Virus record (IMG/VR): IMGVR_UViG_3300033146_002149
Span: 1 to 55,341 of that record
DNA from: a virus
Lineage: Duplodnaviria; Caudoviricetes
Direction: 5' to 3' (one strand)
Length of the DNA: 55,341 nt
Position 1 is the stretch's first letter. Each line of letters begins with the position of its first letter. Shown piece after piece: positions 1 to 55,341 of this stretch. Position numbers and translations under genes: made by a program. Below the pieces are notes generated by a model, which did no database searches, had not been told where the DNA came from, and saw only the letters and a list, made by a program, of their open reading frames with translations.

Positions 1-2250
1 AGAAAACACTGCAACATCAATATCCCATTTTGCTCCAAGCTTAGAAGTTACTGCTTTTCGTTCATCACTCGTCAATGTATCAGAGAAAGCGTATATCTCT
101 CCAATTTCACCGGAAAAATCTGCACCTGTTGCATCACTGGCTCCGATCAATAGATCTGCTGTCCCTGCTGGTATTGCAGCAACAGTATAACTTGAAGTCC
201 CCAACAGAAAACCATTTTTATATGCTTTTGCCCCTTCACCCGGCACCCATTCGATTTGCAGCACTTGCCATTCACCATAATTAGATGAGTAATTTATTAC
301 TGCTTCATTTCCTGCGGCAGATAGTTCGCTATAAATAGTAAGATTGCTCGTGTACATCCTCCATTCTCTTTGTGGGGTTGCATCATAATATTTCGACATA
401 ATAGCATCGTTGGTGTTAGCAGCTTTCACAACAGCAACAATCGTCATCCCACGACCTGCCGTATTATTATGTATATCGTTATCTCCGAAACTCAAAGGAG
501 TATTTGATGTGTCCCATAAAGCTGTTTTTAATCCATTCTGAGTAGTGTCATTATAAGCAACGCCTGTAACTGCTGATGGAACGCCATTCCATAAATTAAC
601 GCTGTCCACAACATTCGTAATGTGATCATTACTATCTACCGTAACTGAACTTTCATCACTAAAATCAACATGAAAACTTATATTAGCAATACTTTCTATA
701 GCAATATTGAAGCTTGTATTATGCGAGGCAATAATAATCCCTTCATTCCCTACTCTTTCAAAAATAATATAACCGCCAGGATAAATAGCTCTCTCCTGTG
801 TTGAGCCTCCCCAAATTGCTCCATTAGGATCAAGGATCAAATTATGAGTCGATCCTGTATTGACAAAAGTTTTGGTTGCTCCACTCGGTATCCCTGCAAA
901 ATATGTAGGATTTAATGTTGCTGTTATATCTGTTGTTGCAGAATTGGCACTTAATATCCCAAATTCCCAACTTTCAGTCTCATCGTAATCAGCAGTTATA
1001 TTAATTAATTTCTTAATTATATTCCCGCTCATTTGAAGATCACCTTCACTAGGACTATTGACATACGAGTATTCCCCATCGCCAATAATCCCATCTTCTG
1101 CCACAATATCGTCAAAATGAGAGTAAAGAATATCGCCAGCAGCAATATTCCCGATGTAATTTTTATCAAAGCCAGTGATAGAAATTCTATTACTGGTTGA
1201 GTGGATATGCCCGCCAGTGCCCGCAGCTAAATGGTAAGGCTGTCCATAAGAACCTGCTGCTCCACTTAGAGTTTTCATAGATATTTTGTTGCCCATTGAC
1301 TCAAATTCACCAACAGAATCCATATGGACAAAGTCCAAATGCCCTTCAAAACTCGCTGTTGGTGCATCAATAGTGCAATCAAAATCTCGAATTATGCTCA
1401 AGGCAGTTGATTCGTAATTAATAAAATGTACATGATCAGTTGCTGCAATTGCAGCAAATTGGATATCCCCGAAGCCTTGCAAAATATTAAACACAACAGA
1501 ACCAGCAGCGGAAATAAAACTGCTCACACCTCCTGAAGTGCCTGTAGCATCTAAATCAAATTTACAATTCATAAAAACATGAGATCCAGATTGCAAATCA
1601 ATGATTTTTTCAGTATATCCGTTAGATAAATTATAATCAAATACTGAGTCCAAGAAAGAAACCATCATACCTTGGCTACTCACTAACTTTGCTATATTCA
1701 CACCTGATACTGTGGATTTCAGCTTGAGATTCCGAATAAAAACCATAGTCATCATAGTTGACGGGACAGTCAAGACATTGCCCACGTTTGCTTCTATAAT
1801 GACACTTCCCATATTACCACGCCCTTCAAGATTTGTTGTGGCTCCAGCTTTAACTGTTATATTTTCTGTGTAAGTTCCTGGATAAATAATGATTGCATCA
1901 CCACTATTGGAAGCATTAATGGCTGCCTGAATGGTGTCATAATCACCGCCTGTTTTTGCAACTATAATTGTATTTGCCTTAGCATTCCCCGCTGCTGCTT
2001 CTGCCCATTTTACCCCACCTGCTTGTGTCGAATCAGCAGTCAAAACATAATCATCCGCTCCAACAGGTAATTTTCCCGGCGTATCTGCCGCAGTGGCAAT
2101 TAAAAGGTCTCCCTTGGCATCATATAACTCGTTTTTGTGCAATCCTTCAGTGGTGTGTTCTACCAGCATCAATCTGTTAAGTGTATCTGGTTTTGTCCCA
2201 TGACCGGCACCGACCATTTCTTCTGTATATTGTATCCTTTGATCAGCCAT
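1..2250 (-). CDS. Tail spike / receptor-binding protein (beta-helix plus LamG-like domain), 3' end runs off the window
   Basis: Not in the ORF track. ATG at 2250 abuts the stop of 2251-2592. My translation: MADQRIQYTEEMVGAG...VAKTGGDYDTIQAAINASNSGDAIIIYPGTYTENITV (pectin-lyase-like beta-helix start motif). The same frame at the window edge reads ...EWQVLQIEW...AYKNG...LLIGA...FSGEIGEIYAFS...KWDIDVAVFS (LamG/ConA-like). Confidence 0.8.
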   Translation of the reverse strand, partial: MADQRIQYTEEMVGAGHGTKPDTLNRLMLVEHTTEGLHKNELYDAKGDLLIATAADTPGKLPVGADDYVLTADSTQAGGVKWAEAAAGNAKANTIIVAKTGGDYDTIQAAINASNSGDAIIIYPGTYTENITVKAGATTNLEGRGNMGSVIIEANVGNVLTVPSTMMTMVFIRNLKLKSTVSGVNIAKLVSSQGMMVSFLDSVFDYNLSNGYTEKIIDLQSGSHVFMNCKFDLDATGTSGGVSSFISAAGSVVFNILQGFGDIQFAAIAATDHVHFINYESTALSIIRDFDCTIDAPTASFEGHLDFVHMDSVGEFESMGNKISMKTLSGAAGSYGQPYHLAAGTGGHIHSTSNRISITGFDKNYIGNIAAGDILYSHFDDIVAEDGIIGDGEYSYVNSPSEGDLQMSGNIIKKLINITADYDETESWEFGILSANSATTDITATLNPTYFAGIPSGATKTFVNTGSTHNLILDPNGAIWGGSTQERAIYPGGYIIFERVGNEGIIIASHNTSFNIAIESIANISFHVDFSDESSVTVDSNDHITNVVDSVNLWNGVPSAVTGVAYNDTTQNGLKTALWDTSNTPLSFGDNDIHNNTAGRGMTIVAVVKAANTNDAIMSKYYDATPQREWRMYTSNLTIYSELSAAGNEAVINYSSNYGEWQVLQIEWVPGEGAKAYKNGFLLGTSSYTVAAIPAGTADLLIGASDATGADFSGEIGEIYAFSDTLTSDERKAVTSKLGAKWDIDVAVFS

Positions 2251-2592
2251 TTATACTACCACCTTTGCATCTGCTTTAATAGTGATGCTAATTTGTGCCC
2301 ACACAATACCATTGATATTACTCGCATCGTATACAATCAACTCTGCTTTTTTATCAGTTAAAACAACTCCCATATCTATCATGCCAGCAGTTATCATGAC
2401 TTTAGCTGTACTTTTGTAGGTTGTCCAGTCAAACAGCCCTGCATAATCTGCACTACTATAATAAGTTCCATTAAACAAGATTTCTATTTTCGTGATAGCA
2501 TCCATTTCAAGCTCAGTTAAAAGCTCCCCGCCTTTGAGGAGCTGAATGAAAGACGGATTGTCACGATCTTTCCAAATCGTTATGCTTGCCAT
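2251..2592 (-). CDS. Hypothetical virion/tail protein
   Basis: 113 aa, tightly packed in the tail operon, with a Shine-Dalgarno-like GGAGGATAAGGA upstream. Confidence 0.55.
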   Translation of the reverse strand: MASITIWKDRDNPSFIQLLKGGELLTELEMDAITKIEILFNGTYYSSADYAGLFDWTTYKSTAKVMITAGMIDMGVVLTDKKAELIVYDASNINGIVWAQISITIKADAKVVV

Positions 2593-2607
2593 TCCTTATC
2601 CTCCATA

Positions 2608-3432
2608 TTAATCTAATGCTGCATCATAGGCACCAATAGCAATTTCTATTGTATCCCCATCCCCTGGCTCTTGATCAACTACATTTGCATTGTCATAAGC
2701 AAGGATATTGCCTGCTGTCAGATGATCCATAGTCACGAGAGCTACAACTATCCCCCAAGATCCAGATGGAGTGTCAAAAGTAATCGCTGTGTTGTTTGCA
2801 ATTGTAGCAGAATCCGCAACGTCAAAACTTGTCGCAGGCACAGGTTCCCGTGCATAACCATTTCCTGAAGACTCGGTAAAGTCCCCAGTAACAGCATCCT
2901 GATCATCAAGTATTGTCGTACTCATGGCAATGTGGAGAGATGTCGATGGTGTGGGGTAAGCAGTTGCTTTAAACATCAATTCAAGCAATTTATGAACAAG
3001 GTAATCTGAAAAACCAGCCCCTGAAGCAGTAGCAACAATCTCAACTTCAACTTCAGATATAGGAACTTTTGGAGTGTTCCCGGTCACTGGGGCAAAAGAA
3101 CTTATAAAACTTCCAAACGCCAACATGTTTCCTGATCCATGTGTTGCAGAATCACATATGCTGTAATGTGTAATCGTTCCCCACACTCCAGATGCCTGAT
3201 CAAAATCAACCTGTGCAGATTGAATTATTTTTCGGGATGCTGCTGTACCGAACGTAATGGCCTTCCTGGCATAACCGTTTGCGTCTGCTACTTCAGACAT
3301 GCTTGCACCTGTTCCGGCAATTGTTGGATCTCCAGTACAAAGACAAAGATAAATAGTGCTTCCAGTTCCGTAAGCTGATTTAAAAATGTGGTCAAGAAGT
3401 TCGTTTTTTGCGAATGTTGATAATTTACCCAT
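2608..3432 (-). CDS. Tail-fibre-associated structural protein made of two tandem copies of one ~135-aa domain
   Basis: Both halves contain LL(D/E)xxFK...NGYARxxxxF...F(D)xxSGxWG...GN(M/I)LA, a motif common in phage tail proteins. Confidence 0.7.
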   Translation of the reverse strand: MGKLSTFAKNELLDHIFKSAYGTGSTIYLCLCTGDPTIAGTGASMSEVADANGYARKAITFGTAASRKIIQSAQVDFDQASGVWGTITHYSICDSATHGSGNMLAFGSFISSFAPVTGNTPKVPISEVEVEIVATASGAGFSDYLVHKLLELMFKATAYPTPSTSLHIAMSTTILDDQDAVTGDFTESSGNGYAREPVPATSFDVADSATIANNTAITFDTPSGSWGIVVALVTMDHLTAGNILAYDNANVVDQEPGDGDTIEIAIGAYDAALD

Positions 3433-3449
3433 GGTGTTTAGTTCCTATT

Positions 3450-4742
3450 TTATATGGTGCATGAAGGTATTAAGATGCTATATGCCTGGTTGCTTGTAAT
3501 TAAAGTTGAGGCTGAAGCACTTGTTGTTATTGAATAATCATTAGCAGTAACATAACAGGTAGGACAAACTACAATCCCAAGCGAACTAAGTAGTAATAAA
3601 ACATCTATTGTATTTGTCTCATTAGTGAGATTGTTCAATAATACCCGTAAAACAAGTTGATTAATATTTGATGTAATTATATCGTTACTGTTGTCAATTC
3701 TAAAAGCTCTAGTACTTTGCCTATCAATATCTGATGTAAGAGTGCTGTTGTCAATGCTTGCCAGAAATGATAATAAGGCAAAATTCGTTGAAGTTGCAGT
3801 TGCCGTATTGGTGGTATTATCAATATTAATAAATAATAATCTATTAATTAACTTATTAATATCAGGAGTATTGGATTCATTGGAATGATTTAAAAGAAAT
3901 GAGATTATCCCAGCGATATCAATAGAAATAGTTGCTGTATTTGTATCGTTTGATAGGTTAATTAAAATCGCTCTAGCAAATATTGCAGAAATCTCAGATG
4001 CTTCTGTACTGTTTGAAATATTGATCAAAAATGCTTTAACAAGATCATAACTTATGGTAGTAATGTTTGTATTGTCAGTAAGATTGATTTGCAAAGCTCG
4101 TGCAATCAGACTTGCTAAATCAGATGTACTTGTTAAATTAGTTGAATTGTTAAAAAATGCTCTAGTAAGCAACTTGCCAATATCTGTTGTTTCTGTTGTG
4201 TTTACATGATTGAGGGCAAGAGATATAATACCTAGAATGATAGGGTTTATTTCTGATGCTTCTGTTGTATTTTCAATGTCAACAAATAAATCTCTAATTA
4301 TTATTGAAGTTATGTCTGAAGTATCTGTATTACTTGCAAGATTAAATAAAAATGATCTAATAAACACATGATCAATAGTAGTTGTGTATGTATCATTAAT
4401 TATATTGCTAGATAATACTCTTGCAATTTTTCCATATAGGCTAGTTGTACTGGTTGTGTTAGCTATATCAACAAACACCCCCCTGGAGATTAAAATATCA
4501 ATAGCTAAGGCATCTGTATTATTTGCAATATTTACCGTTAATGCTTTTTTAATCAATTTGTCTATATTGGAAGCATCTGTAACATTATTCAGATTCACCA
4601 ACAAAGATCGATCTATAAACATATCTATATCAGCAGTATCTGTACCATTCACAGGAGCAACAATAAACGATCGGATACATAATCCAGCATAACAACTGCC
4701 GTCTGCTAATTCACTACCGTCTGCTATTACTGGACAAGGCAT
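3450..4742 (-). CDS. Repeat-rich tail fibre/shaft protein
   Basis: 430 aa of ~27-aa I/N/T-rich repeats (RxLxINxxNxTxTxxI) with Cys clusters at both termini. Confidence 0.6.
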   Translation of the reverse strand: MPCPVIADGSELADGSCYAGLCIRSFIVAPVNGTDTADIDMFIDRSLLVNLNNVTDASNIDKLIKKALTVNIANNTDALAIDILISRGVFVDIANTTSTTSLYGKIARVLSSNIINDTYTTTIDHVFIRSFLFNLASNTDTSDITSIIIRDLFVDIENTTEASEINPIILGIISLALNHVNTTETTDIGKLLTRAFFNNSTNLTSTSDLASLIARALQINLTDNTNITTISYDLVKAFLINISNSTEASEISAIFARAILINLSNDTNTATISIDIAGIISFLLNHSNESNTPDINKLINRLLFINIDNTTNTATATSTNFALLSFLASIDNSTLTSDIDRQSTRAFRIDNSNDIITSNINQLVLRVLLNNLTNETNTIDVLLLLSSLGIVVCPTCYVTANDYSITTSASASTLITSNQAYSILIPSCTI

Positions 4743-4750
4743 TATCCCAC

Positions 4751-7700
4751 CTATTTTATTACATTGAATTGCTTATAAAGATCTTCACGCTGGGCATTTA
4801 ATTTACCAAGTTCAGTCAAGACTGCCGTGGATTGCTGTGGCAACTCTTTAAGTTTGTTTTCTTTCGATTTATTTTTACGTAAGGCACTTTGATAGGCTTC
4901 ATAAGTTTTCATCCCTTTAAAAGCTTCTTTATTCATATTAAGGAAGAGCCGCTTATTAGTTGCTTCCTCAAAAGACTTTTTGAACTTCTTTACTTCTTTC
5001 CCTGCCTTGTTAAAATCTTGCTCAGGAATACTCTTCTTAAACTCAACTCCTTTGCCCATATGCCAGTAATAAAGTTTACCAATTCCAGGAATAGAATCTA
5101 CAGACCGGATGCCTTTTGAAACATCTCCAGTAACATCTTTCGATAGGGCATCTACAAACTTTGTCGGAGGTAAAATTTGGCCTATGATTGCCGATCCTAG
5201 ACCTTCCTGATTTATCTCTGCTTTCATATATCTGGAGGCTCCACCAAGGGTAAGAAGGTTTTCAATTACGTGATCTTCAAACCTCATTTCCTTGCCTAAC
5301 ATTAAGTCTTTTATTTCATCCGCCCCAGCATTAGCAAGTGTTAATAAGGTAGTTATGGCAACCATATTACTTATGCCTGTTATTATCTTATCTTGCTCAC
5401 CACTTTTAATGTTGTTAAACACCTCTCGGCGAAAAACATCAAGCTGTTTTATTGTGTAAGTCTTTAGCATATAAAAAATTCTGCCATTGCCTGCATTAAG
5501 ATATTTTTCAGGCATTTCAGAAAGTGCTACTGGCTGAAAGTCCAACAATCTATGGTAGACCAAAAGTTTTACGTTGTCCGTAATTGGGTTTCCAAGTAAA
5601 TCTTGTATGACTTGATTAGATTCTTTCCCAAAAATCGGTCTGATATCCTTAAGTAGTTGCTGCCTACCAGCCTCTGTACTTGCCCTATTTTTATAGTTAT
5701 CTAAAGAATTGTTTATCAACACCTCTTTACCGATGGAGTCCATCTTCTCAAGACCAACTGCCCAGAACACTTTAGATACCGCTTTGCTTAACGAATCATT
5801 TCCTGCAAACTCTTGTGCAATTCTATCCAGGCCTAAGTTTTCTTTAGTAATATTTGACCTTTTCAATACCGCAGCATTGAAGTTTTTTAAGGTGTTGCTA
5901 AATCCCCTGGGTGTCCAAACCTTTCCAACATACATTGCCCAGGCAAGATCACCAATCTGAGTAGCGGCCGACGTAAAGCTGCCCATGGTATCTATGTAGG
6001 AAGCATTCTTAATTGTATTTGTAATACCTGTTGTGCCGTGCTCGTGGAATCTGGCGTCCAGAATATCATTTACTAGCTTCTCATCTTTTTTCCCTAACTC
6101 ACCGGAGATCATCAAATCTGAAATATACGTCCCAATGTTGTCAGTATAATCTCGTTTGTTCTTATACTCTTCGATCTTCACCGAATTGAGTTTTATATTA
6201 TCTTGGAGGGATTTAATCTTTTTGCTATAAGCATCTTTATTTGTTGTATCTGCTTCGGCAGTATCCAGTGCTTTGAGTTGTTCGTACTTAATTAGGTTTG
6301 TTTGATCTCGTTTAACTGCTGACTTTGCTTTACTTATCGCTGCTGGAACCTTACCAAAGAAGCGTCTTGCCTCAATTTTTTTAGTCATACTATATATGTA
6401 TGTCATCAATGCAGCGTCAGAATCTTCATAGAATTTTGCATACTTTGATTCAATCTCTTTAAATACTCTGCCTTGAATATTGCCCGGCCCAGATATTCCA
6501 GTAGGATGACCTAAGATTATGTTGCTAATAATATCAGCACGGACTTCAGGATAGGTACGATTAAACTCTTGGACACTTATATCAAGTTTAGCTGCTTCAG
6601 CTTTTATGGCATTACTATATATTGGTTGCTGTGAAATCTCTTGGGTTTCCTGAAGAAAGCCTTCCATATCTTTGATTACACGAGGCCAATATTCATCAAT
6701 ATAGCCTACATTGTAGCCAACATCTTCAGCATCTTGCCTGAGCTTATTAAGCTGTGTTCTTACGTTATTATAGTCTTCAGTCAATCCATACTTCTGAGTC
6801 AACTGATCAATTTTACCTGGATCACTTTGTTTTCTCGCCCAATCCCATTCGACTTTATCCTTGGCGGACATTTGTTTCTTTGCTTTAAGCATAAGCGGAT
6901 GAGCTGCTTCTAAGACGGATGCTACAGATTGGCCAGTCCGGAAATCGAGGTTTCGATATTCAGCAGCAAGCTTTGGACTTATGTTTTGTAATCGAGTATG
7001 GGTAGAACCCAACAGTTTGTCCCCAAGCAGCTTTATGTCAGTGGCCTTCATTCGGAAGATTTGCTGGATGTCTTTAAGTAAATTGTTTTTTTGGGTAAAA
7101 ACTTTGTCATATGTTTCTTGAGGGACTATTTGCTCCCTGGTTTCAAACATCGGCATGCCTTCACGCATTGCCTTGCTGCGCATCCGATCAGTGATCTCCA
7201 TACTTGGCAACTTCATTCCATCAACTTGAATAAAATCCAACTTAGCACTTCCCCACTGACCTTTACCAAATTCTTTCTGAAGCATCCTTGGAAGCATCTT
7301 ATTATAAAACTCTACCATGCCTTCCTTTCTGGGAAGATATTCACCAGTAGGATTTTCTTGCATGCGTTGCCATAACTTATCTGCTGTTTTATCTAAATAC
7401 TCTTCCCAAGTCTTCTTGGAATATTCACCTTCTTTATGTTTCAACACATCTTTAATATGATCATAGACATCATCACGAGAACTAATAAAATCAACTAAAT
7501 CAAATGTTTTACCTTCTAACTGTGCCGCCATCCCCATAAAGGCATCACCAGCAACTTGTGCAAAACCACTTAATTCTAAATCACCATCAAGATTTGTTTT
7601 CCAATTAAATGCTTCACTTCCCCAGCGTTTGACTTGTATATCCGCACCTGACCAAGCTATTTTGTTAAAACCATTCTCTGCAGCATACCTTACCATTCGC

Positions 7701-10700
7701 TTCATACCCAACATTACAGCATTTTCAGAGAATGGATTTCGCTCAATCCCTTGATCACCATCAGATATTAAAGATAAATCATTTCTAGCTTGTTCTTGTG
7801 TTATTTCGCCAAGAGTAAGAAGCTGATTAATTTTATTTTTTAACATCATATCTGATCGTACTGTAGGCATCCCATTAGGATTTCTTTTTACTGGGATATT
7901 ATAAAAAGAATATAAGTCTTTACTTTCACCTTTCTTTCTTAATTCCTGATCCCAATCACTTTGAACTTCTTCAGCATGAAGTATCTTGGAACCATTTTCA
8001 GCAAATCGGGTTAATATTCTAAAATGAACTACTGGATTAGAAGTGTCACCCCAATGAGCATTGGAAGTATACTTTGTTTTTCCAGGTAGAGTTATAATAA
8101 GTTCTTTGTAATCTTGACCACCGGCTTCTTTGTAAGCATAAAATTTAGTGCCTGTTTCCTCAGAAAAGAAATCACTCCGAATTGTTAAAGCATCTATCTC
8201 ATCCTCAACTTCTAATTGCCTTTGCTGCATTAAAGGAGAAAGATTTTCTTCTTGATCAAGATAGGCTTGTTCCGAATAAAGAGCTTCTAATTCTTGTTCA
8301 ATATAAGAAAAGTCATCTAACACAACCTCTTCAAGCTTCACCTGATGTTCATTAAACCAAGTTGTTATTTCATCCTTAGTTAATTTCTTCTGTGGATTTT
8401 CTAACAACATTGCAGACAACCCAGTCCAATCAAGTTCATCCTTTTTAATTCCTGGAGCTTTTTTAATATTATTTAACCACGCTCCAGCTTTAGCAGACTT
8501 CATATTGCTAGCATCAATGGTCTTGGCAATAGTGGAATACCATTTTTCAGCAGTAACTTCTGTTTGAGGCTTAATCGTTTGAACTGACTTACCGTTTACT
8601 TGCCTTTCGTATATTTTGCCACTTTCAACTTCACTAATCAAGCCTGATATGGATTGCCTACCAAGCCCAAGCATTTTATTGAAAAATTCCATTATCTTCT
8701 GGATAATTTTCTCAAAAGTTGTGCCTGCATAAGCATCTTTGTTAACCATTATCTGAGCGAACATATTAGCTCGATTTTCTTCCATGGCTTTTATAGGATC
8801 AGTATGAGTACTTAAAGCAAAATCTAACTGGCCTGCCTTATTAAGTTTATTAAACTCCTTATTCAACGCGGCATTATCAGCTTTAGTAATCATTCCAAGA
8901 TTGTCAAGAACATGCTTGTTTTCATGCCACAGAGTTCTATTATCAGCAAAATTCTCGTCGAGTAAAATATCGCTGCCTAGCGTAACACCGAGGATCTTAC
9001 CATTTTTTGACATTTGCCCAGTGGAGATTGCATACTGAATAAAGCCTTCCCCTGCGTCTTGGATACTCTGGAACGTGATGCCTTTACCATTTTTGAGTTT
9101 TACAGATATCAGGCCATCCTCATTTTGAAAGACTTCCTGATCTTTGTACATGTTCTTAATATCAAGGAGGCTTATTCCTTTTGAAGGTGTCTTGTCATTT
9201 CGGATTTCTGCCTGCATTATATGCAGTTTTTCTTGATTACGTTCCAACAATGCTACTTGATCAAGAACTTTTTGATCCCATAAAACGTAATTCAAATTAC
9301 CTTTACCCTCACTACGACTCATTCCATCTAAATACTTATTGCCTGGAATACCTAATGAAGCTAAATATTCTGAAGCAGCTTGCTTACTTCCAAGAACATA
9401 TCTTAATTCTTTGTAAAGTGCCCTGCCAGTAATACTTTCTTCCTTAATATGTTTAAGTTCTATCGGAGCAACTTTATCTTTATGCAGAAGTAAAAAATCA
9501 GTTACTTGCTTTAAAATATTTTTTACATTAGAATTTTGTTGCTTTAACGATTTGTCCCAATCCAAAAGTTTTGGTATAACAGAATCTGGAATGTCGAGCT
9601 TATATAATGAGCCTGATTGAGAAGGATATTTATTAAGTTTGTCAGTTAATTGTTTATGTAAAGATTCTTTACCTTTTAAAGAATTTCCAGAGATATCAGA
9701 AATATCTGCTAGTTGATTAACCAAATAATCAAAAGAAGAATCTAAATAAGATGCTCCTACTTCCTTACTGTCAGCACTATACCATCCAGCACCATAAGCC
9801 CAAGCACCTTCACCAACAACCTCTTTATTCATGATCATATCAAGGCGAGGCCGTCCATTTGGAAACCCAGGCTCTGGTTGCCATTGATGAGGAGTACCAT
9901 GATAAACTATTTGAAACTGCGGCGTAAAAGATTCAATTGCATTTTTATTAAAAACTCTAATAACATTAGCACCATCTTCAACTTGCCAATTAGCTTCAAA
10001 ACCTAAATCTTTCAAAGCCCAGAAAACTTGTGGATCTTCATAAAAGTTAAAGCTGCCTTCTTGCGCATTACTAACTTGCCCATCTTTACCGTTCAACTTA
10101 TTTATGTGAGCAGTCTTTTCAGCAATCTTATCTAATGCTTCAGCATGTTCAGGTTTTCTTGCATCGAATATTTTTTCTGGTGGAATGCTTAAAGTTGCTT
10201 CATGGACTGTACCAAACTTACTTGCTACAGTAGGATCTTCAGTTAGAAAATAACCTCGGTGACCATCAGGAAGATCCTTTCCTGACGTAAGCCCTTCTCT
10301 GCTTGATCCATGATAAAGTTTCCCAATAGCTTTTGTAGGAGCTAAATTACTAGCCTGCATTGAATCAATTAACTGCTTTTTAAGACGAGCAAGAAGTCTT
10401 TTTTGTGGTGCAGGTAATTTTTCTTTTGCTTCAAGGCTTTCAATTTCCCATTGAAGTTTCTTCTGGGCTGATGTTAGTTCTTCAGTAATTTGAAAAGAAA
10501 CTGGATCAATATTAGGTAATTCTTTTATTGCCTGCTGTTGACGATCAGTAATTTGCCCAAAAGCATAAATATCTGATGGATATGAATAACGCATCTCAGG
10601 ATCAATTTTTTTACTTGCTTCTGGCCCAACATCATGAACATTTCTAGCCAGAAGAACTGATCCAGGAGCTAATAATTTTGCTTGCTTATCAAATTTAACC

Positions 10701-13700
10701 TTATCAAAAAAAGCTGTTTCTTGCTCAAAGTCGATAATTTTAGTTACTGGAATCTCCAGAGCTTTAATTATTCCTTTAGCTCCAGAATAACTTCTCGCTA
10801 TATTTTTATCTGAACTACCAAAAAGATTATAACCTTCTCTACTTAAGTGTCCAGGTCTATCTTTACCCATACCACGGTAAATTTTTACAGTATCCGTAAA
10901 AACCATATTTTGATAATAGATTTCTTTTAATTTTTTTTCTAATGCTCTCCCTTCTGGGGTTTCCATAACATCTATTTGATCAAAGATATCCATTGCATTA
11001 ATTTTATCATCTAAGGCTTTTTCTTTTGCTGTTAATTTTAAAGTAGTTTTCTGTTTTTTATTCGCAATTTCATGCGGGAGGCTTATTCCTTTTGAATGCG
11101 TTTGATCAGTTCGAATTTCAAAATAAGCTTTAACTGCGTCAGATGTACTATTCTTTTTATTTGGTTTTCCAAAGCGCTCAGTCTTATCTAACGCAGATTG
11201 ATACTTAGGTAATGTCATAGCATCAAACCAATCAGACATAGGTAATGATTTTAATTCATTAAGAAGAAAAAGATCCTCCGCAGTGAAAAAATCTTTTGCT
11301 TCTTTAGGCTTATTTCTTTCTGGTAATAAATTATCATCAAAAACAGCAATTTCATAAGCTCCTGAAGGTAACTTTTCTTTTGCTCCTTTAATCCCATGTT
11401 TAACCAATAGCTTTCTAGCTTTCTCAGCTCCTACAGTATGAACTAAAGCACCAATAACACCTCGACCATGTTTGAAATTTGATTTATGATTCTCAGCTTT
11501 AGTGATTTTTTCTTGTGTATCTAAACCACCTTCAGCAAGAGCTGCTTTAAGTTTTGGAGGTATAGGATCATTTAGGACATCATAAAAATCATCTGTTTCA
11601 ATAGATATTTTAGTCTCATCACCATATTTACTGTAAACATTTTTAGCTAAAGCTAAATCAGTAGAAAAGTATATTCCTGGCCCAAGAATACTACTTCCTT
11701 CACCAGAATGAAGCATGGCAGATAAAATATCGCCACCTCGATAAGAGCCATAATGAATAGCATCAGTTATTTGAAACTGCGGAGTAATTTTAAGCTTCTC
11801 ATTTTGCGCTGACAAATCCTGAGCTTCTTGCAGCAATGCTTTGCGTGTAGCCTTATCTTTTTCAACATCCAGCTCATTCATGATTTCGTCAATTCGAGAT
11901 TCATTCGAAGTTATTTGATCATCAATATTTGGCACAACTTCTTTTTTCATTGCATCTAATTGTTCTAATAAATCACTTTTTTGGCTAAGTAAATCATTTT
12001 CTTGTCCACGTAAAGTTGCTGATTTCTGTCTTAGGCGATCATAATCTTCTCGCTCAATATATTCATTTTCAAGTTCATTAATTGTTTTATTATATTCATT
12101 TTGAAGACTTCCTAATTGATCTTCATTTTCCTGATATTTAGATTTAAGATCAGTACGAATTTGATCTTCTTCCTGCTGTGTTTCAAGATCAAGGGCGGCT
12201 TGTTGATTTGCTTCTATGCCGACTTGTTGTTCATTTTTGAACACACTCGTTTCATCGGTTGGTAAGTTCTGTTTTGTTCTATCAATCAGGCCTGACTCAC
12301 CCATTCCTTGTGCTGAACCAAGTTTAACAGCACCTAATTGATGTTCTCCAGGAATTGTTCGAGCTCTATCTTGGCCAGTTGCCACCCTGTTGGGATCAGT
12401 AACATCCCCGAGGTCTTTCGCAATTTGTTGAAACCACCTTTGGCGTTTATACTGTTCAGCTAAAGGAACTGTACCTTTTAATTTTGTTGCCTCATAAGAT
12501 TCCTTAGCATCAAGATCTTCTTGTATCTTCTTTTCAATCTCTTTTGCATGACGGGCAAGAAATCTTTTCTTCATTGCAGCGCCTTGCTCTTTAAGCATTT
12601 TAATTTGCTGCTGTTTTTCTATTTCTGTTTTAACTTCTTGCCAATAATCATCTTCAATATTAGCACGAACTTCATTAGCTTTTTGTCGGGTAGATGCAAT
12701 AACTTGTTGACTTTTTGTCAAAGCATCTTTTTCTGCATTAATCTTATCAATAGCATTTACAATTGAATCTTGATAAGTAGTTATTTCCTTTAAAAGTTCT
12801 TTTTTCCTAATTTCAGCACGAACTTTTTCTACTTGATTTTTAGTAGTACTGATTACTTCTTCACTATGGGCTAAAGCCTCACGATCTTTTCTAAGTGCGT
12901 CAGTAGTATTAACTAAGTCATTTTGAAAAGCCTCTATTTGTTTAATGGCTTCTTTATTACTGATTTCTTGCCTGACTTGAGCTGCCTTAACTTTAGTAGA
13001 TGCAATAACTTCTTGGCTTCTAATAGAATCTTCTTGATCAGATATTTTATCTACCCGTGATAAAGCTAAATCAACTTGATAATCTTCAATACTTCTTTTA
13101 TTTTCTTGCTGGACATCTCTCTGTTTGATTTCTTGCTTAATCTCAGAGGCAAGTTTTCTTGTTTGCTGAATGTTTTGTTGTCCAGCAATAGTATTTCGTA
13201 TAGATGACTGATAATCACTAATAGAAGTTTGTCGATCTTCCTCTAGAATAGTTGGTTTATTCGCCGTAAGTATATCAGCAGATTCTTCTGCTCCTTTATT
13301 CACAGATAGTCCAATAGATTGCTCAAGGCCAGCTTCACGATTTTGCCGGAGTTCTTCTTCACGTAAGGATTTACCAGGCGGAACAACATTATCTTGGCTT
13401 TGTAACGGAATTGCCTTAGTAATCTGATTAGCAAGATTAACCATATCTATGCGGACTGCTTTCTTAGTATCAGCTAAACTTAAGTTACGTTTAACAGATT
13501 CTTCTTGCAACAGTTCCGGAGTAGATAAAAGCAACTGGAAGTTTCTTACTTGATTTTGCAAGCCTTCAGGAGTTTTATTAAATGCTTCTTGCTGGATGTT
13601 ATCACGCTTTGCTTGAAGCTCATAAAGTCGTGACGTAACCCCAGCTGGAGGATTCTCAACTGCCTCCAAGTTCCCAATTTGTTTATTTATCTCAGTAATA

Positions 13701-15019
13701 TCATCAGGCAGGGCAAAGGCATCTTTATTTATGCGATCGTCAACTGGGGTAGCTCCAGCAATAGGTACTTCTTCTCCAGTTAGTTTCGATACAATCTGGG
13801 AATTAACATCTGTTTCGGCAGTCAATTGAGCTGTAAAATCATCAATAGACATACCTTCAGCCTGGGCAGCTCTTTGCACTCTCAAGGGATTATTCAATAT
13901 CTTTGTATTAGCTGCATTTTGTTCCGTCAAAGATACTACTGCTTGCTGAATATTTGCTTCTCCAGCAGACTTAATATTATCCACACGTTCGTTAATACGT
14001 GCTTCTTGATCTGGTGCTTCCGAAGTTTTGCCCATCATAGTATTAGCTGCACCACCAAAGCCTCCGCCTACAACACCAGCAGCAGCACTTTCCAAGATTT
14101 CCCACTTATTATCATTTGTGAAAAACTTCTCATCAGTATTCAAAACTGTATTGAGTATACCAATCGCGGATTGTCCCGCTTCTTGTAAGCCTTCTTCGCC
14201 CATATTATGAACAATCTCAAGTGCTCCACGTTTAGCTGTTTTTGCACTCCCAGATGCGATACCATTAATCAGAGTTCCGATTAACTTACTATTCCCGCCC
14301 AGCAGTTCAAGTGCTCCAGACAAAGTACCTAAAGCAGCAGACATTGCTGGAGCTTTAACACCATGAGTTTCCAACAGATCTGCATACATTCCACCAGCTT
14401 CTTGTGTTGCTACCGTGGATACCATGCCAGCTTGGGCAGCTCTTGTCAATCCTTTCTTTGTTAAGCCTGTAATAAGTTTTTTAGCTGCAAATCCACCAGC
14501 ACCACCACCAAGTGCGGCAGTAGCCATACTTGGAAGTAACGAACCGATTGTGCCCTGAACAAAGTCTGCTGTTCCACCAAGTCCGGCCTTACCATCCCAT
14601 ACGTCTTTAAAACTATAGCGGGCAGGATTCTCAGCAGCTTCAGCCAAATTTCGGCGATAACCTTCCATACCAAAATCTTGCATCCTTTGACCAACATTAT
14701 CTGCACCCATATTCTCCAAAGCACGACCGGTCAATGCGACTGCTCCGTAACCAGCTCCTTGAGTCTGATCGATATTGCGTTTTATGCCTGTTATAAAATC
14801 ACCTTGAGCTTCAAGGTTCGCCAAGCCTCGTTCTTTACTAGCTTGCTGTTGCTTCACTGCATTTAATGTTTTGGGTGAATATACTTCTTGCTGATCTCCA
14901 AACAACACCTTATATCTTGGCTCATTTTCCCAAAGGTTATTATGCTGTTCTTCACCTATATCATCAATGAATTTATCATATCCATATTCTTTAATTGCTT
15001 CTGGTGTTGCTTTTGCCAT
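4751..15019 (-). CDS. Giant polyvalent internal virion (ejection) protein with ADP-ribosyltransferase-like modules and an HExxH peptidase motif
   Basis: 3422 aa. N-terminal Gly/Ala-rich helical region, coiled-coil repeats, four YHG/YRG...GxY(F/S) ART-like motifs, WHENKH at 8912-8926, and a HAEEVQSDW domain typical of phage polyvalent proteins. Located after the tail genes. Confidence 0.8.
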   Translation of the reverse strand: MAKATPEAIKEYGYDKFIDDIGEEQHNNLWENEPRYKVLFGDQQEVYSPKTLNAVKQQQASKERGLANLEAQGDFITGIKRNIDQTQGAGYGAVALTGRALENMGADNVGQRMQDFGMEGYRRNLAEAAENPARYSFKDVWDGKAGLGGTADFVQGTIGSLLPSMATAALGGGAGGFAAKKLITGLTKKGLTRAAQAGMVSTVATQEAGGMYADLLETHGVKAPAMSAALGTLSGALELLGGNSKLIGTLINGIASGSAKTAKRGALEIVHNMGEEGLQEAGQSAIGILNTVLNTDEKFFTNDNKWEILESAAAGVVGGGFGGAANTMMGKTSEAPDQEARINERVDNIKSAGEANIQQAVVSLTEQNAANTKILNNPLRVQRAAQAEGMSIDDFTAQLTAETDVNSQIVSKLTGEEVPIAGATPVDDRINKDAFALPDDITEINKQIGNLEAVENPPAGVTSRLYELQAKRDNIQQEAFNKTPEGLQNQVRNFQLLLSTPELLQEESVKRNLSLADTKKAVRIDMVNLANQITKAIPLQSQDNVVPPGKSLREEELRQNREAGLEQSIGLSVNKGAEESADILTANKPTILEEDRQTSISDYQSSIRNTIAGQQNIQQTRKLASEIKQEIKQRDVQQENKRSIEDYQVDLALSRVDKISDQEDSIRSQEVIASTKVKAAQVRQEISNKEAIKQIEAFQNDLVNTTDALRKDREALAHSEEVISTTKNQVEKVRAEIRKKELLKEITTYQDSIVNAIDKINAEKDALTKSQQVIASTRQKANEVRANIEDDYWQEVKTEIEKQQQIKMLKEQGAAMKKRFLARHAKEIEKKIQEDLDAKESYEATKLKGTVPLAEQYKRQRWFQQIAKDLGDVTDPNRVATGQDRARTIPGEHQLGAVKLGSAQGMGESGLIDRTKQNLPTDETSVFKNEQQVGIEANQQAALDLETQQEEDQIRTDLKSKYQENEDQLGSLQNEYNKTINELENEYIEREDYDRLRQKSATLRGQENDLLSQKSDLLEQLDAMKKEVVPNIDDQITSNESRIDEIMNELDVEKDKATRKALLQEAQDLSAQNEKLKITPQFQITDAIHYGSYRGGDILSAMLHSGEGSSILGPGIYFSTDLALAKNVYSKYGDETKISIETDDFYDVLNDPIPPKLKAALAEGGLDTQEKITKAENHKSNFKHGRGVIGALVHTVGAEKARKLLVKHGIKGAKEKLPSGAYEIAVFDDNLLPERNKPKEAKDFFTAEDLFLLNELKSLPMSDWFDAMTLPKYQSALDKTERFGKPNKKNSTSDAVKAYFEIRTDQTHSKGISLPHEIANKKQKTTLKLTAKEKALDDKINAMDIFDQIDVMETPEGRALEKKLKEIYYQNMVFTDTVKIYRGMGKDRPGHLSREGYNLFGSSDKNIARSYSGAKGIIKALEIPVTKIIDFEQETAFFDKVKFDKQAKLLAPGSVLLARNVHDVGPEASKKIDPEMRYSYPSDIYAFGQITDRQQQAIKELPNIDPVSFQITEELTSAQKKLQWEIESLEAKEKLPAPQKRLLARLKKQLIDSMQASNLAPTKAIGKLYHGSSREGLTSGKDLPDGHRGYFLTEDPTVASKFGTVHEATLSIPPEKIFDARKPEHAEALDKIAEKTAHINKLNGKDGQVSNAQEGSFNFYEDPQVFWALKDLGFEANWQVEDGANVIRVFNKNAIESFTPQFQIVYHGTPHQWQPEPGFPNGRPRLDMIMNKEVVGEGAWAYGAGWYSADSKEVGASYLDSSFDYLVNQLADISDISGNSLKGKESLHKQLTDKLNKYPSQSGSLYKLDIPDSVIPKLLDWDKSLKQQNSNVKNILKQVTDFLLLHKDKVAPIELKHIKEESITGRALYKELRYVLGSKQAASEYLASLGIPGNKYLDGMSRSEGKGNLNYVLWDQKVLDQVALLERNQEKLHIMQAEIRNDKTPSKGISLLDIKNMYKDQEVFQNEDGLISVKLKNGKGITFQSIQDAGEGFIQYAISTGQMSKNGKILGVTLGSDILLDENFADNRTLWHENKHVLDNLGMITKADNAALNKEFNKLNKAGQLDFALSTHTDPIKAMEENRANMFAQIMVNKDAYAGTTFEKIIQKIMEFFNKMLGLGRQSISGLISEVESGKIYERQVNGKSVQTIKPQTEVTAEKWYSTIAKTIDASNMKSAKAGAWLNNIKKAPGIKKDELDWTGLSAMLLENPQKKLTKDEITTWFNEHQVKLEEVVLDDFSYIEQELEALYSEQAYLDQEENLSPLMQQRQLEVEDEIDALTIRSDFFSEETGTKFYAYKEAGGQDYKELIITLPGKTKYTSNAHWGDTSNPVVHFRILTRFAENGSKILHAEEVQSDWDQELRKKGESKDLYSFYNIPVKRNPNGMPTVRSDMMLKNKINQLLTLGEITQEQARNDLSLISDGDQGIERNPFSENAVMLGMKRMVRYAAENGFNKIAWSGADIQVKRWGSEAFNWKTNLDGDLELSGFAQVAGDAFMGMAAQLEGKTFDLVDFISSRDDVYDHIKDVLKHKEGEYSKKTWEEYLDKTADKLWQRMQENPTGEYLPRKEGMVEFYNKMLPRMLQKEFGKGQWGSAKLDFIQVDGMKLPSMEITDRMRSKAMREGMPMFETREQIVPQETYDKVFTQKNNLLKDIQQIFRMKATDIKLLGDKLLGSTHTRLQNISPKLAAEYRNLDFRTGQSVASVLEAAHPLMLKAKKQMSAKDKVEWDWARKQSDPGKIDQLTQKYGLTEDYNNVRTQLNKLRQDAEDVGYNVGYIDEYWPRVIKDMEGFLQETQEISQQPIYSNAIKAEAAKLDISVQEFNRTYPEVRADIISNIILGHPTGISGPGNIQGRVFKEIESKYAKFYEDSDAALMTYIYSMTKKIEARRFFGKVPAAISKAKSAVKRDQTNLIKYEQLKALDTAEADTTNKDAYSKKIKSLQDNIKLNSVKIEEYKNKRDYTDNIGTYISDLMISGELGKKDEKLVNDILDARFHEHGTTGITNTIKNASYIDTMGSFTSAATQIGDLAWAMYVGKVWTPRGFSNTLKNFNAAVLKRSNITKENLGLDRIAQEFAGNDSLSKAVSKVFWAVGLEKMDSIGKEVLINNSLDNYKNRASTEAGRQQLLKDIRPIFGKESNQVIQDLLGNPITDNVKLLVYHRLLDFQPVALSEMPEKYLNAGNGRIFYMLKTYTIKQLDVFRREVFNNIKSGEQDKIITGISNMVAITTLLTLANAGADEIKDLMLGKEMRFEDHVIENLLTLGGASRYMKAEINQEGLGSAIIGQILPPTKFVDALSKDVTGDVSKGIRSVDSIPGIGKLYYWHMGKGVEFKKSIPEQDFNKAGKEVKKFKKSFEEATNKRLFLNMNKEAFKGMKTYEAYQSALRKNKSKENKLKELPQQSTAVLTELGKLNAQREDLYKQFNVIK

Positions 15020-15033
15020 TAGTTACATCCTTA

Positions 15034-16095
15034 TTAATTATCCTGGAAAAGATATAAAAGTTCTTGTGCTGTTTTATTTGGGTACTTTTTCCGTAAGTCA
15101 GGATAAGCTGCCCTAAAACCTTTTTTATCGTATCTTTCTGTGGATGGCATTAAATCAACATTCATATTTCTTTGTATCGGAGTTGGGGTAGAATCATATT
15201 GAGCAAGATTCTTTCGTAATGCTTGAAAATTATTCGAAATAGTTGGGGCACTATTCCTTTGTACATCAAGAGCAGATTGTTTTTGTAAAGATTGTAATTG
15301 TCCTGTACTTGGGGAAGGACGTAATCTTCTGGCAGCAGGCAATGTTTGGGGTCTTTCAACTATTGGAGCTACATCAGGCTGCAATGATTCATTTCTAGTT
15401 GTATTGCTTGGGTTTATTTGTGCTGGTAAACCTTGATTAAGAAGATTAACAACATTCATATTTTCGCCACGACCACCAGAATTATCAGCTGGACTATTTT
15501 TAACTGCATTCATAAATTCTGTTATTGGAATACCATTTACAGTGCCACCAGAATTTATCTTAGATTCCTTCTGAGTAGTTAAAGGTTCAACCGGATCAGC
15601 AAAACTAAACGGAGATCCAGAAGCAGTTAAAGGATCTTGATTGCCAAACAATCCGCTTTGATTTTTTAGTGAATTAAAAACTCCAGAATTAAGTGATTTC
15701 TCTCCAGTAACACCAGTTGATGTTTTTCCAATATCAGCTAAGAAATTTAATTTATTTTTATTTCTTTGCTCGCCAAGATCTAAAGCTTTACGACTATTCA
15801 AACCAGATTCAGTCATCCCAATTTCTGATAACTTCCCAGCATTTTGTAACCCAGTATTTGCAAGCTGGCCTTTATTTTTTAAAGACTGTATATTGGCTAA
15901 ACCACGATCTTTTTGTTTCTGCTGATTTAAGGTAAATTCCCTTGCTGTCTTGGCATCTGCAAGTTGTTGTTGCCTGGCTTTCCAAGCATCAGAGTCTTGA
16001 CGAATCATAGCAACTCTTTCAGCTTCTTTTGCAGCATTTCGTTCAAGTACACCTGGCCTTTTATTTGAATCTCGATATTTATAAGCTAAGTCCAT
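15034..16095 (-). CDS. Putative internal virion protein
   Basis: 353 aa, Q/N/S-rich and low complexity, immediately upstream of the giant ejection protein. Confidence 0.5.
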   Translation of the reverse strand: MDLAYKYRDSNKRPGVLERNAAKEAERVAMIRQDSDAWKARQQQLADAKTAREFTLNQQKQKDRGLANIQSLKNKGQLANTGLQNAGKLSEIGMTESGLNSRKALDLGEQRNKNKLNFLADIGKTSTGVTGEKSLNSGVFNSLKNQSGLFGNQDPLTASGSPFSFADPVEPLTTQKESKINSGGTVNGIPITEFMNAVKNSPADNSGGRGENMNVVNLLNQGLPAQINPSNTTRNESLQPDVAPIVERPQTLPAARRLRPSPSTGQLQSLQKQSALDVQRNSAPTISNNFQALRKNLAQYDSTPTPIQRNMNVDLMPSTERYDKKGFRAAYPDLRKKYPNKTAQELLYLFQDN

Positions 16096-16112
16096 ATATT
16101 ACCTCATATAAA

Positions 16113-18062
16113 TTATGTTACTGGATGGTTATAAGTGTGGGTCTCAGTAATGCTTTCTGATTTAAAAACATCTGGACGATAAGCATAAGTACCAGAGCGA
16201 CTTGATCCGAATCCATAACTTGCAGAAGCATTAACAGAGTTCATGGCAGATGCAGCTAATTGAGAACCGACATTCATTATACCTTCTGTACCTTTGACTT
16301 GAAGTTCTTTTAACGCCACATAGGACTGGACGGTAAGCTGTAATTCTTGGACTATCTTCTGAACTTCTAACTGAGCCTTAGATATTAAAGTTTTCATCTC
16401 TTCGATTTTTGTCAAATTAACAGCTTTATCCGCTTCTGTTTCAACTGAATAAGCTGTGGACATAGCCTGAAATGCTTTCAATTCCCTATCGTTTGTGTTG
16501 GAATCAGCTTGAAGTTCAGCCTGATATTTGGAAATATTCGCCCTGTATTTTTCAATCAAATATTGATTCTCTTTCAATTGAAGTTCTTTAACAGTTACTT
16601 CAGTGCCAATCTTTAAACGTTCAGCCTCAACCTTTGTTTTAAAAGCTTCGATAGAAGCAACATAGGTTTCTGCTTTAACCTTCTCAGCCCCTACTTTAGA
16701 AGTATAAATATCAATTTTCATTTTTTCAGCTTCTATTCCTGCTACATAAGCCTGAACAGATTTACTAAAAGTCTCGATTTTTAATTGCTCAATTTCTGTC
16801 TCAACTTTAGCACCATCCATACGAGTTTTATAAACATCATATTGAGCTTGTATTCCAGCAAGTTGCCCTAAATAAATGTCAACTTCAGATTTATTGATAT
16901 CTACTTTCATCCCGATTGCTTGAATTTGACTTTTATAAAGCTCTACAGATGCGAGCTTTGCCCTTATTTTAGTTTCATAAACAGCAGCTTCAGTCTTATA
17001 AATTTCAAGTTTTAAATTATGTTTTTCAATAGCTGCTTTATAAATCTCCATAGAATAGGCAGCGATTATTTTTTGTTGCTCAAATGTTCGTGTAGCAGTC
17101 TGATTAAAAAATTCTTTCATCATCCCTTCATACTGAATAGCTTTATCCACCATGAATTGTTTGTATTCTCTGGCAAGGTTTGACTGCCCTAATAGGATCT
17201 CATAATTAATTTCGTCAAGCTTTCGAGTGATTTCCATCTGAACTTCTGAAAGCTTTGCCAGCATGATACCGGTTGGAAGGTTAAAGCCTGATGCCCCGTA
17301 CTCTAACGAAACTGCTTGATACATGGCATCGTTTTCTCTCTGTTGTCGATTCTTTGCCCGATCATAAATAACCTGCTCGACAGCTTCATTTATACCGGTA
17401 GTACCCATTCCTACTTGACCATTATAAGCATGTCCCGTATTCAAACCGTCAGAAATTATCTTGAAAAGAGTTGTCTCTATTACAGATGAATAGGTATCTT
17501 CTGTATAAGAAAATTCTGTTGGAAGCTTATCTATAAAAGCACCAACTTCTGTAGCAGAAAAAGCCCCAGGATCATAAATTATTGCTGCAGGGAATTTAAT
17601 CGAGGTAAAGGTAGGAATCTTAGGAATAGAACCTGTTAAGGTTAATTTCTCTGGAATCGTTACAGAACCTGCTGTTACTGGTGATGGTTTTTTAGGTAGA
17701 GTTATGGTGTCAAGGTTATGAGGTACTGATGTAAAGGCAGGTACAGGTGTTATTTTAGATAAGTTTTTTGTTGATACGTCAGCAATATCATTATATTTTC
17801 CACCAGGGTTTATAAATTTTGCATCCCCACCAGAGAAAAGAGTTGTTCCCATTGTTGGTCTTGCTGCATAATTAATCGGTGTTATGTCAGGGACATCTAT
17901 ATCGCTTATATCACTTACATCCGGAGATTTTAATTCACCCAATAAGACCTGCAAAGCATCAACATAATCACTTGTATTAGCAAAACTTTCTGAAGCATAA
18001 GTTTCAGCAGAGGCAAATTTATTTTCTACTAAATCTTGTGCGGTATCTTCATAGCCAGACAT
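16113..18062 (-). CDS. Virion structural / internal coiled-coil protein
   Basis: 649 aa. Pro-rich N-terminal half, then a long heptad region with repeated Y/F-K-x-x-I/V-E-A units. Confidence 0.6.
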   Translation of the reverse strand: MSGYEDTAQDLVENKFASAETYASESFANTSDYVDALQVLLGELKSPDVSDISDIDVPDITPINYAARPTMGTTLFSGGDAKFINPGGKYNDIADVSTKNLSKITPVPAFTSVPHNLDTITLPKKPSPVTAGSVTIPEKLTLTGSIPKIPTFTSIKFPAAIIYDPGAFSATEVGAFIDKLPTEFSYTEDTYSSVIETTLFKIISDGLNTGHAYNGQVGMGTTGINEAVEQVIYDRAKNRQQRENDAMYQAVSLEYGASGFNLPTGIMLAKLSEVQMEITRKLDEINYEILLGQSNLAREYKQFMVDKAIQYEGMMKEFFNQTATRTFEQQKIIAAYSMEIYKAAIEKHNLKLEIYKTEAAVYETKIRAKLASVELYKSQIQAIGMKVDINKSEVDIYLGQLAGIQAQYDVYKTRMDGAKVETEIEQLKIETFSKSVQAYVAGIEAEKMKIDIYTSKVGAEKVKAETYVASIEAFKTKVEAERLKIGTEVTVKELQLKENQYLIEKYRANISKYQAELQADSNTNDRELKAFQAMSTAYSVETEADKAVNLTKIEEMKTLISKAQLEVQKIVQELQLTVQSYVALKELQVKGTEGIMNVGSQLAASAMNSVNASASYGFGSSRSGTYAYRPDVFKSESITETHTYNHPVT

Positions 18063-20254
18063 TATATTTCCACCCCTATTTCAGTTGTTGTTTCTATTTG
18101 CTTAAAAAACGCACGATGATAAAGACCATCATCACCAACTAAATAAGCATCTCCAGTATCCAAAACTGTAAATAATTTGTTTGTGTTTGAATCTTTATAT
18201 ATTACACAGCCTGTTTTTACTATTTTTGCTTGCCCAACTTGTTCTGATGACCTACAAGTACCTTTTAATAATAATGATTTCCACGTATGATCATATGGGA
18301 ACTCAGTATCGATTGCAGCTAATGTTTTTGGGTGCCCTTCATTTATTTCTTTATCTAAATCATGATCAATCACACAAGATAACAATAAGCCAGAATCAGG
18401 CACAGCTTCTTGTACGTATGTATATTGATTGGTTTTTGTGGTTATGTTGCCATAAATATCAAAAACACCACCAACGAAAGCATAATCATACATGCCAAGT
18501 GGTTCACACATATCACCTATACCAGCCGCAGTGGCTTGAACTGGAAAACTATTTATTGGACGAGTACCTTTAGAAAAAGAATCTGTGAAAACATCTAACA
18601 TTGAGGTAAAGCCTCTTGCCCCTTTATTATATTCTAACGTACTGACTCCATACTCACCAAGAACATAAATATCTTGTTTGTTCAAGCGAATTTTAGTTGT
18701 TACATCTACAGACCAAAACTCAACGCCATGCTCAGTATAATAATCTTCAAAATCCAAAAAGGCTGGTCGTATTGCTTGAAACACAGGCACATCTGTAAAA
18801 GTCGCACTTCCCCAAATAAGATCCATAGTAATTTGTTCGGAAAGTTGTCCAGTAGCAAGATAACACATTGAGTGGCAATATTTTTCTACCCATAAAATAG
18901 GGTTGCCAGTATAAAGATTTTGCGTAAGATAAGTATCAATCACCCTATCCCAAATAAAAAACAACTCTTTACTTATCGGATTCCAGATTGCTGTTTTAAT
19001 ATTAAGGTCTGTATCACCTGAGTTATTTGACAAAGTTAGAAGTGTTGATGTCACATGCCCAGTTAAATCAATTATATCTTCATAATATTGATTTTCATCA
19101 TAATTAAGTAAGCCCCATGAAGCATAATGTTTTTGCGTCTTTTCTTTAAAACCATAACCTAATAAGCGAATATGTAGTTTTGGTTTATTTAAATAAGACC
19201 AAATAGAGCCAAATTCTTTGCTTAGACTTTTTTCCCACTGAAGACTGATGTTTTTATTTGTTATGTTAATTATCCACTGAGAAACCCTTGCTTCTTGTTC
19301 TGATAAAAGGCCTATATAATAAATTATTTCTTTACTTACTGGATCTTCTGTTCCCCAAATATCAAAGCCCATATGAGTATCTGTAGTAGTTCCAAAAGCA
19401 GTACATATACCTAAAGAACACACCTCTCTTGTGAATCCTTCCGAAGGATAAGTATTTCCAGAGCCTTCCCATTGAAAAATACCATCTTTATAGGAAAGAG
19501 AGACAACCCATTTTAATGGAACTATAGGATATAGCGGAGGCTCAAAAGTATAGGCAGTTAAAATAAAATCATCATATGTTTTTGACCATACGTTTCGATA
19601 AGTTGGAGCATCTTTACAGGAGACATTTGATAATGGTGACAAATCATAAGGTGAAGCAAAACTAATAGAGCTAAACTTGTTTTCGTTTTCAGCACCTAAC
19701 AAAGAACTAAATACCTCAACATTATTATAAAGTCTATCATAAAAACGACTTTGACACTCTTCAACAACTCCTTTACCACCACTATCTTCACCCTCAATAA
19801 GAACTCCACTAGACCAACACTTTACAAATGACCCGAATAGTTTAGTTTCATTTCGGTAAGTAAAAAGCCCCGATCCATCATCACCAGCATCCCCACAAAA
19901 CACAGCTTCAGAATCATTAAATTCAGTAATAAAATCTTCATTATAATGGAATTTAATCCATTCCTCTGCATTACCATAAATGATAACAAGAAGGTTTTTC
20001 TTTATGGTCATAATATTTGATTCTTCTGCTTGAATAGTTATAGGAACAAAGATTTCTATCGACTTAATATTATAGTTTTTACTGCAAAGGATAACACTAC
20101 CGTCAGGCATAGAAAGCCGTCTTGACGCTTGCTTCAAATTTTGGAACTGCATACTATTTTCAAGAATATTCATCTGGCTTTTTGCAAACCCTAAAGCATT
20201 AATAGCCTGCCTTTTATTACCTAAAAACTTTACTCCTATGGGATAATTAAACAT
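18062..20254 (-). CDS. Putative tail protein
   Basis: 730 aa, aromatic and beta-rich; translationally coupled (1-nt overlaps) on both sides. Confidence 0.5.
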   Translation of the reverse strand: MFNYPIGVKFLGNKRQAINALGFAKSQMNILENSMQFQNLKQASRRLSMPDGSVILCSKNYNIKSIEIFVPITIQAEESNIMTIKKNLLVIIYGNAEEWIKFHYNEDFITEFNDSEAVFCGDAGDDGSGLFTYRNETKLFGSFVKCWSSGVLIEGEDSGGKGVVEECQSRFYDRLYNNVEVFSSLLGAENENKFSSISFASPYDLSPLSNVSCKDAPTYRNVWSKTYDDFILTAYTFEPPLYPIVPLKWVVSLSYKDGIFQWEGSGNTYPSEGFTREVCSLGICTAFGTTTDTHMGFDIWGTEDPVSKEIIYYIGLLSEQEARVSQWIINITNKNISLQWEKSLSKEFGSIWSYLNKPKLHIRLLGYGFKEKTQKHYASWGLLNYDENQYYEDIIDLTGHVTSTLLTLSNNSGDTDLNIKTAIWNPISKELFFIWDRVIDTYLTQNLYTGNPILWVEKYCHSMCYLATGQLSEQITMDLIWGSATFTDVPVFQAIRPAFLDFEDYYTEHGVEFWSVDVTTKIRLNKQDIYVLGEYGVSTLEYNKGARGFTSMLDVFTDSFSKGTRPINSFPVQATAAGIGDMCEPLGMYDYAFVGGVFDIYGNITTKTNQYTYVQEAVPDSGLLLSCVIDHDLDKEINEGHPKTLAAIDTEFPYDHTWKSLLLKGTCRSSEQVGQAKIVKTGCVIYKDSNTNKLFTVLDTGDAYLVGDDGLYHRAFFKQIETTTEIGVEI

Positions 20255-20721
20255 CAGTGAAACCTATTTCTAATAATTGGCAAGATTCTTATTTCATCAA
20301 TAGAAAAGTCCGATCCAGATGTGCCGTTAGAAATTTTAAACGTCCAAAATCTGCCGTACAAAACCCGACTTATTGGGATACGAATATCTTGTTGCCCAAC
20401 AGTAGAAATAGCAATAGGATATGATATTGCAGTAACCTTTTCAGTATTAATATCAACTTGTAAATTTCCAGTAGCTTCCAGAGACAAATATAAATAACGT
20501 AATCTTTTATCATTCCCTTGACCGAAATCCATTGTAGCAGTCACAAAGTAAGCAGAAATAACTGTTGAAGTTAAATCTGTATTTCCTGTAATTTTTAGCA
20601 AACCCTCTTCGGATGATGCAAAATACTTCCCATGAGCTTTAGTCAGAGAATTAATACTGACCCCACGGTATTGCGTAGTGGCGTTGTTGCTTTTTAAATT
20701 AGTATTAAGAATTAATGTCAT
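20254..20721 (-). CDS. Virion structural protein (resembles the C-terminal part of podovirus tail nozzle proteins)
   Basis: Motifs TMDFG...KRLRYLYL...RIPISRVLYGRFWTFKISN; 4-nt overlap with the upstream gene. Confidence 0.5.
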   Translation of the reverse strand: MTLILNTNLKSNNATTQYRGVSINSLTKAHGKYFASSEEGLLKITGNTDLTSTVISAYFVTATMDFGQGNDKRLRYLYLSLEATGNLQVDINTEKVTAISYPIAISTVGQQDIRIPISRVLYGRFWTFKISNGTSGSDFSIDEIRILPIIRNRFH

Positions 20722-22043
20722 CTGATAGCCTCTCTTATATGATGCAATGCACTATCTATAAAATTGAAGCTATTATTTTCTATTTGGATTAGGGGAAGAG
20801 AGCATAAGAGTTGACTTAAAATTGAGGCATCACCTTCCAGGGAACAAATTAATCCAGCAGAAGTAAAATCAATATTACCAATATTCCCTACATCACCAAG
20901 CGAACTAAAAACAAGTTGTTCTTTTGAAAAAATAAGCTCACCAACAATAGCAGGATTGGCAGATATATTGACTGAAAACATTGGAAAAAGACTATCAAAA
21001 TTTGATAAAAAACAACCATTTGAAATAAAACTTGACTCAATAATTGGAAGGTTGATGTCAATAGAAGCTTGGCTAGAGCACCCCAAAGAAGTTCCATCAA
21101 ACAACATCATTGGGATAAAGATGTTTGCAACTGCTCCAGCAAAAGACTCCACCAACAGAGTTGAAAGATCAAAAGTTAAAGATGCTATTCGGCTGCTATT
21201 ACCTGAAAAAACAAAATCAATTACGGGAAGTTCAAAAGCAATTCTATTGTAGCCATTCATAGTGGCTGTAAAAACAGGAAGTTTAAAATCAAAATCTATC
21301 TTGTTCGCTGTCAATGACCCAGAAATTGCTATTGCTGGAAAAGAAGCTTCTATGTCAGCATATCGAGGAGCAAATGATGCTGACATAGAAACTGTTTTCA
21401 TTGGTAAATCAAGAAAAATACCAAGCGGCCAACTGGTTGCTTCTATAGAAGATTCTAAGGATGGGAAGCTTGGCATGATTGCAGCATTACCTAACCAACC
21501 GACTGACTCCACTTGCATTAAAGGTAAGGAAAGGTCTATGCTAGGAAAAACTAAAGTGACTGTTTGATCATCTTCTGTATCTGTAGCTACATGCGCATTT
21601 ATTTGACTAGCAAAGATATAGGCAGAAGATGCTACAGGATCATTATATATTGTGCTTGTAATGGATTCTGATGAATATTGGACTGTAAAGTTCTTGATTC
21701 CATAAGTTATGTTACTGCCAGAACCATGATAATTATTAATAACAATACTTGAGAAAGTTTGTTCTGTATCAAAAACAATAGTTATTCTTACATTCACTGA
21801 ATCCAGTGCCAGCCAAACAGTATTAATTGCTGTACCTGTTTTTGATAGAGAAGTATCAAAAGCTCTTTCTCCTTCAGCCCAAGTATATGGAGAAGCCTCA
21901 GCATATGTCATAGAATTAGCGCTTGAGATAGATAACTTTGAAGCACCATTATAAAACTCAATTGATCTAACGCCTAAATATGCTGAATAACCCCAATTGT
22001 CTTCTATATCAAAAACAACAGACTTTGCAGTTACAGTAGTCAT
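20718..22043 (-). CDS. Tail protein with N-terminal discoidin/galactose-binding-like domain and C-terminal repeats
   Basis: N-terminal DNWG...GVRSIEF...AFDT...W...SIVINNY...GIKNF pattern, followed by ~25-aa xxLPxxx repeats. Confidence 0.5.
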   Translation of the reverse strand: MTTVTAKSVVFDIEDNWGYSAYLGVRSIEFYNGASKLSISSANSMTYAEASPYTWAEGERAFDTSLSKTGTAINTVWLALDSVNVRITIVFDTEQTFSSIVINNYHGSGSNITYGIKNFTVQYSSESITSTIYNDPVASSAYIFASQINAHVATDTEDDQTVTLVFPSIDLSLPLMQVESVGWLGNAAIMPSFPSLESSIEATSWPLGIFLDLPMKTVSMSASFAPRYADIEASFPAIAISGSLTANKIDFDFKLPVFTATMNGYNRIAFELPVIDFVFSGNSSRIASLTFDLSTLLVESFAGAVANIFIPMMLFDGTSLGCSSQASIDINLPIIESSFISNGCFLSNFDSLFPMFSVNISANPAIVGELIFSKEQLVFSSLGDVGNIGNIDFTSAGLICSLEGDASILSQLLCSLPLIQIENNSFNFIDSALHHIREAIR

Positions 22044-22053
22044 CTAAATACCC

Positions 22054-22776
22054 TTAACTTGCAGGTTGAGTGATGCTTACTGTGTCGATAGTCACTGTGC
22101 CCCCGGAAGTAATTGCTGTATTGCTTATGTTAAGAGCTGCCCCTGAAGTGGCAATATTACCATCAAATCTAATACCTGTAGTTGATGCTCCAGTAGATAA
22201 TGAGTTATCATAAAAGCGGAACCAGCCTGCTGTGCCTGTAGTGCCTGCTACACCAGACCAAACTTCTCCGGTTTCAGTAGCAAGCACACCAGAAGAAACA
22301 TTACCCATAAGCAAACCGTTTGTGTCAGTTCCAGCAACAAAGGCTCCTGAGCTTTGGGTGATCTCAACAAGGGCTGTAGATCCTTCAGTTGTATCTGCAT
22401 CAGTTGGCATTGATCCCGCGAAGATGCGAAGAACACCATAGCGAAACAAGTCAGCTAGAGAACCACCTCTTGCAGATGCAAGGACAACCGGATCACCAGC
22501 AGCCTCAGTTGAGGTAGCACCAAGAGCAATTTCAATAGCTCCAGCAGCAACAGCCAATATCTCAGCAGTAAAAGTATTACTCGTTGAGCCTGTAACCGTT
22601 ATTTTGTCACCAACTGAGAAACCAAGCAAACCATCTCCAGAATCCAATATCTCATCATTACCTCCGGTTCCTGTACCTGAGCCAAATGAAATTGTAGTCG
22701 CTGTTAACTGATATTGTGCTACTGCTTTCTGATCAAGCATTGCATTTCGTAGACCCGTACTAAGTCGAACTGTCAT
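22054..22776 (-). CDS. Virion structural protein
   Basis: MTVRLSTGLRNAML...GVLRIFAGSMPTDAD...GTAGWFRF...RFDG family seen in podovirus tail regions; G/T/A-rich. Confidence 0.6.
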   Translation of the reverse strand: MTVRLSTGLRNAMLDQKAVAQYQLTATTISFGSGTGTGGNDEILDSGDGLLGFSVGDKITVTGSTSNTFTAEILAVAAGAIEIALGATSTEAAGDPVVLASARGGSLADLFRYGVLRIFAGSMPTDADTTEGSTALVEITQSSGAFVAGTDTNGLLMGNVSSGVLATETGEVWSGVAGTTGTAGWFRFYDNSLSTGASTTGIRFDGNIATSGAALNISNTAITSGGTVTIDTVSITQPAS

Positions 22777-22811
22777 GATATTACCCCCATATATATATAT
22801 ATATTTTTTTA

Positions 22812-23729
22812 TTAATTCATTCCATGGATGAACTCATATCCGATCAATGCACCAAAACCAGTTGAAACATTCTCAGGATAAACAATCTTTGTTTTTGTTA
22901 AATTGATAATACTGCCACTTGGCGTCCCAAGTATTGCTCCCTCAGTACTTGCCCATAAGGCACAAAGCCCAGGATCATATCCGATATCTCCGCCGTCTAC
23001 ATATTCGATTGCATCTGACCATTCTACCGCCGGGAAACTTGCAACCTTATGCAAAGTGAAGTCTTCGGGGGATAGTCCAGAAAGGAAATAAGTATTACGG
23101 CCACTTGATATATAAAGCCCACCATCAACAGGCTTGATCATCCTAATGCCAGTGTTGAACTGAACGAATGAATCAGCCAGGTTGAACAGATCAAACCTGA
23201 AGAGTTCAGACCACCATAATACCTTACCGACCGAGGCAAACATTCTTCCTGAATGAATCTGTAAATGAGTCATTGACTCAGGAATTGTGAAATTGCGGTT
23301 TGTTTCTGGGCCATGATATGTTCCAACATCCCACGCTCCGGAAGAACCGGATGTTATGATTCCCCTATCAATGCCGTTACTGTAATAGGTTTTGTCCCCA
23401 TGTTGTGCCCATGACATCTTATGGCCACTTGTTAAACCAGATCGTAGCCCTGACAAAGAACCATCCGCAGCAACTTGCATAATTGCATCGTCAGTTGCCC
23501 TAGTCTGAATAACAAAGCAATCCTCGGTATTGCAAAAAAGACTATGAAAGGAACCAGCTTGAAGTAAGGAAAATCCCGGTCTTCGTGACGGTCTGTTATA
23601 TTGATCAATCCTCATGTTGACTATTTCAGCAACATCGTTTATGCCAGCTTCGGTCATTGGAATACGGGCAGGATCAGCAACAATATTTAAACCTGAAGTA
23701 CCTCTAAATATGGTGATAGGATCAGTCAT
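22812..23729 (-). CDS. Tail/head-closure (nozzle-like) beta-propeller protein
   Basis: GLN...N(M)RID...RRPG N-terminus and beta-rich body; located right after the adaptor. Confidence 0.55.
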   Translation of the reverse strand: MTDPITIFRGTSGLNIVADPARIPMTEAGINDVAEIVNMRIDQYNRPSRRPGFSLLQAGSFHSLFCNTEDCFVIQTRATDDAIMQVAADGSLSGLRSGLTSGHKMSWAQHGDKTYYSNGIDRGIITSGSSGAWDVGTYHGPETNRNFTIPESMTHLQIHSGRMFASVGKVLWWSELFRFDLFNLADSFVQFNTGIRMIKPVDGGLYISSGRNTYFLSGLSPEDFTLHKVASFPAVEWSDAIEYVDGGDIGYDPGLCALWASTEGAILGTPSGSIINLTKTKIVYPENVSTGFGALIGYEFIHGMN

Positions 23730-23738
23730 TATAATACC

Positions 23739-24392
23739 TTAATCAGATAGAAGATTAACAATTTTATTTTCATATGGAATTGTTAATTCAAGATTTTTTA
23801 AGGCAAGGTAAAAACTATTCATATACCTCTGCGTATTGACACCAACGCCTTCAATGCCATCCTCGATTAATTCGAATATTCGCCAGCAAGCATGGTTCAG
23901 CAATAATGATCGTTGAAGCTGAATTGGTATGCCATCAGGTTCGTCTTCATCATCTTCCATTTCTACAGGTAAACGATAATAATGAATAGTTAAATCAGTA
24001 GCAACCGTAGGGATTCCTTGATAATACAATAAATTACCAAACTCAATGCATTCTGAAATTGTCCCGATTCGATCAAGATTTGGATATGTTGAGGTAAAAG
24101 AATTGAAAGATTCTGCAAGGATTAACTCATAACCTTCGGATGAAGCAACTAATTGTAAGTTTCTCTGAAAATCTGTAGGCATACTAAGATAGGGAGTAGC
24201 AAGAACTGTAGTCACCGTACCGATGGTTAAAAGTCCAGGTAATGGTGGAGTAATCCAATCACCTAAAGCAGACTGCATTCCACCAGCCACCTCAAGCTGA
24301 GCTTGATTCAAGTACGTACCTATCATTTCTTCAGTAAAGAAATCATCTTGAATAATATTCTGTACTGCTGAAATAAGATCTGAGAAGGGCAT
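23739..24392 (-). CDS. Head-tail adaptor protein
   Basis: Motifs YLNQAQLEV...YLSMPTDF...LTIHYYRLP...PDGIP match podovirus adaptor/tail-tube-A family patterns; position after the capsid gene. Confidence 0.65.
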   Translation of the reverse strand: MPFSDLISAVQNIIQDDFFTEEMIGTYLNQAQLEVAGGMQSALGDWITPPLPGLLTIGTVTTVLATPYLSMPTDFQRNLQLVASSEGYELILAESFNSFTSTYPNLDRIGTISECIEFGNLLYYQGIPTVATDLTIHYYRLPVEMEDDEDEPDGIPIQLQRSLLLNHACWRIFELIEDGIEGVGVNTQRYMNSFYLALKNLELTIPYENKIVNLLSD

Positions 24393-24667
24393 TATAAATC
24401 ATCTCCAGTCACAGGGGTTGTTAGGAAGTAACCATCGTTAGGTGCTTCAGTACCAGTTAAGAAGTTCAATGATTCTTCTTTCCTTAGCACTGGGACAGAC
24501 TGCTTCTCACCTTTTGGCTTAGGTGGAGTAAATTGTTCATGCTTAGGTTCCCAGCAATTAGCAGAGCATACAAACCAATTATCCCAAGTCATGCGGCATT
24601 CTGAGGCATAAAACTGAAAGCCACAGCGATCACAAATTACTTGATAATCACCAGGAATATAAGGCAT
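24392..24667 (-). CDS. Conserved small Zn-binding head-region protein
   Basis: ICDRCGF...W...VC...WEPKHEQ motif, commonly found after this type of capsid gene. Confidence 0.55.
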   Translation of the reverse strand: MPYIPGDYQVICDRCGFQFYASECRMTWDNWFVCSANCWEPKHEQFTPPKPKGEKQSVPVLRKEESLNFLTGTEAPNDGYFLTTPVTGDDL

Positions 24668-24770
24668 GAAAAATCTCCTACTTAATCATGATACGTACAT
24701 ACGGCAGAGTTAAGATAGCAGCAAAAACAATTGATTGCTTCTGCTGCTAGGTATTAAATTACTCGAGGCC

Positions 24771-24784
24771 GTTCATTTTTGAAC
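24771..24784. promoter_or_regulatory. Palindromic operator-like box, copy 1
   Basis: GTTCATTTTTGAAC just downstream of the capsid gene. Confidence 0.6.
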
Positions 24785-24796
24785 ACCAAGTCGTTA

Positions 24797-25717
24797 TCAG
24801 GCACCAGGAGAACCAAAAATGCCTCTTGGATCTGACCAACCAAATGATCCTCTGAAAGTTGCTTTAAACTTAGCATTTTCAGTATCAAAATCATTCTCAG
24901 TGCCAAACGCATCTGCCCTTCTTTCCATATACTTCAGGCCGTCAGGACAATTGGTCTTAATAAACCAGGCATCATCATCAGTAAGATAATGATTTACTGT
25001 AGTTCCTTTTGGAAACTTTTTAGACGCCTTAAGAGCATTAATATCATTGTTGGCTGTACCAGACTGTCCAATTGATTCCAAGATCCGGAAGGCATCAAAC
25101 TCCAAAGATTGAGGAATGATCAACTGCTGCGGCATAATAGCTATTGTGAGACCACGATCAGTTTTGAATCCAGCGATATCGATACATGCCTGCTCTAGAG
25201 CAGCTTCACTCAGATCAGCAGCTGTAGTAAGTTCGTTCCGCCAAATACCACCAGATTTGTTCGGATGATCAAGAGCACAAAGCTCTTTGTTATCAGAATT
25301 AGCTCCCATGGTGTAAGAACTATTGAACGCCCTATTAAGTACGTTAGCACCGATGATTTCTTTTGTCTGCCGGATTGAGAAGGCCAACGCATTTGCCCGA
25401 CGCAAAGAAACAGTAACAGCTATGCCGTCTTCATACATTTCCCTGGTGATAATGAATCCCAGGCCGTATGTAATGTGGGTATATCGAGATACAAAACCCT
25501 GCTCTTGATCGTCATAAGCGATGCCGGCACCCTCAGTTTTTACGGCAGCCAGCCCCATACCGGTAACACCAACTTCCTCTTCAAACGCTCTGGTGGAACC
25601 CATCTTTTCGAAGATATCCAGATATTCAATTGGATACTCTTTGTACTTTTGACCGAACCAGGTTTTTACGCCAGGTACCAAGTCTTTTGCAAAATTTGCA
25701 GTTGTAATAACACCCAT
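24797..25717 (-). CDS. Major capsid protein (HK97 fold, Mu gpT-like family)
   Basis: 306 aa. KDLVPGVKTWFG...STRAFEEEVG...KTEGAGIAYD...RYTHITYGLGF...YLTDDDAWF...FGWSDPRGIFGSPGA. Confidence 0.9.
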   Translation of the reverse strand: MGVITTANFAKDLVPGVKTWFGQKYKEYPIEYLDIFEKMGSTRAFEEEVGVTGMGLAAVKTEGAGIAYDDQEQGFVSRYTHITYGLGFIITREMYEDGIAVTVSLRRANALAFSIRQTKEIIGANVLNRAFNSSYTMGANSDNKELCALDHPNKSGGIWRNELTTAADLSEAALEQACIDIAGFKTDRGLTIAIMPQQLIIPQSLEFDAFRILESIGQSGTANNDINALKASKKFPKGTTVNHYLTDDDAWFIKTNCPDGLKYMERRADAFGTENDFDTENAKFKATFRGSFGWSDPRGIFGSPGA

Positions 25718-25769
25718 GGTAAATCTCCTTAAAGTATAAACACTACATAATGCTTATACGAATCAATTT

Positions 25770-26357
25770 TTAAACGTCAGTAGCGACAAGCATTTCATGC
25801 TCTACAAAGAGGACTTCCCATTTACAATGAGTGCCAATTGCATTATCAACCCGATCTACAATTCTGAGAATTTTGCACTGCCCCAAAGCTGTTGCGGTAT
25901 CACTGGAGTCAAGCTCCATTGCTGATTTGCCCGTCACAGTGTTTCCAGCCCCAACAGCGATGTCAGTAGACAAACCTACCATAGCAACGCCGATATCGTT
26001 ACCTACACTGTCTTCTTGGACTTCAAAAATAACGAAAGGATCATCAACTACCAGGCAATACATTGCAGTTGAAGCCGCCCGATGATTCATGACCAAATTA
26101 TCTGGATTAATCAGACAAGATGGATCTGTTCCGAAGCCGATAATGACTCCTCTAATGAGATCAGTAGCCGCAGCTTGGGCAACTGTAGGGTATTTTCCAG
26201 TGACATCAGCAGATCCAGCAGATTTAACTGCATCTCCAACAAACATTGCCACAGCATCAGTTGATGGAATATAATATACATTGGCTTTGCCAGACCAAGG
26301 AACGCCTAGCAAATGTTTGACCGGCTTAAATCCGGAAGGAATATCAGAGTTTGCCAT
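25770..26357 (-). CDS. Capsid cement/decoration protein
   Basis: MANSDIPSGFKPV...MFVGDAV...VVDDP...FEVQ family, typically immediately upstream of this capsid type. Confidence 0.65.
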   Translation of the reverse strand: MANSDIPSGFKPVKHLLGVPWSGKANVYYIPSTDAVAMFVGDAVKSAGSADVTGKYPTVAQAAATDLIRGVIIGFGTDPSCLINPDNLVMNHRAASTAMYCLVVDDPFVIFEVQEDSVGNDIGVAMVGLSTDIAVGAGNTVTGKSAMELDSSDTATALGQCKILRIVDRVDNAIGTHCKWEVLFVEHEMLVATDV

Positions 26358-26392
26358 AATTCATACCTCATTATAACTATAAAATATTAAGA

Positions 26393-26791
26393 TTAAGAAA
26401 TATTTACGCTTCCAGTTAAGCCATCTTTACCAGGGGACTTGGAATTACGCTTGATTTCAGATTCAACCGAAGTAATTTTATTCTGTTTTACCATCATGTC
26501 TTCTTCATAAATGGCTTCTGGAACCTCCATTAGAACTGCCCTTTGATTTTGACTCACAACTGGGTTAGTAATGCTGCCGATTGAATTAGCTCTCCCGAGT
26601 TTAGTGTCTCCAACAGGGATGTTTTCATCAACTACTGCCCAACCAGCTTCTTTGAATTGCTGCACACGATCGGCAATATCATTAACGAATCGACGTTTGA
26701 AGCCTTTTTTACCCGGAGCGGTTAGTATGTTTCTTGTTCCGAGTGGAATACGTTTTCTACTTACTTCCTTCATTTCTTTAGCTTCTATCAT
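26393..26791 (-). CDS. Conserved head-region protein
   Basis: KKGFKRRFVND...GW...AVLMEVP motif; located between scaffold and cement genes. Confidence 0.5.
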   Translation of the reverse strand: MIEAKEMKEVSRKRIPLGTRNILTAPGKKGFKRRFVNDIADRVQQFKEAGWAVVDENIPVGDTKLGRANSIGSITNPVVSQNQRAVLMEVPEAIYEEDMMVKQNKITSVESEIKRNSKSPGKDGLTGSVNIS

Positions 26792-26793
26792 AA

Positions 26794-27696
26794 TTAGGCT
26801 CCCTGGAGTTTTGCAATATCTTTAATATATTGATCTTCTGTCATGATTCCGCCCTGAACAAATTGCTTCATAATCGTTGATTGTGCTGCCGTAAGATTGG
26901 TTTTACTAAAACTTGGTGAAGCGGCAGTGTTTGTGGCTGCTTCAACTGGACTTGCCGGCCCGACAGGCTTAACTGACCAAGCAGGTGTTTCTGAGTCAAA
27001 CTTCTCTGGAAATACTTCAGCTACCTTAGCCCTGACTATGGAATAAATCCTGTCTATAGGAGCACCATTATATTGCTCAGCTACTTTATCAGCATAAGCG
27101 GCCATGGAATCGTCAGTCAAATACCAATCGTTATCCTTCACCCATTCGGTATAAACATCGTTTGTGGAAACAGCTTTTTTTGGCTCCGGCTTAGATAAAT
27201 CTTGCTCAATATTATTTATTTGTTTATCAAGAGCATCAACTTTATCTACATCAGCCAGCTCAATAGCGTCACGTTTCTGGGATTTTAAATTCGTAATTTC
27301 AGCCTGCATTTTCTTCAATTCTGCCTGATAAACTCGCTCGTTATGATCCTTGAGTGTATCAACAGAACCTTTTAGGTTATTTAACTGGCTCTTGAGATCT
27401 TTATTATGATCCCGCATAGAGTCTTGAATTTCACGAGACTTGAGAATGAAAGCAGCAGAATCGACAGCATCTTCGCCTTTGTGATCTGCCCGCCAGCCTA
27501 GCTGTGTCGCAAGTTCATCAACCGTCAAAGTTGGAGGCACATCAGCAGTTGCCACATCAGCAATAGCTGGAGCTTCAACAGATTTTTCAACTACTGGAAC
27601 TTCTGTTTTATCTGTAATAGGCTCACTTGCCGGAACTTCAACAGCAGCATCAGCAATAATATCTTCAATAAAGTCTTCTGACATAATAACCTCCAA
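26794..27696 (-). CDS. Capsid scaffolding protein
   Basis: Acidic N-terminus, LGW motif, central coiled coil, WVKDNDWY, C-terminal GIMTEDQY helix. The true start is probably the second Met (27684). Confidence 0.7.
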   Translation of the reverse strand: MEVIMSEDFIEDIIADAAVEVPASEPITDKTEVPVVEKSVEAPAIADVATADVPPTLTVDELATQLGWRADHKGEDAVDSAAFILKSREIQDSMRDHNKDLKSQLNNLKGSVDTLKDHNERVYQAELKKMQAEITNLKSQKRDAIELADVDKVDALDKQINNIEQDLSKPEPKKAVSTNDVYTEWVKDNDWYLTDDSMAAYADKVAEQYNGAPIDRIYSIVRAKVAEVFPEKFDSETPAWSVKPVGPASPVEAATNTAASPSFSKTNLTAAQSTIMKQFVQGGIMTEDQYIKDIAKLQGA

Positions 27697-28038
27697 CTAA
27701 AAAAGCATCTTGGCTAAGATGTCATTGTCGTTAATTAGAACATAATCAGTATTGTCCTTGCCAGTCATAGCAACCCCAGAATATTTGGCATAACTTATAA
27801 TGTCGCCAACTTTTGCCCAGGGCAGACCATCATCAAGATCTTTCCATGCAGATGATCCAATAGCAACAATGGTTCCTTTAGTCGCTGCGGCTTGCTCATT
27901 ATCTCGGATGATAGCAGTCAAAATGATTCCACCAGAGGTTTTTTCTTCCACTTTTTCTGGAAGGATTAAAACATGCCCGCCTGTCGGGATAATACCTGAA
28001 GAATTAAGTTTCGTTATTTTAGTAATTGAAGCAATCAT
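27697..28038 (-). CDS. groES: GroES-like co-chaperonin (Cpn10)
   Basis: IPTGGHVLILPEKVEEKTSGGIILT...GTIVAIG...VGDIISYAKYSG...YVLINDNDILA. Confidence 0.9.
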   Translation of the reverse strand: MIASITKITKLNSSGIIPTGGHVLILPEKVEEKTSGGIILTAIIRDNEQAAATKGTIVAIGSSAWKDLDDGLPWAKVGDIISYAKYSGVAMTGKDNTDYVLINDNDILAKMLF

Positions 28039-28061
28039 AATTATGCCATCCTTTTTAGTTA

Positions 28062-28289
28062 TTACTCGTCATCATGATTGAAAGTAATATTTAATAATTG
28101 ATTCAGGCCATCTATTTGACCAACTAACTTGTTTGTTAATCCATGAGTTGTATCTGCCCTTTGGCCTAGCGTATTACCATCTGAGAAGCTATCCAGTAAT
28201 TTTTGCCTCATTATGATTATTTCAGCAAATATTTCCTTCGTCACCGGATGAGATTTCCATTCATCGAATTGTTCTTCGTCTATGTGCAT
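28062..28289 (-). CDS. Hypothetical head-region protein
   Basis: 75 aa with EWKSHPVTK motif, RBS AAGGA upstream, directly after the portal. Confidence 0.55.
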   Translation of the reverse strand: MHIDEEQFDEWKSHPVTKEIFAEIIIMRQKLLDSFSDGNTLGQRADTTHGLTNKLVGQIDGLNQLLNITFNHDDE

Positions 28290-28301
28290 TGTTATCCTTA
28301 C

Positions 28302-30440
28302 TTATTGTTGCTTATTGTTGGTTTCTAAACCGTATTCTCGCTTACTCGGATTTGATTTGTCATTTTTTAGTTGCGTATTATCTGGCCGATTGATTTGATC
28401 AATTGTTTTTACTTCTTCCAGAGCAATCTTTTTCCCATTATTTATGATTTCAGCGGTAGTACGGGTCATATTAGATTGTTCAGTAGCCGCCTTGACATAA
28501 TTAAGTGCAGTTTCAGATTGAATATGCTCAATTTTAGCAGATAGTTCTGTCAGCTCAAGTTGTAACTTCTCCAAAGATAATTGTTCCTGCGGATCTTGTT
28601 GCTGCTCTTGAGGAAACAATGATTCGATATCTTGAACGTCCATAGCGAGTAAATAGCGACGCAAGATTTCTTGATCATTAAGACCTTGACCCCTTAGTTC
28701 TAACATTGCTTTCGCTTTCATTAAGCGCTGCATCATAGTTGTGCTATTAGGATCAGATACGGGAAGAATATCGAAGTCACTTGCAGAAAAGTCAGCCTGC
28801 ACTATTGCAGCATCATCATCTAAAGCAGTACTATAAGTCATCTGATCCAAATAAAGTGCATTAAGCCTTTTTAACTTGGCAAACTCTTTATATTGCGCAC
28901 GATGAATGCGTTTGTGAATTGAAGAATATACTCGTAAGCCCTGTTCGATTAATGCGAGAACAGATTCAGCAGGTACGTTAGCTCCAGGTGAATTGCCCGC
29001 CAGGATTTCGGTCATGCCAGCGAGTTCTTTCCCACTATCAATTAAAAGCCCTAACAAGCTAAACAATACATTAGATGGTTCACGGATAGGCATGGGGAAA
29101 ACATTCTTTCGTAAGTCATCGCCAGTTGACTCAACAGGCTTCCATTCTCCGGCCTTCAGTTGAATTGATTTTCCCCTACCTAAACGCAATCCCCGCCCAA
29201 GGAATCCCGATTGTCTATTTGAAAGTGTCCCAGCGTCTAGAAGCTGATTTAATAAAGTGTTTATTGCAGAGTTGGTGCTCATCAGAAGTGAACCGAATCC
29301 CATGCCATAGAAGCCACCGTCTATAGATGGCATAAACAAGAAACGAGTAAAATAATGTTCAGGCATAATCTTAATAATTTGATTACCGCCATCAGGTGAG
29401 CGTATGATTCCATCTGTGGCGAATCTAGCGGATATTCGAACTAACTTCTGGGTTTGCTCGTGGATAGTTACGATGTACGGTTCTTGATAGCCATCACCGT
29501 CTAGGTCGTACCACCTATGTTGTTCAAGGAATAAATGTGGAGTATCATCGTCTATGTCAGAAGTTTTATCAGATATAGCCTGACCTAATTCGGCAACATC
29601 AAATTTTGTAAACACACCAGAGTTTATTCGCTCAACTATTTCGTTATGATACAAATATATGCGATGAGTAATTCTTGGTGCTCGTTCAAATGATTCAGTA
29701 AAGTAATTAACTATTAAGTCATCAGCGAAGACCATTTGAGAAATGTTTTTTCTCTCAATAGAATCAAAATAGCTCTTTTTGAATGCACAGCCAATAGCAG
29801 GTAGTGTGAACAACAACTGATCAACGCCTTCTTCCCAGTCATCCATGTGATTTAAGACTTGGAATGACATGAACTCGGAAACACGCTGGGCTTTATCGAA
29901 CTTCAAGCCGTCTGGATCATTGCCAATTACCTTGCTTTTAACTACTTCATTCCCTTTGACTATTTCTGGATATGCCCGAGCTGCGAACTGTATACAGGCG
30001 TTAATAATTAATGGGTATTTAACATTAGCTACTACTTCCCCAGCATAAGTCTTCTTCTTTACTAACAACTTAGCCAGGTCGATGATTTGCGTATTTAAGG
30101 ATTCCCAATCTTCACGGCTAGCCAGGTCAGTTTTATATCCTTCAAAGACTTTAGTTGTCAGGTCTTTGATGATTTCATCTGATTGTTGGGGCACGAGATT
30201 TGTGATCATTACCGCAGCTTCAGCCCGCAACACTTCTTTCTCTACCACAGCATTGAACATATCATCAGATTGATCTGGAGCAATGATATCGGATACTGCT
30301 TCTTCAGATGCCCATACCGGCGGAGTGGAATCCATCCCAGGTTGAGGGACTTCAAGATTATTATCATCAACTAACATGGAATCATCCATAATTGAAGAAA
30401 CATCATTTTGGTTTGGGATTATAAAATCATCAACTGCCAT
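28302..30440 (-). CDS. Portal protein
   Basis: 712 aa directly after TerL. SREDWE...ANVKYPLI...QFAARAYPEI...GCAFKKSYFD...GFYGMG...QLLDAGTLSN...GEWKPV, plus a C-terminal coiled barrel. Confidence 0.88.
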   Translation of the reverse strand: MAVDDFIIPNQNDVSSIMDDSMLVDDNNLEVPQPGMDSTPPVWASEEAVSDIIAPDQSDDMFNAVVEKEVLRAEAAVMITNLVPQQSDEIIKDLTTKVFEGYKTDLASREDWESLNTQIIDLAKLLVKKKTYAGEVVANVKYPLIINACIQFAARAYPEIVKGNEVVKSKVIGNDPDGLKFDKAQRVSEFMSFQVLNHMDDWEEGVDQLLFTLPAIGCAFKKSYFDSIERKNISQMVFADDLIVNYFTESFERAPRITHRIYLYHNEIVERINSGVFTKFDVAELGQAISDKTSDIDDDTPHLFLEQHRWYDLDGDGYQEPYIVTIHEQTQKLVRISARFATDGIIRSPDGGNQIIKIMPEHYFTRFLFMPSIDGGFYGMGFGSLLMSTNSAINTLLNQLLDAGTLSNRQSGFLGRGLRLGRGKSIQLKAGEWKPVESTGDDLRKNVFPMPIREPSNVLFSLLGLLIDSGKELAGMTEILAGNSPGANVPAESVLALIEQGLRVYSSIHKRIHRAQYKEFAKLKRLNALYLDQMTYSTALDDDAAIVQADFSASDFDILPVSDPNSTTMMQRLMKAKAMLELRGQGLNDQEILRRYLLAMDVQDIESLFPQEQQQDPQEQLSLEKLQLELTELSAKIEHIQSETALNYVKAATEQSNMTRTTAEIINNGKKIALEEVKTIDQINRPDNTQLKNDKSNPSKREYGLETNNKQQ

Positions 30441-30441
30441 A

Positions 30442-32496
30442 TTAATAACCTGTAATTAAATTAGCTTCAACTTCATTAAAAATATCTGATTCCTCATAAG
30501 CTTCGAGTTCCCAATATGGCCTTGCTACCGCTCGATCCAGGCCAGACATGACTAAGTAGCGAACACAATCCATTAAATGATCATTTGATTTTACAATCTT
30601 CCCGTTTTCGTCCCGTCTGTAGATGCGAAATTCTGAAAACCAATTGACCAACGATGAGAATACTTTTAACCGGTTTGTGGATAGCATTTGCCATACTTTG
30701 TACAGGCCAGCTTCTACGGATTTATTAGCGTTAGATATATCAAGACCGTGATCTAAATAGATTTGAAACATTTGCTTACCATCTTCTTGTGACCTGCCGT
30801 GAGCAGCAGAATCAATTACGCCTGGAATCCATAACCCGCGAGCTTTAATGCCTTCAGCGTGAATAACAGGCTCTGCTTGACCTTGATAGTACTCAGAGTA
30901 TAAGTAAGTTATCTTTGCTGTAGGATCAGTAGCCGCCCATAAACATGCAGTTTTCTTCCATCCGATATCTAAGGCATAACAGCGGTGCCAATGTTCGGGG
31001 ATTTGAAAATCTGCCACAGTAATGTTAGATTCTTGGATTGGGAATATTGCCCCAGAACCAAGTTGAGGAATACCTTTTGACCTGGCTTCTCGTTGGTGGG
31101 GAGGTAATGCGGCAAACAGCTTGTCTTTCTGCTCTTTAGTAAGATGTGGAGCATCATCCCAGGTTGCCATTACCAAGCATTTGCTACCATCTTGACGTTC
31201 CTTCACCTCTCCGTCAGGCATAAACTGCATAACGGTGTCCGTGAGGCCTTCCAACGGGGTGAATGTAAGCATGATCAGGCCGTTTGTAGTCATGGTTCGA
31301 GTTACGCACTCAACGTATATGGACATCGGGCATTCTTCATCCAACCAAATTAAGTCTTGCTCTGTACCTTCGAATGATTTTCTGCCTTCAGCATATGACT
31401 TGATCTTACAGCGTGAAATTCCACCAGATATATGCTTCACGAGGATGGTATCTACTGCATTTGGAACGCCACCGGCCTTGGGAGTAGTCTTAATGATGTG
31501 TTTTTTCGGAATTAGTCCGGTACCAAATTCTTCTGGATTCCCAATGAGCTTGAGTTGTACGATATCTCTAGCGGTAGTGGATGTTGTTCCTGCTGCCCAG
31601 CATGTTATAGGGCGAGTGAATCGATGACCTTCCCACCAATCTGGATACCTACCGGTTAGATGCAACGTAGTTTCATATGCACCGATGCCTTCAGAGTTAT
31701 GGGTAACAATTCCACCAGTAAGAATAAAAGTATGTTCTGAATGAGATACTTCAATACAAGTACACGGAGCTGTTTCACCTAAATTAATTTGTGTTATTTG
31801 ACAATCAATAAGGTGACTATCTAATTGTTGTGTGTTTTTGAGATAATTTTCACTTTGAGTAAAATAGTCTTCAGTGATCGGGAGGCAGTTGCCGCTGCTA
31901 TTAAGATGAACAACTCTTGGAACAAAAATAACTTTCCCAGCAACAATAAATTTAATAAGTTGTTCCGTATTTGTGACTTCCGGAAAGTTGTTTGTTAATA
32001 ACTCTTTGGCAGTGATGTCTTGTGACTGGCTGTCTTGTGACTGGCTGGACAATTGTCGTTGCCGTAGGCCGGAGGAATATTTCCAAAGATGTTCACCACA
32101 ACAAGTTACCTCTTCATCGGAATCAAAGAGTATTTTATAAAGTTGTTTTTCTCCTTGAGGATAAATACCAATAACATCGGTCAATGAACCATCAGCTGCA
32201 ATAACAACCTCACCTAAAATAAGCTCCTCAATAGCTTTCCATCCATATGGAGTAGCTACTTGAGTTCCATGCTTAAGAGCTTTGCCTATCCTATTTGCAG
32301 CCATAATACATCGTTCAGAGTATTCTGTGCCGAGTTGAAAGAACTTCATGTGCTTGGGATAATTGAATCTTGATAGCAGGCCAGTTTTAGGATAATATTG
32401 ATCTAGCTTGGCTTGTTTTAAGCGGAGGTTTTTTGCTCGCAGAAGTTTTAAATACTCTTCTTTGGAATCCCTATCCATTGTGGAAATATCAACCAT
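30442..32496 (-). CDS. terL: Terminase large subunit containing an intein
   Basis: Walker A MAANRIGK|S is split by an insertion; Walker B LIWLDEE; LTFTP; nuclease ALDIG and NDHLMDCVRY. Confidence 0.93.
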   Translation of the reverse strand: MVDISTMDRDSKEEYLKLLRAKNLRLKQAKLDQYYPKTGLLSRFNYPKHMKFFQLGTEYSERCIMAANRIGKALKHGTQVATPYGWKAIEELILGEVVIAADGSLTDVIGIYPQGEKQLYKILFDSDEEVTCCGEHLWKYSSGLRQRQLSSQSQDSQSQDITAKELLTNNFPEVTNTEQLIKFIVAGKVIFVPRVVHLNSSGNCLPITEDYFTQSENYLKNTQQLDSHLIDCQITQINLGETAPCTCIEVSHSEHTFILTGGIVTHNSEGIGAYETTLHLTGRYPDWWEGHRFTRPITCWAAGTTSTTARDIVQLKLIGNPEEFGTGLIPKKHIIKTTPKAGGVPNAVDTILVKHISGGISRCKIKSYAEGRKSFEGTEQDLIWLDEECPMSIYVECVTRTMTTNGLIMLTFTPLEGLTDTVMQFMPDGEVKERQDGSKCLVMATWDDAPHLTKEQKDKLFAALPPHQREARSKGIPQLGSGAIFPIQESNITVADFQIPEHWHRCYALDIGWKKTACLWAATDPTAKITYLYSEYYQGQAEPVIHAEGIKARGLWIPGVIDSAAHGRSQEDGKQMFQIYLDHGLDISNANKSVEAGLYKVWQMLSTNRLKVFSSLVNWFSEFRIYRRDENGKIVKSNDHLMDCVRYLVMSGLDRAVARPYWELEAYEESDIFNEVEANLITGY
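31696..32280 (-). mobile_element. 195-aa mini-intein (class 3 signature) in the TerL P-loop
   Basis: Starts ALKHGTQVATPYGWKAIEEL, block B VTCCGEHLW, block F PCTCIEV, ends IVTHN followed by Ser+1. No homing endonuclease motif visible. Confidence 0.88.
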
Positions 32497-32498
32497 TG

Positions 32499-33056
32499 TT
32501 AATCAGCCATATTGCGAAAAGGATCAAAAAGAACGTTTTCTAAAATAGTTTCATCATCTAGCGAAGTGGAAGCTTCAATAGGTGGAAAATCACCAGGAGT
32601 ATCTGGAGTATCTGGAGCAGATTCTTCTTTTGGTTTATTGGTGTTGATTGAATTTTCCATGGCTGCGATTTCTGCGTCGATTTCCTCATCCGTCTTGGTT
32701 TGTAAAGTCATGTCGATGGTAAGTTTATCGGGGGCTTTATAGCCATTGCGGTCGAGTATGTCTTTAGCGGCTGATAGTTGGACATTAAAAGGTGCTTTCT
32801 GCTTAACATCTAAAATTCTACTAAATGCGGAAAGAGCATCTTCGTTTAGGGCAATCAATTTTTTACGTACATCGATTGTGGATTCTTTCATTTTGTCATG
32901 TAGGCCGTTCATGTAAGCTTTGCCTAAAGGTGAATGAAGAATAATTGATACGGTGCTTGGGGTTATTTCCAGTTTTTCAGATATCTCGTTATTAGTGAAT
33001 CCATTGAAGGACATTTGGATTATGTTGCGATGGCGAGCTTTGAGTTCTTTTAGCAT
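32499..33056 (-). CDS. terS: Terminase small subunit (N-terminal HTH)
   Basis: GFTNNEISEKLEITPSTVSIIL HTH and AAKDILDRNG motif, directly upstream of terL. Start placed at MLKELK (33056, GAAGGTG upstream) rather than at 33164. Confidence 0.75.
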   Translation of the reverse strand: MLKELKARHRNIIQMSFNGFTNNEISEKLEITPSTVSIILHSPLGKAYMNGLHDKMKESTIDVRKKLIALNEDALSAFSRILDVKQKAPFNVQLSAAKDILDRNGYKAPDKLTIDMTLQTKTDEEIDAEIAAMENSINTNKPKEESAPDTPDTPGDFPPIEASTSLDDETILENVLFDPFRNMAD

Positions 33057-33296
33057 AAGGGCACCTTCAATTGGGATGATAGTTAAAAATGGTGGAACTG
33101 CTTTAATAGATAGAGCTTTCTGTGAGGGTAGTTTAACTGTACCACGTAATGGGTTTGGTGTCAAGGGAAATTAACAGGTTTTTGAAAATAGTTGATAGGT
33201 GTGTTTTGTGCCGGAAAGCCTCCCTTATAAATATGCGACTCTAATATATAATAGGCAAGTTGAAAGAAATACTCAGTTGTTTTTTGAAAACTGGCC

Positions 33297-33310
33297 GTTC
33301 ACAAGTGAAC
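33297..33310. promoter_or_regulatory. Palindromic operator-like box, copy 2
   Basis: actggccGTTCACAAGTGAAC upstream of terS. Confidence 0.6.
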
Positions 33311-33487
33311 CGACTTTTTAAAAGGAGTCATTGTGAAAAACTGTTTGCTCCATTCTTGTATATAGACAAGTAAAAGCACTATCAGAAAACCGAGGCATCC
33401 TTATATAGAGATTGTGCGTACCTTAATTGAAAGCAGCAGCCAACAGGTAACAGCAGCCAATTGGTTAAGGATACCTGATGGTAGGTA

Positions 33488-33560
33488 GCTAAAAATAATA
33501 AATAGCTAAAAATAATAAATATCTAAAAATGGGTAAGGATATAAAAATAGGTAAGGATAT
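33488..33560 (+). repeat. Short tandem repeats
   Basis: GCTAAAAATAATAAATA x~2.5 (17-bp unit), then GGTAAGGATAT x2. Confidence 0.7.
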
Positions 33561-33620
33561 GTTATAATAGTGACAAGTTCAGAATAATAAACCCTGGCAA
33601 ACAGCATGATTATGTAATGA

Positions 33621-33842
33621 TATCAACTAGTTACAGCATACTCACCACATGTTTACCTTATAACGGTTTACAATTTTAAACTTCAGCAAACTGACTAAAC
33701 ATCCAATGATTTCAGGTAGTTATGGTTATTTTGGAGTAATAATCATGATAGTTGGTTCATTATCCTAAACTTTTAACCCCACCATGGGGGTAAGGAGGCT
33801 AAACAGGGGTATAGCATAATGAGTAATGATATCAGTGGGTTG
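33621..33842 (+). promoter_or_regulatory. Three IHF-like binding sites
   Basis: TATCAACTAGTTA (33621-33633), TTTCAGGTAGTTA (33710-33722) and TATCAGTGGGTTG (33830-33842) versus the consensus WATCARNNNNTTR; all are preceded by AATGA. Confidence 0.65.
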
Positions 33843-33870
33843 TGAGATAAATCGGGCTTTGTCGGGTACT

Positions 33871-33886
33871 TGGCACAGGGTTTGCA
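33871..33886 (+). promoter_or_regulatory. sigma54 (RpoN) -24/-12 promoter
   Basis: TGGCAC-AGGGT-TTGCA is an exact match to TGGCAC-N5-TTGCW, 75 bp upstream of the first plus-strand ORF. Confidence 0.75.
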
Positions 33887-33960
33887 ATGATAACCAAACA
33901 AGTAGAAAAAAGTTTTTCTGCTAAAACATTTTAACCTTTATCTAGTAGGGAGAAACAAAC

Positions 33961-34161
33961 ATGAATAACATACAAAAGATGATAGCAACCTTACGTTGTG
34001 CAAAACAAGAAGTTAGACAGATTGAATATGAGTTAAACCAAGAACTTATGACTCTTGACAGCGGGATAAAACAGGCATACTTGCAAGGGATTATTAAGTT
34101 TAATTTTACCGTGATGCCATACACCATTGAAAAGATGCAAAAAGAGCTGGGGGAAAGATAA
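33961..34161 (+). CDS. Hypothetical protein
   Basis: 66 aa, RBS AGGGAGA; first gene after the sigma54 motif. Confidence 0.6.
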   Translation: MNNIQKMIATLRCAKQEVRQIEYELNQELMTLDSGIKQAYLQGIIKFNFTVMPYTIEKMQKELGER

Positions 34162-34163
34162 AA

Positions 34164-34415
34164 ATGAGTAAAAAATTCATTATTGGATTAGATAGTAAAA
34201 ATGAAGCGCTAACAAAGTGGCTGGTTAAAGAGTTGACTGATTATTTCCATGAGTTAGGGATAACCATAATAAGGACAACTCAAGAAAAAAATGTTTCTCG
34301 AGCAAGATTGCTATGCTCCAAAGATATGGAGCAACAAAGTTATGAAGCAACAATTGATTTGTTACAAAAACATTTAGGCGGTCTGAACCTTGTTTTTAGT
34401 CCAGTTAATTCGTAA
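34164..34415 (+). CDS. Hypothetical protein
   Basis: 83 aa, starts 2 nt after the previous stop. Confidence 0.55.
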   Translation: MSKKFIIGLDSKNEALTKWLVKELTDYFHELGITIIRTTQEKNVSRARLLCSKDMEQQSYEATIDLLQKHLGGLNLVFSPVNS

Positions 34416-34425
34416 TATACTAAAT

Positions 34426-34454
34426 AATGTACTGGTCATAAGATCGGTACATTT
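34426..34454 (+). terminator. Intergenic hairpin
   Basis: AATGTACTGGTC-ATAA-GATCGGTACATT stem (with G-U pairs). Confidence 0.45.
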
Positions 34455-34495
34455 AAAACATTTAATAAAAAGCATTTAATAAAAAGGAAATTATC

Positions 34496-34987
34496 ATGAC
34501 AACAGAAGTGAAAACATCACAGAGTATTTATATTACATTGGATACATTGACAACTGAAACATCTGTACCTGGACAAAGCCCAAAAATGCAAAAACATACA
34601 TTACCACGTAAGGCATTCCCTACCAGTGAAGAGTTTGAAAATGAAGAGTTGTTGCTAGCATGGACGGAAAAGAATAAGGTAACTCACGCCTGCTTGCAAA
34701 AAGGTATCAAAGCGCATTTAATTGACATTCGAGCAAAGTTTAAATCATGCAAAAAAGATGATACATGGTCGAATGAATATGGGCAAAAAAATGTAAATGC
34801 TTATCCATGGGAGGTGCAAACCCGTCCGAATAGCAAACAAAATGAGGCAAAAGCAGCAGTTTTGACCGCTGGAATGGATATGGGAACCGCAATGAAAGCT
34901 GCTGGCCTAACAGATGAGTTAATCAGAATAAGCTTGCTTCCAGTATATGGTAAAAATGACACTGAAATGATCCTAGCTAAGTTGTAA
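34496..34987 (+). CDS. Hypothetical protein
   Basis: 163 aa, RBS AAGGA. Confidence 0.65.
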   Translation: MTTEVKTSQSIYITLDTLTTETSVPGQSPKMQKHTLPRKAFPTSEEFENEELLLAWTEKNKVTHACLQKGIKAHLIDIRAKFKSCKKDDTWSNEYGQKNVNAYPWEVQTRPNSKQNEAKAAVLTAGMDMGTAMKAAGLTDELIRISLLPVYGKNDTEMILAKL

Positions 34988-35008
34988 ATGTAACAGTAGT
35001 TAAAGCCC

Positions 35009-35044
35009 ATAAGGTTAGTAAGTGTAACAACTTGCTGGCCTTAT
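35009..35044 (+). terminator. Hairpin after the three-gene operon
   Basis: ATAAGGTTAGTAAGT / ACTTGCTGGCCTTAT stem; no strong U-tract. Confidence 0.45.
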
Positions 35045-35398
35045 CCGTGTTTGAATCATGATACTTGTTAAGACAACCCTTTTAGGGGATGATGACCTTG
35101 TAGGGTAGGGCATATTTGGATTGGAAGGTCAGGAGATGGGTTGTCAAGTGAAAGGGTTGTTACAAGTATGCGTGGTCTGGCGTCCGTGGGATATTATGAC
35201 CCGGAGAACCGCTTAAAAATGCCTATCCTGCACGTTTTTAGCATCATAAGACCGTGGTTAGAGGGTAAACACGTCTAACCATACCAATAATTAGCCTACC
35301 GCACTAAAAACCACCATGCTCGTCCCCGCCTGTACCAATAGTGACAAGCATACTTCCAGCCATTCTAGCCTGTTCCCCAGTAGAATGGTTCCTGAGTT

Positions 35399-35622
35399 GG
35401 GTGTGGTAATGTTTACGAAAACATTGACCTCCCCCCCCCTGCGTAAAATAGGAGTAGATAGGAGTAAATAGGAGGCATTAGATGTTACGTATGATACGTA
35501 ACAATTAGTTCTTCATTTTTTTTTTGTAACTTTAAAAAGGAGGTATAGCTCTATATGTAACCCTATATATCATATTCTCGTACAGGGGGGGAGGTGAATG
35601 TTTACGTAAAACTTCACCCACC
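35399..35622. repeat. Large imperfect inverted repeat (~50-bp arms) with an internal perfect palindrome
   Basis: 35399-35450 (...AATGTTTACGAAAACATTGACCTCCCCCCCCCTG...) pairs with 35573-35622 (...CAGGGGGGGAGGTGAATGTTTACGTAAAAC...). TGTTACGTAT-G-ATACGTAACA lies at 35483-35503. Confidence 0.8.
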
Positions 35623-35690
35623 ATCAAGTTATGCCCACCATCAAGTTATAACCAAGCATAAGTTATAACCAAGCATAAGTTAGCCAGCAT
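35617..35690 (+). repeat. Iteron-like 17-bp tandem repeats
   Basis: CCCACCATCAAGTTAT(G/A) x2, then ACCAAGCATAAGTTA(TA/G) x2. Confidence 0.75.
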
Positions 35691-35873
35691 TTTTTTGGGT
35701 TCAGGCGGTTATTTAGGGTCGTCGGCACCACGGTTGCTACGCACGGCGCGTTTCACGCCATGTTTCACGGGCTTTAAACATTTTTACCTAGAATCATACC
35801 GGGCATACCCGGGCATACCCAATCAACCATTTTGACCACGTTTTTGTTAGGCAAATTATTTTTCACTTTTTTG

Positions 35874-35903
35874 TTGACAGGCGCACCGGAGCCGTGATAT
35901 AGG
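35874..35903 (+). promoter_or_regulatory. Putative sigma70 early promoter
   Basis: TTGACA-18-TATAGG with TG extension and a T-tract UP-like element. Confidence 0.5.
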
Positions 35904-35976
35904 TATAACCGTATCAAGTAAACATCACAACAGGCCACAGAATATACTTTCCACTTTTTTACCCAAAGGAGCTTTT

Positions 35977-36303
35977 ATGATCTTATGCAATCGTTGTGGT
36001 TATTGTTGCTGCAATTATGCAGTAATAATTGTTAAACCAACAATTGTTAAACCAAGCCTAATCATAGCAGAACTTTCATCAGATGCCTTCACCTTATTTA
36101 ATGGAGATGGTACAACTTGTTGCCCACACTTAACTTGGGAAAACAATCAAGCAGTTTGCCTTTTACATGATTATAGTTGGTTCAAAGATTTACCATGCCA
36201 CCAATATAATCACAACCTTATTTGTATGATTGGTCAATATGTTGTAAAGAATAATAAGAGTAATCCTTATCAATATTTAAAACCTTATTTTGTGAAGCAA
36301 TAA
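35977..36303 (+). CDS. CxxCxxCC (YkgJ-like) Cys-cluster protein
   Basis: CNRCGYCC...CPHL...C..H...PC; RBS AAGGAG. Confidence 0.7.
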   Translation: MILCNRCGYCCCNYAVIIVKPTIVKPSLIIAELSSDAFTLFNGDGTTCCPHLTWENNQAVCLLHDYSWFKDLPCHQYNHNLICMIGQYVVKNNKSNPYQYLKPYFVKQ

Positions 36304-36379
36304 ACTTAGGAGCCACAGCATTTTACAAAGATGAGATTCATTATATTGATACTACAAAATTATTTAAAGAGGTATTATC

Positions 36380-36538
36380 ATGGAAATATTAGCAATTATT
36401 ACAATTGGACTAGTTATAATCATTAAAGTTATTCAACAAGATAAAATACGCCAGCAGGCTAGGTATACCGAAAGACTCCGCCTAGCCTTGTATTTGAGAG
36501 ATCAACGACTTGCTGAAACAATCCTAAGTTTAAACTAA
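36380..36538 (+). CDS. Small membrane-anchored protein (52 aa, below the track cutoff)
   Basis: RBS AGAGGT; MEILAIITIGLVIIIKVIQQDKIRQQARY... Confidence 0.55.
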   Translation: MEILAIITIGLVIIIKVIQQDKIRQQARYTERLRLALYLRDQRLAETILSLN

Positions 36539-36622
36539 CCCAATTGTGAAGCAGCAAGCAAGGAGTTAAACAAAAGAAGTAACAGCATCTTACAAATAAT
36601 TTAACGCCCAAGGAGCCTCACC

Positions 36623-36808
36623 ATGAAGAAATATATCACCACTAACAGCAGGCACACGTCAAATGATTCAAAACTCCATTCCATGCGAACCTTCCCACGT
36701 AAATATGGACAGATATTTGACTCAGAAAAAGAAAAAACTGACTTTATCTCAATATCAGTTACTAAACTGATTAATAAGATTCAAAATGAGCGAAGCATCA
36801 TCAGGTAG
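36623..36808 (+). CDS. Hypothetical early protein
   Basis: 61 aa, RBS AAGGAG. Confidence 0.5.
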   Translation: MKKYITTNSRHTSNDSKLHSMRTFPRKYGQIFDSEKEKTDFISISVTKLINKIQNERSIIR

Positions 36809-36882
36809 GCCAGCCTAACAGCTTTAATTGTTTAATAGTTTAACAGGGCAAGGATTTATTCTTGCCCTAATTGGAGAACATT

Positions 36883-37179
36883 ATGTCAACTTTGACGCAC
36901 TTACTAGATAAAAAACATGAGCTTTTGATAATCCTATATAGTGATAAGCAAGCAGACTTGGAACCATACACACAATATTACACAACCGACCAGGCCTTAC
37001 AATCAGGGAATGTAATCAGCACGACTAAATCAACGATCCTTCCCGTGATTAAGGCTATCATCTTAGATGGAAGTATCAGTCATTTTGAGGTCATCTATAT
37101 TGATCTTTCACCAAAAATTCCAGTAGCATCTTTATTTGATGCCAACGGACAGGTTAAGTCTTTCTTTATTATGTACTAA
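36883..37179 (+). CDS. Hypothetical early protein
   Basis: RBS GGAGA precedes the ATG at 36883 (the track starts at TTG 36871). Confidence 0.55.
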   Translation: MSTLTHLLDKKHELLIILYSDKQADLEPYTQYYTTDQALQSGNVISTTKSTILPVIKAIILDGSISHFEVIYIDLSPKIPVASLFDANGQVKSFFIMY

Positions 37180-37194
37180 CAAGGAGTAATAACC

Positions 37195-37479
37195 ATGCAA
37201 AATCCTTACCCACAAACAACTTATAGGCAAACAGAAATTGAAGCCAGTCATCTTAGTAAGATGACCTTCATTGAGAAGCATACCAATTTTATTTCTCTTG
37301 GTGTATTTGATTATGCCCTACCACAGGGCTGGCTTGATTCATTTGTAGCTCACCATGATTTAAACTACTCTCAAGTTTTGTTTTCCACGGTATGGCTGTA
37401 CCCTCCAGGTCATTCATGCGGTCTACCGATATCGTTTAACACCCAAGTACAAGCCGCCATTAATTCGGACAATTTCTAA
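37195..37479 (+). CDS. Hypothetical early protein
   Basis: 94 aa, RBS AAGGAG. Confidence 0.6.
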   Translation: MQNPYPQTTYRQTEIEASHLSKMTFIEKHTNFISLGVFDYALPQGWLDSFVAHHDLNYSQVLFSTVWLYPPGHSCGLPISFNTQVQAAINSDNF

Positions 37480-37492
37480 TAGGAGAACAACC

Positions 37493-37648
37493 ATGCAAGA
37501 ATTAACATTTACCGAGGACTTTTCAACCTTATTGGAAGCAGACAACCTTTCGTTAGCTACAATATCGCAAGAGCAAGCATATTGTGATGAAGACCAGCTG
37601 GTGGAAGATTTTGAAGATTTATTTTACGCCGAGCAGCTATATAGCTAA
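37493..37648 (+). CDS. Very acidic 51-aa protein (below the track cutoff)
   Basis: RBS AGGAGA; MQELTFTEDFSTLLEADNLSLATISQEQAYCDEDQLVEDFEDLFYAEQLYS. Confidence 0.65.
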   Translation: MQELTFTEDFSTLLEADNLSLATISQEQAYCDEDQLVEDFEDLFYAEQLYS

Positions 37649-37713
37649 AAAAGCGTAACAGCCTACAATCTTTTGAATCATACGTATTAGCGTTTTTTAA
37701 GGATATTTGACTT

Positions 37714-37899
37714 ATGACTACTATTAAACAAATACTAATTTCCCGTGACAACATGACTGCAAGCGAAGCAGATAATTTGATTGCCGATGCAGCAGAAGCA
37801 GTGGCTAAATATTTGTCTTACGGAGATATTGAGTCCGCTTATTCTGTTTGTCAAGAATATTTTGGCTTGGAACCTGATTATATAGAGGAACTTATTTAA
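37714..37899 (+). CDS. Small acidic phage protein
   Basis: 61 aa, ILISRDNMT...EYFGLEPDYIEEL. Confidence 0.6.
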   Translation: MTTIKQILISRDNMTASEADNLIADAAEAVAKYLSYGDIESAYSVCQEYFGLEPDYIEELI

Positions 37900-38132
37900 T
37901 GGCACCTAATAACATAGCAAAAAACAAATATGTGACCGGAGCAATCATGACTAAAGCAATCTTGGAGAAACCCCAAGAAGGTAAAACTAAAACTGATGCC
38001 TGTATCCAAGATGATAAATATTCATTTATTGGATATATAGAACTAAACTCAAATGAGCTTATACCTCCGGACAAAGTTCAAATTGATGGTTTCTGGTATC
38101 TTCGGGCAGCTAAAGTAAAGTGGAATGATTAG
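37899..38132 (+). CDS. Hypothetical protein
   Basis: TAATG coupling to the previous gene; alternative start at 37947. Confidence 0.5.
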   Translation: MAPNNIAKNKYVTGAIMTKAILEKPQEGKTKTDACIQDDKYSFIGYIELNSNELIPPDKVQIDGFWYLRAAKVKWND

Positions 38133-38161
38133 CTAAGGTGAAAGAAGTTACCGTTGTAGTA

Positions 38162-38210
38162 TTGACAGGTAAACATAACCATGGTATATATATAGGGTAT
38201 GTTTACCTGT
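38162..38210 (+). promoter_or_regulatory. sigma70 promoter embedded in a 16-bp inverted repeat
   Basis: TTGACA-17-TATATA; arms ACAGGTAAACATAACC (38165-38180) and GGGTATGTTTACCTGT (38195-38210). Confidence 0.65.
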
Positions 38211-38243
38211 AAACCCCCAACAAGTTAAAAAAGGAACTAAATT

Positions 38244-38468
38244 ATGGCAAATCAAACTATTGAAACAGCACCAAAGGCGAAAGAATCAAAATCAGAGTTC
38301 AAGCAATCTTGGATGAATGCAAAACTTACTTTCCGCGCCAACATGAAAGGAGCCAGACCTTTTAAATGTGTCGATAAGCCAAACAAAACAGAAAGTATAT
38401 TCTGGCAACGGGCAGACAAGGCAACAATAACTCCCGCAGCCCACTGGAATAATATTAAAGACATTTAA
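38244..38468 (+). CDS. Hypothetical protein
   Basis: 74 aa; leader TTAAAAAAGGAACTAAATTATG. Confidence 0.55.
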   Translation: MANQTIETAPKAKESKSEFKQSWMNAKLTFRANMKGARPFKCVDKPNKTESIFWQRADKATITPAAHWNNIKDI

Positions 38469-38522
38469 TTTACGTTGAAACAAAAGAGTTGGAACCGCAC
38501 AATTTAAAAAGGAACTAATATT

Positions 38523-38855
38523 ATGACAACAGAAAAGATTGTAGCATTACAAAGTAAAAAGGCCGCCTTAATTAAAACTTTCTCAAAACTAAAAGCAGAC
38601 AAGGAAACTGCCTACAATATTTTTGTCAGTGCTCAGATAGCATATATAAAAGCGAAAGATGAAGAACTACAAGCCAAATATCTTTGGGAAAAAACAGACC
38701 GAGAAGAGAAAATCATGATTCATGAAACAAAAAAACTTCTGCCACCAAAGATTAAGGGTAAAAAACCAGCTGTAAGTGCCGAAGCTGTAGCACTCAAAGC
38801 CTTGAAAAACCTTACCCCTGAGCAACGAGAAGCAATTTTGAATGCCTTAAAATAA
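38523..38855 (+). CDS. Hypothetical basic coiled-coil protein
   Basis: 110 aa; leader TTAAAAAGGAACTAATATTATG is nearly identical to that of the previous gene. Confidence 0.6.
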   Translation: MTTEKIVALQSKKAALIKTFSKLKADKETAYNIFVSAQIAYIKAKDEELQAKYLWEKTDREEKIMIHETKKLLPPKIKGKKPAVSAEAVALKALKNLTPEQREAILNALK

Positions 38856-38869
38856 GGAAGTAGCAAAAA

Positions 38870-39124
38870 ATGGATAAAATCATCAAAGATAGTTACGTAC
38901 CAACTTGGTTAGAAGATTGCGAATTCTTTTTCACCCTAACTCCAGGCCAGCCACCTACATTATATGACCCTTCATATCCTGATGAAATAGAAATCTATAA
39001 AATTACCGTAAATAATAACATTGCCAAAGATGCTTTATTTGACTTAATCTTTGAAGCTGTCGGAGATAAGATAGAAAATGAAATTTCTGACCTCCGCAGT
39101 GATTATTTAACCAGCATTAATTAA
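38870..39124 (+). CDS. Acidic hypothetical protein
   Basis: 84 aa, PGQPPTLYDPSYPDEIEI motif. Confidence 0.55.
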   Translation: MDKIIKDSYVPTWLEDCEFFFTLTPGQPPTLYDPSYPDEIEIYKITVNNNIAKDALFDLIFEAVGDKIENEISDLRSDYLTSIN

Positions 39125-39152
39125 TACCAGCATTAATTAATACCATCATACC

Positions 39153-39182
39153 AACTGGTCGTTCAAAAATGAACAGCCAGTT
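39153..39182. promoter_or_regulatory. Palindromic box copy 3, extended into a terminator-like hairpin
   Basis: AACTGGTC-GTTCAAAAATGAAC-AGCCAGTT followed by ATTGTTTTTT. Confidence 0.65.
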
Positions 39183-39214
39183 ATTGTTTTTTAACTTATT
39201 AAGGAGAACAAATC

Positions 39215-39340
39215 ATGTTTGAAGAATACTGGAAAAAACAATCCGGTCAGATTATTACCTACCAAGTTAGTGGCCTACCAATTGCTACGATTATTCAATT
39301 CTTTGCACGCACAGTATATAACGGAGGCCATAAAGTATGA
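39215..39340 (+). CDS. Small hypothetical protein (41 aa)
   Basis: RBS AAGGAGA; MFEEYWKKQSG...; ATGA overlap with the next gene. Confidence 0.5.
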   Translation: MFEEYWKKQSGQIITYQVSGLPIATIIQFFARTVYNGGHKV

Positions 39341-39522
39341 AAAAAGACAAGTCAGTATTAAAAAACGTAAAAGATACTCCAGATTTGTATGAATGGGAAT
39401 GCCCAGAATGCTCACAAGTAGGCAACTATATTGATATCAGATATTTTGATCAAGGAGTAGATTTTTGTCCAGATTGTCATACAGAAATAATTTGTACCGA
39501 TAATCAAGCCTTGCAAAAATAA
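39337..39522 (+). CDS. Zn-ribbon protein
   Basis: CPEC...CPDC. Confidence 0.6.
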   Translation: MKKDKSVLKNVKDTPDLYEWECPECSQVGNYIDIRYFDQGVDFCPDCHTEIICTDNQALQK

Positions 39523-39549
39523 CAATATTTATCTAAAGGAGTATTTAAA

Positions 39550-39942
39550 ATGCCAAGTCCAACCATTTCCTTCAGGCTGAAACCGTACCAAATTGCAAGA
39601 GGCCTCCAAATCATAAAGGCCATCAACCCAGACTACCAGCCAACCAGTCTCAGTGACATAATAAAGACGGTATATTTTGATTACGTGGCTAAAATGAGTC
39701 TTAATCGCTCAGATGATGTAGACCCAGCTTATTGGGGAGAAATTCAAAAGTTGATGTCTACCAAAATAATACCAAGCACTACTTTCATGGATCTCATAAA
39801 CCAGCAAGGCTCAATACCAATTACGGAGACAAAAAAACCCGTACACATACCAACTTTTGAGGAACCCTCATCAGCACCAACAGACTCTAAGATAAAAACT
39901 GTCACTAATTTCGCTCCACCCACAGATTGGCTAACAGACTAA
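39550..39942 (+). CDS. Putative ribbon-helix-helix-like DNA-binding protein
   Basis: N-terminal TISFRL strand, helix, then TSLSDIIK. Confidence 0.45.
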   Translation: MPSPTISFRLKPYQIARGLQIIKAINPDYQPTSLSDIIKTVYFDYVAKMSLNRSDDVDPAYWGEIQKLMSTKIIPSTTFMDLINQQGSIPITETKKPVHIPTFEEPSSAPTDSKIKTVTNFAPPTDWLTD

Positions 39943-39960
39943 AATAAAGGAAACAAAAAA

Positions 39961-40200
39961 ATGAAAGCTTCCAAAATAAAAGAGTCCAAAATAAAAGATA
40001 AAGTATATTCTTTGCGTCTTAATCCAATTGAGCTGGCTAAAGCAAGAGACGGTCTTCTAACCATTGGAACACCTCCAGATGCGATGACCACCATAAGTCA
40101 AATTATCCGCTTAACTTTTTATTACGGAATTCTGGCAAACAACCCAGATCCAAAAGCCACGCCTTCTGAAGGCAGCCTAGCATTTATCCAGCCAAAATAA
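39961..40200 (+). CDS. Putative ribbon-helix-helix-like DNA-binding protein
   Basis: VYSLRL strand, helix, then TTISQIIR; resembles the preceding gene. Confidence 0.45.
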   Translation: MKASKIKESKIKDKVYSLRLNPIELAKARDGLLTIGTPPDAMTTISQIIRLTFYYGILANNPDPKATPSEGSLAFIQPK

Positions 40201-40209
40201 GTAATACCT

Positions 40210-40243
40210 GTCAGGAGAAAGCATATTAAACCTTCTCCTGACT
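40210..40243 (+). terminator. Intergenic hairpin
   Basis: GTCAGGAGAA / TTCTCCTGAC 10-bp perfect stem. Confidence 0.45.
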
Positions 40244-40272
40244 ACCTTTAATTACAGGGAGAAACAATCATC

Positions 40273-41757
40273 ATGATCCGCTACAAAGGCAAGACTCTAA
40301 CCAATGAGCAAGAGTCCCACATTAATACTATTCTTACCAAGTCCGATTACGCCATCCAAGCCCCTCCAGGCTCAGGTAAGACTTTTCTTCTACTCGCCTT
40401 AGCTCGCAAAATGCCTGGCTGTGGCCTATCAATTAGTTTTAACAAAATCTTAGCTGTTGAGGCATCTAAGAAGTTTTGCCGCTCTGTGACATGCAAAACA
40501 GGCCACAGCCTAGCATATGGTGCGATAGGCTACAAATATAAAGACCGCCTAAAGAAACTGACCGGACAGCATCTTGCAAGTTGCGAAGACATTGGCGACC
40601 TTAATCATTACAATACAGCTGCTAATAAGGGTTATTTAATCTTAAATACCATCCGAAAGTTTTGTTACTCTTCAGATTTAACAATAACAAAATATCACGT
40701 ACCACAGCTGCAAATCATGGATGACTTTATATATAATGAGATGACAGATGATTTAGTCCTTCAAGCAAATAATATCTTTTCCAGGATGGCAAATCAAGCA
40801 TCATCCCTACCAATAACGCATGACATTTATCTCAAACTATGGGCGTTATCCAAACCATCCTTACAGAAGGATTATATATTTTTTGACGAGTATCAAGATA
40901 GCAACCCCGTAATTTCACAAGTCATCAAATCACAGGATTGCCAAAAGATATTTGTAGGCGACCAGTTTCAGCAAATCTACAGTTGGCGTGGTGCCGTTAA
41001 TGCACTTACCGACCAGTCTTTAAAAATGCTATACATTACACAAAGCTTCAGATTTGGCTCTGACATAGCAAATCTGGTAAACAAGATCATTTTAAGCTAT
41101 TATCCCTATGATTTCAAATACATTCCTTTCAATGGAAATATTGATATTAATTCTAGCATTTCATATCTTCCTATAAATAAGGTAGATTGCATAATATGCC
41201 GTACAAACAAAGGCGTTATCACAGAAACTATTAATGCTCTCGCTACCAGCAAGAAAGTCCATATACTCGGTGGCACAAAACAGATTATTTACCTAATAAA
41301 ATCAATTGAATCCTTAAAAAACGGTAAGCCCACAACTCATCCTGACTTATTCTTATTTAAAATCTTCACCGATTTACAGGAATACGCAAATTCATCAATG
41401 GGTGGGGATTTAAAATCCGTCCTAAAATTACTCGATCAATATAATGTTCCACGGTTATTATCGATACTGAGGTCAACTACAAATGATCCCGCTAAAGCTG
41501 ATATCACCATAACCACTGCGCATAAATCCAAGGGCTTGGAATGGCCGATAGTTAAGCTGGCAAATGATTTTAAGCTGCCTTCAAAAACGGGTCTACCAAC
41601 CCTCGAGGAAACCAACATATTGTATGTAGCTGCTTCTCGAGCATTATTACAACTTGACTTATCTGCCTGCCAAGCCTGTAGTCCAGCAAATTTAACGTTG
41701 GCAAAAAAGCTAAACTATGAAAATTATATCGTTGATATGAAAACATTAAATAAATAA
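40273..41757 (+). CDS. SF1 UvrD/Rep-like helicase
   Basis: APPGSGKT, FFDEYQDSN, VGDQFQQIYSWRGA, QSFRFG, TAHKSKGLEW, LYVAASRA. Confidence 0.9.
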   Translation: MIRYKGKTLTNEQESHINTILTKSDYAIQAPPGSGKTFLLLALARKMPGCGLSISFNKILAVEASKKFCRSVTCKTGHSLAYGAIGYKYKDRLKKLTGQHLASCEDIGDLNHYNTAANKGYLILNTIRKFCYSSDLTITKYHVPQLQIMDDFIYNEMTDDLVLQANNIFSRMANQASSLPITHDIYLKLWALSKPSLQKDYIFFDEYQDSNPVISQVIKSQDCQKIFVGDQFQQIYSWRGAVNALTDQSLKMLYITQSFRFGSDIANLVNKIILSYYPYDFKYIPFNGNIDINSSISYLPINKVDCIICRTNKGVITETINALATSKKVHILGGTKQIIYLIKSIESLKNGKPTTHPDLFLFKIFTDLQEYANSSMGGDLKSVLKLLDQYNVPRLLSILRSTTNDPAKADITITTAHKSKGLEWPIVKLANDFKLPSKTGLPTLEETNILYVAASRALLQLDLSACQACSPANLTLAKKLNYENYIVDMKTLNK

Positions 41758-41811
41758 AGTAAGTTTGTCAAGGGTTACGGTTGTAAAGAAATAATTTTTT
41801 TGAAAAAAGAT

Positions 41812-41840
41812 TTGACTTTTCCGTTCCGTTTTGTTATAGT
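41812..41840 (+). promoter_or_regulatory. sigma70 promoter
   Basis: TTGACT-17-TATAGT with TGn extension and an upstream A/T tract. Confidence 0.75.
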
Positions 41841-41848
41841 AGCACAAC

Positions 41849-41950
41849 ATGACGGAACACACCGGAAAAATCCACACCATCCGGAGCCGGTATAGTCTTG
41901 TCAAATTATAGTAAAAGTAGCAATTTAGCCCTACCGGACATTCCGTCCAT
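41849..41950 (+). ncRNA. Candidate structured 5' leader RNA
   Basis: GACGGAA/TTCCGTC, CCGGA/TCCGG and CCGGTA/TACCGG form a three-way junction directly after the promoter. Confidence 0.45.
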
Positions 41951-41983
41951 TATTTAACGTACCATCATTTAAGGAAAACAATC

Positions 41984-42346
41984 ATGGCTATGATTAAAGT
42001 AGTTAGTAACCCCGCAAAACGTGATATCACAGTAGCAGAACCTACAGTTTTGGAACTCACCACACTGGCAGAACTTGCAGAATCCCTTGGAGAGGATCTC
42101 TGCATCAATCAGATTAAAGCACAGCTTAAAGTAAGTTTCCGAGCTGTGGTTCGTCGAAAATTGGAAGAGAAAGACGATAATGAGGAGTTTGTCAATTCCG
42201 ATGATGTCATCATATCTGAGGATTTCTCAGAATGGAAACCGGTTTACCGAGTAACCAAGACCGCAGAGGAAAAGGCACTTGAAGCTCTCGGCAACCTGCC
42301 TCCAGAAGTACGTGAAGCTATCTTGGCTAATTTCCAAAATGCTTAA
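41984..42346 (+). CDS. Hypothetical protein
   Basis: 120 aa, RBS AAGGA. Confidence 0.65.
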   Translation: MAMIKVVSNPAKRDITVAEPTVLELTTLAELAESLGEDLCINQIKAQLKVSFRAVVRRKLEEKDDNEEFVNSDDVIISEDFSEWKPVYRVTKTAEEKALEALGNLPPEVREAILANFQNA

Positions 42347-42468
42347 ATAACTGCCTTTGACTTGGCAAGCAATAAAGCAAGTATAGTTTGTTTTTATTAT
42401 CTTTCACTGGGGTGAGATCTTGTGAAAAGGGTCTTTATTGCTTGCCATTTTAATCATCATTTTTTAAC

Positions 42469-43458
42469 ATGAAAGGATTTTTCATGAATTACAAAAAACG
42501 AATAGATTATTCATCCTTATCAACATATATGTCCTGTCCGAGAGAATTTCTTTTTCAGTATCAAATGAACCTCCGTCCAGCAGGGCAAAGCATCCATTTA
42601 GTTTTTGGCTCCTGCTGGCACTACGGCTTAGAATCCACGTACAACCTTCTTATGGAAGAACAGTCAATTACTGCTATGGACGCGACAGTTAATTCCATCA
42701 AGGCATTTAATGCTTTATGGAAATTAGATGGTGCTCCAATTTGGAAAAACGAGGATCTTATCTTTCCAAAGAGTCCTGGACATGCAGCTAATATGTATAA
42801 AGCATATTGGGATCGTTTCTTGACATTGGATACCAAAGACCGAAAAATAATCTTTGTTGAAGCTCCATTTTCAATTGACCTGACTCAATATGGCTCAGAC
42901 TTACCTAACTACATCGGAAGAATGGATCTTGGTTTATCAGATGGTGACACCGGTCTGGAGATTATTGACCATAAGACAGCAAAAGTAATATACAAAACCA
43001 CTCCGCAGAATTTCGAGATGTCCTTCCAGACTGACGGTTATTTAACCGCAGGTCGTTTATTCTATGATAAAATCCCCTCCATGACCTACCGAATGGCTTT
43101 ATGTCAAAAATCAAAGATTGACTTCCAGCCGATTACAGTCAACAAACGAGCTGCATCCATCGATCATTTTCTTCATAACCTTGTTTATTACTGCAAAGAG
43201 ATCAGTCATAATATTGACTTATTAACTGAAGATAAAATAACTTGCACCAGCCGGACGGATATCCTTAATTCTTTCCCTCGCAAGCCAGGATACGCTTGTA
43301 CTACTTTCATGTCAACATGTGTTTTTTATGATCTTTGTAGGCTCCGCAATAATCCGTTACTCTGGCTTGATAAGGCTCCACAAGGTTTTCACTATGACGA
43401 ATGGGATCCAAGCAAAATGGAAGAAAGTATTAAAAAACGATTAAAGGAAAATGAGTAA
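42469..43458 (+). CDS. PD-(D/E)xK (RecB/Cas4-like) exonuclease
   Basis: SSLSTYMSCPR, FGSCWH, VE...GRMD...IIDHKT, FQTDGY and C-terminal Cys cluster (C..C..C). The start may be 42484. Confidence 0.85.
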   Translation: MKGFFMNYKKRIDYSSLSTYMSCPREFLFQYQMNLRPAGQSIHLVFGSCWHYGLESTYNLLMEEQSITAMDATVNSIKAFNALWKLDGAPIWKNEDLIFPKSPGHAANMYKAYWDRFLTLDTKDRKIIFVEAPFSIDLTQYGSDLPNYIGRMDLGLSDGDTGLEIIDHKTAKVIYKTTPQNFEMSFQTDGYLTAGRLFYDKIPSMTYRMALCQKSKIDFQPITVNKRAASIDHFLHNLVYYCKEISHNIDLLTEDKITCTSRTDILNSFPRKPGYACTTFMSTCVFYDLCRLRNNPLLWLDKAPQGFHYDEWDPSKMEESIKKRLKENE

Positions 43459-43614
43459 TGCTTCACCAAATAAACCGGTAGGCTTCATATTTATGATGAA
43501 CAAGCATCCTTTGCTGGCCTATGAGTTGAATGCTTACAACTTCACTCTTATGACGATAAGATTATCGGTTCTCCTGGCAGTATAGCCTGCCAACATATTT
43601 AAAGGAATTTTAAA

Positions 43615-44391
43615 ATGGAAACAACACCAAAATTTAAGAAAACCAAACTTAAAGAAGCCACCAGAAAGTTTGACTTAAAATTTTTGCTAACCGGAAACTC
43701 AGGAAGTGGTAAAACACATTTTACCGCAACTTATGATAATCCTTTGCATTATTACCTTTTCGACAAGGGTGGGGAGAAAACAGTTGAAAAAATATCCAAA
43801 GACAGAGAAGACATCACTATTGATAACTTTTCTACATCAGACATGTTGTTCAGTGATTTCTGGAAGCAATATCAACAAGATGCAACCGACGGTTTCTTTG
43901 ATTATCTTGCATCAATTGGTGGGATGCTTGTTCTGGACAGCTTGACTAATGCTAATAAAAAAGCCATTGATGAAATTGCCAAGAAAAGTGCAATTACTCC
44001 TTCAGGAATCGGCAAGAAGTTGGATATGAAGAAAGGAATGGCTCCAGCACATTGGGGGCAGCTCTTGAATTGGATGACTACCTTAGTAACCTCTTTGCAA
44101 GAACTCCCTTGTGCCGTGGCAGTTACCGTCCACTTACACACCTTGATGAATAGTAGCCAAGAAGTAGTTGCCAGATATCCCGCAGTAAACGGGCAATTCC
44201 GGCAGCTTCTGGCCTGCGATTTTGATGAAGCTTATTTGTTGACTACAAAAGGCACAAAGCGTACAATATTTTTTACTGAAAAGCTGGCCTTTGAAGCAAA
44301 GTCAAGAGTGTTTGATATGGCAAAAGTTGAAAACATCACAATGACCCAACTGGCTAATGCTTACTTGGCAGGTAAAACTGTGATAAATTAA
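43615..44391 (+). CDS. Sak4-like AAA ATPase (phage recombinase)
   Basis: LLTGNSGSGKTHF, LVLDSLT, WG, VTVH, EAKSR; located between the nuclease and SSB-like genes. Confidence 0.75.
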   Translation: METTPKFKKTKLKEATRKFDLKFLLTGNSGSGKTHFTATYDNPLHYYLFDKGGEKTVEKISKDREDITIDNFSTSDMLFSDFWKQYQQDATDGFFDYLASIGGMLVLDSLTNANKKAIDEIAKKSAITPSGIGKKLDMKKGMAPAHWGQLLNWMTTLVTSLQELPCAVAVTVHLHTLMNSSQEVVARYPAVNGQFRQLLACDFDEAYLLTTKGTKRTIFFTEKLAFEAKSRVFDMAKVENITMTQLANAYLAGKTVIN

Positions 44392-44402
44392 AAGGAGGTA
44401 AA

Positions 44403-44501
44403 ATGGCAAAAGAAAAGTATTTTACTATCAACGCAAAAGATCCAGAGAATAAGATTTTAGACATTACTTATCATGAATATAAATTAAAAGGGGTTAACTA
44501 A
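44403..44501 (+). CDS. Small hypothetical protein (32 aa)
   Basis: Strong RBS AGGAGGT; MAKEKYFTINAKDPENKILDITYHEYKLKGVN. Confidence 0.45.
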   Translation: MAKEKYFTINAKDPENKILDITYHEYKLKGVN

Positions 44502-44503
44502 TT

Positions 44504-44710
44504 ATGGATGAAAATGACATAACAATAATTGAAGCTTTATCAGACATTATCCTGCAAAAAATGAAGGGTTTAGCATTTGAGCAAAAAGAACCCAGTTTTG
44601 ATGTCGACAAATCAGATGATAGCATCAAACTTTTAACCCAGCAAATTTATGGACTTAGGAAAATCCGTGCTGATTTTGAAATCCTGATTACTGCTGTACA
44701 TTTAAACTAA
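44504..44710 (+). CDS. Hypothetical protein
   Basis: 68 aa, in the operon. Confidence 0.5.
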   Translation: MDENDITIIEALSDIILQKMKGLAFEQKEPSFDVDKSDDSIKLLTQQIYGLRKIRADFEILITAVHLN

Positions 44711-44759
44711 CTAAAATCTTTAAATAACTTAAATTAAAATTAAAAAAGGAAATACTACC

Positions 44760-45182
44760 ATGGCTATGATACCTAATCTTTCAGAAATTAAAGACCGCAA
44801 ACCTGTAGAAGCTGGTGAGTACGATCTCCGTGTAACCAAGGCAAAAGAAACTAAGTCCAAGAATACCGGAAGATATGGCTGCATGTTGATTATTGAAATC
44901 GACGGAGAAGATAACGCCGACAATATCTTTCACACCTTATGGTATGGGAACTACAAAGACTTTGCTGGGGACGATGAAGATAAGAATAACATGATGTGGC
45001 GTATGGTTAAAGATTTCCTCCGTTCTTTGGGCTTAGATCCAGAGCAAGAAACTGATGAAAGTGATCTGGTAGGGTTGGAGTTTTCCGCAGACGTTTCATA
45101 TAACGATGGCATGGACACTGATGATGACGGTAATCCAGTCAAAGTTGGACAGCCTCGCAATGAGATTGCCAGAATAGTATAG
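44760..45182 (+). CDS. SSB-like protein (DUF669-type)
   Basis: PVEAGEYDLRVTKAKETKSKNTG...LVG...RNEI OB-fold pattern; follows the Sak4-like gene. Confidence 0.7.
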   Translation: MAMIPNLSEIKDRKPVEAGEYDLRVTKAKETKSKNTGRYGCMLIIEIDGEDNADNIFHTLWYGNYKDFAGDDEDKNNMMWRMVKDFLRSLGLDPEQETDESDLVGLEFSADVSYNDGMDTDDDGNPVKVGQPRNEIARIV

Positions 45183-45232
45183 CAGATTTAACTTTACACA
45201 ATCATTATTGATTTTAAATAACTAAACTTGAC

Positions 45233-45246
45233 GTTCATTTTTGAAC
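45233..45246. promoter_or_regulatory. Palindromic operator-like box, copy 4
   Basis: GTTCATTTTTGAACagccagt, overlapping TTGACG-19-TATAAG. Confidence 0.6.
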
Positions 45247-45323
45247 AGCCAGTATAAGGCTTACCCAAGTTAATACTGACTAAATCAAGAATGAACGTCT
45301 ATTTAATTAAAGGAATTTTAATT

Positions 45324-45584
45324 ATGTCTATTGAAAGTATTATTTCATTTAATTGTCTTGCTTGTCAAGAAGAGCTTTTTTATACTTTCCCAGAAGATGT
45401 GGTAATAAAATATAAAACTAACTTGAAATACTCGCACAAAACAACACCTATAGAGATCGCAGAAAGAATAATAAAGAAAAAAATTACCTGTACTAAATGT
45501 AATAAGAAATTCATTATAACTGACCAACCATATGCGGTAAGTCTTTATTTACGTCCAGAATATTTCAAGGCAGAGGAGATATAA
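45324..45584 (+). CDS. Zn-ribbon protein
   Basis: CLAC...CTKC; RBS AAGGA precedes the ATG at 45324. Confidence 0.55.
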   Translation: MSIESIISFNCLACQEELFYTFPEDVVIKYKTNLKYSHKTTPIEIAERIIKKKITCTKCNKKFIITDQPYAVSLYLRPEYFKAEEI

Positions 45585-45587
45585 ATC

Positions 45588-47384
45588 ATGCTAAATAAAG
45601 AAGTTTTAATAGATAAAATAAGTAAAGCAAATGCATCATACGCCGCTGGCATTCCTTTTATATCCGATACAGAGTATGACATCCTTTGGCAAAGCCTTTA
45701 TACTATTGATCCTACAAATGATTTATTATATCACACATCACAAAATCGCACAAACTTGACTGGCCTTCCCTGGCATAAACACCAAATATTCGGCACACAA
45801 AAAGCATTCAATATGCTTGATATGAAGATCTTTCTCACAAGATTTGGTGATCAACCGCTTGTATTTGAGCCAAAATATGATGGTTGTGCAGCGGTATTAA
45901 CAAAGACCAAGGAAAGTTGGTTGCTCTGTCTTAGTGGCAACGGTCAATGTGGGACTAACATTACTCATATGATGCCCTTCATAGATTTTCCCTTCCCCCT
46001 ACGGAATTTTCAATCAATTGAAATCATCCTTCTGACTAAAGATTGGTCATCAGATTTTGGAGCTAACCCAAGAAATGTTGTCGCCGGATGGTTAGCCCGT
46101 AAACATGGCGAGCCAGAAGCAATAATGACAGCCGTTCCTCATGATTTTGGCACTTTCCAGGAGCATTATACTTACGATGGTGATTTAGATAAACTTAGTG
46201 AAATCCTCCTAAAGCTACACGCTAAATGGAGGGAAACATATCCAATTGATGGCATCATGGTAAAAGTTGCTGATGATAATGTTAGGTTAGTATCGGGGAA
46301 TAATGGGCAAGTTAATAGTTGGTCAATTGCCTGGAAACCTCCAATTCAAATGAAGAAAACAATTGTTGAAAGCATTGAATGGAATGTTAGCCGCCTAGGT
46401 AGAGTTATCCCAACAGTTGTTTATTCCCCAATTGACTTATGTTCCACGATTAATACTCGTGTAACTGGAAATAATGCCAAATGGTTATATGAGAAACAAA
46501 TTTGTATCGGAGCAACTTTGTTAGTTGGTAAAGCAGGTGAAATCATACCAAAGATTATCACAGTAAATAATGAAAATAATCCTATCGGTGAAGTAACTCC
46601 AGAAGATATAGATCTCCCAGAAGATTGCCCCATTTGCCATGAGCCTTTATCTTTCCAAGGTGTTCACTTAATATGTACTGGGGATAAATGTATTGCAAAA
46701 CTAACTGTCTCTATAGCTTATTTTTATAGTCATAAAGGAGTCAAGATAGATGGTATAGGCGAAGGAAGCATCATTAAGTTATTAGAAGATCCTCATTGTT
46801 TTGCTATCTTATCTATTAAGCCTTGGGCATTATTAGCGATGACAACATATGATCTTCTACCCAAGGTAATAAGTATTCTTGGGAATAAGATTACTGCCAA
46901 TATTTTAAGAGAAATTAAACAATCTAATGAAACAAAAACTATGGCACACTTTATATCCGGCCTGGGCTTACCAAGTTTGGCTTATAAATCTTCATTACGA
47001 TTATGCCAATATGTAAAATCAGGGGAATTAAAAGGTCATATTACAGCCCAGGCAAGAGAAAACTTTGCAAAAGCAGCTGTCTTGTTTATGGAAGCAAAAG
47101 AGGAAATGCTTACTGAGTTTACGTTCGCCCAATTACCAAACACAGCCAAGGCAATATATTGCATAACCGGCACATTAAACTCATCTCGGGAAGCAATCAT
47201 AGAATATCTATCTCTTCAAGGATATGAATATTCCTCCCATATTACCAGATTAACAAATTACTTAATTCTTGGTGAATCCCCAGGCAAGACAAAGATCAAC
47301 AAAGCAATTAAACATAACATACCACAAATAACTGAAGAACAATTTATGAATCTTTTAACAAAGGAAAAGAAAGATGAAACCTAA
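45588..47384 (+). CDS. ligA: NAD+-dependent DNA ligase
   Basis: Y...ISDTEYD Ia domain, EPKYDG, NPRN, PIDGIMVK, AWK, OB WNVSRLGRVIP, Zn finger CPIC..C..C, BRCT CITGTL...GKTK..KA. Confidence 0.92.
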   Translation: MLNKEVLIDKISKANASYAAGIPFISDTEYDILWQSLYTIDPTNDLLYHTSQNRTNLTGLPWHKHQIFGTQKAFNMLDMKIFLTRFGDQPLVFEPKYDGCAAVLTKTKESWLLCLSGNGQCGTNITHMMPFIDFPFPLRNFQSIEIILLTKDWSSDFGANPRNVVAGWLARKHGEPEAIMTAVPHDFGTFQEHYTYDGDLDKLSEILLKLHAKWRETYPIDGIMVKVADDNVRLVSGNNGQVNSWSIAWKPPIQMKKTIVESIEWNVSRLGRVIPTVVYSPIDLCSTINTRVTGNNAKWLYEKQICIGATLLVGKAGEIIPKIITVNNENNPIGEVTPEDIDLPEDCPICHEPLSFQGVHLICTGDKCIAKLTVSIAYFYSHKGVKIDGIGEGSIIKLLEDPHCFAILSIKPWALLAMTTYDLLPKVISILGNKITANILREIKQSNETKTMAHFISGLGLPSLAYKSSLRLCQYVKSGELKGHITAQARENFAKAAVLFMEAKEEMLTEFTFAQLPNTAKAIYCITGTLNSSREAIIEYLSLQGYEYSSHITRLTNYLILGESPGKTKINKAIKHNIPQITEEQFMNLLTKEKKDET

Positions 47385-47610
47385 GTACGATGAAAACCAA
47401 AACATTATCTATGAGCGCAAAGTAACTGCCCGCATAAATAATAAGCTATACACAAAGGTGAATGAACATTTCCATCATGGGCAGCAAACGATGTTGTTCC
47501 GCCATATATTTGAATCACTAGCAAGCTTGATTGATGCTGGTAAATTTGATCAGGTTACTGATTATCTGTATAAAAAAGAATCTTTAACCTTACCAAAGGT
47601 GGAAGCTTAA
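47374..47610 (+). CDS. Hypothetical protein (possible RHH-like DNA binder)
   Basis: 78 aa; KVTARIN strand followed by two helices. Confidence 0.5.
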   Translation: MKPKYDENQNIIYERKVTARINNKLYTKVNEHFHHGQQTMLFRHIFESLASLIDAGKFDQVTDYLYKKESLTLPKVEA

Positions 47611-47612
47611 CT

Positions 47613-47969
47613 ATGAATAGACAACAAACAGCTCCGAAAAACAACAACTTGGAAGATAAACCGCAAGTTTCATTGCTCCCGTTAGATCTACTGATACCAA
47701 TGCTCGAACCTGCTTACAGGGAAGGCATCATAAAATATGATCGAGAATCTTGGCGGCTTGGATTTACCAGTACAATTATGTATGACGCTCTAATGAGGCA
47801 TTTGCTAAAATGGTTTTTCAACAACGAAACCTTTGACCCAGAATCAATAAGCAAGCATAACATTAATAAACATCATTTAGGAGCAGTTCTTTTTTGTGCT
47901 ATTAATTTATATAATACAGAAATGAATTTTCCTCACCTGGATGATCGTCCGAATAAAGGAGAAAAATAA
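47613..47969 (+). CDS. DUF5664-type dATP/dGTP diphosphohydrolase-domain protein
   Basis: KPQVSLLP...GIIKYDRESWRLG...YDALMRHL..W...DPES...HHLGAV. Confidence 0.75.
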   Translation: MNRQQTAPKNNNLEDKPQVSLLPLDLLIPMLEPAYREGIIKYDRESWRLGFTSTIMYDALMRHLLKWFFNNETFDPESISKHNINKHHLGAVLFCAINLYNTEMNFPHLDDRPNKGEK

Positions 47970-48256
47970 TGCCTTTAATGGATCGGATATATTGTAAATC
48001 TTTTCTTGATATGTCTTTTGAGAATCAAAAGTCATTAATTGAACGAATCCGCACGATACGCAGTTCAGCCCTGAATGCAGCAAAAGTTAGTTCAAAGCGA
48101 ATTACTAAATCAGCCATGAAGAACATTGCCAAACGAGCTGGAACTAAGCAAGGAAAGAAGATGCTGAAAGATCCAACTAAAGCAGCAAAAGCAGCCTTAG
48201 CCAAATTAACGCCAGCCCAAATAATGGCAATAACTAAACAATTACAAGGACTTTAA
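47969..48256 (+). CDS. Basic hypothetical protein
   Basis: 95 aa, K/A-rich, TAATG coupling. Confidence 0.55.
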   Translation: MPLMDRIYCKSFLDMSFENQKSLIERIRTIRSSALNAAKVSSKRITKSAMKNIAKRAGTKQGKKMLKDPTKAAKAALAKLTPAQIMAITKQLQGL

Positions 48257-48259
48257 AAC

Positions 48260-48586
48260 ATGAAAACAACCCCAGCAAAAACAGCTCCAGTGAAAACTTT
48301 ACATAACTCCACAATCCCAGGATCAGGTGCAATTGATAATGTCAAAGATATTCAAAGAGTTGGCAATCCTGATATGTTCCAACTTCTTTGTAAGGCATCA
48401 AGTGAAGCTGAAGGTTGGATGAAAAGCACTAAAGCAATGGCAACTCCCACCGGATGTGTTGTGCAAGTAACTACGCAGCAACGAAATCCAGATAAAACAT
48501 ACGTAATTGCTGAAGCCCTTACTTTTGTACCTGGAGTAATGCTTGTTGATGATAATAATAATGGCAGAAAACTTGTTAGGAAATAA
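48260..48586 (+). CDS. Conserved hypothetical phage protein
   Basis: KASSEAEGWMKSTKAM...GCVVQVTTQQ...AEALTFVPG motif. Confidence 0.65.
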   Translation: MKTTPAKTAPVKTLHNSTIPGSGAIDNVKDIQRVGNPDMFQLLCKASSEAEGWMKSTKAMATPTGCVVQVTTQQRNPDKTYVIAEALTFVPGVMLVDDNNNGRKLVRK

Positions 48587-48599
48587 AGGATTATAAAAC

Positions 48600-50015
48600 A
48601 TGCAACTTTTCCAAATAGAGCAACGTCAAATAGCAGACATACTTATAATTGACCGTGCCAGGACAGATGTAGGCGATATCACCGGTTTGGCAAAATCAAT
48701 TGAAATGGTAGGCCAGCTTAATCCAATCTTAATCGATTCAAACAACAAATTAATTGATGGTCTTAATAGATTAAAAGCAATAGAATCTTTAGACCGTACA
48801 ACTATTGAAGTCCGCATAGTAGATGGGATTACAAACGCAGACCATACTCTCATTGAATTGTTAGCTAACATGGATAGGAAGGAATTTCTATGGCATGAAG
48901 AAATTGAACTCAAGCATAAGATTCATAACTTTTGGGTAGCCGCAGCATCTGAAGCAGGTAATAATTGGGGCTACCGTGAGACTTCTAAAAGGCTAAATTG
49001 CAGCCTCGGTGGTCTTTCAACTGACTTGGCTTTTTGTGAAGCATTGAAAATCTTTCCTATGTTGAAAGAGCAAACTACCAAAGGCCGTGCAAAGGAAGCA
49101 TATAAAGCATTAGGTGAGCAGGCCAAAGCTTTACAGAGGATGGATAATTTTAGCCCAGAAGAAAAAGAAAGACTGACTAACCTTCAAACTGGCAACATAA
49201 AGATTCCTGCAAAAAACACAGCTCCCAACACAGCCATTGAGAAAACCAAACAATTAGGTAAAGAACTATCTTTAGATGCACAAAATAAAGCTGATGCTGA
49301 CCAAACTAAAGTACCAGAAGCAGTTTATGTGGCTGAAAACTATAAAACCTTTATAAATAAGATTCCAGACAATTCTGTAGGCATGGTAGAGTTAGATCCT
49401 CCTTATGCAATTGATTTCAATACTAATTATGGAAAGACATCAAAAATTGAAAGCAAAGCTACAGATTGGACTGAGAAAGAATTATTTGAATTTTATTTTC
49501 ATTACCTACCTGTAATTTATACTAAGATGCTTGATTCCAGTTGGGTGTTATGCTGGACAGGCAAGGAACATGTAGTAGAAATCCAGAAGATTGCTACAGA
49601 AATAGGATTTTCAATACAGCAGCCTGGAGTCTGGGTTAAGCCTGGAGGCAGCACCAACCAGCCTAAACGCAACCTAATTAGTAACTGGGAAATGTATATG
49701 CTGTTCCGAAAAGGTGATGCCACATTCAATACCCCATCATTACCTTCTGCAATTCAAATGAATACAGTAAACAATGCAAAGCGGATTCATCAGTGGGAAA
49801 AGCCCATCGAGCTTTATGATCATTTTATCAAAGCAATGGGTAAACCAGGCACGATCTTTTTATCTCCTTTTGCAGGATCTGGTAATTGTTTGATTGCTGC
49901 GGCTAAGGCAAAAATGATGCCAGTTGGCTGTGATAAAAGTCAAAAATACATCCCGCAGTTTTATAGTAATTTGAGTAATTACCTTGGCTTGGATGTAAAA
50001 ATTTCTGGGAGATAA
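48600..50015 (+). CDS. ParB/Srx-domain plus N6/N4 DNA methyltransferase fusion
   Basis: N-terminal LAKSIEMVGQLNPILI...LIDGLNRL...ELLANMDRKE plus HTH; C-terminal LDPPY, HQWEKPIEL, SPFAGSG (beta-class order). Confidence 0.85.
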   Translation: MQLFQIEQRQIADILIIDRARTDVGDITGLAKSIEMVGQLNPILIDSNNKLIDGLNRLKAIESLDRTTIEVRIVDGITNADHTLIELLANMDRKEFLWHEEIELKHKIHNFWVAAASEAGNNWGYRETSKRLNCSLGGLSTDLAFCEALKIFPMLKEQTTKGRAKEAYKALGEQAKALQRMDNFSPEEKERLTNLQTGNIKIPAKNTAPNTAIEKTKQLGKELSLDAQNKADADQTKVPEAVYVAENYKTFINKIPDNSVGMVELDPPYAIDFNTNYGKTSKIESKATDWTEKELFEFYFHYLPVIYTKMLDSSWVLCWTGKEHVVEIQKIATEIGFSIQQPGVWVKPGGSTNQPKRNLISNWEMYMLFRKGDATFNTPSLPSAIQMNTVNNAKRIHQWEKPIELYDHFIKAMGKPGTIFLSPFAGSGNCLIAAAKAKMMPVGCDKSQKYIPQFYSNLSNYLGLDVKISGR

Positions 50016-50018
50016 CTT

Positions 50019-50207
50019 ATGATCATCATCGGAAAGATTATCCGTAATATCAGACAAAGCAATTCCATCGAAGTACAAGACATTAATACAAAGAAAACAT
50101 ATATCGTTGATCGGTATGCGGTGTTACGGATTATTAATCCGGTAGAGAATTTTAGCTCTAATAAATCTAATTATAATATGTTATATGAATTTAAGGTAAA
50201 GGAATAA
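50019..50207 (+). CDS. Hypothetical protein
   Basis: 62 aa, RBS GGGAGA. Confidence 0.5.
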   Translation: MIIIGKIIRNIRQSNSIEVQDINTKKTYIVDRYAVLRIINPVENFSSNKSNYNMLYEFKVKE

Positions 50208-50212
50208 TTTTT

Positions 50213-50410
50213 ATGAAACTTAAAGCTTTACAGACACCATATCATTTTAGTCGCCAAGAATTTACAGATCACATTTATCTTTGTGCCATTAAAGAGCGGA
50301 AAAAAACTTTATTTACTTCTGAGCTAGATGATAAAAAAATAAAACAAATACAAAGTGAAATAGAATGTATGGAAAACCGTTTGAAGAAGCTGAAAAACAG
50401 CAGGAGATAA
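50213..50410 (+). CDS. Hypothetical protein
   Basis: 65 aa, in the operon. Confidence 0.5.
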   Translation: MKLKALQTPYHFSRQEFTDHIYLCAIKERKKTLFTSELDDKKIKQIQSEIECMENRLKKLKNSRR

Positions 50411-50413
50411 AAA

Positions 50414-50644
50414 ATGAAAAATAAAAAAACATATTCATTTTATAAAAAGTTTTATGCCCAGCATAAAATAATAGCATTTCAACACCAGAATTTAAGAAAA
50501 CATTTTGATAAGTTGGTTGATGATGTTTTAGGTGAAAAATATTATAACTTAGGTTTAGATGTTTATCACACTGATAAATTATGTTGTGAAGATATTAAGG
50601 AGAAAGCCCAAAGTTTTTGGCAAAAATTATTTAAAAAGTTTTAA
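50414..50644 (+). CDS. Hypothetical protein
   Basis: 76 aa, RBS AGGAGA. Confidence 0.55.
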   Translation: MKNKKTYSFYKKFYAQHKIIAFQHQNLRKHFDKLVDDVLGEKYYNLGLDVYHTDKLCCEDIKEKAQSFWQKLFKKF

Positions 50645-50682
50645 TTCTTAAAAGGCTTTAATTCTTAAAAGGATTTAAAAAG

Positions 50683-50958
50683 ATGACAAAATATAAATCA
50701 GGTCAAATTATGAAAGATGCTTCAAAAGAAAATGATCCTTCAAAATATTGCTGCCTTCATAAGAATATTGTGCCTATAGAGATTGGCTTTGCCTGTATTA
50801 CTTATCCAAACGGATATGAAGCTGATCCAAATTATAACTTTGCCATTAATCTAATCGGAGCAAACATCGCAAGAGTGAAATCTTATCTTTGCTTAGATTG
50901 TAAAATGGAAATCAAAGCTCCAAGTCAGGAACAAACCAAGAAGGATATCCTCATATAA
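50683..50958 (+). CDS. Small Cys/His protein
   Basis: CCLHKN...CLDC. Confidence 0.55.
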   Translation: MTKYKSGQIMKDASKENDPSKYCCLHKNIVPIEIGFACITYPNGYEADPNYNFAINLIGANIARVKSYLCLDCKMEIKAPSQEQTKKDILI

Positions 50959-50973
50959 CGTAAGGAAACAACT

Positions 50974-53499
50974 ATGATCATTCCAAAGATTTCTGTAGCA
51001 CCAAAAAAGTCTAAAGAAGTTTCTTTTGACGTGTTAGCTATAGATTGCCCGCCAACAGATAATATCAATTCCGCAGTTATTGCCATGGTCGGGGAGATTC
51101 CAACCGATTTAGAGCTCTTGAAGGAAGAACCTTTTGTCGGCCCCGTGGGTAGTCAGCTTAATCGTATATGTGCAGCGGTTCGGCTTGCTAGGTATCAAAT
51201 TTATTTGACACATGCTTGTAAGGCTAAAATCCCATCAAATAATTACAACAAACTATGGACAGCTAAAGGTTTCAGGCATTCTCAATGGGGAGAGCTACAA
51301 AGAAACTTGATTGATGAACTTGCAGCATTTCCAGGCAAAGTAATAATGTTACTCGGCTCTACTCCAATGAAACTCTTAATCGATGAGCCAAGGTTTGATT
51401 CAATCAGTAAATATCGAGGATCATTCTATCCAGCTGAAAAATTCCCGCATCTTAAAGATAAGCTAGCGGGCAAAATCATCGGATTCTCATACCATCCATC
51501 ATTTACTATGGTTTATGGTAAACCAATTCATTTCTATACAATTATAGCTGATTTCCTTAAAGCATTAAAAATCATCGATGAGCCAGAACTTCTTAAAGAT
51601 AATACGAAGATAATAATCCAGCCTACCTTGACTGAAATAACAAACTTTTATTCATTAATCAGTACGAAAGATTTTGTCGCCTTTGATATTGAAGCCACAC
51701 CGGAATTTATAACCTGCTTTTCATTGGCAATTTACGATGACGGTTTGATTAAATCTATGTCAATACCAATAATGGATAATCAAGGAGCGTATTGGGGTGT
51801 TGACGAAGAGACTAGAATTTGGATAGGTTTGGCTGAAATTCTGGGCAACCCTTCCATAGGCAAGATATGCCAAAATGGAATGTTTGACCTAATGTTTATC
51901 TTGCGCACGATGAATATAAAAACAGATAATTTTTATTTTGACACTATGTTGGCTCAGCATATTTGTTATACTGAACTGCCGAAAGGTTTGGATTATTTAA
52001 CTTCCGCCTATACTTATTATCCCTACTATAAAGACGAAGGTAAGCAATCACATCTTAAGGTAATTAAAGACTGGAAACAATACTGGCAATATAATGCGAA
52101 AGATTCAGCTTATTTGCTCCCGATATCTGAAGCCCTCATAAAAGAACTGGAAGAATTTGAATCCACTGATGCAATGGAATATACGATGGCTCTGCATAAG
52201 CCTTTAATGGAAATGGAGTTCAACGGTTTTTTGACAGATGTTCGGGGAATTAAAAAGACTAAAAAAGAGTATGAATTAAAAATCATTACGCTGCAAAAAG
52301 AACTTGACGATATCGCCGGGAAGGAAATCAACGTATCATCAGCGAAGCAAATGATTGCTTATTTCTACGGGATATGTATGATCAAACCGTATATTAATCC
52401 CAAAACGAAAAATGCAACTTGCAATACAGTAGCGTTGCATAGGATTGCTAAAAAAGGTGCTAAGGGAGCTGAAGAAGCGAAGTTGATAATCAAAATCAGG
52501 AAGTATAAGAAGTTAGTTTCAACTTATTTTAACATTGCCGTAGATGATGATAATAAACTTCGATGTAGTCATAAGATTTCTGGGACAGTATCAGGTAGAA
52601 TTGCAACGGAAAAGACTTTTTTCGGAACTGGATCAAACCTTCAGAATCAACCTTACATCTTTAAATATTTTCTCATAGCCGAGCCGGATTGGATTCTATG
52701 TGAATGTGATCTTGCTAAAGCTGAAGCCCATGTAGTTGCTTATCTAACCCAAGATGCTAACATGATTCAGTCGTTTGAATCAGGGATTGATGTACATAGT
52801 TTTAATGCCAGCAAAATATTTGATGTTCCAATAGAAGATGTTATCCATGAGGCTAAGACTAAAAAGGTAGATCAAAAAAGCACAATGAGGTACATGGGAA
52901 AGAAGGTTGTGCACGCCAGTAATTATAGCATGGGTGCGCAAACATTCTCCGATCAATTGGCAACTGAAGAAATTTTTAAAGGCATGGCTGATTGTAAGAA
53001 ACTCCTAATTAATTACACAGATCGATTTCCTGGTCTGAAAAGATGGCATCAATCCATTGAAGAAGAGGTCACAAATAGCAGGGTACTGTTTAATTTATTT
53101 GGCCGGCCTAGGAGATTCTTGGGTGATATGAATGCAGCTTTGTTTAGAAATGCTTATAGCTACAAACCTCAATCTACTGTAGCGGAGTTGTTAAATAAAG
53201 GAATGATTAAATGCTCCAATGATAAGCGGCTTATGAAAGATGGATTTGACATAAGATTTAATACTACTGTCCATGATTCAATGGTCTTTAGTTTTCATAA
53301 AAGCCAGATTGATAACTTACTCCAAATTTTACTTATTATTAAAGATCACATGACACACACTTTTACATATAAAGGAAAGAGTTTTACCATTGGCTTGGAT
53401 GCTAAGATTGGTCGGCAGTGGGCTGGCAAGACAGCTGAAATAGCAAGTTTTACTCAAAAAGAGATAGACGCTGCAATGGATAAGATAAACATTAAGTAA
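50974..53499 (+). CDS. polA: Family A DNA polymerase with N-terminal uracil-DNA-glycosylase-like domain and 3'-5' exonuclease
   Basis: UDG-like VGEIP...EPFVGPVG...SYHPS; exonuclease FDIE, QNGMFD, YNAKD; polymerase TVSGRI, NLQN, CDLAKAE, RYMGKKVVHASNY, TVHDS. Confidence 0.92.
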   Translation: MIIPKISVAPKKSKEVSFDVLAIDCPPTDNINSAVIAMVGEIPTDLELLKEEPFVGPVGSQLNRICAAVRLARYQIYLTHACKAKIPSNNYNKLWTAKGFRHSQWGELQRNLIDELAAFPGKVIMLLGSTPMKLLIDEPRFDSISKYRGSFYPAEKFPHLKDKLAGKIIGFSYHPSFTMVYGKPIHFYTIIADFLKALKIIDEPELLKDNTKIIIQPTLTEITNFYSLISTKDFVAFDIEATPEFITCFSLAIYDDGLIKSMSIPIMDNQGAYWGVDEETRIWIGLAEILGNPSIGKICQNGMFDLMFILRTMNIKTDNFYFDTMLAQHICYTELPKGLDYLTSAYTYYPYYKDEGKQSHLKVIKDWKQYWQYNAKDSAYLLPISEALIKELEEFESTDAMEYTMALHKPLMEMEFNGFLTDVRGIKKTKKEYELKIITLQKELDDIAGKEINVSSAKQMIAYFYGICMIKPYINPKTKNATCNTVALHRIAKKGAKGAEEAKLIIKIRKYKKLVSTYFNIAVDDDNKLRCSHKISGTVSGRIATEKTFFGTGSNLQNQPYIFKYFLIAEPDWILCECDLAKAEAHVVAYLTQDANMIQSFESGIDVHSFNASKIFDVPIEDVIHEAKTKKVDQKSTMRYMGKKVVHASNYSMGAQTFSDQLATEEIFKGMADCKKLLINYTDRFPGLKRWHQSIEEEVTNSRVLFNLFGRPRRFLGDMNAALFRNAYSYKPQSTVAELLNKGMIKCSNDKRLMKDGFDIRFNTTVHDSMVFSFHKSQIDNLLQILLIIKDHMTHTFTYKGKSFTIGLDAKIGRQWAGKTAEIASFTQKEIDAAMDKINIK

Positions 53500-53533
53500 A
53501 TATTAATTATATTATTTTAATTAGGTATAAATT

Positions 53534-54793
53534 ATGGCTAGGCAATTATCAGACTGGCTCGAGAATTACATGAAGTACACACAACGGACAGAACCTCCAG
53601 AATTATATCATCTTTGGTCTGGCCTAACTGCAATTAGCTCTGCCTTGCGTAGGAAGTGCTATTGTAATTGGGGAGCCTTGAGAGGATTTGTCTATCCGAA
53701 TATTTTTGTCTCATTAGTTGGGCCGCCAGGTGGGAGAAAAGGCACAGCTATGAAGATCGCAAAAGTTTTTGTACAGCAGTTAGATATACCACTTGGGGCA
53801 GACTCGTTAGGATCAACTCAAGCGTTATTTCAAACATTTATTGAGAGTGAAGATAGTTATGTTGATTCAAAAGGAGGTACAAAGAAACATAAAAGCCTAT
53901 CCATATGGGCAGAAGAGTTCCAGGTTTTTTTGAATGATAGAGATCAAATGTTAATCGCATCTTTGACTGATCTATTTGATTGTGCAGATGTTTGGAAGTA
54001 TAAAACATTATCAAGAAAAACAGAAGACTTATCTTATTGCTGGCTAACTATCATCGGAGCCATTACGCCTAGTTTGCTACAAGCCAGATTGACACAAGAT
54101 GCAGTAGGTGGCGGTCTGTTATCACGGATCATTTTTGTAGTCGCTCAGGGCCCCAAGCAACGGAGGGCTTTGCAGTTTTTAACACCCGAAGAGATGGACA
54201 TTCAAAAGAAGTTAGCATACGACTTACAGGAAATCGCCAACTTAGCAGGGCAGTTCACGTTGAGTAAAGATTTCCTCCAAGCCTATGTACGATGGTATGA
54301 GCATGAATATGACGATTCTGGGGTTTCATCTGAGAAATTCCTCGGATATAATCATCGTCGCCCGCTGCATATTAATAAAGTATGTATGTTGGTATCTGCT
54401 GCGGAAAGTAGTAATTTAATTATTACTGCTGAACATTTTAAGAAAGCCTTAGCGATAATGCAAATAACTGAAAAGGAGATGCCGAATGCGTTTTATGGCC
54501 TGGGGATGTCAAGTCAGGCAAATGTTTATGCGAAGATATTGAGTTTTATTGACTCCAAAGATACGTTTGATTGGAGTGAATTGCTGAGAAACTTTCATCT
54601 GGACGTGGAGAATATTAATCAATTACGAGGATACGTGGAAATGGCAGAGCAATCTGGTCGAATAATCGCCGAAAGTTCCGCAACGAGTAATCTTTACACT
54701 ACAGTTAAAGTAGACAAAAGTGTTGATACTTCAGATTATTTAGAACGTACTGTGTTTAGGTTGATGGATAGGAATTTGCTTAAAATAAGCTAA
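53534..54793 (+). CDS. DUF3987/YfjI-like P-loop ATPase (putative replicative helicase/primase-associated)
   Basis: TEPPELYHLW, YPNIFVSLVGPPGGRKGTAM, AEEF, LTDLFD, GAITP, GGLLSRIIFV. Confidence 0.7.
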   Translation: MARQLSDWLENYMKYTQRTEPPELYHLWSGLTAISSALRRKCYCNWGALRGFVYPNIFVSLVGPPGGRKGTAMKIAKVFVQQLDIPLGADSLGSTQALFQTFIESEDSYVDSKGGTKKHKSLSIWAEEFQVFLNDRDQMLIASLTDLFDCADVWKYKTLSRKTEDLSYCWLTIIGAITPSLLQARLTQDAVGGGLLSRIIFVVAQGPKQRRALQFLTPEEMDIQKKLAYDLQEIANLAGQFTLSKDFLQAYVRWYEHEYDDSGVSSEKFLGYNHRRPLHINKVCMLVSAAESSNLIITAEHFKKALAIMQITEKEMPNAFYGLGMSSQANVYAKILSFIDSKDTFDWSELLRNFHLDVENINQLRGYVEMAEQSGRIIAESSATSNLYTTVKVDKSVDTSDYLERTVFRLMDRNLLKIS

Positions 54794-54860
54794 GGAATAA
54801 AAAATAAACGAACAATTATAAGAATTAATGTTGCCTATTTTGATAAATAAGGATGGTAAA

Positions 54861-55133
54861 ATGCCACAATTTAAAAAGAAATCTATAATAATTGAAGCGA
54901 GACAGTTTAATAATGATTCAGAGTCTTTTGGCCTAATTCATTGGATCAATGAGGGACAGTTCGCAAGGGGTGCTGATGTTCCATTTGCCACATGGATCAA
55001 TGGGAATTTGATAATCCCAACACTTGAAGGAGACCATACAGCATCCCCCGGAGATTGGATAATTAAAGGTATCGCTGGTGAATTTTACCCATGCAAACCT
55101 GGTATTTTTGAACAGACATACGAAAAAATTTAA
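54861..55133 (+). CDS. Conserved phage protein (PGDYG-like)
   Basis: FKKKSIIIEARQF...IPTLEGDHTASPGDWIIKGIAGEFYPCKPGIFEQTYE; start moved to MPQF on the basis of the RBS. Confidence 0.75.
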   Translation: MPQFKKKSIIIEARQFNNDSESFGLIHWINEGQFARGADVPFATWINGNLIIPTLEGDHTASPGDWIIKGIAGEFYPCKPGIFEQTYEKI

Positions 55134-55150
55134 ATACTTAATGTCTAAAA

Positions 55151-55205
55151 TAAGCCGCCGGGTGATAAACTCAACGCAAAAGTGGAGCTAACACCGGTCG
55201 GCTTA
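55151..55205 (+). other. Long intergenic hairpin
   Basis: TAAGCCG/CGGCTTA, CCGG(G)TG/CACCGG and CTC/GAG stems, followed by ATTTT. Confidence 0.55.
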
Positions 55206-55250
55206 ATTTTGCTTGTTAGGTAAAAAACTATAAACTGATTGGAGATAAAT

Positions 55251-55341
55251 ATGAAATGCAGGATTGTAGAAAGAACAGGCGTTGATGGAAAAGTTAATTA
55301 TGTTATTCAGCAGAGACATTTTCTATTCCGTTGGTGGTGGG
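55251..55341 (+). CDS. Partial hypothetical protein (runs off the window)
   Basis: RBS GGAGA; MKCRIVERTGVDGKVNYVIQQRHFLFRWWW... Confidence 0.5.
   Translation, partial: MKCRIVERTGVDGKVNYVIQQRHFLFRWWW

Follow-up and report, generated by a model that had tools for sequence, protein, structure and literature searches.

The element TGGCAC-N5-TTGCA ahead of the first rightward genes of this phage is, with a probability of about 0.58, a genuine binding site for the host sigma-54 holoenzyme and belongs to a class of these sites that its family of uncultured tailed phages has in the early control region, where terS and the first rightward genes diverge. This assignment comes from sequence comparisons within the window, i.e., the whole stretch of 55,341 nucleotides that was analysed, and with related and unrelated phages. 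The best reading of the sites is that they are early promoters for the host sigma-54 holoenzyme, because of their strand, their distance to the gene, their recurrence in relatives in the same orientation and the fit of their unselected positions to sigma-54.

We suggest that the host sigma-54 holoenzyme binds the element and that this single copy starts a rightward transcript near 33897, see Table 1. Behind a leader of 64 nt it would encode the two orphan genes at 33961-34415, and read-through past a hairpin into the early gene at 34496-34987 is possible. For firing, either an enhancer-binding protein of the host or some unrecognised factor of the phage would be needed.

Table 1. Features of the early control region and its surroundings, in window coordinates.
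Feature	Position	Strand	Basis or remark
Small terminase terS, N-terminal HTH	32499-33056	-	PHROG 2538, GerE/Sigma70_r4 HTH matches
CGAGGCA, the window's copy of a family-wide intergenic element	33391-33397	+	12 of 15 intergenic regions
Direct-repeat run, 17-18 bp period	33434-33560		CAGCAGCCAA x2, TAGCTAAAAATAATAAA x2.6, GGTAAGGATA x3
Extended -10 sigma-70-like element TGTTATAAT	33560-33568	+	Second candidate rightward promoter
G+C-rich imperfect palindrome ACCCCACCATGGGGGT	33776-33791		Centre about 113 bp upstream of predicted start
IHF-consensus-like match TATCAGTGGGTTG	33830-33842	+	Part of repeat GTAATGATATCA, other copy at 33614-33625
Sigma-54-type -24/-12 element TGGCACAGGGTTTGCA	33871-33886	+	GG 33872-33873, GC 33884-33885
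Predicted transcription start	33897-33898	+	By rule, 19 bp downstream of motif centre
Gene 1, 66 aa, orphan	33961-34161	+	ORF with GGGAG ribosome-binding site
Gene 2, 83 aa, orphan	34164-34415	+	Begins 3 nt past gene 1
Hairpin between genes 2 and 3, 12-bp stem	34426-34453	+	RNA folding
Gene 3, 163 aa, the family's conserved first early gene	34496-34987	+	tblastn, 16-sequence alignment
Weak second -24/-12-like site CGGCACCACGGTTGCT	35723-35738	+	238 nt before a 108-aa ORF

The sigma-54-type element of the window

An earlier note on this DNA had reported the exact element; it is indeed present on the plus strand, and TGGCAC-N5-TTGCW has no other exact match in the window. Chance predicts 0.12 such matches; at least one turns up in 11 of 100 shuffled versions of the window. 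When up to two mismatches are allowed there is no enrichment (31 matches vs 29.1 expected). The GG and GC doublets are exactly one helical turn apart, and the flanks (T before TGG, A after TGGCAC and AA after TTGC) fit the preferences of real sigma-54 sites for a purine after TGGCAC, a pyrimidine before TGG and A/T after TTGC. Scoring with an RpoN-type matrix, a check that the earlier note had proposed, also favours the element. With a matrix made from 31 copies from relatives only, the window being left out, it reaches 23.4 bits (training median 23.8), while the runner-up in the window has 15.6 bits and the best site from 20 shuffles 18.6. Fifteen of the 18 bases at 33871-33888 are identical to the ChIP-bound glnK site of Salmonella, as displayed in PMC3844500.

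The element lies in a 904-bp region divergent from terS, ahead of the first rightward genes, and it is co-oriented with gene 1, whose ATG, with its ribosome-binding site, is 74 nt downstream. An alignment with 11 relatives places the true start of terS (MLKELK) at 33056 and not at 33164, and the intergenic region is therefore 33057-33960. The excerpt of PMC4591121 gives a rule that places the transcription start 19 bp downstream of the centre of a sigma-54 motif; the start predicted in this way agrees with the one that had been expected near 33897. Neither a scan nor inspection by eye found, at 33871-33910, a -35-like hexamer with a sigma-70 -10 hexamer at 16-18 nt; 17 nt after the TTGGCA of the element stands ACCAAA. 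The weak site at 35723 has an exact core GGCAC-N5-TTGC, yet it scores below 6 bits with the matrix of the relatives and is probably non-functional.

Motif copies in the relatives of the phage

In total, 60 early-region loci, grouped to 26 clusters at 85% identity, were scanned with a hit defined as at least 17 bits. At least one sense hit is found in 12 of the 26 clusters, and the 33 sense hits compare with 5 antisense hits, all scored with a matrix partly trained on those very copies. Five shuffled sets of the early regions (290 kb) gave 0, 0, 0, 1 and 0 hits. The strict pattern matches 28 times in the records of 10 relatives, 23 of these inside the early control region, while the reversed pattern has no match in any of the ten. 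It is also found in 7 of 15 terS-side intergenic regions. At positions that were not used for selection, the copies of the family have a purine after TGGCA(C/T) in 31 of 32 cases and never a G before TGG; the intergenic ChIP-bound Salmonella sites shown in PMC3844500 have a purine at the same position in 29 of 29. These comparisons make it likely that the element at 33871 belongs to a class of sigma-54-type elements conserved in the early control regions of the family.

It could be argued that the window site is instead a chance match in A+T-rich non-coding DNA and that the real promoter is the one at 33560-33568, or another sigma-70 site. The frequency of exact matches in shuffles of the window, the weakness of the second site and the extended -10 element 300 bp upstream, which is common to one relative, all point that way. 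However, in position class, strand and score the site agrees with the 31 copies in relatives, and the shuffled early regions are nearly free of hits. This explanation is already disfavoured, and we consider it very improbable.

In several relatives motif copies stand 25-75 nt before small ORFs. For example, the copy in G004 is 52 nt ahead of an ORF start, and those in L100/G008 are 25 nt and 58 nt before ATGs by reading of the sequence (the ORF caller gives 31 nt for the first). Relatives without the motif have consensus sigma-70 promoters, TTGACA-N17-TAnnnT, at the equivalent place, and this place is therefore a promoter slot. Fourteen of the 26 clusters, among them the largest with its 28 loci, have no copy of the motif, which counts against the promoter reading. 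In L100, whose gene 3 is the closest to that of the window (68% identity), a sigma-70 promoter stands ahead of gene 3, and the sigma-54-type elements follow the gene instead of preceding it. Conservation of the motif, as the earlier note had anticipated, thus holds at the level of the class but not for those 14 clusters, nor for the position in the nearest relative.

Two further properties of the copies count against the promoter reading. In seven relatives, the gene-proximal copy would, by our own reading, also pass for a sigma-70 promoter of the form TTGGCA-N16/17-TATTAT. Moreover, tandem rows of 4-8 copies at 25-27 bp spacing are present in L007 (eight copies), L015 (one contig with L155), L017 and L128, and rows with some inverted copies among them (spacing 25-29 bp) look as much like protein-binding arrays as like promoters.

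From these rows it can be speculated that the motif is an operator, or the recognition site of a phage DNA-binding protein or unrecognised polymerase factor, which mimics the sigma-54 consensus. The proximal copy of the relatives would then overlap a sigma-70 promoter regulated by that phage protein, in line with the TTGGCA reading above, and rows of direct repeats in which a copy is now and then inverted are a usual feature of operators, iterons and centromere-like sites. Two families of small early ORFs (36883-37179 and 38523-38855) are candidates for the binder, being present in 5 of 8 motif-bearing and 0 of 3 motif-free genomes, but the association gives two weak candidates only and rests on three negative genomes from two clades. 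The terS protein is excluded: its HTH is nearly invariant in 12 sequences, motif-free relatives included, and terS is therefore not the motif binder. The match to real sigma-54 sites spans more than 11 positions, and the motif recurs together with its unselected flanks in phages that have neither a terS nor a gene-3 homologue, as described below. This recurrence points to one conserved host factor and not to many co-evolving phage proteins. Typical iterons are spaced by integral helical turns, which the 25-29 bp of the arrays is not. We find a phage-encoded binder quite unlikely.

The motif was also considered as a terS packaging (pac/cos) repeat. This was rejected, as the motif is present in only 7 of the 15 regions despite the near-invariant HTH of terS. 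Judged by their sequence distribution, the CGAGGCA element and its partner like ATTGTTCC are better candidates for packaging or terS sites. The partner lies about 31 nt downstream of CGAGGCA and is found in 14 of 15 intergenic regions, but it is missing from the window.

Tandem arrays in unrelated phages

A scan of IMG/VR revealed tandem pairs of the motif in at least 120 viral stretches, mostly from unrelated phages, compared with 7 for the reversed control. The unrelated phages with the motif range from 31 to 62% G+C and have no shared terS or gene-3 homologue. At 77 unrelated phage loci the purine fraction after TGGCA(C/T) is 0.97, and the fraction with T before TGG is 0.66. At 13 unconstrained positions, the 126 pairs of neighbouring copies have 48% identity, with 80 pairs at or below 0.5 and 6 at or above 0.9. 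As adjacent copies are this dissimilar, each copy appears to be kept by selection. The spacing of about 26-28 bp is roughly 2.5 helical turns, and hence the sites would be on alternating faces of the DNA.

Two other origins of the arrays were rejected. Random tandem repeats are ruled out by the reversed control together with the low identity of neighbours, and protein-coding repeats by the spacings, of which 25, 26, 28 and 29 outnumber 27. Two loci, L196 and L243, do resemble simple repeats, and the ORF caller draws ORFs across arrays. No cultured relatives of three array-bearing loci were found.

In the unrelated loci, the orientation toward the next ORF is 78 co-oriented vs 44 opposed, a modest bias obtained with a crude ORF caller, and its modesty counts against the promoter reading. 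In L230 the tandem pairs recur ahead of a conserved leader hairpin, as promoters do.

A different use of the same binding is conceivable but unlikely: sigma-54 or its holoenzyme binds in a mainly non-productive way, and the sites park or titrate holoenzyme in the inactive closed state. Possible effects are weaker sigma-54 responses of the host, insulation between the divergent early and late units, or retention of polymerase at the entering end of the DNA. According to the excerpt of PMC4591121, the sigma-54 holoenzyme is transcriptionally inactive when it binds promoters, and most of its sites in E. coli are not ordinary promoters. The rows of four to eight copies, the apparent selection on each copy and the lack of an activator gene in any record searched agree with parking. 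However, a single copy, as in the window, does not make a sink, and both the single copies at promoter-like distances ahead of ORFs and the promoter-like arrangement in L230 speak for productive initiation.

Returning to binding by the sigma-54 holoenzyme as such, we tentatively propose, as a doubtful but possible extension, that many unrelated phages stack holoenzyme sites about 26-28 bp apart at the head of the early region, without an AAA+ activator, as a distinct viral device. It would be either a promoter battery or a sigma-54 sink, and the single site of the window would be its minimal form. The trigger of a battery would be an as yet unknown phage factor or a host activator that responds to infection, such as one of Psp or Rtc type. 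A sink would capture the small sigma-54 pool of the cell and thereby disable sigma-54-dependent stress or defence programmes.

Upstream region of the element

The earlier note had described a complete architecture of enhancer repeats, IHF sites and promoter. This description is not upheld, as the IHF matches are at chance level and the repeats are absent from relatives. Exact matches to WATCARNNNNTTR do exist at 33621 and 33830, and that at 33710 deviates by one base. However, the IHF pattern is found 8 times in the whole window vs 11.6 expected, and both exact matches of the intergenic region sit inside one 12-nt direct repeat, GTAATGATATCA. Likewise, the repeats GGT(T)AAGGATA (three copies) and CAGCAGCCAA (two copies) are present, and so is a 17-bp repeat, TAGCTAAAAATAATAAA (2.6 copies), which that note had missed. 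But they are located 310-440 bp from the -24 box, farther than the roughly 80-200 bp of activator-binding repeats, they directly abut the extended -10 element, and they are not common to the relatives, each of which has different repeats there.

No shared upstream enhancer motif is visible among 14 promoter-proximal regions, which counts against the promoter reading. As to the extended -10 element, a 16-nt block, TGTTATAATRGTGACA, is common to the window and one relative only (L015/L155). Speculatively, the palindrome ACCCCACCATGGGGGT might serve as an enhancer, and no other such candidate has a typical distance; a counterpart was not seen upstream of the elements of relatives.

Early genes and genome context

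The proposed three-gene operon is only partly retained. Gene 2 follows directly on gene 1, but a strong hairpin sets gene 3 apart (dG -14.5 kcal/mol, z -4.54, none of 200 shuffles folding as well). A clean U-tract is absent after this hairpin, which is possibly a terminator or an RNA-end protector. Gene 1 has no match in Pfam, PHROG or PADLOC, finds only itself among 5.8 billion proteins and has no relative in viral contigs. The same databases gave no match for gene 2, for which the protein search also returns only the query and no relative exists in viral contigs. That the two directly downstream genes are orphans counts against the promoter reading.

Gene 3 has tblastn matches in 20 of the 24 loci that had terS and/or gene-3 similarity, and no match in cultured phages. 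Its AlphaFold model (pLDDT 90.8) has no significant fold match in PDB or BFVD. In several relatives gene 3 is served by sigma-70 promoters.

No tRNAs or Rfam families were found in the window. An ORF of 3422 aa has no Pfam, PHROG or PDB match; its middle part resembles internal virion proteins with transglycosylase, and the idea of an N4-like virion polymerase has no support.

Activator, polymerase and host

The enhancer-binding protein domain PF00158 was not found in the window, in five near-complete relatives or in five unrelated array-bearing records. This agrees with the earlier observation that no activator is visible in the window, and it counts against the promoter reading. The DNA-binding domain of sigma-54 (PF04552) is absent from the window, and no sigma-54 gene was found in the records of relatives searched. 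A T7-type polymerase (PF00940) was not detected in five relatives, a weak negative, as the control had no match anywhere.

A host among the Desulfobacterota, as had been suggested, finds no support, and the host searches gave no assignment. The phage has 37% G+C and Shine-Dalgarno sites, and its relatives use TTGACA-type promoters. Among 50,697 cultured phage records, none matches the window at the DNA level. The cultured relatives of terL are at most 54% identical and infect many Gram-negative hosts, among the matches listed. A protein atlas search returned viral clusters only. The terS alignment matched a single genome contig, of 3.5 kb, from a MAG that encodes sigma-54; the contig is without the motif and its binning is uncertain.

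Comparison with known systems

Early transcription of phages usually starts from strong sigma-70 promoters or depends on phage polymerases, and sigma-54 promoters are silent without an ATP-driven activator. Sigma-54 sites at the head of the early region, or in rows, would imply one of three things: gating by the signalling state of the host, an unknown way to fire the sigma-54 polymerase, or a use of the inactive closed complex. The motif may also serve as a computational marker for phages of rpoN-bearing hosts.

The closest cellular counterparts are enterobacterial RpoN sites, such as those of glnK, glnA, pspA, rsr/rtcBA and hypA, as given in the excerpts of PMC3844500 (ChIP-chip) and PMC4591121 (E. 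coli ChIP-seq). They share the bipartite TGGCA(C/T)-R-N4-TTGC(A/T) with its fixed spacing, the non-coding setting, the right strand and the short distance before a gene. The window differs in being viral and in lacking a nearby enhancer-binding protein gene or a recognisable enhancer. Relatives of the phage have the sites in tandem rows at 25-29 bp, and we found no description of such rows for cellular promoters in the literature.

Among phages, Pseudomonas phage YuA (NC_010116) has three regions annotated as 'high activity (2000 MU), -24/-12 consensus sequence', and these promoters were active in a promoter trap according to the GenBank annotation. A sigma-54-like transcription start of YuA was seen by ONT-cappable-seq, as stated in the excerpt of PMC10914365. 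YuA resembles the present phage in being tailed and in having neither a sigma-54 nor an activator of its own, and it is reported to use the sigma-54 of the host. However, its sites are single and located in the structural (late) region, while those of the present family are near-perfect, at the head of the early region and sometimes in rows. The first 50 kb of YuA contain 15 sites within two mismatches of the strict consensus, none of them on the plus strand inside the three annotated regions. Kinship between the two phages was not detected, as the window has no DNA match in the phage collection and YuA is absent among the best 25 of 561 terL matches.

The A1, A2 and A3 promoters of T7 are tandem strong sigma-70 early promoters that work without an activator at the entering end of the genome. 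They resemble the proposed promoters of this family as several stacked, co-oriented promoters for host polymerase at the start of the early region, in a phage with large internal virion proteins. They differ from the arrays of the family in their much wider spacing, their sigma-70 type and their independence from an activator.

Finally, iterons, operator arrays and centromere-like repeats form rows of direct repeats in the control regions of phages and plasmids. The arrays of this family are alike in that a unit of 16-18 bp is repeated directly, 4-8 times in a row, within non-coding control DNA. The spacing of iteron arrays is two helical turns, vs about 2.5 in the sigma-54-type rows. Here, in contrast, the repeated unit is the sigma-54 consensus, it is common to unrelated phages, and it also occurs as single copies before genes.

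A sigma-54-type element in the divergent region of the window

The exact consensus TGGCAC-N5-TTGCW is found once in the window, against 0.12 copies expected, and this only exact match is the plus-strand TGGCAC-N5-TTGCA that the earlier note had pointed out. At least one exact match also occurs in 11 of 100 shuffles of the window, and the motif with up to two mismatches is not enriched (31 versus 29.1 expected). A scoring matrix trained on 31 copies from relatives, with the window left out, gives the site 23.4 bits (training median 23.8), while the runner-up in the window reaches 15.6 bits and the top of 20 shuffles 18.6. A second exact core, GGCAC-N5-TTGC, is present at 35724; the site at 35723 scores below 6 bits with the same matrix. 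Over 33871-33888, 15 of 18 positions are identical to the glnK site among those listed in PMC3844500. The single site has promoter geometry.

By a published rule (as given in part of PMC4591121), transcription is predicted to start at 33897-33898. The transcript would consist of a 64-nt leader followed by genes 1 and 2, and a strong hairpin at 34426-34453, 5' of gene 3, may end or stabilise it. For genes 1 and 2 no homologue is found in any relative locus collected or in viral_contigs, and among 5.8 billion proteins only they themselves are found. Gene 3 (163 aa) is the conserved first rightward gene, detected with tblastn in 20 of the 24 loci showing terS and/or gene-3 similarity. Its protein has a confident, mostly helical predicted fold (pLDDT 90.8, 16 sequences), for which neither PDB nor BFVD offers a significant match.

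Coordinates of features in the window
Feature	Position	Strand	Remark
Structural and packaging genes	1-33056	minus	
3422-aa ORF, virion module	4751-15019	minus	
terL	30442-32496	minus	
Sigma-54-type element TGGCACAGGGTTTGCA	33871-33886	plus	exact TGGCAC-N5-TTGCW match
Gene 1	33961-34161	plus	
Gene 2	34164-34415	plus	
Gene 3	34496-34987	plus	
ParB-like nuclease domain + N6/N4 DNA methylase fusion	48600-50015	plus	
Uracil-DNA-glycosylase + 3'-5' exonuclease + family A polymerase fusion	50974-53499	plus	

The window is linear and represents an entire IMG/VR record of 55,341 bp, with an estimated completeness of 83%. Alignment with 11 relatives places the start of the small terminase (terS), which carries an HTH at its N-terminus, at 33056 (MLKELK...), and the divergent non-coding region is therefore 33057-33960, 904 bp. 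On the plus strand from 33961, small genes of unknown function are followed by a replication module (helicase, PD-(D/E)XK nuclease, Sak4-like ATPase, NAD-ligase, ParB-methylase, UDG-PolA, primase). From its sequence, terL seems to contain an insert at about residues 60-270, possibly an intein. For most relatives and cultured phages the terL alignment begins only at residue 272; residues 60-148 match PHROGs named DnaC-like loader and primase, and residues 74-110 give a weak Hint_2 match. The 3422-aa ORF has no sequence match in Pfam, PHROG or PDB; its middle part is similar both to a protein of a Methanosarcina virus and to internal virion proteins of podoviruses that contain a transglycosylase.

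The stretch 34988-35976 is an ORF-poor region of ~1 kb with raised G+C (43%). Runs of C9 (35431-35439) and G7 (35585-35591) stand there in inverted context; direct repeats of 17 bp follow at 35617-35682, and 2.7 copies of CATACCCGGG at 35795-35820. A comparable C-run/G-run pair with dense short repeats is found 3' of gene 3 in the relative L097. The stretch has no Rfam match; it could harbour an origin or encode a non-coding RNA.

Recurrence of the element in relatives

Using the terS, terL and gene-3 proteins, 155 relative loci were gathered from IMG/VR. CGAGGCA is conserved in 12 of 15 intergenic regions (33391-33397 in the window), and ~31 nt beyond it a ATTGTTCC-like element, absent from the window, is present in 14 of the 15. 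This pair, often with a GTATATAGA block ~30 nt upstream, sits between terS and the promoter slot (L007, L015, L017, L019, L100 and others) and is a candidate for the site recognised in packaging or by terS. The promoter slot follows 100-300 bp past these elements.

In seven of the 15 regions the slot contains the strict pattern facing gene 3, with one copy each in the window, L006, L008 and L019, four in L015 and L017 and eight in L007; L010 has a one-base variant. Consensus sigma-70 promoters occupy the slot instead in L002, L020 and L022, and by eye also in L001, L097 and L100; some relatives combine the two kinds. Judged by gene 3, the closest relative is L100 (68% identity). Here a sigma-70 promoter precedes this gene, and two sense elements and one antisense element are found 0.6-0.8 kb downstream of it, the sense ones lying 25 and 58 nt 5' of small ORFs. 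At 3089-3330 of the same locus a backward element points into a hydrophobic ORF of 33 codons, which itself has a forward element 5' of it; the layout is like that of a small membrane peptide carrying an antisense promoter.

The strict pattern has 28 matches in the whole records of ten relatives, 23 of them within the early control region, while the reversed pattern has none in all ten. Clustering 60 early-region loci at 85% identity gives 26 clusters, of which 12 have at least one sense match (≥17 bits; 33 sense versus 5 antisense matches), although these counts are not independent of the matrix, as part of its training copies are these copies. Five shuffled early-region sets give 0, 0, 0, 1 and 0 matches. 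In the other 14 clusters, including the largest one (28 loci), no sense match of ≥17 bits is found.

Tandem rows of elements

The eight copies of L007 are 25-34 bp apart with a final gap of 57 bp. Rows of 4-5 copies are present in L015, L017 and L128, of which one is inverted in L017 and one in L128. Distal copies are mostly TGGCAT, the gene-proximal copy mostly TGGCACG. In seven relatives a conserved ATCCTTATTATATAG is found 3' of the proximal copy, which therefore has an alternative reading as a sigma-70 promoter, TTGGCA-N16/17-TATTAT. This reading is impossible for the copy of the window, the distal copies and the copies of L100. The rows could possibly be extra promoters, a parking place for the holoenzyme or a sigma-54 sink.

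An IMG/VR scan for pairs of strict copies separated by 7-13 nt finds at least 120 stretches, compared with 7 for a reversed control that was twice as permissive. Among the 80 loci listed, G+C ranges from 31 to 62%, three show terL similarity and none terS or gene-3 similarity; start-to-start spacings are 25 (11 cases), 26 (38), 27 (30), 28 (30) and 29 (15). Locus-weighted frequencies in 77 of the listed loci are 0.97 for a purine after TGGCA(C/T), 0.66 for T before TGG and about 0.5 each for G at -28 and A at -31 and -29. Neighbouring copies have a mean identity of 48% over the 13 unconstrained positions (126 pairs in the listed loci; ≤0.5 in 80, ≥0.9 in 6), which means that they are individually maintained and not recently duplicated; the exceptions L196 and L243 have the look of ordinary tandem repeats.

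A crude ORF caller places 140 of 391 copies in the listed loci in intergenic sequence, and their next ORF shows a modest bias (78 co-oriented versus 44 opposed). In an unrelated phage contig (L230, 2055-4550), a unit of two tandem elements and a conserved hairpin, GCCTGCCATTTTGGCAG, is repeated at least four times; it looks like a standard promoter-leader cassette, with the tandem pairs placed as promoters would be. For three array-bearing loci no cultured relative was found. In some unrelated phages (L208 8236-8447, and also L214, L232, L209 and L227), forward and reverse elements alternate back to back, repeating every 47 bp.

The probable reader of the motif

Since the strict pattern fixes 11 positions, the others were examined for sigma-54 likeness. 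Among 32 unique family copies, a purine follows TGGCA(C/T) in 31 (the lone exception is within a coding ORF), G never stands directly before TGG, and the second base after TTGC is always A/T. A wider sigma-54 consensus was reportedly given by Barrios et al. in 1999. The motif agrees with the consensus of sigma-54 sites at over 11 positions and has its unselected preferences too. In all 29 intergenic ChIP-bound Salmonella sites shown in PMC3844500 a purine follows TGGCA(C/T), and these sites mix TGGCAC and TGGCAT, as the phage copies do.

The motif also recurs in unrelated phages differing widely in base composition. From the consensus match, the unselected preferences and this recurrence, we suggest that the simplest common reader would be a conserved host factor, the sigma-54 holoenzyme, and not many different phage proteins.

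As the earlier note had stated, no sigma-54 activator is found in the window: the bEBP AAA+ domain (PF00158) is absent there, from five relatives (94-100% complete) and from five unrelated array-bearing records. The sigma-54 DNA-binding domain (PF04552) is likewise not found in the window or in five relatives. T7-type polymerase (PF00940) was not found in five relatives, in a search whose control likewise matched nowhere, and none of the small early ORFs matches a family.

When eight motif-bearing genomes are compared with three motif-free ones, just two families of small ORFs stand out (window 36883-37179 and 38523-38855), both present in 5/8 and 0/3 genomes, respectively; their tie to the motif is a lead only, because the motif-free genomes were drawn from two clades. 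Over whole records, motif-bearing relatives have 33-37% G+C (one 40%) and the three motif-free ones 40-41%, which may reflect a host difference tracking promoter type. The proposal of a Desulfobacterota host has no basis.

The repeats proposed as enhancers are present upstream, together with an additional 17-bp repeat. For the proposed IHF sites, WATCARNNNNTTR matches exactly at 33621 and 33830, but the frequency of the pattern in the window does not exceed chance (8 versus 11.6 expected) and both exact matches fall within one 12-nt direct repeat. An enhancer and IHF layer around the element is not supported.

Comparison with known systems

Judged from titles and abstracts, full-text literature searches turned up no description of sigma-54-type elements heading a phage early region or standing in tandem rows. 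[quoted passage not shown] On the + strand, the annotated YuA regions contain no site within two mismatches of the strict consensus (first 50 kb scanned). The GenBank record of YuA annotates these three regions as 'high activity (2000 MU), -24/-12 consensus sequence', and all of them are within the structural gene region.
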